A DNA stretch of 64,000 bases from Macrostomum lignano. Its lineage: Eukaryota. Shown here piece after piece: positions 1-64,000 of the stretch; the stretch's first letter is position 1; the number at the start of each line of letters is the position of its first letter. The position numbers and the translations under genes are program-made. The stretch is taken from assembly GCA_002269645.1 (NCBI GenBank), contig NIVC01001453.1, positions 47,565 through 111,564 of the forward strand, in the 5' to 3' direction. Under the pieces are notes generated by a model. It was not told where the DNA came from. It made no database searches and saw only the letters and a program-made list of their open reading frames with translations.

Positions 1-222
1 AAGCATGAGCTAAATATGCAACAACTGCAGGTGTGCATTGCACTGTACTGTGCTGTCAGAGCTTGAGACTTAAAGAGGTACGTACAGACTGAGCTGCAGT
101 TTGAATACTCCTGTTTTAAGACACAACAGTAGCCAGTTAATTGAAATAATATCTTCGTCTTTGGTGTTTAATTTTGAACAGCTTTTACGGACCGATTATA
201 TAATTTAGACTGCTTTTCTCAG

Positions 223-266
223 CTTTGCCTTGAGTTCCGTTGGCTTGTACGAGTACAATACTGCAG
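223..266 (+). CDS. Possible small exon of an unresolved + strand gene entering from upstream
   Basis: ttttctcag|44 nt|gtgagt has strong splice signals. A possible 18-nt exon lies at 60-77 (tgtcag|...GAG|gtacgt). No recognisable protein, so it may be UTR. Confidence 0.3.
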
Positions 267-329
267 GTGAGTTTTACTAATCAATGAAGCTCAGCTCATG
301 TGCGCATTGAGACAGCTCACGACCCTCTC

Positions 330-1550
330 TGAGTTTCTGAGTCTCTGAGTCTCTGACTCTCTGAGTCTCTGACTCTCTGAGTCTCAGAATCTCTGACTCT
401 CTGAGTCTCTGAGTCTCTGAGTCTCTGACTCTCTGAGTCTCTGAGTCTCTGAGTCTCTGACTCTCTGACTCTGAATCTCTGAGTCTCTGACTCTCTGAGT
501 CTCTGACTCTCTGAGTCTCTGAGTCTCTGGCTCTCTGAATCTCTGAGTCTCTGAGTCTCTGACTCTCTGAGTCTCTGAGTCTCTGAGTCTCTGAGTCTCT
601 GACTCTCTGAGTCTCTGAGTTTCTGACTCTCTGACTCTCTGAGTCTCTGGCTCTCTGACTCTCTGAGTCTCTGAGTCTCTGACTCTCTGACTCTCTGAGT
701 CTCTGACTCTCTGAGTCTCTGACTCTCTGACTCTCTGACTCTCTGACTCTCTGAGTCTCTGAGTCTCTGACTCTCTGAGTCTCTGAGTCTCTGGCTCTCT
801 GAATCTCTGAGTCTCTGTGTCTCTGACTCTCTGAGTCTCTGACTCTCTGAGTCTCTGAGTCTCTGAGTCTCTGACTCTCTGACTCTGAATCTCTGAGTCT
901 CTGACTCTCTGAGTCTCTGACTCTCTGAGTCTCTGAGTCTCTGGCTCTCTGAATCTCTGAGTCTCTGAGTCTCTGACTCTCTGAGTCTCTGAGTCTCTGA
1001 GTCTCTGAGTCTCTGACTCTCTGAGTCTCTGAGTTTCTGACTCTCTGACTCTCTGAGTCTCTGGCTCTCTGACTCTCTGAGTCTCTGAGTCTCTGACTCT
1101 CTGACTCTCTGAGTCTCTGACTCTCTGAGTCTCTGACTCTCTGACTCTCTGACTCTCTGACTCTCTGAGTCTCTGAGTCTCTGACTCTCTGAGTCTCTGA
1201 GTCTCTGGCTCTCTGAATCTCTGAGTCTCTGAGTCTCTGACTCTCTGAGTCTCTGAGTCTATGAGTCTCTGAGTCTCTGACTCTCTGACTCTCTGACTCT
1301 CTGACTCTCTGACTCTCTGAGTCTCTGACTCTCTGACTCTCTGAGTCTCTGAGTCTCTAACTCTCTGAGTCTCTGAGTCTCTGACTCTCTGAGTCTCTGA
1401 GTCTCTGGCTCTCTGAATCTCTGACTCTCTGACTCTCTGACTCTCTGACTCTCTGACTCTCTGACTCTCTGACTCTCTGAGTCTCTGACTCTCTGACTCT
1501 CTGACTCTCTGACTCTGACTCTCTGAGTCTCTGACTCTCTGACTCTCTGA
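330..1550. repeat. 8-mer satellite (CTCTGAGT/CTCTGACT)n, array 1
   Basis: Direct reading; variant units such as CTCTGGCT and CTCTGAAT recur. Confidence 0.95.
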
Positions 1551-1879
1551 CCCTTTACCGAGACGAAGTCAGCCAAACCAGGCAACTCTTGTTTTGGGCC
1601 TTCAGCCACTCCACAGAAATCTACATGGGTCACACACATCCCTCTGAACTTCCAAAGTAATAAATAATTGATTCGCAAATAAATAATTTAAAGCCGCTCA
1701 CGATTCGATGTTAACTGATTCGTTGATTAATTGAATTATAAGCTGCTCCTTTTAATTATTTATCTGACTCTGCCCCGAAGTTGTGTGTCCTTGTCTTGAA
1801 CCCGGTCACATGACAGTTCACAATATCTGGACTTAGTTCACCTTTCACTCACTAGAAACAGTTAAACGGATAGACCCTG

Positions 1880-4025
1880 TCCCCCTGTGACTGTCTGACC
1901 CTCTCCCTGTGACTGTCTGACCCTCTCCCCTGTGACTGTCTGACCCTCTCCCCTGTGACTGTTTGACCCTCTCCCCTGTGACTGTCTGACCCTCTCCCCT
2001 GTGACTGTCTGACCCTGTCCCCCTGTGACTGTCTGACCCTCTCCCCTGTGACTGTCTGACCCTCTCCCTGTGACTGTCTGACCCTGTCCCCCTGTGACTG
2101 TCTGACCCTGTCCCCCTGTGACTGTCTGACCCTGTCCCCCTGTGACTGTCTGACCCTCTCCCCTGTGACTGTCTGACCCTCTCCCCTGTGACTGTCTGAC
2201 CCTCTCCCCTGTGACTGTCTGACCCTCTCCCCTGTGACTGTCTGACCCTGTCCCCCTGTGACTGTCTGACCCTCTCCCCTGTGACTGTCTGACCCTCTCC
2301 CCTGTGACTGTCTGACCCTGTCCCCCTGTGACTGTCTGACCCTCTCCCCTGTGACTGTCTGACCCTGTCCCCCTGTGACTGTCTGACCCTCTCCTCTGTG
2401 ACTGTCTAACCCTCTCCCCTGTGACTGTCTAACCCTCTCCCCTGTGACTGTCTGACCCTCTCCCCTGTGACTGTCTGACCCTCTCCCCTGTGACTGTCTG
2501 ACCCTCTCCCCCTGTGACTGTCTGACCCTCTCCCCTGTGACTGTCTGACCCTCTCCCCTGTGACTGTTTGACCCTCTCCCCTGTGACTGTCTGACCCTCT
2601 CCCCTGTGACTGTCTGACCCTGTCCCCCTGTGACTGTCTGACCCTCTCCCCTGTGACTGTCTGACCCTCTCCCCTGTGACTGTCTGACCCTGTCCCCCTG
2701 TGACTGTCTGACCCTGTCCCCCTGTGACTGTCTGACCCTGTCCCCCTGTGACTGTCTGACCCTCTCCCCTGTGACTGTCTGACCCTCTCCCCTGTGACTG
2801 TCTGACCCTCTCCCCTGTGACTGTCTGACCCTCTCCCCTGTGACTGTCTGACCCTGTCCCCCTGTGACTGTCTGACCCTCTCCCCTGTGACTGTCTGACC
2901 CTGTCCCCTGTGACTGTCTGACCCTGTCCCCTGTGACTGTCTGACCCTCTCCCCTGTGACTGTCTGACCCTCTCCCTGTGACTGTCTGACCCTCTCCCCT
3001 GTGACTGTCTAACCCTCTCCCCTGTGACTGTCTGACCCTCTCCCCTGTGACTGTCTGACCCTCTCCCCTGTGACTGTCTGACCCTCTCCCCTGTGACTGT
3101 CTGACCCTCTCCCCCTGTGACTGTCTGACCCTCTCCCCTGTGACTGTCTGACCCTCTCCCCTGTGACTGTCTGACCCTCTCCCCTGTGACTGTCTAACCC
3201 TCTCCCCTGTGACTGTCTGACCCTCTCTCCTGTGACTGTCTAACCCTCTCCCTGTGACTGTCTAACTCTCTCCCTGTGACTGTCTAACTCTCTCCCTGTG
3301 ACTGTCTAACTCTCTCCCTGTGACTGTCTAACTCTCTCCCTGTGACTGTCTAACTCTCTCCCTGTGACTGTCTAACTCTCTCCCTGTGACTGTCTAACTC
3401 TCTCCCTGTGACTGTCTAACTCTCTCCCTGTGAGTGTCTGACTCTCTCCCCAGTGAGTGTCTGACTCTCTCCCCAGTGACTGTCTAACTCTCTCCCTGTG
3501 ACTGTCTAACCCTCTCCCTGTGACTGTCTAACCCTCTCCCCTGTGACTGTCTAACCCTCTCCCCTGTGACTGTCTAACCTCTCCCTGTGACTGTCTAACT
3601 CTCTCCCTGTGACTGTCTAACCCTCTCCCTGTGACTTTCTAACTCTCTCCCTGTGACTGCTAACTCTCTCCCCTGTGACTGTCGGACCCTCTCCCCAGTG
3701 AGTTTCTGACTCTCTCCCCTGTGACTGTATGGCTCTCTCCCTAGTGAGTGTCTGACCCTCTCTCCTGTGACTGTCTAACCCTCTCCCCTGTGACTGTCTA
3801 ACTCTCTCCCTGCGACTGTCTAACCCTCTCCCCTGTGACTGTTTAACTCTCTCCCTGTGACTGCTAACTCTCTCCCTGTGACTGTCTAACTCTCTCCCTG
3901 TGACTGTCTAACTCTCTCCCTGTGACTGCTAACTCTCTCCCCAGTGAGTGTCTGACTCTCTCCCCAGTGACTGTCTAACTCTCTCCCTGTGACTGTCTAA
4001 CTCTCTCCCCTGTGACTGTCGGACC
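1880..4025. repeat. ~22-24-bp minisatellite (CTGTGACTGTCTGACCCTCTCCC)n
   Basis: Direct reading; drifts to a CTGTGACTGTCTAACTCTCTCC variant after about 3240. Confidence 0.95.
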
Positions 4026-4029
4026 CTTT

Positions 4030-6660
4030 CTGACTCTCTGACTCTCTGAGTCTCTGGCTCTCTGACTCTCTGAGTCTCTGAGTCTCTGACTCTCTGACTC
4101 TCTGACTCTCTGACTCTCTGACTCTCTGAGTCTCTGACTCTCTGACTCTCTGAGTCTCTGAGTCTCTAACTCTCTGAGTCTCTGAGTCTCTGACTCTCTG
4201 AGTCTCTGAGTCTCTGGCTCTCTGAATCTCTGACTCTCTGACTCTCTGACTCTCTGACTCTCTGACTCTCTGACTCTCTGACTCTCTGAGTCTCTGACTC
4301 TCTGACTCTCTGACTCTCTGACTCTGACTCTCTGAGTCTCTGACTCTGACTCTCTGAGTCTCTGAGTCTCTGAGTCTCTGACTCTCTGAGTCTCTGAGTC
4401 TCTGGCTCTCTGAATCTCTGAGTCTCTGAGTCTCTGGCTCTCTGAATCTCTGACTCTCTGACTCTCTGACTCTCTGACTCTCTGACTCTCTGACTCTCTG
4501 ACTCTCTGAGTCTCTGACTCTCTGACTCTCTGACTCTCTGACTCTGACTCTCTGAGTCTCTGACTCTGACTCTCTGAGTCTCTGACTCTCTGACTCTCTG
4601 AGTATCTGACTCTCTAACTCTCTGAGTCTCTGACTCTCTGAGTCTCTGACTCTCTGACTCTCTGACTCTGACTCTCTGAGTCTCTGACTCTCTAACTCTC
4701 TGAGTCTCTGACTCTCTAACTCTCTGAGTCTCTGAGTCTCTGACTCTCTGAGTCTCTGAGTCTCTGGCTCTCTGAATCTCTGAGTCTCTGAGTCTCTGAC
4801 TCTCTGAGTCTCTGAGTCTCTGGCTCTCTGAATCTCTGAGTCTCTGAGTCTCTGACTCTCTGAGTCTCTGAGTCTATGAGTCTCTGAGTCTCTGACTCTC
4901 TGACTCTCTGACTCTCTGACTCTCTTACTCTCTGACTCTCTGACTCTCTGAGTCTCTGAGTCTCTGAGTCTCTGACTCTCTGAGTCTCTGAGTCTCTGAG
5001 TCTCTGACTCTCTGACTCTGAATCTCTGAGTCTCTGACTCTCTGAGTCTCTGACTCTCTGAGTCTCTGAGTCTCTGGCTCTCTGAATCTCTGAGTCTCTG
5101 AGTCTCTGACTCTCTGAGTCTCTGAGTCTCTGAGTCTCTGAGTCTCTGACTCTCTGAGTCTCTGAGTTTCTGACTCTCTGACTCTCTGAGTCTCTGGCTC
5201 TCTGACTCTCTGAGTCTCTGAGTCTCTGACTCTCTGACTCTCTGAGTCTCTGACTCTCTGAGTCTCTGACTCTCTGACTCTCTGACTCTCTGACTCTCTG
5301 AGTCTCTGAGTCTCTGACTCTCTGAGTCTCTGAGTCTCTGGCTCTCTGAATCTCTGAGTCTCTGTGTCTCTGACTCTCTGAGTCTCTGACTCTCTGAGTC
5401 TCTGACTCTCTGAGTCTCTGAGTCTCTGAGTCTCTGACTCTCTGACTCTGAATCTCTGAGTCTCTGACTCTCTGAGTCTCTGACTCTCTGAGTCTCTGAG
5501 TCTCTGGCTCTCTGAATCTCTGAGTCTCTGAGTCTCTGACTCTCTGAGTCTCTGAGTCTCTGAGTCTCTGAGTCTCTGACTCTCTGAGTCTCTGAGTTTC
5601 TGACTCTCTGACTCTCTGAGTCTCTGGCTCTCTGACTCTCTGAGTCTCTGAGTCTCTGACTCTCTGACTCTCTGAGTCTCTGACTCTCTGAGTCTCTGAC
5701 TCTCTGACTCTCTGACTCTCTGACTCTCTGAGTCTCTGAGTCTCTGACTCTCTGAGTCTCTGAGTCTCTGGCTCTCTGAATCTCTGAGTCTCTGAGTCTC
5801 TGACTCTCTGAGTCTCTGAGTCTATGAGTCTCTGAGTCTCTGACTCTCTGACTCTCTGACTCTCTGACTCTCTGACTCTCTGACTCTCTGACTCTCTGAC
5901 TCTCTGAGTCTCTGAGTCTCTAACTCTCTGAGTCTCTGAGTCTCTGACTCTCTGAGTCTCTGAGTCTCTGGCTCTCTGAATCTCTGACTCTCTGACTCTC
6001 TGACTCTCTGACTCTCTGACTCTCTGACTCTCTGACTCTCTGACTCTGACTCTCTGACTCTCTGACTCTGACTCTCTGAGTCTCTGACTCTGACTCTCTG
6101 AGTCTCTGACTCTCTGACTCTCTGAGTATCTGACTCTCTAACTCTCTGAGTCTCTGACTCTCTGAGTCTCTGACTCTCTGACTCTCTGACTCTGACTCTC
6201 TGAGTCTCTGACTCTCTAACTCTCTGAGTCTCTGACTCTCTAACTCTCTGAGTCTCTGACTCTCTGAGTCTCTGACTCTCTGAGTCTCTGACTCTCTGAC
6301 TCTCTGACTCTGACTCTCTGAGTCTCTGACTCTCTGACTCTCTGAGTCTCTGACTCTCTAACTCTCTGAGTCTCTGAGTCTCTGACTCTCTGAGTCTCTG
6401 ACTCTCTAACTCTCTGAGTCTCTGAGTCTGTGACTCTCTGACTCTGACTCTCTGAGTCTCTGACTCTCTGAGTCTCTGACTCTCTGACTCTCTGAGTCTC
6501 TGACTCTCTAACTCTCTGAGTCTCTGAGTCTCTGACTCTCTGACTCTGACTCTCTGAGTCTCTGACTCTCTGAGTCTCTGACTCTCTGAGTCTCTGACTC
6601 TCTGACTCTCTGACTCTCTGACTCTCTGACTCTCTGAGTCTCTGGCTCTCTGACTCTCTG
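4030..6660. repeat. 8-mer satellite (CTCTGAGT/CTCTGACT)n, array 2
   Basis: Same family as 330-1550 and shares rare variants (CTATGAGT at ~1259, ~4875, ~5822). Confidence 0.95.
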
Positions 6661-7740
6661 ACCCTTTACCGAGACGAAGTCAGCCAAACCAGGCAACTCT
6701 TGTTTTGGGCCTTCAGCCACTCCACAGAAATCTACATGGGTCACACACATCCCTCTGAACTTCCAAAGTAATAAATAATTGATTCGCAAATAAATAATTT
6801 AAAGCCGCTCACGATTCGATGTTAACTGATTCGTTGATTAATTGAATTATAAGCTGCTCCTTTTAATTATTTATCTGACTCTGCCCCGAAGTTGTGTGTC
6901 CTTGTCTTGAACCCGGTCACATGACAGTTCACAATATCTGGACTTAGTTCACCTTTCACTCACTAGAAACAGTTAAACGGATAGACCCTGTCCCCCTGTG
7001 ACTGTCTGACCCTCTCCCCTGTGACTGTGACTGTCTGACCCTCTCTCCTCTCCCCTGGGACTATCTGACTCTCCCATGACGAGAATGAGTGGTTTTGTAT
7101 AAACAGCTCCCCCCATTCTGGGTCAACCCCATCAACACACGTTTGCCGCAGCGCAGAGTAAAATGAACAATAAAATATTTTCTAGAGAAAGCAGCAGCAG
7201 CTAAATCCTTAAAAGACAGTTTTTCTTGAGTTCTTTTGTCTCTGTGTTTCGGCCAGAGCAAGCAGAGAGTGGGGGCTGCTACGACCATCATTCTGCTTAA
7301 GCGACCCACTATAGCCATCCATTATTAGTTATCTTTGCGCTTATCTCATCTCTCCATGCTAAACTCTTACACCGAGCACACACAGAGAAGCGCAGGCCAA
7401 CACTGTGCTGCTTGTGCCTTGGGCGCGGCCGAAACAGGTTTGAAAAGGTTTTTTTACACAGAGTTTGCATATGAAAGACAGGCGATTCGGACTGCGCGCA
7501 AGTCTTTTTTGTACTTTTAGCCAACGCTGAATGCTAGTACAAGCATATACTCTTATTTAATCAGACTTGTCAGGCATTGTGTGCGCTTAGTTCGGACTTG
7601 TAAATTAGTCAGATTTTGTTGGATATCTGTAAATATCTGTTTATAAAAGCCTGTATTAAAGCTGTGTTGTTGAATTTCTTACTGTCTGCCACTTGATCTC
7701 CTTTGAGTCATTCACCTTGGGTACTTGAATATCCTTTGGC

Positions 7741-7840
7741 TCACACACCTCAAGTCACCTGAGATCACCTTGACTCACACACCTCAAGTCACCTGAGATC
7801 ACCTTGACTCACACACCTCAAGTCATCTGAGATCACCTTG
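7741..7840. repeat. Short ~34-bp tandem repeat (about 3 copies)
   Basis: TCACACACCTCAAGTCACCTGAGATCACCTTGAC repeated. Confidence 0.8.
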
Positions 7841-7928
7841 ATTATTCACTCACGACCCGTTCTGAGTTTATGGTGAAGCTACTCCGACTAACAATTTTCG
7901 CATTCTTTCCAACCAATTTCAGCGCTGA

Positions 7929-10900
7929 ATGGCGCACCAGCCAATGTTCCACGCAATCGAATTGGACGGTGAAGACTCGGGCATCTCAAACGAGTCGCTA
8001 ACGTCGCACAACACTTTTCTCAAACGAGCACATCATCAAGGCTATTCAATGAGCCAGCCAGAGCGAGATTCGGTGTTGCAGCAGCAGCAGCAGCAGCAGC
8101 AGCAGCCCACAGGAGCCGAGCTGTACAACCACCCCATGGCGATGTCAGCCATCAGCGAGGTCCCGTCGCCGACATCAACGAAACCGCCAAATTTCGGCCA
8201 GCTGCAGACTCAGCAGTCGCAGCCGCACAGTCTGCCTAGTCATCGACAGCAGGCCAACGGAGAGGATGGCGGCGGCGAAGTTGTTGACGAAGAAGGAAAT
8301 TCCGCGGATTTTCCGCGGAACGGACGCATGACTCAGAGCCTGACTTACGGCCGCGGCGTGTCGGTTCAGACTAGGAGGCAGATGCTGGCGCACAGTCTGG
8401 CGATGCTGGGACACGAAACCAGGGCCAAGCAGAAAGATCTCGATAGAAGGGAGCGGGAAGTGCAAGTGGCCACGAATAAGGCGACAGAACAGGTGATAGC
8501 TCGTGTGACTCAGGTTGAAGATCTTGTTGAAGGTCTGGCTGAGGTGTGAATGCACTACTGACACAGTGAACAGAGAACACTGACACTAGAACACTGACAC
8601 TAGAACACTGACACTAGAACACTGACACTAGAACACTGACACTAGAACACTGACACCAACTGACACTAGAACACTGACACCAACTGACACTAGAACACTG
8701 ACACCAACTGACACTAGAACACTGACACTAACTGACACTATAACACTGACACCAACTGACACTAGAACACTGACACCAACTGACACTAGAACACTGACAC
8801 CAACTGATACTAGAACACTGACACTAACTGACACTAGAACACTGACACTAACTGATACTAGAACACTGACACCAACTGACACTAGAACACTGACACCAAC
8901 TGACACTAGAACACTGACACCAACTGATACTAGAACACTGACACTAACTGACACTAGAACACTGACACCAACTGACACTAGAACACTGACACCAACTAAT
9001 ACTAGAACACTGACACTAGAACACTGACACCAACTGACACTAGAACACTGACACTAGAACACTGACACCAACTGACACTAGAACACTGACACTAACTGAC
9101 ACTAGAACACTGACACCAACTGACACTAGAACACTGACACCAACTGACACTAGAACACTGACACCAACTGACACTAGAACACTGACACCAACTAATACTA
9201 GAACACTGACACTAGAACACTGACACCAACTGACACTAGAACACTGACACCAACTGACACTAGAACACTGACACCAACTGACACTAGAACACTGTCACCA
9301 ACTGACACTAGAACACTGTCACCAACTGACACTAGAACACTGACACCAACTGACACTAGAACACTGACACCAACTAATACTAGAACACTGACACTAGAAC
9401 ACTGACACCAACTGACACTAGAACACTGACACCAACTGACACTAGAACACTGACACCAACTGACACTAGAACACTGTCACCAACTGACACTAGAACACTG
9501 ACACCAACTGACACTAGAACACTGACACCAACTGACACTAGAACACTGACACCAACTGACACTAGAACACTGACACTAACTGACACTAGAACACTGACAC
9601 CAACTGACACTAGAACACTGACACTAACTGACACTAGAACACTGACACCAACTAATACTAGAACACTGACACTAGAACACTGTCACCAACTGACACTAGA
9701 ACACTGACACCAACTGACACTAGAACACTGACACCAACTGACACTAGAACACTGACACTAGAACACTGACACCAACTGGCACTAGAACACTGTCACCAAC
9801 TGACACTAGAACACTGTCACCAACTGACACTAGAACACTGACACTAGAACACTAACACCAACTGACACTAGAACACTGTCACCAAGTGACATTAGAACAC
9901 TGTCACCAACTGACACTAGAACACTGTCACCAACTGACACTAGAACACTGACACCAACTAATACTAGAACACTGACACCAACTGACACTAGAACACTGAC
10001 ACTAGAACACTGTCACCAACTGACACTAGAACACTGACACCAACTAATACTAGAACACTGACACCAACTGACACTAGAACACTGACACTAGAACACTGTC
10101 ACCAACTGACACTAAAATACTGACACACTGAACAGAGAATGCTGACATCACAGCAGACTTGGCTTTCGTCCTGATCATCGCCCTCAGAGTGCAAACTAAT
10201 TAACTAACTTAATAAGCACTCCACCATCAAATCAAGGTTGAGTACATGCTCAAACTAACCGACAAGCTGCACAGATACGAAGACGAGAACAGCCGACTTC
10301 GACAGCAGGTAGAATTATTCGAAGCCGAGACCAGCAAACTGCTGGACGATCTGCAGGAGAAAGACGCCGAGCTGGACGAGAAGGAAGACGAACTGGCCCG
10401 GTGCAACGCTTACTGCGACGAACTGCTAGAAGAGCTGGGCAGATCGCGCCAGGACATCGCCCAAATCCGCGCCAAAGCTGACGAGCTTCGCGTTGAGAAA
10501 GTTGTGCTCAGTAAGAATCGCGCTGACGGTCAGAAGAGCCTCAGCGAGTGGGAGGAAATGAAGAGGGCCAATTTGAAGTTGCAACGGCAGGCGGCGCACG
10601 CTGAAAAAGAGGCGAAACGGGCGCAGCGGGAGGCGCTGGCGATGCGTGAGAGTCTCGAGGAGCTGCAGGTGAGCGACGGTTCAGAGAACCAAGAATTGTG
10701 CATTCTAAATGAGACTAACGTAACATTGAGCAGTGTTAGTGAGTGGAGAAATAGGTGGGCATGCAATGTTACTAGGTGTGGGTACTAGCGTAATGGAGTA
10801 GAGGGGCAGTGTTACCAAGGTGTGATGTGAGTAAAGGAGTAGATGAGCAGTGTTACCTGGTGTGAGTAGGAGTAGATGAGCAGTACTACCAGGTGTGAGT

Positions 10901-12014
10901 AGGAGTAGATGAGCAGTACTACCAGGTGTGAGTAGGAGTAGATGAGCAGTACTACCAGGTGTGAGTAGGAGTAGATGAGCAGTACTACCAGGTGTGAGTA
11001 GGAGTAGATGAGCAGTACTACCAGGTGTGAGTAGGAGTAGATGAGCATGCCTACCAGGTGTGAGTAGGAATAGATGAGCATGCCTACCAGGTGTGAGTAG
11101 GAATAGATGAGCATGCCTACCAGGTGTGAGTAGGAATAGATGAGCAGTGCCTACCAGGTGTGAGTAGGAATAGATGAGCAGTGCCTACCAGGTGTGAGTA
11201 GGAATAGATGAGCAGTGCCTACCAGGTGTGAGTAGGAGTAGATGAGCAGTGCTATCAGGTGTGAGTAGGAGTAGATGAGCAGTGCTATCAGGTGTGAGTA
11301 GTAGTAGATGAGCAGTGCCTACCAGGTGTGAGTAGGAGTAGATGAGCAGTGCTATCAGGTGTGAGTAGTAGTAGATGAGCAGTGCCTACCAGGTGTGAGT
11401 AGGAGTAGATGAGCAGTCCCTACCAGGTGTGAGTGGTTGTAGGTAGTACTCATCTGATAGCATGTAGATGAGTACTGCTATCAGATGTGAGTAAAGGAGT
11501 AGATGCATGAGCAGTTCTACCAGATGTGCGTAAAGAAAATGAGAAGTGCTACCAGGTCAAACAACAATGATAACTCTCAAACAAAACTTAGGCCGAGCAC
11601 CAACGCCTAGTTGATGACTTCGGAGACGATTCACGCAGCAAGAAAGAGCTGCTGCAAATTATTCGCCGCCTGGCTGAGGACAAAATCGTGTGGGAGTCCT
11701 ACTGCGCTCGCCTATTGAATAAGGCCGTGACAGCGGCGCCGCAGATGCTCTGCTTGGACAGGAAACCAGCGAGCGCGGAAGCAGGGACAGCAGCAGCAGC
11801 AGCAGATCCTGAAGCCGGTGTTACTTCCGACAGCGACGAACACAGCAGCGACAGTCGCTGGGAGTCGCTGTTCAACAGACTACTCAGGTCAGTGATGCAG
11901 AATGATCCGAAATTAGCTGATTGCGTCATCGAAGCCGACTCGGCAGCTGCCGCAGCTGCTGCGGCATTGACAGCCGAAAATAAAAAAGCAAAGCCCGAAC
12001 TAGCAAGCCATTGA
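7929..12014 (+). CDS. Coiled-coil protein (~489 aa, 3 coding exons) with C-terminal Rab11-FIP RBD-like motif(s)
   Basis: Exons 7929-8543, 10237-10668 and 11592-12014. Junctions GAG|gtgtga..atcaag|GTT and CAG|gtgagc..cttag|GCC are both phase 0. An in-frame TGA lies directly before the ATG. Exon 2 is an E/K/L-rich heptad coiled coil. SKKELLQIIRRLAEDKIVWESYCARLLNKAVTAAPQML aligns by eye without gaps to the FIP3/4 RBD (SRDELMEAIQKQEEINFRLQDYIDRIIVAIMETNPSIL, recalled from memory). Confidence 0.8.
8575..10130. repeat. Intronic composite minisatellite (ACTGACACTAGAAC + ACTGACACCA)n
   Basis: Fills intron 1 of the coiled-coil gene; source of the (VSVGVSVL)n ORFs. Confidence 0.95.
10810..11440. repeat. 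Intronic ~30-bp minisatellite (TACCAGGTGTGAGTAGGAGTAGATGAGCAG..)n
   Basis: Fills intron 2 of the coiled-coil gene. Confidence 0.92.
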
Positions 12015-14645
12015 ACTGCTTTTATCATTGCATGACGGAGTATTATGTTTGACTTCAAAAGAATGCTCAACTTATTTTTAATCAATCGCAAAATGATTGC
12101 TGAATGACGTTCTACATTACATGTACTCCTAGAATACTTGTATTGACGGTTTTAGGGGTGGCTCTAATTGTTTTTGCTTCGTGATTGGTTCTTTTTTATC
12201 TAAAACGAAGCACGTGACCTGGACCCGGCTTCTGGAGTGTATATGTTGATGCATTACTTTACTTTCCTATTTTTAAACTAGCAGACTTTCGAATGTACAA
12301 ATTTACTTACACAGCTAGAAGGAAATGGCTTAATGTCTGCTTGACGGTGGAGTACGAGTATCTATTTTAGTAGAAGATTACTGAAACGTTATCGAGAAGA
12401 TAAGCATTCTAGCCTATGGTTTTCAACCCTATAATAGGTTTTTAGCCTATTTGAATGGCAATTACTACATAAAAGTACATTGCCGGTTTGTACGCTTTAA
12501 GATTTTATCTAACCCCAAGACTGCTGCTGATAGCTCGGGAATTCGGGAATGTACATTGTTTTGTAAAGATAAGCTTTCCCCCTCTCAGGCGTTCCAATGT
12601 ACATTAGCCAATCGCCAGTATTCACGTCTTTCCTAGCTCCCAGCAGGGCCCTTTTTCGCGGGACAGATAATGATTCATCGACCATTATTTTTGCGCACTG
12701 TAAATACATGGTGCACTTATTTTCTGTTTATAACCACTTCTATATGTCAATATACATTCAGAAGCTACATTTAATCTTTAAAGCTGTTATTTTCGTGTGT
12801 AAACAATAACAAAATCTTAAAAAACAAAGGCAAGCAGCTATGCTAATCAAGCAGATCAATCGCATGTCCAATTGTTGCCGAAATCTAATTTGCTTTTTAT
12901 ACTAAATTTAGCTATGCAACGTATCAGATTTTTTGGCACGGAGTTTCTTATGAAAGTACTCCTAATTTAAACAAAACATACGCCTTTTTGCTCATAAAAG
13001 TAATTAATAATAACAATATTATTTGAATTAAGCTTAATATTTATTATAGTACTCAACAACATTAAAAATTCGCCACCTTTAAGAGTGCGCAGTAAATTCT
13101 AGCTCAGAATTGACTTTTGAGTGAGGTACGCAACTCGGTGAGGAGGGATTGGGAAGAGCGGCGCGGGGCGAAGATTGGATGGATTGAAGCTTCCGCCCGG
13201 TTTTCATTGTGTTTTTTCAATAATTTTTTATATCAAAATGGTTGGCTAGGTGATAGACGCTGGTCGAAAGGTCAGTAATAGACACACTGCTCATGCTGAG
13301 GCAAATGGTGGCGACTTTTCAATGTTGCTGAGTAGATACATGTACATGTACTTCTTGAACTTTTTACAGTTTCTAACTAAAAATTATTTTAAACGCGACG
13401 ATAGTTCGTCAATATTAATTTTCGGCCTGCACATATTTGCATGTACATGCTAATGAAGATTGATTACTATTGTATTAAGATTGCATGTTGTACAGCTTGT
13501 AGTTCAATATTGTAGTTGCATGCCTGTTGCTAACGCAGACTCTTAACACAGATCACGTGCCGAAGCCTAAAAATTAAGGTGGCTATCATGCGACTAATTA
13601 AATGTAGTTATGTTACAAAATCGTCCGATATATTTAACTATATCAATTACGCTTGATCAGTAACTGCTTTATATGAGCACTTACCAATCAAAGAAAATCA
13701 TTTTCATAAAAATCCATGCATTTTTAGTCAACCACATTATTCTTGTAAATCAAAGTCGACAAATTTTATGAATTCTCATGCGTATCTTACAATTTTACTG
13801 CTTACTAATCGTTTCAGTTTATTAGATTTTATAATTTCGAGAACTTCTAAAAACTTATTTTGTTTAAATAGAACCACTTGCAGACATGTCCGTGTCGTAG
13901 TAAAAAACATCGTCAGTCAAATGTACGCTCGTAGCAACAAAACAACAAAAAATTAAATTATTATGCCAAGTATAGGGTTTGTGCGCGCGTTTAGACAGTG
14001 ACTTTTTGAGCTGTCAATTATTTTTTTATTTTCCACAAAAAAAGTTATTGGCTAAAATTTACATGCAGCAGCTCACAATATCTGTTCTCTTACACACGTT
14101 ACATGTATATGAATGCAGGAAATGATATCAAAATAATCTCAGTAACTAGTTTGAAAAAATAGAGAACCCGATACATGTATAAGGATTAACAGACGGATAA
14201 AAAAACAGGCTGGTGTAAAATGTAAAACTTTCATAGGTTTGAGCTTTGCAGTAAAATACACATTCTGAATTTTGAACATCTTTGCATGCTTATGAGAAAC
14301 AACACTATTCATAACTACGTGCAGTCAATGAGTTTTAATTAGCAGGAAAAACGACCCGGTGTTTCGATATTTTTTGATGAGATGGTTACACTGATTACAT
14401 CATCGTTTGGCGCTTTTCATTTCGGGGGCTAAATTTGAAGCATAATTAATTGATGTCTATGAAGCGATCGAAATCCAGTTGTCATTTTGTGCACTCTCAA
14501 GCATCTATGTGGAGGATGCCACACTGCTTGAAATTTCCGCACTTGTCAGTATCACCTTTGTCACTTGTCAGAGTTTATCATTTGTGAAGTTGCTTATAAA
14601 ACAGCAGCCTTATTAAAGGCCCACGGATCCTTCGGTACACAGTAC

Positions 14646-17600
14646 TCAAGCCTGACTGTTCGACTTAGTCGAAGAATCCTGCAGAGCGCTCACACTGCCT
14701 GGAACAGTTGAGCACACGGTCAGGTCCGGATGACTCTGACATCGACGCTTTCTTCCTTTGTAAGCTGTTCGCCAAATTTCCACGAAACAGCAGGCCGAAT
14801 GGAACCGGAAGAAGATGATCAGCGGCGAGCACACGTAGGCAAAGATGTTCGACGCGACTGGTACGTAGGCGTGACTGTAGTTTGGCAGATTGTTGATCTC
14901 GCGTATCTCCAACGTGTACACAATCCACTGGGCGATGTTGCCCAGCAGTAAGGCGGCGATCATTTCTCGGCCGGGCTTCTCCTCGATGACTTCGTCACTT
15001 TTAGAGCGACGCTTTTCACCGTCGAGAACCAGGTAGACCTACGAGCGTAGAAGGATTGCAGTGAGCGCATTATTAGTGAGATTTGCGATCGCGGTGCTAG
15101 CAGGAGCGTAGCCAGGATTTTTATTGATGGGGCATGTTGGGACAGCGTCAGCAACAGGAAATTTTTGATATAGCGCCCCAAAAAAAGATACAGCGTCCCC
15201 AACCAAGATACAGCGTCCCCAACCAAGATACAGCGTCCCCAACCAAGATACAGCGTCCCCAACCAAGATACAGCGTCCCCAACCAAGATACAGCGTCCCC
15301 AACCAAGATACGGCGTCCCCAACCAAGATACAGCGTCCCCAACCAAGATACAGCGTCCCCAACCAAGATACAGCGTCCACAACCATGAGACAGCGTCTCT
15401 AACCAAGAGACTGCGTCCCAAACAAGAGACTGAGTACACTGCCGAACAAGAAATGCTCAATGAGAACAAGGCCGCTGTAACACCCTGTGTGAGTGTGTGC
15501 CAGCCCAGGGATTCACAAGTAAAAGGGCATCAACTGTCGCCAATTGAATTTCGGCAGTGCCTGAAGCCCTAATAAATATAAGTAGCATAGTGCTACTAAC
15601 TAACATATATAGTATTAATTTTTTATCTGACTCTCACCTGGAAAACGCTCTGCCCAATCGAGAGCAGGCCCTCGATGATTCGCAGTGCCATAAAAACGCC
15701 TTGCTCAGCGGACGCGCCAAACAATTGAAACATCTGATAGGCCAGCACTCCGATCAGGGTGATGCCGAGCAGCCAGGAGTCTGGTCCCGTACCAGCCCGG
15801 TGTAGCAGAGTCAACTTGCGCATTTTGGCATTCGCAATGGCGCACAGCACCAGATTAACTGTCAGCAGGATCAGGTCTGTGATCTGATAGATTAATTGAC
15901 TTGTAACGGCGTCGTCTGGCTTGTCGTTGACGTACACGGTGAAGTAGATCCCCGACACGATGCCCAAAATGAGCAGAAAAGCGCCAAGAAAAAAACCTTT
16001 GTCAGTTTTGTAGCAGCTGGCGGAGAAGCTGGTCTGCGATCGTTTGCGATTTCTCAGACACTTCTTGGCCACGTTGAAGCCTTTGGATTGAATGACGTCC
16101 AGAAATTTGCTAACGTTTCGATACAGAGTGAAACAGGTGAACGCCGCCATCAGCGCGTACTCGATAGTGAATGGAAACAGGTAGGGCGCCATCCTCCAGA
16201 AGACGTCTTTTGAGCAAGTGCTTCCGACACTGTGTGCAGTTGTGCTGGCATTCGAGTATGTATCATTGCTGCTGTAACTGCTACTGCCGTGGTCTCCGTC
16301 GCCGTGGTCGTTGCCGCCAGAGTGATTCTTTGTACTATGACTCGTTTCCAGCAGGATCGCTTGGAACCAAACGCACATGTTGGTAGCTAACAGGTGCATG
16401 AAGCCCAGCACAGAGAACTGTGTGTGGCAGAGTTTGAAATTCGTTTTTTTCTAGCAAATTTATACGAATCACAGACGAAAGATTGTCGAAATGAACTCAA
16501 ATAATCTACTTATGAATAACCGCACAAAAGGCTATCACGAAGTTTTTATTAATAAGCCTTCTACAGATGTTCTACAGTTACTACATACTCATTTTATACT
16601 ACTAATTTGGTTGTTAACGGGTCGCCATCATAATATCACAAATATCACAAACCCGAAATATCAATTCCGAAAACCTAAATAGCGTTGGACATTGCTAGAA
16701 CTTTCGGAGTTGTGATATTTCGGGTTTGTCATATTTCGGGTTTATGATATTTTGGTGGAAAGCACTTTTTGGAGCTGTGATTTTTCGGGGTTGTGATGCC
16801 CCCGACCCCCTGTTATACCATATATTTATTCTCTTGAATCTGCACTAAGCAAACTTACATTTCTGTAGATGTTCACGGAAACTTTGCTGTATTTGAAGAG
16901 AAAGAAGGTCTGCAGCACGGTGAAGATAATGCTTAGCGTGTACTGAAGCACCTTGGCAACGGAATCGCTGACCTTCTTGTAGGCGCAGTGGCCAGTGATG
17001 TCCGCCATGCAGTCTACAATCATCAGCGTCTCGTGTGTCATCTTCAAGGCGCCGAAGATGAAGCAGGCAACCCGGAGGAAGAACGAGGGCGAGTGCGACT
17101 CCTGCAGTGACAGCACTGAACAAGCTGGGATCTCTTGGACGCCAAATTCCCGGGCGTTCTGCAGCAGCGTCGAGTTGATCCGGTCGCCCATACGACGCCC
17201 ACTGCCGCCGCCGTGGCCAGCGCCGCCGGCAGCGCCGTTTCGCCGACGGCGAGCGGCGGCGGCTGCCGTAGCGACCGAGAATGCGGTTGTCGCGTCCGAA
17301 TACGCCGAATTCACCGTTGTCTGCTGGTCAAAGACAGTGCTGCTGCGGTTGGACGAGCCGTTGCTGATGGAGTCGATTCTAGGAAATAGGATTTTTCGAT
17401 AGACTGGTTGATAGGGGCTTTAATCTCGATCAAATATACCGGAAAATGTACCTAATCTACATTCCTACACGCTTTGGAAATAGCTTTGAAGATAAAAGAA
17501 CAGAAAGCTATCAATATAGAGTTAAGACATAAAACTTCGTTGACAAATTACCGAGTTTGAAATCATGCTATTCTGGGATGTCAAGCGTACAGATTCTTAT

Positions 17601-20600
17601 CATTAGAGAAAGATGGGAGCATCTATCATCAGGGAACCATGAGGACGTAGCGCTCGTCAAAATGTACTTTACAAGTATCATTGGAAAACTTAAAAACTCT
17701 AAGCGAAATCTAATTGCACACATGCACATTGTGCAATTAAAAAGAACCTTATTTGTGCTCGAAAAAGGACCTGATTTGTGCTCGAAAAAGGACCTGATAT
17801 GTGCTTGAAAAAGGACCTGATTTTTGCTTGAAAAAGGACCTGATTTGTGCTTGTAAAAAGACCTGATTTTTGCTTGAAAAAGAACCTGATTTGTGCTCGA
17901 AAAAGGACCTGATTTGTGCTTGAAAAGGACCTTTGTTTCACCTGTCAGGCAGTTCCGGACTCTCGCTGACTCCTGGTTCGTGCAGTTCGATGCAGGCCTC
18001 GCCGAAAGCTGGGGCTGGGGGCAGATTTGGTGCTGCAGCCGACTCCTTTGTGGTCTAGAAACGGGGGAATATTTTAATTAGGAGTGATGAAGCGATGACT
18101 TATTACAGTTAATAATATTAAACCCGGATTCGAATAAACTCCGGAGTAAAAGTGCTTAATGAAATTCATTACCTCCTTGTTAGCTTCAAACGCTTTGTTG
18201 TCATTTCCGCTGTCCTGAAAATGAAATTAGATTTTAAATTTTGAATTCAGAATCTGGGCACTAGCTACTTAGGAGACGTGGCTCATATTAAGACACCTAA
18301 AATTTTATATACGTCGTATGAAGCACACTAGGGCTATGAATTGCTAGCGTAGACTACGTGCGTAAGTAACCACAGGGCTACGACTACATGAGTTCCCAGC
18401 ACAAACTAAGTAACCACAGGGCTACGACTCCATGAGTTCCCAGCACAAACTAAGTAACCACAGGGCTACGACTCCATGAGTTACCAGCACAAACTAAGTA
18501 ACCACAGGGCTACGACTCCATGAGTTACCAGCACAAACTAAGTAACCACAGGGCTACGACTCCATGAGTTCCCAGCACAAACTAAGTAACCACAGGGCTA
18601 CGACTCCATGAGTTCCCAGCACAAACTAAGTAACCACAGGGCTACGACTCCATGAGTTCCCAGCACAAACTAAGTAACCACAGGGCTACGACTCCATGAG
18701 TTACCAGCACAAACTAAGTAACCACAGGGCTACGACTCCATGAGTTCCCAGCACAAACTAAGTAACCACAGGGCTACGACTCCATGAGTTCCCAGCACAA
18801 ACTAAGTAACCACAGGGCTACGACTCCATGAGTTCCCAGCACAAACTAAGTAACCACAGGGCTACGACTCCATGAGTTCCCAGCACAAACTAAGTAACCA
18901 CAGGGCTACGACTCCATGAGTTCCCAGCACAAACTAAGTAACCACAGGGCTACGACTCCATGAGTTCCCAGCACAAACTAAGTAACCACAGGGCTACGAC
19001 TCCATGAGTTCCCAGCACAAACTAAGTAACCACAGGGCTACGACTCCATGAGTTCCCAGCACAAACTAAGTAACCACAGGGCTACGACTCCATGAGTTCC
19101 CAGCACAAACTAAGTAACCACAGGGCTACGACTCCATGAGTTCCCAGCACAAACTAAGTAACCACAGGGCTACGACTCCATGAGTTCCCAGCACAAACTA
19201 AGTAACCACAGGGCTACGACTCCATGAGTTCCCAGCACAAACTAAGTAACCACAGGGCTACGACTCCATGAGTTCCCAGCACAAACTAAGTAACCACAGG
19301 GCTACGACTCCATGAGTTCCCAGCACAAACTAAGTAACCACAGGGCTACGACTCCATGAGTTCCCAGCACAAACTAAGTAACCACAGGGCTACGACTCCA
19401 TGAGTTCCCAGCACAAACTAAGTAACCACAGGGCTACGACTCCATGAGTTCCCAGCACAAACTAAGTAACCACAGGGCTACGACTCCATGAGTTCCCAGC
19501 ACAAACTAAGTAACCACAGGGCTACGACTCCATGAGTTCCCAGCACAAACTAAGTAACCACAGGGCTACGACTCCATGAGTTCCCAGCACAAACTAAGTA
19601 ACCACAGGGCTACGACTCCATGAGTTCCCAGCACAAACTAAGTAACCACAGGGCTACGACTCCATGAGTTCCCAGCACAAACTAAGTAACCACAGGGCTA
19701 CGACTCCATGAGTTCCCAGCACAAACTAAGTAACCACAGGGCTACGACTCCATGAGTTACCAGCACAAACTAAGTAACCACAGGGCTACGACTCCATGAG
19801 TTCCCAGCACAAACTAAGTAACCACAGGGCTACGACTCCATGAGTTCCCAGCACAAACTAAGTAACCACAGGGCTACGACTCCATGAGTTACCAGCACAA
19901 ACTAAGTAACCACAGGGCTACGACTCCATGAGTTCCCAGCACAAACTAAGTAACCACAGAACTACGACTTCGAGTTCTAATACCAATCTACGAACAGATC
20001 AGATCACAGACCTCTTCGTCGGAGTCCATAGACCCATTCATCCCGACGTGAAAAGTCACCGGACCCGGTCGATGATGATTGTGATGCAGCTGATTCTGAT
20101 CAAGCTCTTGCTGGTAGCGCCGTCTCTCCGAGTCCGATAGGAACAAAATATGCGGCGGTCGTCTCAATACCCAGGCAAGAAAGAAGACGAGAAAGGCGAT
20201 GGAAACCAGGTACAAGATGATGTAGAAGCCTGCCAGGTACCAAGCTGAGAAGGGCTCCAAGCTGACATAGTTTGATAGCGGAAAGACAAAGCCAAACAGG
20301 GTGAGGCCCATGGCGTACAGCAGGGCCAGCTGATCAAAGGTTGCCGACCGATGCTCGGAGCTGCGACCTGCCGCGCTCTCCGCTCGATCGTGAGCGTGCC
20401 GATCGCGCAGCTGAGTAAACGGATTTTCTATAGAGTTGATGCGGACCACCTTGGAAGACTTCGGCTTGTTGGCAGTCGTTGGCGAGACAGCGGAAGCCGC
20501 TACAGCCTCTGACGCCGGGGCCTTGATACTGGCGTTGGATCTGACCGACCTGCGGAACGTCTCTGGCACAGTGGCGACAGACAGATGGTTGGCCGCATTG

Positions 20601-20614
20601 GGTCGCTGCTGCAT
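14646..20614 (-). CDS. Otop: Otopetrin family proton-selective channel (~816 aa, 6 coding exons)
   Basis: Exons 20614-20012, 18214-18173, 18054-17942, 17378-16859, 16417-15638 and 15038-14646. All introns are GT-AG with consistent phases. Family motifs: LLYAMGLTLFGFVFP, FYIILYLVSIAFL, SHSPSFFLRV, GFMHLLATNMCVW, YLFPFTIEYALMAA, KPGREMIAALLLGN, PLIIFFRFHS. The start codon is uncertain, since an upstream exon spliced at cacag near 20636 is possible. Confidence 0.92.
15178..15410. repeat. 20-bp minisatellite (CCCCAACCAAGATACAGCGT)n
   Basis: In the last otopetrin intron, about 11 copies. Confidence 0.92.
16619..16808. mobile_element. Palindromic MITE-like insertion (~190 bp) in an otopetrin intron
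   Basis: Perfect 17-bp inverted repeat: ACAAACCCGAAATATCA (16647-16663) and TGATATTTCGGGTTTGT (16713-16729). Ends are GGGTCG...CGACCC. No clear TSD. Confidence 0.5.
17750..17930. repeat. ~22-23-bp minisatellite (AAAAAGGACCTGATTTGTGCTTG)n
   Basis: Otopetrin intron. Confidence 0.85.
18365..19960. repeat. 44-bp near-perfect minisatellite (AGTAACCACAGGGCTACGACTCCATGAGTTCCCAGCACAAACTA)n, ~36 copies
   Basis: Otopetrin intron 1; the main variation is a single C/A site. Confidence 0.95.
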
Positions 20615-21239
20615 TGCCAAGTTGAATGGGAGCTTATTGCTGTGAGCTCTGGCAGACTCGCAAAAAAATTGTCAACGAGTTGTTCTGCCTTCTTTTTTAT
20701 CGCTGATGCTCTCTCAATGCTGTTGAAAAAAGTAATGAAAATAAATAGTTGTGAGCGCACTGGGCAGTCAGTTTTGGCGTCACGAATGCACTACAATGGT
20801 ATGCGGTTTAATGTGATCTTATTTGCTGCTCAGCCTATTTCTGCGAGTATCTCTCTGTCTCCTTATTTCCTTCTCTCTTCTGTCTTTCTGTTTGTCTCGT
20901 CAGGGGTAGAGGAGACTTATTTTTTTAACTTGAGCGAAATACAATGCACAGTACGACGCTATAATGTTATGTGAGTCTTCTTACTCTCCTGTGCTGAATT
21001 TGTTGTACACAGCGACTTCTCAAAAACAGTCAGGAGCCATGCATAGGCTGTTGCGCTCAATATTTTTAGAGACTTAACTCCGTCCGTCTGTTTGCCAGCT
21101 TTATGTGTAGTTTTGCAGCGTTATTGTTTTTTGTCTTAAAAGTACATGTACAATGCAGCCACGGCCCTTACTTTAGTTTGTAGGCATAAGAATTTGCCTT
21201 CTCGAGACATATTTTGTGCATAATGGCTAATAAAGCATA

Positions 21240-21432
21240 GGACCGTATGCAGAAAGCTTAGTCCAGACTAGCTAGTCCGGACTTGGGTAGTTTAGTCTAT
21301 AGTCTATGGTCCAGCTACCCTAGTTCTGCTATAGTAGACTGGTCTAACTTTGTGTTTCTGCATACCAAATCCAAGTCTAGACTAGCTTTTCAAGACCGGA
21401 CTACCCTAGACAGAGCTTTCTGCATACGGCCC
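21240..21432. mobile_element. PIF/Harbinger (Tourist-like) MITE, 193 bp
   Basis: 19-bp TIRs with one mismatch: GGACCGTATGCAGAAAGCT and AGCTTTCTGCATACGGCCC. A 3-bp ATA flanks both sides (21237-39, 21433-35). The superfamily is inferred from the 3-bp TSD and GG-NCC termini. Confidence 0.7.
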
Positions 21433-21698
21433 ATAGTTTCAACTATAAATTCCGTAAAGTGCACGTCGGGAAAGGATTGTTGCTAGTTGTCTATGGTAAA
21501 AGCCATAGAACCACGCGGCCACTTCGTGGACATCCTAGAAAATACTGGAATCTTCTGCCTCAAGCCATGTTTATTCAAATGGACACTTGCCATCAAACCA
21601 TTAGGAAAAATGAGTAATTTCATTACTAAAATTTCATTACTAAAAATACACCATTCTATTCCTTGACAGTTTCCTGTGTTGCTTCTATTTCTGTTGGT

Positions 21699-22828
21699 TG
21701 CTTCATTTCCAGTCGCTTCATTTCCAGTCGCTTCATTTCCAGTCGCTTCATTTCCAGTCGCTTCATTTCCAGTCGCTTCATTTCCAGTCGCTTCATTTCC
21801 AGTCGCTTCATTTCCAGTCGCTTCATTTCCAGTCGCTTCATTTCCAGTCGCTTCATTTCCAGTCGCTTCATTTCCAGTCGCTTCATTTCCAGTCGCTTCA
21901 TTTCCAGTCGCTTCATTTCCAGTCGCTTCATTTCCAGTCGCTTCATTTCCAGTCGCTTCATTTCCAGTCGCTTCATTTCCAGTCGCTTCATTTCCAGTCG
22001 CTTCATTTCCAGTCGCTTCATTTCCAGTCGCTTCATTTCCAGTCGCTTCATTTCCAGTCGCTTCATTTCCAGTCGCTTCATTTCCAGTCGCTTCATTTCC
22101 AGTCGCTTCATTTCCAGTCGCTTCATTTCCAGTCGCTTCATTTCCAGTCGCTTCATTTCCAGTCGCTTCATTTCCAGTCGCTTCATTTCCAGTCGCTTCA
22201 TTTCCAGTCGCTTCATTTCCAGTCGCTTCATTTCCAGTCGCTTCATTTCCAGTCGCTTCATTTCCAGTCGCTTCATTTCCAGTCGCTTCATTTCCAGTCG
22301 CTTCATTTCCAGTCGCTTCATTTCCAGTCGCTTCATTTCCAGTCGCTTCATTTCCAGTCGCTTCATTTCCAGTCGCTTCATTTCCAGTCGCTTCATTTCC
22401 AGTCGCTTCATTTCCAGTCGCTTCATTTCCAGTCGCTTCATTTCCAGTCGCTTCATTTCCAGTCGCTTCATTTCCAGTCGCTTCATTTCCAGTCGCTTCA
22501 TTTCCAGTCGCTTCATTTCCAGTCGCTTCATTTCCAGTCGCTTCATTTCCAGTCGCTTCATTTCCAGTCGCTTCATTTCCAGTCGCTTCATTTCCAGTCG
22601 CTTCATTTCCAGTCGCTTCATTTCCAGTCGCTTCATTTCCAGTCGCTTCATTTCCAGTCGCTTCATTTCCAGTCGCTTCATTTCCAGTCGCTTCATTTCC
22701 AGTCGCTTCATTTCCAGTCGCTTCATTTCCAGTCGCTTCATTTCCAGTCGCTTCATTTCCAGTCGCTTCATTTCCAGTCGCTTCATTTCCAGTCGCTTCA
22801 TTTCCAGTCGCTTCATTTCCAGTCGCTT
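21699..22828. repeat. Perfect 15-bp tandem array (TTTCCAGTCGCTTCA)n, ~75 copies
   Basis: No variant units seen. Lies between the divergent 5' ends of otopetrin and the NHE-like gene. Confidence 0.97.
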
Positions 22829-23516
22829 CTAGTACTACTTTACTTTAAGCGACATTGTCACACAACCGGCAAGAGGCATTACTGCCCATTCCGCCGACTC
22901 CCCTAAGCAGGCACACAAGCGCGCGGATACGTACGCAGGCACACACTCACACAGGAGTGTACAGCGGCCCTAACTTTATTTATCGTTAGACATGTACATT
23001 TCAGTGTGTCTTGGTGGTTGGCTCTCAAGGACGTTAATTGCACGAGCAGAGCCAAGCCGAGATTCCAATTTGGCCCAATATTTAATGACTGCACTTGGAA
23101 TCGAGCCTGGGCCGCTGGGACATCAGACTGGGACATCATCGCTGGACCACTAGGCTACGGTTCCCCTCTAGTAGCGTCACTTCTAGACACTTCATTATCA
23201 GCTGCAGCGTTATTTTCATTTGAATTGTTTTAAGTCACTTCATTTCTAATTCCTCAAAGACTAAATGGTTATTATATTTCTTACAGTGACGTAATAAAGG
23301 TCAGTAAGTGCACAGAGGATCTGCCGATCTGCACCGGGTGCTGCCGGTTTACCATAGACAAATCGCTCGTAAGCCATTTCTTTAGTAACTTCTAGAAGCG
23401 TGAATGCTATGGCTATTGAAATATCGAAAACTTGTGAAAGTCATGGCCTAGGATTTTTTGTCTAATTAATTAATTTCAATTTTGACTGAAAACTCACCAG
23501 ACCTTCGGACATCATC

Positions 23517-26500
23517 ATGGGTGAGACTGAGCATCATCTCAAGTCCTATGCGTTCATGTTCACACATCATGAAGACATACAGACAACTATAGTAGTAATA
23601 TTCCTATTCCTTGTATGGGGCATAGTCTACATGAGCATCATCAACAATCGTTTGTACGTCTTCTTTAACGAGACAGTCTGCAATTCCTTGATTGGAATGA
23701 CCTTCGGCCTGCTCTTTGGCACCAGCCGATCATTGAAGAGTTTGGCGCAGTTCTTTCTGCCCTGGAACAATTTCGACAACAATATACTGCCGTTTCTCAT
23801 CATGTACCCGGCCAGTAAGTTGTGCGTGCAGTCTACAAGGAAACAGTTGCGAATGACCATCACCTTTGCCATACTCAAGACTGCGCTGTGCGTTTTGCTC
23901 ATTGTTGGATCTGTTCTAGGTGAGTTGCTCGCATAACTAAGTCTCTGATCGTTACTTGTCGCAAATTTTAACCATGTCTTATGTAACTATGAGGTAAAGA
24001 TCTCGAGTAGAGATTCTCGAAGCTCAAAGTCACACGTAGAGATTCTCGAAGCTCAAGGTCACACGTATAGATTCTCGAAGCTCAAGGTCACACGTAGAGA
24101 TTCTCGAAGCTCAAGATCACACGTAGAGATTCTCGAAGCTCAAGATCACACGTAGAGATTCTCGAAGCTCAAGGTCACACGTAGAGATTCTCGAAGCTCA
24201 AGGTCACACGTAGAGATTCTCGAAGCTCAAGATCACACGTAGAGATTCTCGAAGCTCAAGGTCACACGTAGAGATTCTCGAAGCTCAAGGTCACACGTAG
24301 AGATTCTCGAAGCTCAAGGTCACACAGAGATTCTCGAAGCTCAAGGTCACACGTAGAGATTCTCGAAGCTCAAGGTCACACGTAGAGATTCTCGAAGCTC
24401 AAGGTCACACGTAGAGATTCTCGAAGCTCAAGGTCACACGTAGAGATTCTCGAAGCTCAAGGTCACACGTAGAGATTCTCGAAGCTCAAGGTCGCACAGA
24501 GATTCTCGAAACTCAAGGCCACACGTAGAAGTTTTCAAAGCTGAAGGTCACAGGAGGCTGGCTCCCAAAGCTCAAGGTCACTCGTACAGGTGAATGGCTG
24601 GCTCACCAAGCTATATAAAATACAAGGTAGTCCTCTCAAAGCCCCTCTTTGCGGGTAATTTCAGCTTTATTTACTAGAAATCGCATAGACTATTTCCACG
24701 ACCTTATCGTTACGCTTTAACAGCTTACGTGGTCACCCAATCTAATGGTTACTTATCTACGAAAAGTACCAAGTTCGATTTTCATCAAGTGATGTACGCG
24801 CTGTATATTGGCTCCTCTTTGGCCATGGTCGACTCGTACTTGTGCGTTCATAACTTCCCCGAGATTCGAGGCAATTGTCAGATGAGAGGGTTTTTGTCCA
24901 GTTACGGTCTCGTGTCAATGTCCTACGCTTTGGAGCTCAGGTGACCGCCAAAAATTGCTAAAAGTATTGAGTCATGTACAGAAGAACAGGACAAGTAACA
25001 CTGAGCTCGTATTCTATTTTTAGCATCAACTGGGTGGGGCCAGCTGGATGCTGATAAGAAGACGAGGCGAGACTGAAGAGCCAATCAGAAGGCAGCGAAG
25101 GGAGACAGAGATAGGAGTAAACAGCCGGATTGAATTTTAACCTGGGGTTGGCAGAAGCCGCTCTTACCAGCCCTGGGGTCCATAAAAACTTCACAACAGC
25201 TAAAAAAGCTTGTGTCTCTTCTCAGCTCTCTTCTTTCGTCTCTCCTCTTTTCAGAGTGAAAGGGTAAGAGAGAAAAAGAGAAAGAGAGTGAGAGAGTGAG
25301 AGAGGGAGAGAGGGAGAGGGAGAGAGAGGGAGAGAGTGTGAGAGTGAGAGAGTGAGATAGTGAGAGAGTGAGAGAGTGAGAGAGGGAGGGAGTGAGAGAG
25401 GAAGAGAGTGAGAGAGGAAGAGAGTGAGAGGAAGAGTGAGAGAGAGTGAGAGGAAGAGTGAGAGAGAGAGTGAGAGGAAGAGGAAGAGAGTGAGAGAGGA
25501 AGAGAGTGAGAGGAAGAGAGTGAGAGAGAGTGAGAGGAAGAGGGAGAGAGTGAGAGAGGAAGAGAGTGAGAGAGAGTGAGAGGAAGAGGGAGAGAGTGAG
25601 AGAGGAAGAGAGTGAGAGGAAGAGAGTGAGAGAGAGTGAGAGGAAGAGGGAGAGAGTGAGAGAGGAAGAGAGTGAGAGAGAGTGAGAGGAAGAGGGAGAG
25701 AGTGAGAGAGGAAGAGAGTGAGAGGAAGAGAGTGAGAGAGAGTGAGAGGAAGAGGGAGAGAGTGAGAGAGGAAGAGAGTGAGAGAGGAAGAGAGTGAGAG
25801 AGAGTGAGAGGAAGAGGGAGAGAGTGAGAGAGGAAGAGAGTGAGAGAGGAAGAGTAAGAGAGTAAGAGAGGAAGAGAGTGAGAGAGGAAGAGAGGGAGAG
25901 AGGAAGAGAGTGAGAGAGGAAGAGAGTGAGAGAGGAAGAGAGTGAGAGAGAGTGAGAGGAAGAGGGAGAGAGGAAGAGAGTGAGAGAGAGTGAGAGGAAG
26001 AGAGTGAGAGAGGAAGAGAGTGAGAGAGGAAGAGAGTGAGAGAGGAAAAGAGTGAGAGAGGAAGAGAGTGAGAGAGGAAGAGAGTGAGAGAGGAAGAGAG
26101 TGAGAGAGAGTGAGAGGGAGAGGGAGAGAGTGAGAGAGGAAGAGAGTGAGAGAGGAAGAGAGTGAGAGAGGAAGAGAGTGAGAGAGAGTGAGAGGAAGAG
26201 GGAGAGAGGAAGAGAGTGAGAGAGAGTGAGAGAAAGAGGGAGAGAGTGAGAGAGGAAGAGAGTGAGAGGAAGAGAGTGAGAGAGAGTGAGAGGAAGAGAG
26301 TGAGAGAGAGTGAGAGGAAGAGGGAGAGAGTGAGAGAGGAAGAGAGTGAGAGGAAGAGAGTGAGAGAGAGTGAGAGGAAGAGGGAGAGAGTGAGAGAGGA
26401 AGAGAGTGAGAGAGGAAGAGAGTGAGAGAGGAAGAGAGTGAGAGAGGAAGAGAGTGAGAGAGGAAGAGAGTGAGAGAGGGAGAGAGTGAGAGAGGAAGAG

Positions 26501-29500
26501 AGTGAGAGAGGAAGAGAGTGAGAGAGAGTGAGAGGAAGAGGAAGAGAGTGAGAGAGTAAGAGAGTGAGAGAAAGAGTGACAAAAGATCGGTTCTAATGGC
26601 GGCTCGGAGAACATCCAGCAGATCTAATAGATAAAAATAAGCCAATCGCACCCCCACAATCGCAGACAAATAGCGGTAGACCTGAGCAACGACACCAATC
26701 TGAGCATTGGCAGCACATCCGTTGCCGTACTAAAACGAGCTCTGTTTGTTCCAATGGTTTCCGTGATGCTGGGCCTGACGGCTGGCTTGTTAAGCAGCTA
26801 CGTGACCAAGCACTCCAGCTTTCTTCACGTGCAGCAAGAAATGGTTGTGCTGCCGTGCTCCAACTACATATCGTACACTGTCGCTCAGAAAATGGGATTG
26901 TCACCTATCATTGCGTGAGTGCCTGCGATGCCCATCGGTTGTGGAAAGTGCAGAGTGAGATAGAGAGTGAGTGAGACAGGGAGAGAGTGAGACAGGGAGT
27001 GAGTGAGACAGGGAGCGAGTGAGACAGGGAGCGAGTGAGACAGGGAGAGAGTGAGACAGGGAGAGAGTGACACAGGGAGCGAGTGAGACAGGGAGAGAGA
27101 GAGAGAGGAAGAGAGTGAGAGAGTGAGACAGGGAGCGAGTGAGACAGGGAGAGAGTGAGACAGGGAGCGAGTGAGACAGGGAGAGAGTGAGACAATGAGA
27201 CAGGGAGAGAGTGAGACAATGAGACAAGGAGAGAGGGAGAGAGGGAGAGAGGGAGAGAGTGAGACAGAGGGAGAGTGAGACAGAGAGAGAGTGAGACAGG
27301 GAGAGAGTGAGCCAGAGAGAGAGTGAGACAGAGGGAGAGTGAGACAGAGAGAGAGTGAGACAGAGAGAGAGTGAGACAGGGAGAGAGTGAGACAGGGAGA
27401 GAGTGAGACAGGGAGACAGGGAGACAGGGAGAGAGTGAGACGGAGAGAGTGAGAGAAGTGTATGAGAGGAACAAGCAAGAATGAGCACAGAGCCTGACTC
27501 GCAGCTGCCTCCACCCCCCCCCCCCCTCCCCGCGGCAGAAGCATATCCTGCGAGCTCATTCAGAGCACATTCTGCATTCACAACATGTCGGAGGCCAGCA
27601 AGATCTCCTACAAATCAATGCTGGCCAAAACGTCAAAGTTGCTTGGCTTTTTTGGCTCGCTGTCTATCGGGTTCGTGTTCGGATCGGTGGAGAATCGCTT
27701 CCTGTGGAAATACGTGTCCTGGAAGCTGGTGCTCCTGTTCCTTGCGGTTAGCATTCTGTCCAGGATTTTAAGCACTATGGTGGCCTACTTCCTGGGTGAG
27801 ACTGGTCAATCAATCAACCAAATGATGAATCATCAATCATCAATTAGTCAAATCACAAATAATGAATGAATTAATCAATTAGTTAATTCATCAATCAATT
27901 AATCAATCAATCAATCCATCTATCAATCAATCTATCTATCAATCCATCAATCGGTCAAGCATTTAATTACTCAAGCAAATGATGAATCATCAATCAATCA
28001 ATCAATTTATCAATCAATCAAACAATTTATCTATCAATCAATCAATTTAACCATCAATCAATCAATTTATCTATCAATCAGTCAATTTATCTATCAATCA
28101 ATAAATCAATTTATCAATCAATCAATAAATCAATTTATCAATCAATAAATCTATTTATCTATCAATCAATCAATTTATCCATCAATCAGTCAATTTATCT
28201 ATCAATCAATCAATTTATCTATCAATCAGTCAATTTATCTATCAATCAATAAATCAATTTATCAATCAATAAATCAGTTTATCTATCAATCAATCAATTT
28301 ATCCATCAATCAGTCAATTTATCTATCAATAAATCAATTTATCTATCAATCAATCGAATGATAAATTATCTAATATCAATCAATCAATAAATTAATCAAT
28401 AATACGATCAATCAATCAATAAATGTATTAATAAATCAATGAATCAGTCAAACGATGAATAATCAATTATTCAATCAATCAATCAATCAATCAATTAATA
28501 ACTCAAATCACCGCACCGCAGTGAAGCGCCTCGGCTTCAAAATGCACAGCAATATGATGTTTCTGCAGCTGCTAATTCACACGAGGTCATTACCAGCCTT
28601 TCTCAGCCTGATCAACATGCAGGAGCACAGCTCAGCTTTTCACGCAAGTTTCATGCATAATTTACTAGCAATAATTAACGACATCATTGCATTAATTAAT
28701 TAAAGTCATACAGTCGCGAGTGATTAACAAAACACCTGTCTCTAAACAATCACAGGTGTGTCTGTCCTACCTGTTGTGCATGCAGTGGAGCCTGTACTTC
28801 ATGTGCAATGCGGTCAACGTTGTAAACGTACCCCTGGTTGGCCTGGTGTACAAGCGACTGGGCATCAAGCAGGACTTAGTTGACGGCCAGGTCGAGCCCA
28901 TTTTTCACGTCATCTTTCGCCTCATGTACCACGAGATGGACAGCCAAATCGCCTACTTATCTGGTGGGTGAGCCGAGGCAGGGGGTGGGGTGATGAGGCA
29001 GGGGGTGGGGTGGGTGAGGCAGGGGAGTGGGGTGGGTGAGACAGGAGAGTGAGGTGGGTGAGGCAGGGGGTGGGGTGGGTAAGGCAGGGGGTGGGGTGGG
29101 TGAGGCAGGGGGTGGGGTGGGTGAGGCAGGGGAGTGGGGTGGGTGAGACAGGAGAGTAAGGTGGGTGAGGCAGGGGGTGGGGTGGGTAAGGCAGGGGGTG
29201 GGGTGGGTGAGGCAGGGGTGGTTGAGGCAGGGGAGTGAGGTGGGTGAGACAGGGGAGGGAGGTGGGTGAGGCAGGGGTGGGGTGTGTGAGACAGAGGGTG
29301 TGGTGGGTGGGTGAGGCAGGGGAGTGAGGTGGGTGAGGCAGGGGAGTGGGGTGGGTGAGACAAGAGAGTGAGGTGGGTGAGGCAGGGGTGGGGTGGGTAA
29401 GGCAGGGGGTGGGGTGGGTGAGGCAGGGGTGGTTGAGGCAGGGGAGTGAGGTGGGTGAGACAGGGGAGGGAGGTGGGTGAGGCAGGGGTGGGGTGTGTGA

Positions 29501-30432
29501 GACAGAGGGTGTGGTGGGTGGGTGAGGCAGGGGAGTGAGGTGGGTGAGACAGGGGAGGGAGGTGGGTGAGGCAGGGGTGGGGTGTGTGAGACAGAGGGTG
29601 TGGTGGGTGGGTGAGGCAGGGGAGTGAGGTGGGTGAGGCAGGGGGTGGGGTGTGTGAGACAGAGGGTGTGGTGGGTGGGTGAGGCAGAGGAGTGAGGTGG
29701 GTGAGGCAGGAGTGCATCTGTGCATGTTCGATTCCACCCATCTGCAGGCAGGCAACGACGCTGCGAATTCGCCTCCCTGCTAAGCAGTCACATGCAGAGC
29801 AGCTTCCTTCGCTACGTGATGTCGCTGGGCTTTATGTCGGTCCCGGAGCGTCGGTCACCCATACTGAGCGCCTACGACGAGACGATCTCGCAGCGCTCTA
29901 ACGTGATCGATCAGCGACGAAGATCGCTAAAATCACGACATCAAATCTATGCCACTCAGGTAAGTGAATGAGCGGGGAGCTGTCGACAGCTGCAGGTAGA
30001 TAGATTAGACGGATAGATAGATACACAGATAGATAGATACACAGATAGATAGATAGATATACAGGTGAGATAGATCGATAGACATGTACGTAGATGCAGA
30101 TAGATAAATAGAGTTTTACAGCTTTTTAGACAGATAGACACATACCTATAGATAGATAAGTAATATTAATTGATTAGACCTGCTCCGATTGGGCCAGATA
30201 TGCAACCAACATAATTTTCTGTTTACAGTTAATACGATATAATCTACTAATTAGACATAGCTCATTTTTTCTATATACTATAGTAAATATAGTAGACTAT
30301 TTATGATCAATAATTCTCCGATAACGGCAGGTCTGCGCCCGTTTCATCGTCAAGAATCTGTGCTTCGAAGGCTTCCATCCCGACGACATAGTTGAGTACT
30401 TTTTTACCGGCGGCTCCGGCAAAACTGACTGA
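23517..30432 (+). CDS. Divergent SLC9/NHE (Na+/H+ exchanger)-like membrane protein (~589 aa, 8 exons)
   Basis: Exons 23517-23919, 24724-24940, 26666-26914, 27539-27795, 28522-28643, 28756-28967, 29752-29959 and 30331-30432 total 1770 nt with continuous frame. One intron needs a GC donor. Helix order matches NHE: GMTFGLL; ILPFLIM ~ LLPPII; GSSLAMVD ~ GSLISAVD; GLLSSYVTK; SYTVAQKMGLSPIIA ~ SYLTAEMFHLSGILA; SRIL; VPLVGLVYKRLGIK ~ IKPLVKLLKV. Confidence 0.8.
24005..24540. repeat. 29-bp minisatellite (GTAGAGATTCTCGAAGCTCAAGGTCACAC)n
   Basis: NHE-like gene, intron 1. Confidence 0.93.
25260..26578. repeat. Polypurine GA-rich satellite (GAGAGAGT/GAGGAA)
   Basis: NHE-like intron 2; source of the S/L/H-rich ORFs on the minus strand. 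Confidence 0.93.
26950..27470. repeat. GA-rich satellite (GAGAGAGTGAGACAGG)n
   Basis: NHE-like intron 3. Confidence 0.9.
27805..28500. repeat. (TCAA)n/(CTAT)n low-complexity repeat
   Basis: NHE-like intron 4. Confidence 0.85.
28968..29710. repeat. G-rich minisatellite (GGGTGAGGCAGGGG(G/A)GTGGGGT)n, G-quadruplex-prone
   Basis: NHE-like intron 6; starts at the donor site and has many G3-G5 runs. Confidence 0.92.
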
Positions 30433-31735
30433 TCATATTTTATGGTACACACAGTGCGTCAGATTGATTGCAGTTGTTGAACAATTTCAAAAAATCGAGT
30501 TTTAGTAATATGTGACTAGAGTACAGCCAAGAGATGAGCCAATTAGTAATAACCATAAATTCAAAAAAACTAGTTTTAAAAAACACCAGCAAATAAATAA
30601 AATTAATAAGTAGAAACGTGACGGGTTTCTGTTTTTGCAATTTTTACTAACAAAGAACCAGAATACTTTTTATTTTTGTATCTTTTATTTATGTTTCCTT
30701 CGACTTTTATGGGCAAAGTAGCACACTGTTTACTTGAGTAAAATTCTTTTGACCGATTTTATCTATTTATCGCATAATGTTCGCTCAAGCTACTATGTTA
30801 CTAAGTAGTTAAAGCGAGTGTATGATCCCGAAATACAACTGAATAATTAAAGGCAGGGCAGTAAAATAAACTAAAAAACACCTGCGTCTACTACTATTAG
30901 ACAAAACGAACCAGTAGAAAGTGTGGGATTTTAATAGTAAACCAGTATAGGGAGGGAACAACATAAAAATGACAGACTATGATAACTAAGCAACTAGAAG
31001 CAGTTAAAACAGTTGAGAAATTGCACTCTCAAAATTGTTAGTAGAATCGAAATTGCACGGGATAAAAATTGTGGAGAAAAAAAACAACAACTACGAAGGA
31101 GTTGAAAGCATGTTTTAACAAAATAATTAACTAGTGCTGGTAGGTAGCAGCATTTCACTGCAAATCCTTAGAGTTTTGAATCACATGGCCACATAGTCCC
31201 TCAGTCGTACTATTTGAAAGCAAAATTGAACGAGATTGCTACAAGCTTTGAGAGTTGTTAAACAATTCAAAATATAACTACAGCATAACAACACCTAATA
31301 CACAAATATTTGTTAACACTTTATGAATTTGAATCGCATTTCACATTTATCACAGCTCTGTTTAGTCTACTTGAGTTAGTAGGAAGTTAAGCGCCAGCAC
31401 AACGGCTCTCGGCTGACTTTTACGATTCTGCAGCTCACGTGATGCCCTCGTGACTCAACAGTCGCTAGAGTCCCTATTGAGCTGTTTGCAATGACTCTCT
31501 AGCGATTCTTATTCCAGTAACGATATTTAATAGTACATGTGTACTTTACATGTGTCTTAGTGCATAAAGTACATATTGATTTAGTTGTATAAAATTCTCA
31601 CTAATAAGTAATTTACTACTAACAGTACACGATGCACTTTATAAATATAGTCAATTTATATTAAAAGTACATGTCGACCCAAAAGCTCGAAAAGTACATT
31701 TCCCAGGTAATACAGTCAGGATTACATGCAAACAA

Positions 31736-34700
31736 TCACTTAGCCAATCCCGCTTGCAGAGCCATCTCGTAGAACACGGATGTTTTGTTAGCCAACAGTT
31801 CGCTAGGCGAGCCGGACTCGAGCACGCGACCTTGCTCTAGTACAACAATCTTATCGTAGTCCATCACCGTATTCAGCCGATGAGCCACAGTGATCAAGGT
31901 GGCGTCAGAGAATTTCTCCCTGATCGTGCGCTGAATCAGAGCGTCGGTGCCAACGTCAACGGCAGCGGTGGCTTCGTCCAGTACGAGCAGGCGGCTGCGG
32001 CGAAGCAGAGCTCGCGCTAGACAGACCAGCTGGCGCTGGCCAAGCGACAGGTTCGCTCCGCCCTCCGAGATGGGGTGGCTCAGCCCGGTCTCCAAGCCGG
32101 AGGCCCAGCTCTTCAGGTGAGCCGTCTCCAACGCCGACCAGACCTCGTCGTCAGTGTGCCGATCGAACGGGTCGAGATTCCAGCGCAGACTGCCGGCGAA
32201 CAGCAGGGGGTCCTGCGGTATCAGGGTGATCCTAGTCCGCAGCGTGTGCAGGCCGAGTTTGGTCACGTCAACGCCGTCCAGCAGCAGCTGGCCGGACCGG
32301 GGCTCCAGCACGCGGAACAGCGACAGAGTCAGGGTGCTCTTGCCTGACCCGGTGCGACCCACGATGCCAACCCGCTGGCCGGGGCTGACCTCCAGGTTGA
32401 TGTCGGCCAGGGCCGGCGGCAGGTCGTCTCGGTAGCGACAGGCGAAGCCGCGAAAGCTGACGCCGCCCAGGGGCCAGCCGTCTGGTAGGGGCGGCTCGTC
32501 TGGCCGTTGCCAGGGGGCCTCCTGCTCCAGCTCGGAGTACTCCTTGATTCTGCAGTGCGGGCGGATTGTGTGTTGCACTATGGGGACAACATAGATGGCT
32601 TCTAGCATGCATTTATGAGTGAGGGAATCTAAAGATAGGGATTTCAAGCATGGCGATCTAAAGATTGGGATTCTAGGCATGAAGATATAAAGATGGGGAT
32701 TCTAAGCATAGAATCTAAAGATGGGGATTCTAAGCAGGGGATCCAAAGATGAGGATAATAAGCATGGGGATCTAAAGCTGGGGATTATAATCATGGGGAT
32801 ATAAAGATGGGGATTCCAAGCATGGGGATCTAAAGATGGGGATTATAATCATGGGGATATAAAGATGGGGATTCCAAGCATGGGGATCTAAAGATGGGGA
32901 TATTAAACATGGGGATCTAAAGATAAGGGTTATAAGCATGGGTATTCTAAGCAAGGGATCTAAAGATGGGGATTATAATCATGGGGATATAAAGATGGGG
33001 ATTCCAAGCATGGGGATCTAAAGATGGGGATATTAAACATGGGGATCTAAAGATAAGGGTTATAAGCATGGGTATTCTAAGCAAGGGATCTAAAGATGGG
33101 GATTCTAAGCAGGGGATCCAAAGATGGGGATAATAAGCATGGGGATCTAAAGCTGGGGATTATAATCATGGGGATATAAAGATGGGGATTATAAACATGG
33201 GGATCTAAAGCTGGGGATTATAAACATGGGGATCTAAAGATAAGGGTTATAAGCATGACGATTCTAAGCAAGGGATCGAAAGATAGGTATTCTAAGCATG
33301 GGATCTAAAGTTGGGGATTATAATCATGGGGATTCTAAGCATAGATCTAAAGATGTGGATTCTAAGCATGAAATCTTAAGATGGGGATTATAAGCTTGGG
33401 AATTCTAAGCATGAGGATCCTAAGCACATAGGGATTAAGGGAGCTTAAGATCCCTGAAATGGGATAAGATAAAAATGAATTCTCACCTCTCCACGGCAAC
33501 AATATTAGTCTCCAACTCCGAAGTCATTCGGATCAGCCAATTCAGGCTCTGGGTAACGTTGAGCGCATAGATAGCGGCCAGACCTACCAGACCAGGGGAC
33601 ACGGTGCCCCTGGCCAGCACGCCAAACAGACAGGTGAATGTGACAATCAGATTGCCAACCAGCTCCAACCGGACGGCCAGCCACCTATTCGAACTAATAT
33701 TCGGATAATAGCAGCGATTGAAAAAGTTAACGCGATCGTTGCAGATTCGTTTGAAATTCGATTGCTGTTCGAATGCCCGAATAGTGGTCACGCCAGACAG
33801 GGTCTCGGAGAAGTGGGAGAAAATCGGCGACTTGGCCGTTGATTCCAGCCGCTTCAGCTGCCGGGATGAGCTGATGAAGATTCTCTGCGATTGGGGAGCG
33901 ACAGATGAAGCAGATGCTGTTTATCAATGCTGTGGTCTAACCAACTACATGCAAGCTTCAGTTAGTTGCTATGGGAACATGGCCTAGCAACAAAAGAGCA
34001 TCATCCGATCTATTATTAGTTAAAACACAAAGTGTAGGGAATTGAGACGGGGGAATTAACACAAGATAGCGGAGCTGAAAAATTGGTGAGCTGGTACAGA
34101 GTTCAGACTAAGGAATTCAGCAGGGAATTCAGAACACTGGGGAAGTGAGCCAGCGGGGAATTCAGAATTCTGGGGAAGTGAGCCAGCGGGGAATTCAGAA
34201 CACTGGGGAAGTGAGCCAGCGGGGAATTCAGAATTCTGGGGAAGTGAGCCAGCGGGGAATTCAGAACACTGGGGAAGTGAGCCAGCGGGGAATTCAGAAT
34301 TCTGGGGAAGTGAGTCAGCGGGGAATTCAGAATTCTGGGGAAGTGAGTCAGCGGGGAATTCAGAATTCTGGGGAAGTGAGCCAGCGGGGAATTCAGAATT
34401 CTGGGGAAGTGAGTCAGCGGGGAATTCAGAACACTGGGGAAGTGAGCCAGCGGGGAATTCAGAACACTGGGGAAGTGAGCCAGCGGGGAATTCAGAATTC
34501 TGGGGAAGTGAGTCAGCGGGGAATTCAGAACACTGGGGAAGTGAGCCAGCGGGGAATTCAGAACACTGGGGAAGTGAGTCAGCGGGGAATTCAGAATTCT
34601 GGGGAAGTGAGCCAGCGGGCAATTCAGAATTCTGGGGAAGTGAGCCAGCGGGGAATTAAGAACACTGGGGAAGTGAGTTCTAGCAGAAACAAAATATATA

Positions 34701-37700
34701 CTAGCACAAAAACTTGGTATAAAATCAAGGCTAGATTGATTGCAGATGCAGTGCGCAAAAAACAGTTGAAGTTGAAACGTACCAGAAAAGTAGCTGAAAA
34801 TGCAACAATTAGTGGTTAATCATCATAGTAAAATAAATAAAATTGTCCAGACAAGACAAGATAATTAAATCTACGGAGGACTAAAAACGCTGTGCGGGTA
34901 CACGGCCACCTGTACAAACAGCAGGGCAGCAATGCCCGCCAGCAGAGCCAGCAACAGGCTGACATCCAGCTGGCACAGCACCGCGGCCCGTTCCAGCAGT
35001 CCGCAGGCGGCCTGAATCAGATATCGGCAGGCCAACGCCATCTCGGCATCAACCGAGGCCAGATCGTCGGCAAAGCGCTGCAAGAATTCGCTGCCAACAG
35101 TTCGTCCGCCGCCTTTGCCATCGTCTGGAGATACAAGAGCGACAACAGGCGATTTTAGTAGGTTGGCCAGCAGGCCCCAGTAAAGGGCAACAGAGGCGCG
35201 GGTGCCGCCGACGGCTGTTAGAAACTGCGACATGAGAACGGCTATGGCTGGATAGTCGGATGGGAGCGGAAGAAAGGTAGGCCAGAGAAATACTTCAGAA
35301 AATAACGAAATGCGTACTAAAGTACATGCGTACTAAAGTACATGCGTACTAAAGTACATGCGTACTAAAGTACATGCGTACTAAAGTACATGCGTACTAA
35401 AGTACATGCGTACTAAAGTACATGCGTACTAAAGTACATGCGTACTAAAGTAAATGCGTACTAAAGTACATGCGTACTAAAGTACATGCGTACTAAAGTA
35501 CATGCGTACTAAAGTACATGCGTACTAAAGTACATGCGTACTAAAGTACATGCGTACTAAAGTACATGCGTACTAAAGTACATGCGTACTAAAGTACATG
35601 CGTACTAAAGTACATGCGTACTAAAGTAAATGCGTACTAAAGTACATGCGTACTAAAGTACATGCGTACTAAAGTACATGCGTACTAAAGTACATGCGTA
35701 CTAAAGTACATGCGTACTAAAGTACATAAAATAAGCTAACTGAAGAGTAAAGGTTACGCATTGGCAAAGTATATAACAATACGCTCGTAATATAAAATCT
35801 GTGTACCAAGCAAAACAAAAAGTGCATTACTATACACAAAATTAAAAACACAAAAAGCCACAACAATCAATAACGAAGGCAAGCAACATAAGAGGTTATA
35901 TTGTTTATATTGCAAGGTTAAGCAAAATTATTGATTTTTAATATGAATTAGCTGGTGAAAGCAACGGGGTGCGCGTGTACCCCGCATGCATTTGCGTTTT
36001 GTCTTCCATAATTACCAGTGCACAACAAGAGTTAAGAGACAAAAACACGACACCACGCAAAACCAACTAAAAGTATAAATAAAGACCTGAACGCCATGGA
36101 ACATTGCGGCAATGCCAATTAGAGCCACTAGAAACCATGGCAACGCGAAGGACACGGCAATAAGAGCCTCCAATAGCCAGAAGGCAATACGAAGCATGGT
36201 GCGCCACTTCTCGGCCAAATCGCGATCGACGCAATTCACGTCGCTGCTAAATCGATTCACGATGCGGCCCAGCGGGGTCGATTCGAAGAATGTTAGCATG
36301 CAGGCCAACACCCGGTTCAACAGGTTGTTGTGCAATAGGCGGGACGCTCTCAGACAGGCGATCGAAGAAATAAATGCGCCCCAGAAGATCGCTAGCGCTG
36401 CGTTTTGTTTGGGCGGGTGGTTTGCATTGGCGTGTATTGCGCTTTTGTAATCACTTCGAATTTACGAGCGTATTCGTTAATTTAGCAATTGCTTGGAATC
36501 GAATTTAGAATAGGCGAAAAACATTGCTAACCAAACAGCTGCGTGATGTTATTATTTTTCACAAATTAATTTCCATTTTTTTATTTTATAAAACTGAAGG
36601 ATAAAAGTGAAACCTAAAAACGGCTACAGATCCGACCTGAAGGATAGAGATGAAATCTGGAGTATAGAGGTCCAACCTGAAGGATAGAGATCAAACCTGA
36701 AGAACAGCTATATTTGTAGGTCTGAGATTACTCTGCACAATTTTTTTATTAGACGACTAGTTAACTCAAGTTGCATTCCAATAAAATTAATTTAAATTAA
36801 ACGCTTATTAACCAACCAACTATGAAAAAATGCGTTTTGCGTTTTAGTACTGGAAAAAATACCCCTTTTCAGCGCTTTAGCTAGAAAATCAGAATCAAAA
36901 TCAATTAGCACTGCTGTTGCGCAGCTTCAATATAGCAACTACAATCCATGGGATGCTGCTATGCAATTGTTATGCGCTCTACCCCAGCCACCTGTACAAG
37001 GCAGAAAGGTGCGCACAAGGCAAGACCGATCGGCAGCAGAGCCGGCGACAATCTCAACGCCGACACGGTCGTTAAACCGACAAAATTTTCCGCAACCCAG
37101 AAGCAGCTCTGTACAACCCATTTCCATCGACGCGGCATGGCAATGTCTAGGCGAGACACGTCGCCAGAGAATACGTTAATAGTCCTGCCGCAGGCGCGTA
37201 ATTCGTGCGCGTGAACAGGCTGGCGTAACAGCGAGCGCAACAGATCAGAGTGCAGTTGACGAGATGCGTGTGTGGCGCACAGCCAAATGCCAAGCATACC
37301 GACGGCTGCGTGACTGGCTGCAACAGCATATTTTTTTATGCTCCGATTATTCTACTTACAAGTAGGCTAGTTTAGGGTTTTTGAACCTCACAGGGACATC
37401 TATCAATACTCGTAACAGTTATTACCTACCTAAATATACAAACACACTAAAGTACATGGGTACGAAAGTACATACGTACTAAAGTACATACGTACTAAAG
37501 TACATACGTACTAAAGTACATACGTACTAAAGTACACGCGTAATTAAGTACATACGTACTAAAGTACATGCGTAATAAAATACATACGAATTGAAGCACA
37601 TACGTACCAAAGTACATACCAATTAAGGTGCATGTACTAAAGTACATGTACTATACGTTGGTTTAGAACTAAACAACAGATATACCAAAGTACACACGTA

Positions 37701-38715
37701 CCAAAGCATACCCGTAGCAAAGTACACGCGTTCTAAACCAAACATTTACATGCGAAATTTTACATTATCATCGAAAATTAGGGTAGCTAAAGCAGATGAG
37801 AAAATATTGCATCTTGCATTTTTTTAAATTACATACTTTTAAATAACTTATATACTCGTAAGTAGACAGAGTCAACAGACTTTTGCCTAGAAAATACACA
37901 CACAAAGTATTACAAACGACAAATGCATGTAGAGAACAAGACACCCCGTTAACTTTGTTGATTAGCGCAAAGTCATTATTAAAATTGCAATTGATTTTAG
38001 GTTATATAATATAATCTGGCTACTTGTTTGGCACTCTCTGATCACGCGTGCAGGACCTTGGCATAAATAAATACTCACTTGTATGAAATAATAGAACACA
38101 GCTACTGAAAGACAAACGGCTAGGGCTGGCAGGTAGAATAAAGTGGCAATGACAATGCCAATGCCAACCAACTGAATCAGGCTGTTGGCCAGAGATCTCA
38201 AAGTGAATGGCAGTACAAGATCTACTTCGTCTAGATCTGCACTGAATCTGGTTATGATTGGGCCGCTCAAAATGCTGGCAGAGAAACGCAAAGCTGGCCA
38301 GCTTAGCAACGAATTGAGCAGGTTTTGGTGCAGGTGCACCGATGCCAGGGTGGCGCTGAAGGCGCACTGTACGGCCCCAATGCATTCGGCAAAGCCTGTT
38401 CATGTATAGTGCATTGGTACGGTTATGGCATTGGCTGGGCACTGAGCTCTATGATACAAAAGCTGACATATTCTACACGGTAACAGTGTAGTAGTACCGA
38501 TGTAATGCTTTATTAAATAAATGAATCTACTTTTTATGATCATTAGAAACAAACGCTTGCTTAGAAAAACAATATATATGTATAGAGCAGTTAAAATCTC
38601 TTGAAACTTTGCTTATGTATCTGTGTCTATCAATTAATCACTCAATCAATCAACCTATCCAGCTACCTACCTAGCTACCAATCTACCCACCTCTATCTAT
38701 CTATCTTTATCTATG

Positions 38716-38748
<33 letters not shown>

Positions 38749-38791
38749 GTCTATCTATCTATCCATCTATCTATCTATCTATCTATCTATC

Positions 38792-38842
<51 letters not shown>

Positions 38843-38903
38843 GTCTATCTATCTGTCTATCTATCTATCTATCTGTCTATCTATCTATCTATCTATCTAT
38901 CTG

Positions 38904-38945
<42 letters not shown>

Positions 38946-38954
38946 CATCCATCC

Positions 38955-38998
<44 letters not shown>

Positions 38999-38999
38999 G

Positions 39000-39077
<78 letters not shown>

Positions 39078-39086
39078 CATCCATCC

Positions 39087-39118
<32 letters not shown>

Positions 39119-39135
39119 GTCTATCTATCTGTCTG

Positions 39136-39169
<34 letters not shown>

Positions 39170-42100
39170 CATCCATCTATCTACCTACCTATCTATCTAC
39201 GCCATCGGTCAGACTCAGCCCCATCCAGCCCCAGAGCTGGCTCACCTTGCAGCAAGCCAAACGCAGCCAGAATGCCAATCCGCTGCGGCCGGCTCCAGCT
39301 CTCAGCCAGAGGCGCAACTGTTGTGCCGTTGACTCCGCCGCCGCGACTGCTGCTTCCATTGAATTGCGCAATCCGCCTGGCGTCGTCAGTCCAGTCCACC
39401 AGCCAGAAGTTGGAGCCCAGGGACAGGCCGTGAGCGAGAATGTAGGTGATGACAACGCCCAGGCAGAAGAGCAGTCCGACAGCGCGGAAATAAGTCAGAT
39501 AGACACGCCAGTTCACCCGGCCAGTTTTGGATTTCTCCTCGTCTGTGGTTCTGAATAGCGCGTTCGCAGCGGGGGCGCCTTCGAGATTCTTCTTACTGGC
39601 GTCTGGAAATTCGGTTAGCAGGGTGTCAACTGGCCTTAGTATTGCTTGCTAAGACCTCAATTTTTCCATGGGTGCCACACACAGTCGCTGGCGCCCCCCC
39701 CCCGCGGTGCCACACCCAGTCTCTGGTGTGTTTCTCCCCGGTGCCACACCCAGTCTCTGGCGCCCCCCCCGGTGCCACACCCAGTCTCTGGTGTTTCTCC
39801 CCGGTGCCACACCCAGTCTCTGGTGTTTCTCCCCGGTGCCACACCCAGTCTCTGGTGTTTCTCCCCGGTGCCACACCCAGTCTCTGGCGCCCCCCCCCGG
39901 TGCCACACCCAGTCTCTGGCGCCCCCCCGGTGCCACACCCAGTCTCTGGTGTTTCTCCCCGGTGCCACACTCAGTCTCTGGCGCCCCCCCTGGTGCCACA
40001 CCCAGTCTCTGGTGTTTCTCCCCGGTGCCACACTCAGTCTCTGGCGCCCCCCCCTGGTGCCACACCCAGTCTCTGGTGTTTCTCCCCGGTGCCACACTCA
40101 GTCTCTGGCGCCCCCCCTGGTGCCACACCCAGTCTCTGGCGCCCCCCCGGGTGCCACACCCAGTCTCTGGCGCCCCCCCCCGGGTGCCACACCCAGTCTC
40201 TGGCGCCCCCCCCGGTGCCACACCCAGTCTCTGGTGTTTCTCCCCGGTGCCACACTCAGTCTCTGGCGCCCCCCCCCTGGTGCCACACCCAGTCTCTGGT
40301 GTTTCTCCCCGGTGCCACACTCAGTCTCTGGCGCCCCCCCTGGTGCCACACCCAGTCTCTGGCGCCCCCCCCGCGGTGCCACACCCAGTCTCTGGTGTGT
40401 TTCTCCCCGGTGCCACACTCAGTCTCTGGCGCCCCCCCCCCCTGGTGCCACACCCAGTCTCTGGTGTTTCTCCCCGGTGCCACACCCAGTCTCTGGCGCC
40501 CCCCCCGGTGCCACACCCAGTCTCTGGTGTTTCTCCCCGGTGCCACACCCAGTCTCTGGTGTTTCTCCCCGGTGCCACACCCAGTCTCTGGTGTTTCTCC
40601 CCGGTGCCACACCCAGTCTCTGGCGCCCCCCCCCGGTGCCACACCCAGTCTCTGGCGCCCCCCCCACCCGGTGCCACACCCAGTCTCTGGCGCCCCCCCC
40701 CACCCGGTGCAACACCCAGTCTCTGGTGTTTCTCCCCGGTGCCACACTCAGTCTCTGGCGCCCCCCCCGGTGCCACACCCAGTCTCTGGTGTTTCTCCCC
40801 GGTGCCACACTCAGTCTCTGGCGCCCCCCCTGGTGCCACACCCAGTCTCTGGCGCCCCCCCCGGGTGCCACACCCAGTCTCTGGCGCCCCCCCCGGGTGC
40901 CACACCCAGTCTCTGGCGCCCCCCCCCCGGTGCCACACCCAGTCTCTGGTGTTTCTCCCGGTGCCACACTCAGTCTCTGGCGCCCCCCCTGGTGCCACAC
41001 CCAGTCTCTGGCGCCCCCCCGGGTGCCACACCCAGTCTCGCCACACCCAGTCTCTGGCGCCCCCCCCGGGTGCCACACCCAGTCTCTGGCGCCCCCCCCC
41101 CGGTGCGACACCCAGTCTCTGGCGCCCCCCCCCGGTGCCACACCCAGTCTCTGGCGCCCCCCCGGTGCCACACCCAGTCTCTGGCGCCCCCCGGTGCCAC
41201 ACCCAGTCTCTGGCGCCCCCCGGTGCCACACCCAGTCTCTGGCGCCCCCCCGGTGTGGCCCACGCCCCGGTGCCACACCCAGTCTCTGGTGTTTCTCCCC
41301 GGTGCCACACCCAGTCTCTGGCGCCCCCCCCCGGTGCCACACTCAGTCTCTGGCGCCCCCCCCCCCTGGTGCCACACCCAGTCTCTGGCGCCCCCCCCCA
41401 GTGCCACACCCAGTCTCTGGCGCCCCCCCCGGTGTGGCCCCCGCCCCCGGTGCCACACCCAGTCTCTGGCGCCCCACCCTCGGTGTGCCCCCCCGGTGCC
41501 ACACCCAGTCTCTGGCGCCCCCCGGTGCCACACCCAGTCTCTGGCGCCCCCCCCGGTGTGGCCCACGCCCCCGGTGCCACACCCAGTCTCTGGTGTTTCT
41601 CCCCGGTGCCACACCCAGTCTCTGGCGCCCCCCCCCCCGGTGCCACACTCAGTCTCTGGCGCCCCCCCCTGGTGCCACACCCAGTCTCTGGCGCCCCCCC
41701 CCCGGTGTGGCCCCCGCCCCCGGTGCCACACCCAGTCTCTGGCGCCCCACCCCTCGGTGTGCCCCCCCGGTGCCACACCCTGTCTCTGGCGTCCCCCCCC
41801 CCGGTGCCACACCCAGTCTCTGGTGTTTCTCCCCGGTGCCACACCCAGTCTCTGGTGTGTTTCTCCCCGGTGCCATACCCAGTCTCTGGTGTGTTTCTCC
41901 CCGGTGCCACACCCAGTCTCTGGTGTGTTTCTCCCCGGTGCCATACCCAGTCTCTGGTGTGTTTTTCCCCGGTGCCACACTCAGTCTCTGGTGTGTTTCT
42001 CCCCGGTGCCACACCCAGTCTCTGGTGTGTTTCTCCCCGGTGCCACACCCAGTCGCTGCCATCCCTATCGGCACTACAAACCTGCAGTCTTGTCAGCAAT

Positions 42101-45100
42101 TGGACCATTGCTACTACCGACGCTAGTAGCTAGCAGAGGCGCCTTGGCGGCGTCGGTGTCATTAGCGGCGACATCATCTGGCAGTGGCTGAACACTATTC
42201 AGAGCGGCCGCAGCCAGAGAATCGGCATTGTCAACGCCAGAAACAGCTTCATCTTTGCTTTCTTCCACAGCTTCCTTTTTTTCCATTTCTTCTTTCTGAA
42301 TTTCGTCCAATATATTGAGCACAGTGTCGACATCTTCAACTGGCGGAGCAGCGCTCGGTTCAGCGTTGGTTGAGTCGGGGACAGCGGTGGCTGAGTAGTT
42401 TGTAGTGGCGTGAGCATGGTGACTGTGACTGGCCAAGAACTCACTAATCAGCTTGGCAAATGGTCCGTCGGCTTTGACTAATTGGCGAAACGTGCCAATC
42501 TCGGACACCCGGCCGTCGTTCAGGACAACAATCCGATCCACCCTGGGCAGATAGGTCAATGAGTGCGTTACTAGGACGCGAGTCTTACGGCTCAATAGGC
42601 CGGTCTCTGAGCTGATGACGCGTTCGAATATGTGCTTGCCAACGTGTACGTCAACGGCTGATAATGGGTCGTCCAACAGGTAGATGTCTTTGTCAGCGTA
42701 GCAGGCTCTTTGTTAATAGAAATGTGATGTAGGGATAGAAAGTTTTATAAAATAGTTCTATAAAACCTTATAGTCTACTATAAGTAGTTTGTTAGAATAT
42801 TTAAAAAAGCCTTTTATTCTTCTTACAAGTAGTTGACTCGTATATACCAATAAAAATCGATTTGTTTACTAAAGTAGTTTGCTTAATTATTTCAATAAAA
42901 ACCTTATAGTCTACTGCAAGTAGTTTGCTTGAATACACCAAAAAAGCTTATATTCGTAGTTTACTTTAAGTAGTTTGCTTGATTATTTCAACAAAATATC
43001 AAATAGCCTACTAAAAGTAGTCGTAGTTTACCTAAATGAATACACTTCTGATAATCAATTAGCCTACTGTAAGTAGTTGACGGAAATAAAAATACTTGTA
43101 AACATCAATTAGCCTACTAAAAGTACAGCAATTTAAAACATTTTTAGCATGATTTTCTTTTTACCTAGCCAGAGACACGCGAGCCTTCTGCCCACCGGAC
43201 AGGGTAATACCCTTCTCGCCAATCTCAGTCATATCACCGGCCTGCAGAATCTCCAGATCCCGTTCCAAAGCGCAGCAGTCAATCACTTGACGATATAGAT
43301 TCTCGTGCATCGGCGAATTAAACAGTACATTATCGCGCAGGCTCAGGTTCTGTATGAACGGCTCCTGGCTGACGTAGGCTAGCGAGCCTTTAATCAACAC
43401 TGTGCCATCCAGCTTTGTTATGTAGCCTAGCAGCGCATTTAACAGCGAGCTTTTGCCGGCACCAACTGTGCCAACAATGGCAATAAGCGAGCCGTCTTCA
43501 ATCTCCAGATTGACGTCAGAGAGAGTTGGCGCTCCGCTCGGCCCATCCCAGCTGAATTTGCCTGACTCGATTCGAAGAGCGGCTTTCTGCTCCGGTCGGC
43601 GCTTCACAGCTCGTCTGCGTAAGGGTGAAAATTTGGTGAATCAATAAATCATCTCATTTTGAAGAAGTCGCTCAAATCACTGCGTCACCCCGCATTTGCA
43701 TTGTACCAACGAAAGTGGTTGCTAACTCAGTCACTATCTCATTGCTAACTCAGTCACTATCTCACCCCTAACTCAGTCACCATCTCACTATCTCACCCTA
43801 ACTTAGTCACTATCTCACCCCTAACTCAGTCACCATCTCACCATCTCACCCTAACTCAGTCACTATCTCATTGCTAACTCAGTCACTATCTCATTGCTAA
43901 CTCAGTCACTATCTCACCCCTAACTCAGTCACCATCTCACTATCTCACCCTAACTTAGTCACTATCTCACCCCTAACTCAGTCACCATCTCACCATCTCA
44001 CCCTAACTCAGTCACTATCTCATTGCTAACTCAGTCACTATCTCATTGCTAACTCAGTCACTATCTCACCCCTAACTCAGTCACTATCTCACCCCTAACT
44101 CAGTCACTATCTCACCCCTAACTCAGTCACTATCTCATTGCTAACTCAGTCACTATCTCACCCCTAACTCAGTCACTATCTCACCCCTAACTCAGTCACT
44201 ATCTCACCCCTAACTCAGTCACTATCTCATCGCTAACTCAGTCACTATCTCACCCTAACTCAGTCACTATCTCATCGCTAACTCAGTCACTATCTCATCG
44301 CTAACTCAGTCACTATCTCACCCTAAACTCAATCACTATATATCTCACCCCTAACTCAGTCACTACCTCACCCCTAACTCAGTCACTATCTCACCCCTAA
44401 CTCAGTCACTATCTCACCCCTAACTCAGTCACTATCTCATCGCTAACTCAGTCACTATCTCACCCTAACTCAGTCACTATCTCATCGCTAACTCAGTCAC
44501 TATCTCATCGCTAACTCAGTCACTATCTCACCCTAAACTCAATCACTATATATCTCACCCCTAACTCAGTCACTACCTCACCCCTAACTCAGTCACTATC
44601 TCACCCCTAACTCAGTCACCATGTCACTATCTCACCCCTAACTCAGTCACTATCTCACCCCTAACTCAGTCACTATCTCACCCCTAACTCAGTCACTATC
44701 TCACCCCTAACTCAGTCACTACCTCACCCCTAACTCAGTCACTATCTCACCCCTAACTCAGTCACCATGTCACTATCTCACCCCTAACTCAGTCACTATC
44801 TCACCCCTAAGTCAGTCACTATCTCACCCCTAACTCAGTCACTATCTCACCCCTAACTCAGTCACCATGTCACTATCTCACCCCTAACTCAGTCACTATC
44901 TCACCCCTAACTCAGTCACTATCTCACCCCTAACTCAGTCACTATCTCACCCCTAACTCAGTCACTACCTCACCCCTAACTCAGTCACTATCTCACCCCT
45001 AACTCAGTCACCATGTCACTATCTCACCCCTAACTCAGTCACTATCTCACCCCAAAGTCAGTCACTATCTCACCCCTAACTCAGTCACTATCTCACCCCT

Positions 45101-46928
45101 AACTCAGTCACTATCTCACCCCTAACTCAGTCACCATCTCACTATCTCACCCCTAACTCAGTCATCATCTCACTATCTCACCCTAAACTCAGTCACTATC
45201 TCACCCCTAACTCAGTCACTATCTCACCCCTAACTCAGTCACTATCTCACCCCTAACTCAGTCACTACCTCACCCCTAACTCAGTCACTATCTCACCCCT
45301 AACTCAGTCACCATGTCACTATCTCACCCCTAACTCAGTCACTATCTCACCCCAAAGTCAGTCACTATCTCACCCCTAACTCAGTCACTATCTCACCCCT
45401 AACTCAGTCACTATCTCACCCCTAACTCAGTCACCATCTCACTATCTCACCCCTAACTCAGTCATCATCTCACTATCTCACCCTAAACTCAGTCACTATC
45501 TCACCCCTAACTCAGTCACTATCTCACCCCTAACTCAGTCACTATCTCACCCCTAACTCAGTCACTATCTCACCCCTAACTCAGTCACTATCTCACCCCT
45601 AACTCAGTCACTATCTCACCCCTAACTCAGTCACTATCTCACCCCTAACTCAGTCACTATCTCACCCCTAACTCAGTCACTATCTCACCCCTAACTCAGT
45701 CACTATCTCACCCCTAACTCAGTCACTATCTCACCCCTAACTCAGTCACTATCTCACCCCTAATTCAGTCACTATCTCACCCCTAACTCAGTCACCATCT
45801 CACCCCTAACTCAGTCACTATCTCACCCCTAACTCAGTCACTATGTCACCCCTAACTCAGTCACTATTTCACCCCTAACTCAGTCACTATCTCACCCCTA
45901 ACTCAGTCACCATCTCACTATCTCACCCCTAACTCAGTCACTATCTCACCCCTAACTCAGTCACCATCTCACTATCTCACCCCTAACTCAGTCACCATCT
46001 CACTATCTCACCCCTAACTCAGTCACTATGTCACCCCTAACTCAGTCACTATCTCACCCCTAACTCAGTCACTATCTCACCCCTAACTCAGTCACTATCT
46101 CACCCCTAACTCAGTCACTATCTCACCACTAACTCAATCACTATCTCACTCCTATCTCAGTCACTATCTCACCACTAACTCAGTCACCATCTCACCCCTA
46201 ACTCAGTCACCATCTCACCCCTAACTCAGTCACTATCTCACCCCTAACTCAGTCACTATCTCACCACTAACTCAATCACTATCTCACTCCTATCTCAGTC
46301 ACTATCTCACCCCTCACTCAGTCACGCAAACTCACTTATCAAGCTCGTCCAACGTTAAAAAGTTGGTCAGCCTCTTCAAAGACACGGTGCATTCCACAGT
46401 AGAATTAGCCACCATAGGCAGTATAGCCAAAGGAAAACGCAACAGATTAAATAGCGATATAGATACGAAGCACTTCTCAGCGTCAAGGATGTTATCCGGC
46501 GAACTGAGTGTGTACACCGAGAACGTGGCCAGAGACACCAGCACAGGGGTGCAGCTCCAGGCAAACGAGATACCGGCATTAAGGAAGGCCGAACGACGCA
46601 TCACGGCGATTTCTTTTTTGCGAGTGGCGCTGACCTGCGAGTATGTAGGGGGGGGGGGGCGTAGTGCTGAGGACGGTTTAGGCTGCTGCACCTGCTGCTA
46701 TCAGTTATACGAGCTACCTTTATTGTCAGACTGACCTGATATATCTTGTTCTGTCCGCTGTCTGTCTGCTGTTTTCTGTTCTTCTCTCTGCCTGCATGTG
46801 TACTGTACGCCTGTCCTATCTGTCTGTCTGTCTGTCTGTCTGTCTGTCAGCCTGTCTGTCTGTCTGTCTGTCTGTCTGTCTGCCTGTCTGTCTGTCTGCC
46901 TGCCTGTCTGTCTGTCTGTCTGTCAGCC

Positions 46929-46964
<36 letters not shown>

Positions 46965-46968
46965 AGCC

Positions 46969-47001
<33 letters not shown>

Positions 47002-47058
47002 TAGTGTCTGTCTGTCTGTGTGTGTCTGCCTGTCTTTCTTAGTGTCTGTCTGTCAGCC

Positions 47059-47095
<37 letters not shown>

Positions 47096-47240
47096 TAGTG
47101 TCTGTCTGTCTGTCTGTCTGTCTGTGTGTGTCTGCCTGTCTTTCTTAGTGTCTGTCTGTCTGTCTGTCTGTCTGCCTGTCCGTCTTAGTGCCCGTCTGTC
47201 TGTGTGTCTGTCTGTCTGTCTGTCTGCCTGTCTGTCTTAG

Positions 47241-47293
<53 letters not shown>

Positions 47294-47320
47294 GTCTGTC
47301 TGTCTGTCTGTCTGTCTGTG

Positions 47321-47371
<51 letters not shown>

Positions 47372-47372
47372 G

Positions 47373-47427
<55 letters not shown>

Positions 47428-50400
47428 GTCTGTCTGTCTGTGTGTCTGTCTGTCTGTGTGTCTGTAAGTCTGCCTGTCTGTCTATCCGCAGCCACTTACC
47501 CCCCTTACCTGTTGAGCAAACGCCAGCTCCCAGGCGTACAGTTTAATAACTCGAATACCGGCCAGTATTTCGCTTATCATTTTAATCCTCGTATCCTTGA
47601 GCTCCATCTGTTCCACTTGAAACTGTTTCATATACTTGGCCAGGACGCCGTTAATTGGGATCAGTATAATGAGCACGGCTACGCCAGCAAAGATAGACGG
47701 ACCCAGCTCTTGGTAGAGCAGCACTAAACAGATAACAATCTGCAGCGGGCCTGACCACAATATGTTAATATAGGACATCAGCTCTTGAAATTTGAACGAA
47801 TCAACCGACATTAGATTGACAATAGAACCAGTTGTAGTTGTTTTTCTAGCCTGATTAGACAGTTTCAATGATTTGTTATACACGGCGCACACTAAACTAG
47901 TTCGAATCTGCATGCCCAGCACGAATACGATGTGAAAGTACTGATGCAGGATAGCTGTCTGAACTAGACCAGCTAGGAATATCAGGCCAACATAGAAATA
48001 GCCGCGCCATTCGTACACAGCACCGGATTGCAAATATTTCAGTATGGCCTTCAATATGAGTGTGCCGGAAAAGTTCAACAGGTCGTAGAATAATTTCAAG
48101 GACACGCTTAGCAGAATCGAAGGTGCAAACATTCGGAATAGTACTTTGAGTACGATTGGGTTGAACCGGTCCGCCTGCGGCATAAAAAAAGGGGGGGGGG
48201 TACATGCGTAGTACTTGTTTCTCAATTAGCTCTTCGTGTCTGCCTCCAATCCTCAAGTCTTTGTTCCCGCTCTAATCTACATCTACTCGTATGGTGTACC
48301 TGACTGTCTATTCCTGTTGTACCTGACTGTCTATTCCTGTTGTACCTGACTGTCTATCCCTGTTGTACCTGACTGTCCATCCCTGTTGTACCTGACTGTC
48401 CATCCCTGTTGTACGTGACTGTCTATCCCTGTTGTACCTGACTGTCCATCCCTGTTGTACCTGACTGTCCATCCCTGTTGTACCTGACTGTCTATCCCTG
48501 TTGTACGTGACTGTCTATCCCTGTTGTACCTGACTGTCCATCCCTGTTGTACCTGACTGTCCATCCCTGTTGTACCTGACTGTGCATCCCTGTTGGACAT
48601 GTCTATCCCAATCCCTGTCTATCCCTGTCTGTCTATACATGTTGAATACCAGATGGACCTGTCTATCCCTGTTGGACCTGTCTATCCCTGTTGGACCTGT
48701 CTATCCCTGTTGGACCTGTCTATCTCTGTTGAATACCTGTTAGACCTGTCTATCCCTGTTGGACCTGTCTATCTCTGTTGAATACCTGTTAGACTTGTCT
48801 ATCCCTGTTAGACCTGTCTATCTCTGTTGAATACCTGTTAGACCTGTCTATCCCTGTTGGACCTGTCTATCTCTGTTAAATACCTGTTAGACCTGTCTAT
48901 CCCTGTTGGACCTGTCTATCTCTGTTGAATACCTGTTAGACCTGTCTATCCCTGTTGGACCTGTCTATCTCTGTTGAATACCTGTTAGACCTGCCTATCC
49001 CTGTTGGACCTGACTGTACTGGTATATTCCTGTTCCTGTAGTTTATTGACAGGCACTAACCATAGCGGCCTGCTCCTCCTGAGCCGGGCACAGTTTAGTA
49101 TCGTCCTTCGGCTCGTCATTGCACTGCTCAGCCGCAGGCTCAACCGATTTCATACTAACAGCGCTGCCATCCTCCGAGATCAGCCGATTTCGGAAGCGCA
49201 AACCGCGAATGCGTTGCTGTCGTCGTTGTCCATCTACTAAAACTCCGCTACCGTTAGCTTCGCCGGCAGTTTCAGATCCCAACGCCCGATTGGTGGCACA
49301 GACGTAGGCATTCCAGGCCCGTTTAAATCTGGGAAACAGATTGACGCAATCGTCTCGAGCGTTCAACTGGAATAGTGAAGCGTAGGTCAGCGGCGACCGG
49401 TAGCCGCTAAGGATTAGAGGCGTTATCCACCAGAACGATAGGCGGGATAGATAGTTTGCCGTTTTCTCTGGACAGGCGGCCAAGGCTGCCTGCTCCTGCT
49501 GATGACCAGCAGTTGCTGTCGCAGGTCTCAGACCGGATGCCGATGCAGCCACTAAGCCAGTGGCCGATAGCACTGTGTAGGCTATCAATAGGCCGAACTT
49601 TTGCGGCCACCCGTTGTACAGCTGCGGGATGTTCAATGGTGAGAGAGGGGGTGGGGTGGTAGGTAGATTAATAAAGAATAATAATCTCGATGACAACGGT
49701 TTTTAGCTAGGCCAAAAAGCGCCCCATAGTCGTTGTAGGTAACACAGGTAAAATAGGGAAGAAGTGACTCTAAAACTACGAGATGTCACGGTACACGTCG
49801 CCAAAAAAGTCGCCTAACAGTCACTTTAAAGCGTTTTATTGTCTGCGACTCTTAAAAACGTTTGTCAGCTAGACATTTGCCAGCTGACGTTAGCCAGCTA
49901 GACATCTGCCAGCTGACGTTTGCCAGCTAGACATTTTCCAGCTGACGTTTGCCAGCTAGACATTTGCCAGCTGACGTTTGCCAGCTAGACATTTTCCAGC
50001 TGACGTTTGCCAGCTAGACATTTGCCAGCCGACGTTTGCCAGCTAGACATTTGCCAGCTGACGTTTGCCAGCTAGACATTTTCCAGCTGACGTTTGCCAG
50101 CTAGACATTTGCCAGCCGACGTTTGCCAGCTAGACATTTGCCAGCTGACGTTTGCCAGCTAGACATTTGCCAGCCGACGTTTGTCAGCTAGACATTTGCC
50201 AGCCGACGTTTGTCAGCTAGACATTTGCCAGCTGACGTTTGCCAGCTAGACATTTGTCAGCCGACGTTTGCCAGCTAGACATTTGCCAGCCGACGTTTGT
50301 CAGCTAGACATTTGCCAGCCGACGTTTGCCAGCTAGACATTTGCCAGCTAGACATTTGCCAGCTAGACATTTGCCAGCTAGACATTTGCCAGGCGACGTT

Positions 50401-53400
50401 TGCAAGTAAATTGTTTGCAACGATTTTCTAGCAAGAATAGACAGGATATTTTAGGGGAATTAAAACACAGTTATGATAAATGCAAAAAAATTATTTGGAT
50501 TTGCTGCTCCTCACTCACAGCTTTAGTTCGAGACTCAGATTGCAGAGCCAGACAGAAATGGGTCAGAGCCAGTAGCCAGTATAGAAAAGTAGCGCCCGAG
50601 GTGGCTCGCTGCTTCCTGATCTCCAAGGCGTGAACGCAGCAAACTGAGACCTGCATTGCATGGGAGACGATTTGTGTAGCATTATAAATCCCCTGTATTG
50701 TTTAGTGCTTTAGAAAGGATTTCATTTGTTTAGTGCAGTGAAAGTGTGGGAATGTGGAATGTGGGAAATGTGGAATGTGGGGATTGTGGAGCGCGGGGAA
50801 TGTGGAATGTAGGGAATGTGGAATGTAGAGAATGTGGAATGTAGGGAATTTGGAATGTGGAATGTGGAGAATGTGGAATGTAGGGAATGTGGCATGTGGG
50901 GAATCTAGAGTGTGGGGAATGTGAAGTGTGCGGAATATGGAGTGTAGGAATATGGTGTGTGGGGAACATGGAGTGTGGAGAATATGGAGTGTGGGGAACA
51001 TGGTGCGGGGAATATGGAGTGTGGGGAACATGGTGCGGGGAATATGGAGTGTGGGGAACATGGTGCGGGGAATATGGAGTGTGGGGAACATGGAGTGTGG
51101 AGAATATGGAGTGTGGGGAACATGGTGTGTGGAGAATATGGAGTGTGGGGAACATGGAGTGTGGAGAAACTGGAGTGTGGGGAACATGGAGTGTGGAGAA
51201 TATGGAGTGTCGGGAATGTGGAGTGTGGGGAACATGGTGCGGAGAATATGGAGTGTCGGGAATATGGAGTGTGGGGAACATGGTGCGGAGAATATGGAGT
51301 GTCGAGAATATGGAGTGTGGGGAACATGGTGCGGAGAATATGGAGTGTGGGGAACATGGAGTGTGGGGAACATGGAGTGTGGGGAATATGGAGTGTGGGG
51401 AACATGGTGTGTGGGGAATATGGAGTGTGGGGAACATGGAGTGTGGGGAACATGGAGTGTGGGGAACATGGAGTGTGGGGAATATGGAGTGTGGGGAATA
51501 TGGAGTGTGGGGAACATGGAGTGTGGGGAATATGGAGTGTGGGGAACATGGTGTGTGGGAAATATGGTGTGTCGGAAATATGGAGTGTGGGGAATGTGGA
51601 ATGTAGATAATATGGAGTGTAGGAAATACAGTTTGTGGAGAATGTGATGTGGGAAATGTGGGGTGTGGGATGCGAATTATATTTAAATTTGAATTAGGGC
51701 TAAATGTATGTGCGTGAATCGTCAGCATTATAGCCACAAAATGAAAGTGAGTACAATATCATTGCATCAAGCCTGGATACGTAGTTATCTATCGAAAGCG
51801 TGCAAACTTTAATGTAGCCTTTTCCTGATGCATTTAAGCTACAATAACTTGGCTAAAATACACTTAACAGAAACTGTAGCCGACAGACAGACACAGTGAG
51901 AAAGTCAGTCGCGAACCAAAAAATAATAAAACTAAAATATGTTACCATGGCAATAAACAGAAAGCCAGGGTGCAGGCGCAATTCCAAATCTCGGTTTGTC
52001 AGCATAATCGAGGTGACGAAGTCTAGCAGGGTGACGAGGCTGAATAGAATCGGAATGAGCTGCAAACACGGAGAAGGAATTGGCATTATCGATCTGGGTG
52101 GGGCATCGGTTATTGAGTGCTAGGCAACTGCTTGCATACGCTAAATCATTTGCGCATGGCAACTAAAGTTTATAACGGATCTAATGGTCAGTCAGTCAGT
52201 CTACAAGTAGACTTGTCAATTTGTCAGTCAGCCTACAACTAGACTTGTCAGTTGGTCAGTGAGTCAGTCAGTCTACAACTAGACTTGTCAATTGGTCAGT
52301 GAGTCAGTCAGTCTACAACTAGACTTGTCAGTTGGTCAGTGAGTCAGTCAGTCTACAACTAGACTTGTCAATTGGTCAGTGAGTCAGTCAGTCTACAACT
52401 AGACTTGTCAGTTGGTCAGTCAGTCAGTCAGTCTACAACTAGACTTGTCAGCTGGTCAGCCAGTCAGTCAGCCTACAACTCGACTTTTCAGCTGGTCAGT
52501 CAGTCAGTCAACAACTAGACTTGTCAGCTAGTCAGTCAGTCAGTCAGTCAGCTTACAACTAGAATTGTCAGCTGGTCAGCCAGTCAGTCAGCCCAGTCGT
52601 GGGCTGACAACTAGACTTGTCATATATTTAGCTAATGGACTGTCACAATCCGAAAAGTACACAGCAAAAGTGCACCAATTAGTAGCCACCCACCAGCCTG
52701 GTCAGCATGACCCAGTTGACCTGTTGCACCCTGTCTCGCTGACGCACTTGTGTCTGCATCAGAGTTGAAATGAGAAATGCCAGAGTTGGAATGAACATCA
52801 GCAGACAATAGCCAATTAGACCAAGTGGCATTATAACATAGTAGAAACAGGCAGTAAGGTCTGGTTGCATTGTGTGCCATGTGGTTGCCGCATCCTAGAA
52901 ATTTTTTATTTAAAAAGAAATCAATACATTTAGAGTGTATTAATCATTGATTGCTTATATGATACAGAAAGCAACAATAGACATACCCAGATAGGAGTAG
53001 CACAGAGAGGAAAACTTGAATTCATTATTTATAGCTATTGGTTGTTAGGGTGTTACATCATTAATTAATGTATAAATTTTGATTAGAAATAAATAAAATC
53101 ACTTAGTAGTTCCAAATAAAAAATCACCAAAAATACTATATCTTTCTAAAAGGCCTAATATTGTCTTGACTTGCTGTTCAAAAATTATAAATAGGTATTT
53201 CAAGCAACTATTAATATTGTTAGAAAATATGTTAGGCTAATGATAATGAGAAATATAATTAAACTATTGCTAGCATTCTTTATTTCATTTTATCATTCAA
53301 ACCATGATCATTTATCATATTATTATCATTATATTGGATAAGCTAGAGAAATTGTTGCCATTGGATTTAATCAATATCATTAAAACAATTGTTAGGCCCT

Positions 53401-53793
53401 ATGATTGTAATGCTAGGGCCTATACTGTTACTTATAAGAAATTACAGCAATTAATTAGGGTTTGGAGAAGATCTCAATCTTAATCTTGGTTGTCAAGATC
53501 TAGGCATTTTTTTACTTCATGATCTAGGTTTAAAGATCTTAAAAACGAAGTCAAAATTTGTGATTAAATGACTATTTATGACTATGATATTATGCAGTTA
53601 TCCCTATAGGAAAAAGTTATAAAACTGTAAACAGTGTCCAGTGTACTTTTGAAATTTTTCTAAAGTATAATACACACACAGGCATGCAGCACCTGTGTGC
53701 TGGCTGACCCCTCCTGCTGGCTGCTGCTTTAGCAAATAAATATACATGGAAGAGGCCTAATACCTCTGTGGAAAAGGTCGATATACTTGTCAT
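31736..53793 (-). CDS. ABCC1: ABCC1/MRP1-like long-form ABC transporter (TMD0-L0-TMD1-NBD1-TMD2-NBD2), ~1650 aa, with a 4-variant alternative exon cluster
   Basis: Exons: 53793-53764 (tentative first exon), 52894-52694, 52059-51946, 50650-50519, 49621-49061, 48174-47509, 46634-46336, 43614-43165, 42707-42082, 39602-39246, one of [38395-38079 | 37317-36992 | 36397-36087 | 35247-34910], 33884-33487 and 32549-31736. All GT-AG and in frame. NBD1 has [36 protein letters not shown]2 has [41 protein letters not shown]0 has [13 protein letters not shown] and L0 has [16 protein letters not shown]. The symbol is a family-level call; exact orthology was not tested. Confidence 0.93.
32620..33470. repeat. 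Degenerate minisatellite (GGGGATCTAAAGATGGGGATTATAAGCAT-like)
   Basis: Last ABCC intron. Confidence 0.88.
34130..34680. repeat. 33-bp minisatellite (GGGGAAGTGAGCCAGCGGGGAATTCAGAA(TT/CA)CT)n
   Basis: Intron downstream of alternative exon D; source of the ([11 protein letters not shown])n ORF. Confidence 0.93.
34910..35247 (-). CDS. ABCC alternative exon variant D (most diverged)
   Basis: atccag|CC...CAG|gtggcc, 338 nt, phase 1 to 0, no stops. Encodes [18 protein letters not shown]...[29 protein letters not shown]...LLFVQ. Confidence 0.78.
35310..35728. repeat. 16-bp tandem repeat (ATGCGTACTAAAGTAC)n
   Basis: Intron between alternative exons C and D; near-perfect. Confidence 0.95.
36087..36397 (-). 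CDS. ABCC alternative exon variant C (closest to canonical MRP sequence)
   Basis: acgcag|CG...CAG|gtcttt, 311 nt, phase 1 to 0, no stops. Encodes [14 protein letters not shown]...[30 protein letters not shown]...FHGVQ. Confidence 0.88.
36992..37317 (-). CDS. ABCC alternative exon variant B
   Basis: ttgcag|CC...CAG|gtggct, 326 nt, phase 1 to 0, no stops. Encodes (A)[33 protein letters not shown]...[24 protein letters not shown]...FCLVQ. Confidence 0.8.
37445..37720. repeat. Degenerate copy of the same 16-bp family (ATACGTACTAAAGTAC)n
   Basis: Intron between alternative exons A and B. Confidence 0.85.
38079..38395 (-). CDS. ABCC alternative exon variant A (TM13-CL6-TM14-TM15)
   Basis: gaacag|GC...CAA|gtgagt, 317 nt, phase 1 to 0, no stops. 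Encodes (G)[30 protein letters not shown]...[23 protein letters not shown]...FYYFIQ. Confidence 0.85.
38690..39200. repeat. (CTAT)n microsatellite
   Basis: Direct reading. Confidence 0.97.
39670..42055. repeat. GC-rich ~30-bp minisatellite (GGTGCCACACCCAGTCTCTGG + C-run or TGTTTCTCCCC)
   Basis: Fills the intron between ABCC exons 42082 and 39602; source of the >800-aa spurious ORFs. Confidence 0.95.
43720..46325. repeat. ~23-24-bp minisatellite (CCCCTAACTCAGTCACTATCTCA)n
   Basis: ABCC intron upstream of the NBD1 exon. Confidence 0.95.
46815..47485. repeat. (CTGT)n microsatellite with CTTAGTG interruptions
   Basis: Direct reading. Confidence 0.95.
48295..49010. repeat. Two related minisatellites (CTGACTGTCTATCCCTGTTGTAC)n and (GACCTGTCTATCCCTGTTG..)n
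   Basis: ABCC intron. Confidence 0.9.
49860..50400. repeat. 29-bp minisatellite (GCCAGCTAGACATTTGCCAGCTGACGTTT)n
   Basis: ABCC intron. Confidence 0.92.
50740..51670. repeat. (ATGGAGTGTGGGGAAC/T)n satellite
   Basis: ABCC intron. Confidence 0.92.
52190..52620. repeat. ~40-bp minisatellite (CAGTCAGTCTACAACTAGACTTGTCAGTTGGTCAGTGAGT)n
   Basis: ABCC intron. Confidence 0.88.
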
Positions 53794-54459
53794 TTCATTT
53801 ATAATGCTTAGAGATGTGCCAAGATTTTTATTTCAATTTTCCTAAATTTGAAATTTTTAAGTGAATTACAATTTTGAAAAAAAATGAAAGTCAAAATTTT
53901 GTAAGTGTTTAAAAAGTGGCTAAAAAATTCTGTTATATATACATGCAATTTTTGTATAAGCAATAAATCAAACGTAAAAAAGTGAGTTTCAGTTGTACTA
54001 AACTTTGTTTTTCTGAATTTTGATTGAGGAAAATTTCAATTTTGATTTTGGAAAGTTATTGAATTTTGATTTTGACAGAAAATGCTCCTTTGGAACATTT
54101 CTAATAATGCTAAAGTGCAATAAAATAATTTAACTCTATTCTAAAGTGTGCATATGTGGGTTTTCAACATTTATTTTAATAGGGATAGTTATGGCAATCT
54201 TCAAGTTTGTTTCTTAATATTATTTTTTCTTATTATTATAATAATATTATTATATTATTAAGTGTTTCAATATAGTACCATGGTCCATAGTAGAAATTTT
54301 GAAAATTGTCTATGGCTAGAAAGGATAGGAAATGGTATTAAAAATGCTCTAGCCTCTAGCTCTTCTATCATTGTCTAGTACTCTATCTACTACTATTACT
54401 ATATCTGTCTAGGCCTACTTTTATTGCTCTATTTATTGCTTTATTTACTACGTCACAAA

Positions 54460-54580
54460 AGGATCAGGTAAGTTGCAAAAAGGATTAGGTAAGTTGCAAA
54501 AAGGATCAGGTAAGTTGCAAAAGGATTAGGTAAGTTGCAAAAAGGATTAGGTAAGTTGCAAAAAGATTAGGTAAGTTGCA
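54460..54580. repeat. ~21-bp tandem repeat (AAAGGATTAGGTAAGTTGCAA)n
   Basis: About 6 copies in the AT-rich intergenic region. Confidence 0.85.
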
Positions 54581-57500
54581 AAAGGAGCAAACTAAGTCGC
54601 AAGCAGAGAGAAATAAGTCACAATCAAAAAGAAGTAAGTTGCAATCAGAGAGAAATTAGAGATTCTAGTTCTAGAATTGGTAATATAGAGGCTTTAAATA
54701 TGTTTACTAGATGCAAATTAGGCTTAATCTTTAATCTCAATCAAATCTTAATTAGGCCTAGATATTAAAAGTATAAACCTAGACCTTATAATAGACATCA
54801 ATGTCAAGTTTTAAAAATCTAAAAATGATAATGTTTAGCCTAGACATTATCCCTAAAATTAAAAACCTATAAATATGGCCTCTACGCCTACAATATCAAT
54901 ATAAATGTAAATGGCCTATGAATAGTAGAGGTTGGATAGGATTGATTAATTAAAATCTTCAGGTGGGATTGGGATTAGCCAATTAGGAATAATTTTTTTT
55001 CTTGGGATTGGGATTTGGGAATTGGGATCAGGTCTTTTAGTGTATTGTAGCTTATAGGTCCATATAAAGATGAAAGTTGCAAAATTGCAAAATTGAGCAA
55101 AAAATTTCAAGATCAAAAAGTAAAACACAAAAAAAACAAAACTGATGCAAAGTTTTATAACCAACATAGTAATAATGTAATGACTCTTGAGTACAAGGTA
55201 AAACAAAATATATTCAAGTAATCACTAATTCTATAAATTTTAATCCAAAGACCAATTACCAATTCTTGTGTTTTTAGGGTCTGGATTTTGGTCCCACGGG
55301 AATCCAATTTTCCTTGGGATCCCAAGATTTTGGGATTGGGATTAGGTTAGGATACCATCTGACCTCTGGCTCTACTATACCCATGAGAAATGGCTATAGC
55401 AGAAATCTACTTATTTTATTAGGCCTAATTAATTATTTTTTTACAAATCAAATTAGGACTTAGGTTAGGCCTAAGAAATATTCTAAAAAGTTATGAAGAG
55501 ATCAGCAATAGGCCAATTCAGTATATAGCCCATAGGATAGGTGGGCCTATTACTACTATTCATATAGTCAATGTCATAGAACTTTATCATTACAAGAAAT
55601 GGAACTTTATAGGGAAGATCCTATCAATAATAAAGGTATGAGTCACTAATTATGACCTGTGCTGTCTGTGTGATCTAGGCCTAGGAAATGCTCCATCTAG
55701 GTCTAGGTCTAGACCATCTAGTTAAGCTAGCTGTAAAGAAGAAAGTTGCTAAACCATAGTAAAAATGTATTATATAGGCCCAACGCCACTGAGACAATTA
55801 AGATTACATAATACTTTTATACCAGTCATATTAGTAATTAGTTGACTTCATCGTAGGACGTTCATGCGCGCGCTCCCTAGCCATCAAACATTTTCAAAAC
55901 CAAAGAAAGTGCTTGCTATGTCGTTGTTCACGAGCTGCAGCGATTATGCAAATAAATAAATATGGGTAAACAAATATCAAACAACGAAGTATGTGTAAAT
56001 AACCTTGTCCTTATTTTTTATTGCTAAATTCATAACTATTGAAAACATTGATTAGACATTGATTTAAATAAAATTACTTTATACTTATACTAAGAGGTAT
56101 AATAGGGATCAGTTCGACAGCACTTAGATCACCACACTCGTGGTTTGTACTTCATGTATCTTTTTTGATGGCAGGCTTACCGTACACAGAACGTTTTACA
56201 TTATCTTTCATGTATCTGTACTAAGTAGGGTTGAATGTGGTTTTCAACAGAAAAGATAATGGCGCATTAAAGGCAGCAGTGTCGCAAAACTGAAATAATC
56301 GCTTCATACGACGACGAGCGCATTTTTGTATTTTTCATAATTGTACTCCATGTACATGTACATGTTAACTACACAGAAGGGTTTTGCTTTAGTAATATTT
56401 ATTTGTAAGACGATGCATGTTTATCGAATATAAACATTCAGAAATGGCATCGGCTCTTAAGTTCACCCTTAAAAACCATATCATTCTCGAGTTCAAAGTC
56501 CTTCGACTTCAGTAGTCCCTGTACTTAAACGCACACGTAAGGTGGGTGAGGAAAATACAATTAAGATTTACGAGTGACATTCAATTAGGGGCCAGGTTTA
56601 AGGTAAATGTAGCGAAATTCAGCTTCGTGACTAATTAGTCAGGAAAGATAAGAAGTCTAAAAAATAAATATGTTTTACATGTAACTTTAAAAACATTTGC
56701 GGTGCAGGTAGACTTTACAAGGTCAATGCAGTTAAGTCTGCAATAGTTCTATCAAAATTTAGAATTTACACGAAAGCTTTTTGACAGTGGAGATAAAATG
56801 TAAAATGCAATTCCATGTATGCACAGAGAATGCATGCACACTGCCTAAACGAGCCGTAGACGTTTGTCCGATATGCACGTACAATTAGTAAAATAATCCT
56901 GTAGGATAGACGTACACACGACATGTAGAATTTGGTCTTCCGTATTATTTACCGATCGATGGGTATATCTAAAAGGTCCACTAAAAGTGGCATAATTGAA
57001 ATACTTTAATTTTTAACAATTTTAAGGCGTAAATTGTTCGTACATGTTTAAGCGCTACAATAGCTACTCGTAATTAAGAGATGGAAAGCATCATTATTCA
57101 AATGAGTAAAATATTTGTTTGAAGGCTAATCCAATGCCTATAATTCCTGGTCTATTGGCATCGAAAACGGTCCCTACTGGCCTTCCTGTAGGATTTATTC
57201 ATACATTCAGAATCACCCCCACAAAATTTAGGTAAAAATCAAAGACATCAAAACCTCTATATTTACTAACGAATGATGCAATCAAACAGATGTACTTGAA
57301 GCGCAAATTTTTAAATTATATATTAACTGCTGAGTTATAAACAAAAATTCGAGATTAATACGAGAGATTATTTATACTTGTAAGAGTTAGGAAAGAAAGT
57401 GCAAAACAAAAATGCTTCTATTACGTCATAAACAGATACCTAACACAGGTAAGCGAAACGGAGACATGAGATTAACAAAATATTAACGAATTTGTGTACT

Positions 57501-59224
57501 GACGAAAGTTTTGGAGAAGTGTTGTCAATCTACTTTGCAACTGGTTTAATTATACCTGCTTGTTTGGCGATAAAAAATAGTAAATAATATAAAATGAGGA
57601 GTATAAAAACGTATTTTACATAACCCAGCTGAGCAATAGACACTCTGAAAGCCAAGTGGTAATAAAGAGCAATTGCCATCATTATCAGCTTGGTTTTTAG
57701 AAAGAATCTGGATCGCTTTGCAAGCATATGCATAGATATATACAGCCTTGACAACCACCAAGTATCATTCATTTCTGCTAATCAGTAATTTCACAAATAA
57801 TTCAAAGCGTGTGTGTATGAAGAACGATTTCGAATGCAAAAAACACGAAATAAAATTATGATCGAGTTAGGCCAAAGCAAAAACAGCTAGGGGAAGGAAA
57901 AGGTTAAAAAGAATTGATTTTGTTTAAGGAAAACACAAACACGTAAATAGCATCAAAAAAAGTTTTTTATAACCTACAGTATGAAAAATTGATAAATATT
58001 GTTTCTCAGCTGTTGCTAAAACTAAATAGAATTGGAATACTAATTTGTAAATAAGTATTTTTTTAGATTTAGAACTTTCTCAAAATCATTTGAGACCCCT
58101 GTTTTAGAAAAATTCTAATGCTTAAATGAGTAGGAAATTACCAAGTAGGTTAGGAAACTACATTTTCTTGGAAAACTTTAAATTTTTTTACCGAAAGACA
58201 TTACGGAAATAATGGGCTTTTATTTTTTCAGCACATTAATTGTCATTTATTTTGAGAGAAGTGAGACCCAGTGTTCATCTTTGGAGATGTCTTGTTTTTC
58301 TCATAGCGCTATGGATATTCATAAAGCTTTTCGTTTAGAAAATAAGGATTCAATGCTAATTTTAATTGAAGTCATTGGGATTTACTTGATAATTGATAAT
58401 TAATAATTTCTAATATTTCATCAAAAAATCATTAATCAAAAACATTGATTGTTCAGTAAGTCAAAATTTTTAGGCGTGAAAGCTGTCGAAACAATCGCTT
58501 GAGTGAGTAGCACACAGCCATAAATCATATTTACGGTCAAGCTAGTAGGATTCAAAAATTGAAAAAAAATGATGGAAAAACCAGATTGTTAATGCTAAAA
58601 TTATAATTGACATCCGAGAGTAGCAAATTAATACAAAGCTGAGTTCATGTAAAATAAAAAAACACTTATTACAAAGAAATGTAAGGACAATAAAATGTGT
58701 CACTCAATCGGTAAATACACTAATAATTAGGAAACCGACATTTTACGAATTATATTGCACGCAAACAAATAAACTTTTGTGTCTAAAAAGATCAAGAAAT
58801 TTTGTTGTTTTTGTCAATATTGTTAGAACGAATTCTTGTCCATCTTGCTACTTATCAGTTATTAGTAGTAACAACAAAATTTGTCTTGATAGTAACAAAA
58901 ACTATATAAAATGATAGAGTATGTATTCAGCAAATACTCGGTGGCAACTTTTGGTGCACTGATTACTGGAGTACTGAGCAACTTTTTCGCTTGCTTTACC
59001 AAATATTTAGCTTTGGTCAGAAATGTAGGAGTACACAATATGTTTTTCATTTATTTACCCTCGTACTTAAAACTATGGACACATACCGACCGAAAAAATA
59101 AAGTTCAAAATTCACTACTTGCTGAATTTCCTGAATTATTTATGTATTTTCACATATTTTTGTGACTTTCTGTCTCTGTCTGACTGAATTTCTGACTGTC
59201 TGTCTGGATGTCTCCATCTTTTCG

Positions 59225-59301
59225 AGTCTGCCTGTCTGTCTGTCTATCCACCTGTCTAACTGTTTGTTTGTTTGTTTGTTTGTCTGTCTGTCTGTCTGTC
59301 C

Positions 59302-59343
<42 letters not shown>

Positions 59344-59374
59344 AAGTCTGTCTGTCTGTTTGTCTGTCTATCTA

Positions 59375-59407
<33 letters not shown>

Positions 59408-59453
59408 GTGTGTCTGTCTTAGTGTCTGTCTGTCTGTGTGTCTGTCTGTCTGA

Positions 59454-59532
<79 letters not shown>

Positions 59533-59561
59533 ATCTGTCTGTCTGTCTGTCTGTCTGTGTG

Positions 59562-59616
<55 letters not shown>

Positions 59617-59662
59617 GTGTGTCTGTCTTAGTGTCTGTCTGTCTGTGTGTCTGTCTGTCTGA

Positions 59663-59749
<87 letters not shown>

Positions 59750-59778
59750 ATCTGTCTGTCTGTCTGTCTGTCTGTGTG

Positions 59779-59833
<55 letters not shown>

Positions 59834-59835
59834 GT
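59225..59835. repeat. (CTGT)n microsatellite with CTTAGTG interruptions
   Basis: Downstream of the MCT stop codon; has an internal ~210-bp duplication. Confidence 0.95.
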
Positions 59836-60012
59836 TTCCTTGGCTGTCTAAGCTCCTACAAAAGAAAACACCAAGTTGTATTCTTTTACGAGCAGAACAC
59901 AAAGCATCGCAAGTTTGCTTAAAGAATTTATTTAAAAAAGGCAACAAAGTTCTGCAGACAAAATCCTATTGAACACTCTTCAGCTAAGCGATCGGGCACA
60001 AGCAAAACAATT

Positions 60013-63000
60013 TCAAGCAGACGTCAACGGTTCAGCAGCTTCTTCTGCGGCCTCTTCTAGAGACGGCGGCGTCTTCTTGCGAGATGTTGCAGAATTACCG
60101 GCAGCAGCTTTGTTGCCATGACAACAGCAATCCCGAGCCCAACGATAAATAGCCGGATAAATGGACAAGATCAGCAGATTAGAGACTAGCACGAATATGC
60201 CAGAGTAAATGAAGGCTCGATCGTAGTTAGAATCCGAGTCGCGCATATGGCCTACAGTGTGTTTGTGTTGATATGATGCAGGTTTTGGTAGACAGTACAG
60301 GTTTTAACGTTTAAACTCTAATGGGCGATCTTGAAATAACGATAAAACTTAAGTAACTTAGGATATTTTTCAGATACCACATGTCAATCAAAAAATGACG
60401 ACCTCCATAAATATTGATACTTCAGCAGTGTCAACAAACTTTAAATGACATGTGGCAATCATTAAAAAGGTGTTTGCCACTGTTCCAACTCGCAGGATAC
60501 AAAAGCCAAGTCAAAAGTTTAGCTGCTAGAAGGTCAATGCTTTATCTAATCAATGTCGGACATAGGACTCTGTATTTACGTGTCTGCCTGGCTTCAACTC
60601 TCAGGAGTGGTCAAGGTTCAGAAACTGTAACCTAATAAAAACTCTACTATGCAACCAGGCATTCGATAAGAAACACAAATGCTGCATTGTTATTAATACA
60701 AAGATATCGCTACACCTAAAGGATCGCTCGTGTCCTGATCCACTGCCTTGGAATAATTTCTGATCCAACCTGAGATTCACTCCTGATCTACCCTGAGAAT
60801 CACCCCTGATCCGCCCCTGAGAATCACTCCTAATCCATCCTGAGAATCACTCCTGATCTGCCCCCTGAGAATCACTCCTGATTCACCCTGAGAATCACTC
60901 CTGATCCACCCTGAGAATCACTCCTGATCCACCCTGAGAATCACTCTTGATCTGCCCCCCCCCCCTGAGAATCACTTCTGATCCACCCTGAGAATCACTT
61001 CTGATCCACCCTGAGAATCACTTCTGATCCACCATGAGAATCACTCCTGATCCACCCTGAGAATCACTCCTAATCCACCCTGAGAATCACTCCTAATCCA
61101 TCCTGAGAATCACCCCTGATCTGCCCCCTGAGAATCACTCCTGATCCACCCTGAGAATCACTCTTGATCTGCCCCCCCCCTGAGAATCACTCCTGATCCA
61201 CCCTGAGAATCACTCCTAATCCATCCTGAGAATCACTTCTGATCCACCCTGAGAATCACTCCTGATCCACCCTGAGAATCACTCCTGATCCACCCTGAGA
61301 ATCACTCCTAATCCACCCTGAGAATCACTCCTAATCCATCCTGAGAATCACCCCTGATCTGCCCCCTGAGAATCACTCCTGATCCACCCTGAGAATCACT
61401 TCTGATCCACCCTGAGAATCACTCCTGATCCACCCTGAGAATCACTCCTGATCCACCCTGAGAATCACTCCTGATCCACCCTGAGAATCACTCCTAATCC
61501 ATCCTGAGAATCACTCCTGATCTGCCCCCTGAGAATCACTCCTGATTCACCCTGAGAATCACTCCTGATCCACCCTGAGAATCACTTCTGTTCCACCCTG
61601 AGAATCACTCCTGATCCACCCTGAGAATCACTTCTGATCCACCCTGAGAATCACTCTTGATCTGCCCCCTGAGAATCACTTCTGATCCACCCTGAGAATC
61701 ACTCCTGATCCACCCTGAGAATCACTCCTAATCCACCCTGAGAATCACTCCTAATCCATCCTGAGAATCACCCCTGATCTGCCCCCTGAGAATCACTCCT
61801 GATCCACCCTGAGAATCACTCTTGATCTGCCCCCCCCCCCCTGAGAATCACACCTGATCTGCCCCCTGAGAATCACTCCTGATCTGCCCCCTGAGAATCA
61901 CTCCTAATCCACCCTGAGAATCACTCCTAATCCACCCTGAGAATCACTCCTGATCGGCCCCTGACAATCACTCTTGATCCATCCTGAGAATCACTCCTGA
62001 TCCACCCTGACAATTACTCCTAATCCATCCTGAGAATCACTTCTAATCCATTCTGAGAATCACTCCTAATCCACCCTGAGAATCACCCCTAATCCACCCT
62101 GAGAATCACTCCTGATCGGCCCCTGACAATCACTCCTGATCCATCCTGAGAATCACTCCTGATCGGCCCCTGACAATCACTCCTGATCCATCCTGAGAAT
62201 CACTCCTGATCGGCCCCTGACAATCACTCCTGATCCATCCTGAGAATCACTTCTGATCGGCCCCTGACAATCACTCCTGATCCATCCTGAGAATCACCCC
62301 TGATCCGCCCCTGAGAATCACTCCTGATCCGCCTTTTAAGAATCACTCCTGATCTCCCTGAGAATCAGCCAAAATCGACATCTAGGAGAATCACCCTAAA
62401 AACCGCTCATTGGACAATGTGGATCGCGTTAGAGCACTCAAGAGAAACACAGTGCAGACAAATTACCCATAGCAGGCGGTCCAACTAAGTTAGCGAATCC
62501 TTGGAAGAACATCATCAAACCGTAACCAGTGGTTAGCCGATCAATGCCGAACAAATCGATGATCACAATGGAGCACAAGGCGTAGTTGGCGCTAACTAGG
62601 AAGCCGTATAATATACCGTAGACTAGCAGGCTGGCAAGACTGTGACACCAGGGCACAAGGAAATTGGCCACGCCGGTTAAGCTCATGCACAGCGCGTACA
62701 ACAGTACAGTGTTCACTCGTGGAAAATCGCCAATATAGCCAATAACAATCTGGCCAATGGTATTGGACACTCCAATTAAAGCGATAATTAAGCTAACTTC
62801 GCCATCGCTCAGGCCAATCTCCTTGGCGTGATCCGGCATGAACGTATAAGTGATGTCGTACCAAAAGTACAACAGGAAATTCGACGCCAAAAATGACAAG
62901 TAATTCCAGGAGGTAAATAGAAATTTTGTGTCCTTAAATGATTTCGAATCCAGTACGCTGCGTTTTAATTTGCTTAGCATGGACACCTTGACCTGGGCGG

Positions 63001-64000
63001 GGTCGGCTAACCTGATTGTGCCGATTGGATGGAGGCAGCCGGCCAAACTCCGGACAGGAGTCCCACAATTCAATTTGCATAGCCGTGCTGAACGAGCGCG
63101 AGTGTGCTGCATAAAGTAGCGCCTATCAACTGGGAACAGCTGACGCCTAACCGTCTGAGAAGCTGTGTTCAATCTCGGCCTGGAAGCCTGATGCAGCTGT
63201 TGCTGATTAGACGGCTGCTGAGGAAGCTGAGGCAGGTGGAGTACAAAGAAAATTGCCTACTCTCGTCTTCCTCTTCGCACTGTTGCTGTTGCTGCTGCCT
63301 CTGTTGCTCTTGCTGATGCTTAAACTTCATACCGTCTTTTCTGCTGTTCGCCTTAAACATTTGCTGATTGCCTAACGCTGTGTTTTCGTCAGTTTTAGCG
63401 ACTGCGGCGGCTGCTGCGGCAACGGGATGCTTGTCGTTAGAGTGGACGGTGGCCGCGGAGTTGTCGGTGAAACCAGCAGCGAGACGCTGCAAGTAGCCCA
63501 GTTTAAGACTGGCTATAAGATGTTTCTCATCTGGCACCGGCGGTGCATTGGTTGAGACGGCGAAACGCTTAGAATCCGGTTGAACCCGACAAGCGGCTGG
63601 TGATTTGGACAGCTCAGCGCTCAAGTAAAGTCGGTATGGACAGCAGAGACTTGGCCGGAGCCACTGGTGACGCTCCGACAAAACCGCCTACGGGCCAACA
63701 GCGCGCCAGCGTCGAGAGGTCGGCGACCCGCTCTGCGACGAATCTGGCGACGATGTTGAAGGCGCTAACGAAGAAGATGGCGAATTGCTAGCATTGCCAA
63801 GTTTACCCTCGCGCCTCTACCGATGGCTCCGCCGCCATTTATAGCACTATTATGATTGGCCTCGTTAGCCTGCTGGAACTGCACGTACAATCGCTTCATT
63901 CGTTTCATCTCTTTGAAGTTTTCCGGCTGCAACGGTCGATAGAGTGCGCCGCAGACGCCACAAGTTTAACAATATTTCCGCCAATAATTAGAAAACTACC
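60013..64000 (-). CDS. SLC16/MCT monocarboxylate transporter (MFS), 5'-truncated by the window; apparent frameshifts in TM6 and the central loop
   Basis: Last exon 60251-60013 (ctgtag|GC, G-HMRDSDSNYDRAFIYSG). Intron donor ATG G|gtaatt at 62466. TM7-11 lie in ORF 62438-63172 (YFWYDITYTFMPDHA, IGVSNTIGQIVIGYIGD, YGILYG, GPPAMG). The TM6 motif GSFLIIGG/ILLNL/CVCGALYRPL at 64000-63930 is split over three frames. Confidence 0.85.
60770..62360. repeat. 23-bp minisatellite (CCCTGAGAATCACTCCTGATCCA)n
   Basis: Last MCT intron. Confidence 0.95.

What the first reader, a model, noticed from the sequence alone, without database searches (positions are those of the whole stretch)
34910..38395. Four-way mutually exclusive exon cassette swapping TM13-TM15 of an MRP1/ABCC exporter
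Seen in sequence: between two constitutive exons (ending at 39246 in phase 1 and starting at 33884 in phase 0) lie four tandem homologous exons of 317, 326, 311 and 338 nt. Each has an AG acceptor and GT donor, is phase 1 to 0, and has no stops. Their lengths differ only by multiples of 3 despite heavy amino-acid divergence. All share the AS..L(H/Y)..LL..(L/V)L, RF/VF..D...(V/L)D and terminal Q pattern. Including none, two or three of them shifts the frame, so exactly one is needed. Established knowledge: this segment holds the CL6 coupling-helix region and TM14, where human MRP1 E1089 and K1092 affect substrate selectivity. Drosophila MRP has mutually exclusive exon clusters (exons 4 and 8). 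Inference: the D1084- and K1092-equivalent positions stay D and R/K in all four, while the E1089-equivalent position is F, R, E or L. One gene may therefore make four pumps with different substrate pockets. I know of no description of this in a flatworm-type genome, and it may be convergent with the insect clusters.
Basis: partly seen in the sequence, partly recalled or inferred. Interest (0 to 1): 0.92.

Follow-up and report, generated by a model that had tools for sequence, protein, structure and literature searches.

The report
Four interchangeable exons in a flatworm MRP pump
A drug-export pump gene (ABCC/MRP type) of the flatworm Macrostomum lignano carries four old, still-intact alternative copies of the exon for transmembrane helices 13-15, most likely used one per mRNA; arrays like this are already known in MRP genes of insects, nematodes and other phyla.

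Summary
On the minus strand, between constitutive exons ending at 39246 and starting at 33884, lie four homologous exons of 317, 326, 311 and 338 nt. All have AG/GT sites, enter in phase 1 and leave in phase 0, and are open only in the correct frame. The gene is a long MRP (ABCC1/2/3-like) of Macrostomum lignano.

All four copies look selectively maintained. Synonymous sites between copies are saturated, while codon positions 1 and 2 remain similar. The exons are 50-60% GC in 34-36% GC introns, and each scores against an ABCC profile. Only inclusion of exactly one exon gives a stop-free mRNA.

No RNA data were reachable, so mutually exclusive use is inferred, not shown. The two public protein models chain C and D through non-homologous splice sites. 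That adds three helices and would invert the topology of the rest of the protein, so it is probably an annotation artefact.

A stick-insect MRP locus has a tandem exon array at the same segment, with the same upstream intron position and phase. Published work already describes independent MRP exon arrays across phyla. I rate this a new member of a known kind, of moderate interest. Unusual points are the 27-34% identity between variants, the loss of the coupling-helix motif in three of them, and a 47-nt intron-intron duplex bracketing B and C.

The parts
39246..39602 (-). Upstream constitutive exon (TM12 region). It ends ...AAFGLLQ plus 1 nt, in phase 1.
   Evidence: It is 98% identical to P0002, and the donor is CAAG|GTGAGC.
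38079..38395 (-). Variant exon A, 317 nt. The E1089 equivalent is F. It is closest to human MRP1.
   Evidence: Pfam ABC_membrane 29.3 bits; 57.3 bits alone against the ABCC profile.
36992..37317 (-). Variant exon B, 326 nt. The E1089 equivalent is R.
   Evidence: 32.2 bits; 43.8 bits; AF2 model pLDDT 85.
36087..36397 (-). Variant exon C, 311 nt. It is the most canonical copy ([17 protein letters not shown]). The E1089 equivalent is E. It is the one present in the public protein models.
   Evidence: 39.1 bits; 103.7 bits.
34910..35247 (-). Variant exon D, 338 nt. It has a 9-residue Gly-rich insert at the coupling-helix loop. The E1089 equivalent is L. Alternative sites used by the public models are an acceptor at 35224 and a donor at 34889.
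   Evidence: 21.2 bits; AF2 model; insert pLDDT below 50, the rest above 85.
33487..33884 (-). Downstream constitutive exon ([15 protein letters not shown]..., CL7 to TM16/17), starting in phase 0.
37911..37957 (-). 5' arm of a 47-nt intron-intron complement. It lies in intron A-B, about 120-165 nt downstream of the A donor.
   Evidence: I1; -48.8 kcal/mol; z = -5.0 against 45 real-sequence controls.
35957..36003 (-). 3' arm of the same complement. It lies in intron C-D, about 85-130 nt downstream of the C donor. Pairing would loop out exons B and C.
31748..49702 (-). Extent of the ABCC/MRP gene seen in the window: L0 lasso exon, TMD1, NBD1, TMD2 and NBD2 to the stop. MSD0 exons, if any, lie further upstream and were not mapped.
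   Evidence: (L0 motif matching MRP1 207-269).

Best explanation
This is a tandem array of four anciently duplicated exons in a long-MRP (ABCC1/2/3-like) gene of Macrostomum lignano.

What each exon encodes: a complete alternative version of TM13, the CL6 coupling-helix loop, TM14 and TM15, equal to human MRP1 G1027-Q1130.

How it most likely works: the array is used by mutually exclusive splicing, one exon per mRNA.
- Exclusivity is enforced at least by the reading frame. Every exon is 2 mod 3, so 0, 2, 3 or 4 inclusions all produce a premature stop and should be removed by nonsense-mediated decay.
- The weak donors of B, C and D and an intronic RNA duplex bracketing B and C may help with the choice.

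Expected products: up to four pumps that share both ATPase domains and 14 of 17 helices. They differ in pocket-lining TM14 residues (E1089 equivalent F/R/E/L; M1093 equivalent S/W/T/Y) and in the loop that couples TMD2 to the NBDs.

Shown here: the anatomy, the homology, the frame logic and long-term purifying selection on all four copies.

Inferred: the actual one-at-a-time splicing, NMD of the other combinations, and differences in substrate range.
For: Anatomy and phases.

Homology: z = 7-10.

Only single inclusion is stop-free.

Selection on every copy:
- Open frames have probability 0.011-0.040 each.
- The correct frame has the best codon score in all four.
- The exons are 50-60% GC against 34-36% in the flanking introns.
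- Where two variants share an amino acid they share the codon in 60 of 166 cases. Codon usage alone predicts 63.8, so synonymous sites are saturated.
- Nucleotide identity at codon positions 1 and 2 is z = 2.4-6.6 above a permutation null. At position 3 it is z = 0.4-3.1.

Family signal:
- Pfam ABC_membrane passes its cut-off for A, B and C taken alone.
- An ABCC TMD2 profile gives 57, 44, 104 and 21 bits for A, B, C and D alone, and 59-137 bits over the flanks-only score. Shuffled exons add nothing.

Fold: AF2 models of the B and D isoforms keep the TMD2 helices, with TM-score 0.79-0.83 to MRP2/MRP1.

Precedent at the same place: the Timema podura MRP locus has four tandem homologous exons for the same segment, with the same upstream intron position and phase.

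Literature.
Against: - No transcript evidence was reachable.
- No protein among about 15 billion contains A or B, and none is a close relative of A, B or D.
- The only two public models of this locus (UniProt A0A1I8FHP8 and A0A1I8HTH2) contain C and D together.
- A, B and D have lost the near-universal FF(D/E)xTPxGR coupling-helix motif that all four Timema variants keep. D also fails Pfam on its own. This could mean relaxed constraint.
- The in-frame codon score of B is about zero.
- No common docking site with a selector next to each variant was found.
- The amino-acid-guided alignment slightly favours codon positions 1 and 2 in the test.
Confidence: 0.66

Rival explanations
1. Only exon C is used. 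A, B and D are relics of old exon duplications that are no longer spliced in (pseudo-exons).
For: C is by far the most family-like copy and is the one in the public models. A, B and D lack the FFxxTPxGR motif. No database protein holds A or B.
Against: - Synonymous sites between copies are saturated, so the duplications are old.
- Even so, all three keep open frames (joint chance about 1e-5), AG/GT sites, indels only in multiples of three, exon-like GC in AT-rich introns, and excess identity at codon positions 1 and 2, also among A, B and D themselves.
- Neutral relics of that age should have none of these features.
- Very recent inactivation cannot be excluded.
Confidence: 0.14
2. C and D are both constitutive or cassette exons included in tandem, as in UniProt A0A1I8FHP8 and A0A1I8HTH2. 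In those models D uses the acceptor at 35224 and the donor at 34889.
For: Two public models have this structure. AG at 35226-35225 and GT at 34888-34887 exist. The 35224-34889 version is 336 nt and keeps the frame after C.
Against: - The models are automated predictions (UniProt A0A1I8 series). One is patched around frameshifts.
- Homology to C, A, B and human ABCC2 runs from the 35247 acceptor to the Q at 34910. The exon ends after that Q in the Schistosoma, tick and Timema loci too.
- The cassette holds three membrane helices. A second copy would therefore place CL7 and NBD2 on the wrong side of the membrane. This is an inference from the accepted MRP1 topology.
- With the homologous sites, C followed by D hits a stop after one codon.
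- Gene predictors also break at the Timema array.
Confidence: 0.05
3. The exons are alternative but not strictly exclusive or equivalent. For example, only two (such as A and C) make working pumps. B or D inclusion would then serve mainly to produce non-functional or regulatory, NMD-coupled transcripts.
For: Family-likeness falls in a gradient C > A > B > D. D has a disordered 9-residue insert at the NBD-coupling loop. B has a neutral codon score. B, C and D have weak donors.
Against: B and D still show excess identity at codon positions 1 and 2 and keep intact frames. Regulatory poison exons need no conserved protein sequence. The AF2 models keep the fold, though those models are driven by the alignment.
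Confidence: 0.15

Closest known systems
Arthropod MRP variable-exon array (Drosophila melanogaster MRP/CG6214 'exon 8' cluster of 7-8 mutually exclusive exons). It was examined here in the Timema podura locus L005.
   Same: - The same protein segment is involved. The four Timema tandem exons align to positions 1-75 of the M. lignano cassette (TM13, CL6 and the start of TM14, including the E1089 equivalent, which also varies: S/N/H/Q).
- The intron before the array sits at the identical codon and in phase 1.
- The intron after ...Q is identical in position and is in phase 0.
- D. melanogaster MRP is listed with an 8-exon MXE cluster in PMC6071210.
   Different: - The insect variable exon is about 222 nt, followed by a separate constant exon for the rest of TM14-15. 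The flatworm unit is one 311-338-nt exon.
- The Timema variants all keep the FFDTTPxGRI motif and look much more alike than the flatworm variants (27-34% identical). I judged this by eye from the sequences and did not compute it.
- The insect arrays are reported to use docking and selector RNA pairings (PMC6071210). No such common docking site was found here.
- Common or independent origin was not resolved here.
Metazoan MRP1 tandem-exon survey (Yue et al. 2017, RNA Biol 14:1399) and C. elegans mrp-1.
   Same: - These are tandem homologous exons in MRP1-type genes used by mutually exclusive splicing.
- They are described as arising independently in several phyla (PMC6071210 and PMC7434440).
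- The fly mrp and worm mrp-1 events coincide in the same structural region (PMC9741552).
- From my memory of the abstract, Platyhelminthes are among the phyla listed.
   Different: I could not read the paper. Whether M. lignano, this exon or a four-member array was described there is therefore unknown. A Schistosoma margrebowiei ABCC locus, a Pristionchus locus and a tick locus that I examined have no duplicate of this segment.
Frame-enforced mutually exclusive exon pairs (exons whose length is not a multiple of three, with double inclusion or skipping removed by NMD).
   Same: All four exons are 2 mod 3, and every combination other than single inclusion meets a premature stop.
   Different: NMD of such transcripts in M. 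lignano is assumed, not shown. Most textbook cases are pairs rather than four-member arrays.

Membership tests
Mutually exclusive (tandem-duplicated) exon cluster | Adjacent exons in one intron-bounded slot that are homologous to each other. | tested here: met
   There are four copies with pairwise z = 6.9-10.5. All were found by tblastn with each other and with human MRP1/ABCC2, and there is no fifth copy.
Mutually exclusive (tandem-duplicated) exon cluster | Same entry and exit phase, compatible lengths, and intact splice sites on every copy. | tested here: met
   All four enter in phase 1 and leave in phase 0. Lengths are 317, 326, 311 and 338 nt, all 2 mod 3. All have AG acceptors and GT donors.
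Mutually exclusive (tandem-duplicated) exon cluster | Each copy is maintained by selection as coding sequence. | tested here: met
   The evidence is open frames, the codon score and GC contrast, saturated synonymous sites, codon positions 1 and 2 more similar than position 3, and profile scores. D is the weakest.
Mutually exclusive (tandem-duplicated) exon cluster | Exactly one copy is present in each mature mRNA. | not testable with these tools
   No RNA-seq or cDNA was reachable. No database protein contains A or B. The two public models hold C plus D through non-homologous sites. Only the frame logic supports exclusivity.
Docking-site / selector competing-RNA-structure mechanism (Dscam exon 6, arthropod MRP, 14-3-3zeta, Mhc) | One docking sequence in a flanking intron that is complementary to a selector sequence next to each variant. 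| tested here: not met
   - In the duplex scan of the flanking introns against the three internal introns, the best 'pairs with all three' window is within the shuffle range.
- The D-donor by intron C-D pair has z = -2.9, and 1 of 45 controls is as strong.
- The outer I0 by I4 pair has z = -0.2.
- Only one pair (37957-37911 by 36003-35957) is significant, and it joins two internal introns.
- No related species were available to test conservation.
Long MRP / ABCC1-2-3 type exporter | A TMD2 of the ABCC type most similar to ABCC1, ABCC2 and ABCC3. | tested here: met
   phmmer against the PDB gives ABCC2 at 2.4e-70, MRP1 at 7.7e-66 and ABCC3 at 5.9e-62, without gaps in exon C. Foldseek gives TM-scores of 0.79-0.83.
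Long MRP / ABCC1-2-3 type exporter | An L0 lasso motif and two nucleotide-binding domains. | tested here: met
   The L0 motif matches MRP1 207-269 in ORF 49046-49702. NBD1 exons lie at 43640-43164 and 42709-42083, and NBD2 at 32551-31748, by tblastn. P0002 carries PF00005.
Long MRP / ABCC1-2-3 type exporter | An N-terminal MSD0 (TM1-5). | not tested
   Exons upstream of 49702 were not mapped.

The most novel reading that the evidence does not exclude
The flatworm array is not just another substrate-pocket switch.

Three of the four variants have replaced the otherwise near-invariant FF(D/E)xTPxGR coupling-helix motif, and D carries a 9-residue Gly-rich insert there. All three are still under purifying selection. 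One gene would then make isoforms with different TMD-NBD coupling, for example pump versus regulator or channel-like behaviour, as seen between ABCC paralogues such as CFTR and SUR.

The choice would be structured by a 47-nt intronic duplex that loops out the inner pair (B and C) from the outer pair (A and D). That architecture differs from the docking-selector scheme.
Probability: 0.12. Interest if true: 0.65.

Novelty: new member of a known kind. Interest (0 to 1): 0.36.

Why it matters
- If the four exons are used as inferred, one M. lignano gene yields up to four MRP pumps. They would differ in TM13-15 and in the NBD-coupling loop. That is relevant to xenobiotic handling in a flatworm model in which MK571- and probenecid-sensitive efflux has been measured (PMC3826144).
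- It adds a very divergent example to the recurrent, apparently convergent duplication of this one MRP exon slot across animal phyla.
- It shows that the current public protein models of this locus are mis-built. They chain C and D, and A and B are unannotated.
- It offers a compact four-exon system for testing frame/NMD-enforced versus RNA-structure-enforced exclusivity outside arthropods.

Tried and rejected
- **Transcript evidence.** A concatenated query (upstream exon, A, B, C, D, downstream exon) against 5.8 billion protein clusters found only two M. lignano models, neither holding A or B. Exact look-ups of those models found no contig.
- **Close relatives.** An exhaustive HMMER search of 1.84 billion representatives with A+B+D found no close relative of any variant, so no orthologue-based dN/dS was possible.
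- **Literature.** Yue et al. 2017 is not held under its DOI or PMC id. Searches for flatworm or Macrostomum MXE papers returned nothing specific.
- **Other ABCC loci.** Loci from Schistosoma margrebowiei, Pristionchus and Amblyomma show no duplication of this segment. The Zophobas locus was not informative. Mya arenaria was not on record.
- **Docking-selector search.** No shared docking site was found. The outer I0 by I4 pairing was rejected at z = -0.2. The D-donor by intron C-D pairing is not significant.
- **Transposon origin of the 47-nt complement.** No extended similarity between the introns and no other copy in the window.
- **A fifth degenerate copy.** None found.
- **AF2 models.** They keep the fold but are driven by the alignment, so I count them as weak evidence only.
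- **My own error.** My first Schistosoma tblastn mixed two loci in one file. I redid it.
Full report
**What is there**

The finding lies on the minus strand. The upstream constitutive exon (39602-39246) ends CAAG|GTGAGC with one base left over, so it ends in phase 1. The downstream exon begins at 33884 after ...TCGCAG, in phase 0.

| Exon | Coordinates | Length | Donor |
|---|---|---|---|
| A | 38395-38079 | 317 nt | GTGAGT |
| B | 37317-36992 | 326 nt | GTGGCT |
| C | 36397-36087 | 311 nt | GTCTTT |
| D | 35247-34910 | 338 nt | GTGGCC |

- Each is preceded by AG and followed by GT.
- Each is 2 mod 3.
- Each is open only in the frame set by the upstream exon. The two other frames hold 1-9 stops each.
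- The constitutive donors of the gene are mostly GTAAG or GTGAG. The donors of B, C and D are weaker, as is common for regulated exons.

**Is it more than chance?**

- The four peptides align end to end with z = 6.9-10.5 against shuffles, at 27-34% identity. They are as far from each other as from human MRP1 or ABCC2.
- tblastn finds exactly four copies in the window.
- The chance of a stop-free frame in a shuffled exon is 0.011-0.040. That is about 1e-5 jointly for A, B and D.

**What gene and organism**

- The flanking exons and exons C and D are 95-100% identical to two UniRef proteins of Macrostomum lignano.
- With exon C, the segment aligns without gaps to human ABCC2 (2.4e-70), MRP1 and ABCC3.
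- An L0 lasso exon lies at 49046-49702.
- NBD1 and NBD2 exons are present down to a stop near 31748.
- On the 8vt4_A numbering the cassette is G1027-Q1130. By the usual MRP1 topology (my knowledge of the UniProt annotation) that covers TM13, CL6 with the coupling helix, TM14 and TM15.
- The D1084 equivalent is D in all four variants. The E1089 equivalent is F, R, E and L. The K1092 equivalent is R, K, R and R. The next residue varies as well: S, W, T and Y. From memory of the bovine MRP1-LTC4 structure, its human equivalent M1093 lines the hydrophobic pocket.

**Are A, B and D alive or relics?**

This was the main question, because C is clearly the canonical copy. It scores 103.7 bits alone against a profile of 38 ABCC TMD2 homologues, against 57.3 for A, 43.8 for B and 21.2 for D. 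Pfam scores are 39, 29 and 32 bits for C, A and B, with nothing for D. Several independent observations say all four have been kept by selection.

1. Open frames and splice sites are intact, and all length differences are multiples of three.
2. The exons are 50-60% GC islands in introns of 34-36% GC. The correct frame has the best codon-usage score in all four, although B's score is only about zero.
3. Where two variants encode the same amino acid, they use the same codon in 60 of 166 cases. Codon usage alone predicts 63.8, so synonymous sites are saturated and the duplications are old.
4. Nucleotide identity at codon positions 1 and 2 still exceeds a permutation null by z = 2.4-6.6 in every pair, including A-B, A-D and B-D. 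Position 3 is near the null at z = 0.4-3.1. A copy drifting neutrally for that long would have lost this pattern. One caveat is that the alignment was guided by amino acids, but it is almost gapless and anchored at both exon ends.
5. Swapping in a shuffled exon adds nothing to the profile score. The real exons add 59-137 bits.
6. AF2 models of the B and D isoforms keep the TMD2 helices (pLDDT 85 and 84). Only D's 9-residue Gly-rich insert at the coupling loop is disordered. The D model superposes on MRP2/MRP1 with a TM-score of 0.79-0.83. This is weak evidence, because the alignment drives the model.

**Exclusivity**

I built all 16 combinations. Only the four single inclusions are stop-free. 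Skipping all four, any two, any three and even all four (which restores the frame at the end) run into a premature stop. So the frame alone would make any other product a candidate for nonsense-mediated decay. This part is inferred.

**The public models**

UniProt A0A1I8FHP8 and A0A1I8HTH2 chain C and D. They do this with an acceptor at 35224, a donor at 34889, and in one case a donor inside C next to frameshifts. I regard these as predictor artefacts, for four reasons.

- Homology to the other variants and to human ABCC2 starts exactly at 35247 and ends at the Q at 34910.
- The exon ends after that Q in Schistosoma, a tick and a stick insect as well.
- The cassette contains three membrane helices. 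A second copy would put CL7 and NBD2 on the wrong side of the membrane. This is an inference from the accepted topology.
- The Timema annotation is also broken at its array.

The 34889 donor remains a possible alternative end for D. It also keeps D at 2 mod 3 (359 nt).

**RNA structure**

- A scan for a docking site shared by all variants found nothing beyond shuffles.
- One pairing stands out. Positions 37957-37911 in intron A-B pair with 36003-35957 in intron C-D as a nearly continuous 47-nt duplex of -48.8 kcal/mol. That is z = -5.0 against 45 real non-coding segments of the window, whose best value is -41.7.
- The duplex is not part of a longer repeat and occurs nowhere else in the window. 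It would loop out B and C together.
- The same intron C-D element can also pair with the D donor region (34911-34875, -39.6 kcal/mol). That is not significant: z = -2.9, and 1 of 45 controls was stronger.
- An outer pairing between the first and last introns is at chance level.
- Without related species I cannot test conservation, so I treat the 47-nt duplex as a candidate regulator only.

**Comparison with what is known**

- PMC6071210 lists D. melanogaster MRP with an 8-exon MXE cluster. It cites Yue et al. 2017 for multiple independent exon duplications in metazoan MRP genes across phyla, and for docking-selector pairings in insect MRP.
- PMC7434440 cites the same paper for mrp-1 mutually exclusive splicing arising independently in helminths, annelids and molluscs.
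- PMC9741552 notes that the fly mrp and worm mrp-1 events coincide in the same structural region.
- From memory, the abstract of Yue et al. names Platyhelminthes. I could not open the paper.
- I tested the 'same segment' question directly on the stick insect Timema podura, locus L005. Four tandem exons (5758-5979, 9847-10068, 14441-14662 and 22918-23142) all align to positions 1-75 of the flatworm cassette. They are followed by one constant exon for the rest, ending ...YYFIQ, and then the [15 protein letters not shown] exon.
- In Timema the intron in front of the array is at the same codon and phase (1) as in M. lignano. The intron after Q is at the same place and phase (0).
- The Timema variants keep the FFDTTPxGRI motif and also vary the E1089 equivalent.
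- Three other ABCC loci (Schistosoma margrebowiei, Pristionchus and Amblyomma) have a single copy of the segment.

**Verdict**

- The interpretation as a four-way mutually exclusive cassette is the best-supported reading, at about two in three. It rests on selection signatures and frame logic, not on RNA.
- The claim of novelty is only partly right, because this kind of array in MRP genes is a described and recurrent phenomenon. I file it as a new member of a known kind.
- Three points are unusual. The variants are extremely divergent. Three of them have replaced the coupling-helix motif while still under constraint. A single strong intron-intron duplex takes the place of a docking-selector set.

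Noticed in passing
window 35310-35727 and 37446-37647: A 16-nt minisatellite (GTACTTTAGTACGCAT on the minus strand) occurs only in intron C-D (about 26 copies, 99% matches) and intron A-B (about 13 copies, 79% matches). Both arrays are in the same orientation, and the unit occurs nowhere else in the 64 kb. The unit is quasi-palindromic, so the two arrays could also pair weakly. It may mark a two-exon duplication unit (A+B to C+D), but the amino-acid identities do not clearly support that.
   Followed up: partly
window 31000-50000 (introns of the ABCC gene): Almost every intron of the gene is filled with a different tandem repeat:
- (TCTA)n at 38692-39199
- a 33-nt unit at 34118-34677
- a 32-34-nt GC-rich unit over 2.4 kb at 39671-42058
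- a 23/46-nt unit over 2.6 kb at 43722-46325
- (TCTG)n at 46750-47483
- a 29-nt unit at 32623-33426

Several of these create long spurious open reading frames.
   Followed up: no
UniProt A0A1I8FHP8 (P0001) and A0A1I8HTH2 (P0002) against window 34889-36397: Both public M. lignano models join exon C to exon D through non-homologous splice sites, and they omit A and B. P0002 also carries local frameshifts (CPSRCH, FLRRSGS) that look like assembly indels. The locus is mis-annotated in public protein sets.
   Followed up: yes
L005 (Timema podura CAJPIN010000163.1) 5758-27389: The stick-insect MRP locus holds at least four tandem variable exons for TM13-CL6. The deposited annotation splits the gene into two models at the array, with one variant in the upstream model and the others in the downstream one.
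   Followed up: partly
window 14649-17419, minus strand: Three ORF segments match Pfam Otopetrin (E = 4e-40, 3e-14 and 4e-6). They indicate an otopetrin proton-channel gene downstream of the ABCC gene.
   Followed up: no
window 62441-63256, minus strand: An ORF matches the Major Facilitator Superfamily (MFS_1, E = 5e-16). It is probably part of another transporter gene upstream of the ABCC gene.
   Followed up: no
window 42083-42709, minus strand: The exon for the end of NBD1 and the linker is only 74% identical to P0002, whereas the neighbouring exons are 95-100% identical. The cause was not examined. It could be assembly indels in the older model or real divergence in the linker.
   Followed up: no

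What the first reader, a model, noticed from the sequence alone, without database searches (positions are those of the whole stretch)
34872..36010. Long-range intronic RNA duplex (~28 bp) that would loop out alternative exon D: a candidate selector/docking pair
On the pre-mRNA (- strand), the element 77-113 nt after the exon C donor (36010 to 35974: UAUGGAAGAC-AAAACGC-aaaugca-UGCGGGGUACACG) is complementary to the element starting at +6 of the exon D donor (34904 to 34872: CGUGUACCCGCA-ca-GCGUUUU-ua-GUCCUCCGUA). There are three colinear stems: 12 bp with one bulge, 7 bp, and 9 of 10 bp including one G-U. Pairing would enclose exon D and sit right against its 5' splice site. This is the geometry of the docking-site/selector pairings known from Dscam-type mutually exclusive splicing. 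The pairing was found by eye and its function is inferred.
Basis: partly seen in the sequence, partly recalled or inferred. Interest (0 to 1): 0.82.

Follow-up and report, generated by a model that had tools for sequence, protein, structure and literature searches.

The report
Intron RNA pairing around alternative exon
In a flatworm (Macrostomum lignano) MRP1/ABCC1 transporter gene with four alternative copies of one exon, the reported ~30-bp intron-to-intron RNA pairing is real and non-random, looks like the exon-choice RNA structures already described for this gene family in other animals, but is only one arm of a larger three-way pairing network and is untested functionally.

Summary
On the minus strand, 36010..35974 (77-113 nt after the exon C donor) pairs with 34904..34872 (+6 of the exon D donor). 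There are 30 bp in five colinear helices, the longest 9 bp, at -34.2 kcal/mol. Extended, the pairing also covers the exon D 5' splice site (-46.9).

It beats composition-matched shuffles (z about -5; 0/120 at intron-pair level). It is the second strongest 45-nt duplex among the donor-proximal regions of all 15 introns of the gene. Over whole cluster introns it is only marginal (3/24 shuffles).

The gene is Macrostomum lignano MRP1/ABCC1 (Mlig000262g1), with four tandem homologous exons A-D. All annotated isoforms use C.

The exon C element is a hub. It pairs more strongly with an element in intron A (38014..37914; -58 kcal/mol, z -8) through overlapping bases, so the two pairings compete. No convincing selectors for exons A or B match the exon D site.

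Covariation could not be tested, because only three near-identical paralogous copies were available. Docking/selector pairings in MRP1 exon clusters are already published for other phyla.

Verdict: a plausible new member of a known kind, with a hub-like twist. Function is inferred only.

The parts
35974..36010 (-). C-el core: the reported upstream arm, +77..+113 of intron C (UAUGGAAGACAAAACGCAAAUGCAUGCGGGGUACACG)
   Evidence: Sequence read. Duplex with D-el is -34.2 kcal/mol and 30 bp. Shuffle z is about -5.
34872..34904 (-). D-el core: the reported downstream arm, +6..+38 of intron D (CGUGUACCCGCACAGCGUUUUUAGUCCUCCGUA)
   Evidence: It is locally unstructured (66-nt fold -8.2 kcal/mol, z +0.85).
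34855..34911 (-). Extended D-el, including the exon D 5' splice site (G|GUGG pairs with CCAC... of C-el at 35971..35967)
   Evidence: RNAduplex gives -46.9 kcal/mol and 43 bp with 36022..35967. The alignment to the reverse complement of C-el runs through CAG|GUGGCC.
35869..36022 (-). Intron C hub region (+65..+218). It carries overlapping binding sites for D-el (36022..35967), A-el (36003..35904) and the intron B 5' region (35962..35869).
   Evidence: No other copy of this sequence occurs in the 64-kb window. Its local fold is not unusually stable (z -0.6).
37914..38014 (-). A-el: intron A +65..+165, an inverted-complement partner of the intron C hub. Its cores are CAUGCAUUUG/CAAAUGCAUG (10 bp) and AACGGGGUG/CACCCCGUU (9 bp).
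   Evidence: blastn inverted match, 86 columns at 70%, E 0.004. Smith-Waterman score 30 against a null of 12.3 +/- 2.1. RNAduplex -57.7 to -59 kcal/mol, z about -8. It dominates C-el:D-el in a three-element fold.
36874..36973 (-). Intron B +19..+118: a weak, long candidate partner of the 3' part of the intron C hub
   Evidence: Inverted Smith-Waterman score 21, p 0.007 uncorrected. RNAduplex -41.9 kcal/mol, z -4.0. It is not significant at the 45-nt scale.
36087..36397 (-). Variable exon C (311 nt; acceptor AG 36399-36398, donor GT 36086-36085). This is the exon used in all annotated isoforms.
34910..35247 (-). Variable exon D (338 nt; acceptor AG 35249-35248, donor CAG|GUGGCC at 34909). It is the exon enclosed by the reported pairing.
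   Evidence: Open frame, matching phase and homology to exons A-C. The only difference between paralogous copies is synonymous. No annotated isoform uses it alone.
38079..38395 (-). Variable exon A (317 nt; donor CAA|GUGAGU)
   Evidence: Five of five differences between paralogous copies are synonymous.
36992..37317 (-). Variable exon B (326 nt; donor CAG|GUGGCU, the same 12-mer TGTACAGGTGGC as at the exon D donor)
39246..39603 (-). Upstream constant exon (ends ...GLLQ, phase 1)
   Evidence: tblastn of P0241
33486..33884 (-). Downstream constant exon (starts [15 protein letters not shown]; acceptor AG 33886-33885)

Best explanation
The window carries the Macrostomum lignano MRP1/ABCC1 gene (minus strand). 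It contains a cluster of four tandemly duplicated, mutually exclusive-type exons A-D that encode part of the second membrane domain.

A ~150-nt region early in intron C acts as a hub for competing long-range RNA pairings.

- State 1, the reported pairing. The 5' part of the hub (36022..35967) pairs with the first ~45 nt of intron D (34911..34866). This buries the weak exon D 5' splice site and loops exon D out. It also brings the exon C donor closer to the downstream constant exon. The result would favour exon C, the isoform seen in every annotation.
- State 2. Overlapping bases of the hub pair with an element in intron A (38014..37914). This loops out exons B and C and frees the exon D donor.

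The two states cannot coexist, because both need 35999..35974.

Shown: the exon cluster, the complementarities, their statistics, the overlap, and the accessibility of the intron D arm. Inferred: that the duplexes form in vivo and change exon choice.
For: Gene and cluster:
- 93% match to PAA59379.1 (BOX15_Mlig000262g4). The window is 100% identical to locus L082 (g1) over all non-repeat stretches of the cluster.
- Pfam ABC_membrane and ABC_tran domains, two of each.
- Four homologous exons, each with length of 2 mod 3 and ending in Q before GT.
- All 8 differences in the variable exons between paralogous copies are synonymous: 5 in A and 1 each in B, C and D. The alternative exons are therefore under coding constraint.

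Pairing C-el:D-el:
- -34.2 to -46.9 kcal/mol.
- z about -5; 0/120 and z -5.8 at intron-pair level.
- Rank 2 of 17,745 gene-wide, with rank 1 being the A-el:C-el pair in the same cluster.
- The extension covers the exon D 5' splice site.
- D-el has no competing local structure of note.

Pairing A-el:C-el:
- E 0.004, z about -8, 0/1000.
- Both elements lie at nearly the same offset from their donors.
- One copy (L081) carries C>U at 37925, turning a G-C pair into G-U while its partner is unchanged.

Other support:
- The exons are only 23-33% identical in protein, yet these intron segments keep about 70% complementarity.
- Precedent: competing intronic pairings are reported for MRP1 clusters in Drosophila, Hymenoptera and Branchiostoma, with docking sites downstream of the cluster (PMC6071210; PMC8791459).
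- The human ATE1 case has a central element competing between two partners (abstract of PMC7797038).
Against: - There is no cross-species or covariation evidence. The three available copies differ by 0.1-1.2% and show no change in C-el or D-el.
- The global MFE of 36090..34850 pairs C-el locally and pairs D-el into exon D instead.
- In an equilibrium three-element fold, A-el:C-el wins almost completely: 63 expected pairs against 3. The reported pairing may therefore form only when A-el is absent or occupied.
- Significance fades when the search space is all the cluster introns (3/24), and at the DNA-alignment level.
- The docking arm also matches the interior of exon B about as well (z -4.2). 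This shows that such matches can arise without an obvious role.
- Use of exons A, B and D in transcripts is not documented in the annotations seen.
- State 2 alone does not explain how exon D is skipped when exon A is chosen.
Confidence: 0.45

Rival explanations
1. The complementarity is real at the sequence level but has no function. It would be either a chance match between two GC-rich islands in AT-rich introns, or a decaying trace of an old DNA-level inverted duplication or repeat insertion in the cluster.
For: - The longest perfect helix is only 9 bp, with four interruptions.
- blastn does not report the pair.
- The DNA-level score of 17 is ordinary among intron pairs of this gene.
- 3 of 24 whole-intron shuffles match its energy.
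- The docking arm finds an equally good partner inside exon B.
- The pairing is absent from the MFE.
- The introns are full of tandem arrays, so the locus is prone to rearrangement.
Against: - Composition-matched shuffles rarely reach it (0-1/1000; 0/120).
- It ranks 2nd of 17,745 gene-wide, and ranks 1 and 2 both fall in the exon cluster and share one element.
- It sits exactly on a 5' splice site.
- No other copy of the hub sequence exists in 64 kb, which argues against a dispersed repeat.
- The neighbouring exons have diverged to 23-33% protein identity, so neutral intron similarity of that age should be gone.
Confidence: 0.3
2. The functional structure is the longer intron A to intron C duplex (38014..37914 with 36003..35904), which loops out exons B and C. 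The shorter match of the same intron C element to the exon D donor region is incidental.
For: - A-el:C-el is stronger by every measure: -58 against -34 to -47 kcal/mol, z -8 against -5, and E 0.004 against not detected.
- It takes essentially all of the pairing in a three-element fold.
- It carries the only pair-compatible substitution seen.
Against: - The D-el match is independently significant.
- It is positioned on the exon D donor.
- It uses hub bases upstream of the A-el site as well (36022..36004).
- Three-way competition of this kind has precedent in ATE1.
Confidence: 0.15
3. This is a classical one-dock, many-selector system. D-el is the docking site downstream of the last variable exon, and selectors in introns A, B and C each loop out all downstream variable exons, as proposed for 14-3-3zeta and MRP1 in insects.
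For: - The docking position matches the published pattern.
- C-el is a strong selector.
- Intron B has a colinear three-stem candidate at a similar offset, CUAAAGCGCUG..GGGGUA..CCA at 36880..36850 (-22.6 kcal/mol).
- Introns A, B and C all carry a GGGGU motif at +102..+137.
Against: - The intron B candidate is within noise (z -2.7 after choosing the best window; IB:ID 6/120).
- Intron A has no match to D-el (z +0.25; IA:ID 92/120).
Confidence: 0.1

Closest known systems
Docking site/selector competing RNA pairings in MRP1 (ABCC1) mutually exclusive exon clusters (Yue et al. 2017, RNA Biol 14:1399; cited in PMC6071210, PMC8791459 and PMC7434440)
   Same: - Same gene family.
- Tandemly duplicated exons, reported to have arisen independently in several phyla including Platyhelminthes-grade helminths.
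- Intron-to-intron pairing with an element in the intron downstream of the last variable exon.
- The pairing loops out the enclosed exon(s).
   Different: - The primary paper is not held in the library, so I could not check whether M. lignano was analysed.
- Only one convincing partner exists for the downstream element here.
- The shared, competed-for element lies inside the cluster, in intron C.
14-3-3zeta / Mhc-type downstream docking site model (Yang et al. 2011, as summarised in PMC6071210)
   Same: - The pairing joins an element just after one variable exon to an element after the last variable exon.
- It would bring the outer exon close to the constant exon and repress the exon inside the loop.
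   Different: - There is no set of selectors competing for the downstream site.
- The downstream arm overlaps the 5' splice site itself, adding direct splice-site masking.
Human ATE1 exons 7a/7b: elements R1 and R4 compete for the central element R3 (PMC7797038)
   Same: A central intronic element lies between alternative exons and has alternative upstream and downstream partners. Each pairing loops out different exon(s).
   Different: - Different gene and phylum.
- Four exons here rather than two.
- The upstream pairing encloses two exons.
- Nothing has been tested experimentally here.
Dscam1 exon 6 docking site/selector system (Graveley 2005; described in PMC6071210)
   Same: Mutually exclusive base pairing as the proposed basis for choosing one exon from a tandem array.
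   Different: In Dscam the docking site is upstream of the cluster, there is one selector per exon with a shared consensus, and conservation is strong. None of these is shown here.
Tandem-duplication origin of competing structures (Ivanov and Pervouchine 2018, PMC6071210)
   Same: - Exon duplicates carry flanking intron elements at equal offsets (A-el at +65..165, hub at +65..218).
- Introns A and C share one satellite family in the same orientation.
- The exon B and exon D donors share a 12-mer.
   Different: A-el and the hub are inverted complements rather than direct copies, and neither is a stable hairpin on its own. The simple duplicated-arm scenario therefore does not fit directly.

Membership tests
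Docking site/selector competing RNA structures of mutually exclusive exon clusters | Tandem array of homologous alternative exons with the same phase, so that co-inclusion breaks the reading frame | tested here: met
   Exons A-D are 317, 326, 311 and 338 nt, all 2 mod 3. All start in phase 1 and end in Q|GT. They align with one another at 23-33% identity. C+D co-inclusion would shift the frame (arithmetic on these lengths).
Docking site/selector competing RNA structures of mutually exclusive exon clusters | Only one exon of the array is included per transcript | not testable with these tools
   No transcript data are available. All annotated proteins contain exon C only. Synonymous-only differences between copies indicate that A (and possibly B and D) are coding.
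Docking site/selector competing RNA structures of mutually exclusive exon clusters | A single docking site in an intron flanking the cluster | tested here: inconclusive
   D-el lies in the intron after the last variable exon, the position reported for MRP1. However, the element with several partners is in intron C.
Docking site/selector competing RNA structures of mutually exclusive exon clusters | One selector per variable exon, each complementary to the docking site | tested here: not met
   Only C-el pairs significantly with D-el (z -4.5 to -5.8). The intron B candidate has z -2.7 and intron A has z +0.25. Intron-pair shuffles give IB:ID 6/120 and IA:ID 92/120.
Docking site/selector competing RNA structures of mutually exclusive exon clusters | The pairings are mutually exclusive because they share bases | tested here: met
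   A-el and D-el both use hub bases 35999..35974. In a three-element fold only one pairing forms.
Docking site/selector competing RNA structures of mutually exclusive exon clusters | Conservation with compensatory substitutions across species | not testable with these tools
   Only three M. lignano copies could be fetched, 98-100% identical in the elements. They show one G-C to G-U change in A-el. No close relative was found in the protein, metagenome or contig look-ups.
Docking site/selector competing RNA structures of mutually exclusive exon clusters | Disruptive and compensatory mutations change exon choice | not testable with these tools
   This is an experiment.
Hub-type competing structures (ATE1 R1/R3/R4-like) | A central intronic element between alternative exons, with alternative upstream and downstream partners that enclose different exons | tested here: met
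   The hub at 36022..35869 pairs upstream with 38014..37914 (enclosing B and C) or downstream with 34911..34866 (enclosing D). Both pairings are significant against shuffles.
ABCC1/MRP1 transporter gene | TMD0, two ABC_membrane domains and two ABC_tran domains, with closest named relatives being MRP1 | tested here: met
   Precomputed Pfam hits on P0121 and P0241. Identity to MRP1 of many animals is 44-49% at 87-100% coverage for most listed hits.

The most novel reading that the evidence does not exclude
A flatworm MRP1 exon cluster is controlled by a mid-cluster hub element. The hub toggles between a downstream partner that masks the 5' splice site of the last variable exon and an upstream partner that loops out two exons. 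This would be a three-way (possibly four-way, with intron B) RNA switch that arose independently of the insect and chordate MRP1 systems. It would be the first structure-based exon-choice mechanism shown in Platyhelminthes.
Probability: 0.25. Interest if true: 0.55.

Novelty: new member of a known kind. Interest (0 to 1): 0.4.

Why it matters
Competing intronic RNA pairings are the leading explanation for how one exon is chosen from a tandem array. MRP1 is the textbook case of such arrays arising independently in many phyla.

A flatworm example would add an independent lineage in which exon duplication and RNA-structure control arose together. Its shared element lies inside the cluster and one arm sits on a splice site, so it would also show a variant architecture closer to human ATE1 than to Dscam.

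M. lignano is transgenic-tractable, so the prediction is testable. If the pairing is not functional, the case is a useful caution: energies near -40 kcal/mol and z near -5 can arise between GC-rich islands in repeat-rich introns.

Tried and rejected
- Raw RNAduplex energy as a criterion. GC-rich exon windows give -40 to -47 kcal/mol, and 220x220-nt duplexes simply chain weak stems. I replaced this with composition-matched shuffles and 45-nt windows.
- blastn-short self-comparison. It misses the pair because the helices are short.
- The repeat finder, inverted mode. The output was swamped by tandem arrays, but it gave the first hint of the intron A partner.
- Palindrome hypothesis, that A-el and the hub only look inverted because each is a hairpin. 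Rejected: neither folds better than shuffles, and direct similarity is weaker than inverted similarity.
- Dispersed-repeat or MITE origin. No other copy was found in the 64-kb window. A genome-wide check was not possible.
- Known RNA family. Rfam gave only sub-threshold hits on the tandem arrays.
- Finding relatives. A 246-aa query found nothing above 64% identity, and the listed targets were all 430 aa or shorter. Exact look-ups of window ORFs found nothing. The metagenome scan gave at most 56% over the full length. A 1369-aa concatenated query then identified M. lignano.
- P0122, an older ab initio model that merges exons C and D, has no locus on record.
- The primary MRP1 paper (Yue et al. 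2017) is not held.
- Depletion of substitutions in the elements among the three copies. My tally of the differences listed gives about 3 observed against about 5 expected, so there is no power.
Full report
WHAT IS THERE

The finding lies in a gene on the minus strand. A rough 1369-aa concatenation of its exons matches Macrostomum lignano PAA59379.1 (BOX15_Mlig000262g4, "ABC-type glutathione-S-conjugate transporter") at 93%. It matches MRP1/ABCC1 of many animals at 44-49%, mostly at full coverage. Three paralogous M. lignano loci were fetched: L081 (g4), L082 (g1) and L083 (g2). L082 is 100% identical to the window over every non-repeat stretch of the region, so the window is this locus.

tblastn of the annotated protein gives the exon map. 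Between the constant exons 39603..39246 and 33884..33486 lie four homologous exons:
- A: 38395..38079
- B: 37317..36992
- C: 36397..36087
- D: 35247..34910

All four start in phase 1, end with a Gln codon before GT, and have lengths of 2 mod 3. They are 23-33% identical to one another in protein. They encode the FFE.TP.GR..NRFS region of the second membrane domain.

Every annotated isoform uses exon C. Only an old ab initio model (P0122) runs from C into D. All eight differences between the paralogous copies inside the variable exons are synonymous: five in A and one each in B, C and D. This argues that the unannotated exons are still coding.

THE OBSERVATION

RNAduplex on exactly those segments gives -34.2 kcal/mol and 30 bp.

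Extending both arms adds CACC/GGUG across the exon D 5' splice site (positions -1 to +3) and some AU pairs. That gives -40.7 to -46.9 kcal/mol. An alignment of the reverse complement of the intron C element with the exon D donor region runs straight through CAG|GUGGCC.

IS IT MORE THAN CHANCE?

Tests in its favour:
- Shuffling either or both arms with dinucleotides preserved gives z -4.9 to -5.7 and 0-1 of 1000 as good.
- I took the first 225 nt of introns C and D, took the best of all 45-nt window pairs, and shuffled within 45-nt blocks to keep local composition. The observed value is -41.1 against -23.7 +/- 3.0, and 0 of 120 shuffles reach it.
- Among the first 225 nt of all 15 introns of the gene (17,745 window pairs), this duplex ranks second. 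Rank 1 is another pair in the same cluster that uses the same intron C element. Rank 3 is a (UGUC)n/(GACA)n microsatellite pair.

Tests against it:
- Over all non-repeat intron sequence of the cluster, 3 of 24 block shuffles reach -40.7.
- As a Watson-Crick-only alignment it scores 17 (p about 0.017), which is ordinary among intron pairs here.
- GC-rich exon windows give lower raw energies.
- The same intron D arm matches the interior of exon B with z -4.2.
- The MFE of the 1241-nt stretch 36090..34850 does not contain the pairing.

My reading is that the complementarity is real and unlikely to be pure chance, especially given its position. It is not overwhelming.

WHAT THE SURROUNDINGS ADD

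The intron C element is a hub.

Partner in intron A. Bases 36003..35904 form an inverted match with intron A at 38014..37914:
- blastn: 86 columns at 70%, E 0.004.
- Smith-Waterman: score 30 against a null of 12.3 +/- 2.1.
- RNAduplex: -57.7 to -59 kcal/mol, z about -8, 0/1000.

The two elements lie at almost the same distance from their exon donors (+65..165 and +65..218). Neither is a stable hairpin by itself.

Partner in intron B. A weaker, long match joins intron B +19..118 to hub bases 35962..35869 (-41.9 kcal/mol, z -4.0). It is not significant at the 45-nt scale.

Competition. The intron A and intron D partners both need hub bases 35999..35974, so they exclude each other. In a construct of the three elements joined by linkers, the intron A pairing takes almost all the pairs (63 expected against 3). 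With intron A left out, the reported pairing forms with 43 expected pairs.

Selectors for the exon D site. I looked for classical selectors for the exon D site in introns A and B. Intron B has a colinear three-stem candidate at 36880..36850 (-22.6 kcal/mol), but it is within noise. Intron A has nothing.

Other checks. No other copy of the hub occurs in the 64-kb window. No Rfam family explains any of these elements.

COMPARATIVE EVIDENCE

The three copies differ by 0.1-1.2% in the cluster. C-el and D-el are invariant. One copy has C>U at 37925 in the intron A element, which turns a G-C pair with the hub into G-U. This is compatible with pairing but carries little weight. By my tally of the differences listed, about 3 fall in the elements where about 5 would be expected, so there is no power.

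No closer relatives could be reached. The protein searches, exact look-ups and the metagenome scan found nothing nearer than other phyla.

MECHANISM (INFERRED)

- State 1. The hub pairs with the intron D element. The weak exon D donor (CAG|GUGGCC) is masked and exon D is looped out. The exon C donor is brought towards the constant acceptor. This favours the annotated exon C isoform.
- State 2. The hub pairs with the intron A element. Exons B and C are looped out and the exon D donor is released.

Transcription order matters. The intron A element is made first. Removal of the intron that carries it (when the upstream constant exon splices to exon C) would free the hub for the intron D element.

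What remains unexplained is how exon D is skipped when exon A or exon B is chosen.

COMPARISON WITH WHAT IS KNOWN

Competing intronic pairings in MRP1 exon clusters, with the docking site downstream of the cluster, are reported for Drosophila, Hymenoptera and Branchiostoma. MRP1 exon duplications are said to have arisen independently in several phyla including helminths. This rests on Yue et al. 2017 as cited in PMC6071210, PMC8791459 and PMC7434440. The primary paper is not held, so I cannot say whether M. lignano was examined. A search of the held library found no paper that combines Macrostomum with mutually exclusive exons of MRP1.

The hub arrangement most resembles human ATE1, where R1 and R4 compete for R3 (abstract).

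As a member of the docking/selector class, the case meets the criteria for the exon array, the position and the mutual exclusion. It fails the one-selector-per-exon criterion. The conservation and mutational criteria could not be tested.

VERDICT

This is most likely a new member of a known kind, with a hub-like variant architecture. Confidence that the pairing is functional is about 0.45, and interest is moderate.

Noticed in passing
window 37914-38014 (minus strand, intron A) with 35904-36003 (intron C): A ~100-nt inverted complementarity, stronger than the reported pairing (-58 kcal/mol, z -8, blastn E 0.004). It encloses exons B and C and competes for the same intron C bases.
   Followed up: yes
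window 36874-36973 (intron B) with 35869-35962 (intron C): A long, weak colinear complementarity (-41.9 kcal/mol, z -4.0; Smith-Waterman p 0.007 uncorrected). It may be a third partner of the intron C hub, or it may be noise.
   Followed up: partly
window 37175-37194 (exon B interior, minus strand) with 34871-34891: The 3' half of the intron D arm also pairs with coding sequence of exon B (CUGCGGCAGGACUAUUAACG; about 17 bp; z -4.2). Its role is unknown, and it serves as a caution about chance matches.
   Followed up: partly
window 35310-35727 and 37446-37647: The same 16-nt satellite family (GUACUUUAGUACGCAU / ..GUAU) lies in the same orientation in introns C and A. The array is self-complementary and folds into one long hairpin in the MFE, which would shorten the effective distance between the intron C element and exon D.
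   Followed up: partly
window 34118-34677; 38692-39199; 39671-42058; 32623-33426: Other intronic tandem arrays: a 33-mer x17 in intron D, (TCTA)n before exon A, a 72% GC 32-34-mer array of about 2.4 kb in the intron after the exon at 42709-42083, and a 29-mer array in the last intron. Gene length differs by several kb among the three paralogous copies (19.4, 21.3 and 23.8 kb).
   Followed up: no
L083 16710-17869 versus window 36814-36702: The g2 copy carries about 1 kb of extra sequence in intron B relative to the window.
   Followed up: no
window 36992-37003 and 34910-34921 with their donors: Exons B and D end in the identical 12-mer TGTACAG|GTGGC, and their intron starts are alignable. This hints that the cluster grew by duplication of a two-exon unit (A,B to C,D).
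   Followed up: partly
exons A-D; L081 and L083 versus window: All 8 substitutions between paralogous copies inside the variable exons are synonymous (5 in A; 1 each in B, C and D). This is evidence that the unannotated alternative exons are under coding constraint.
   Followed up: yes
protein P0122 (UniRef A0A1I8HTH2): An older ab initio gene model joins part of exon C to exon D and reads through the intron D arm (..[12 protein letters not shown]|RIFISS). It is probably a prediction artefact rather than an isoform.
   Followed up: partly
window 7929-10788 (+), 15623-20620 (-), 62438-63681 (-): Other apparent coding exons, judged by eye from ORF translations only:
- a Q-rich / coiled-coil protein on the plus strand;
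- a multi-pass membrane protein on the minus strand;
- an MFS/monocarboxylate-transporter-like protein on the minus strand.
   Followed up: no
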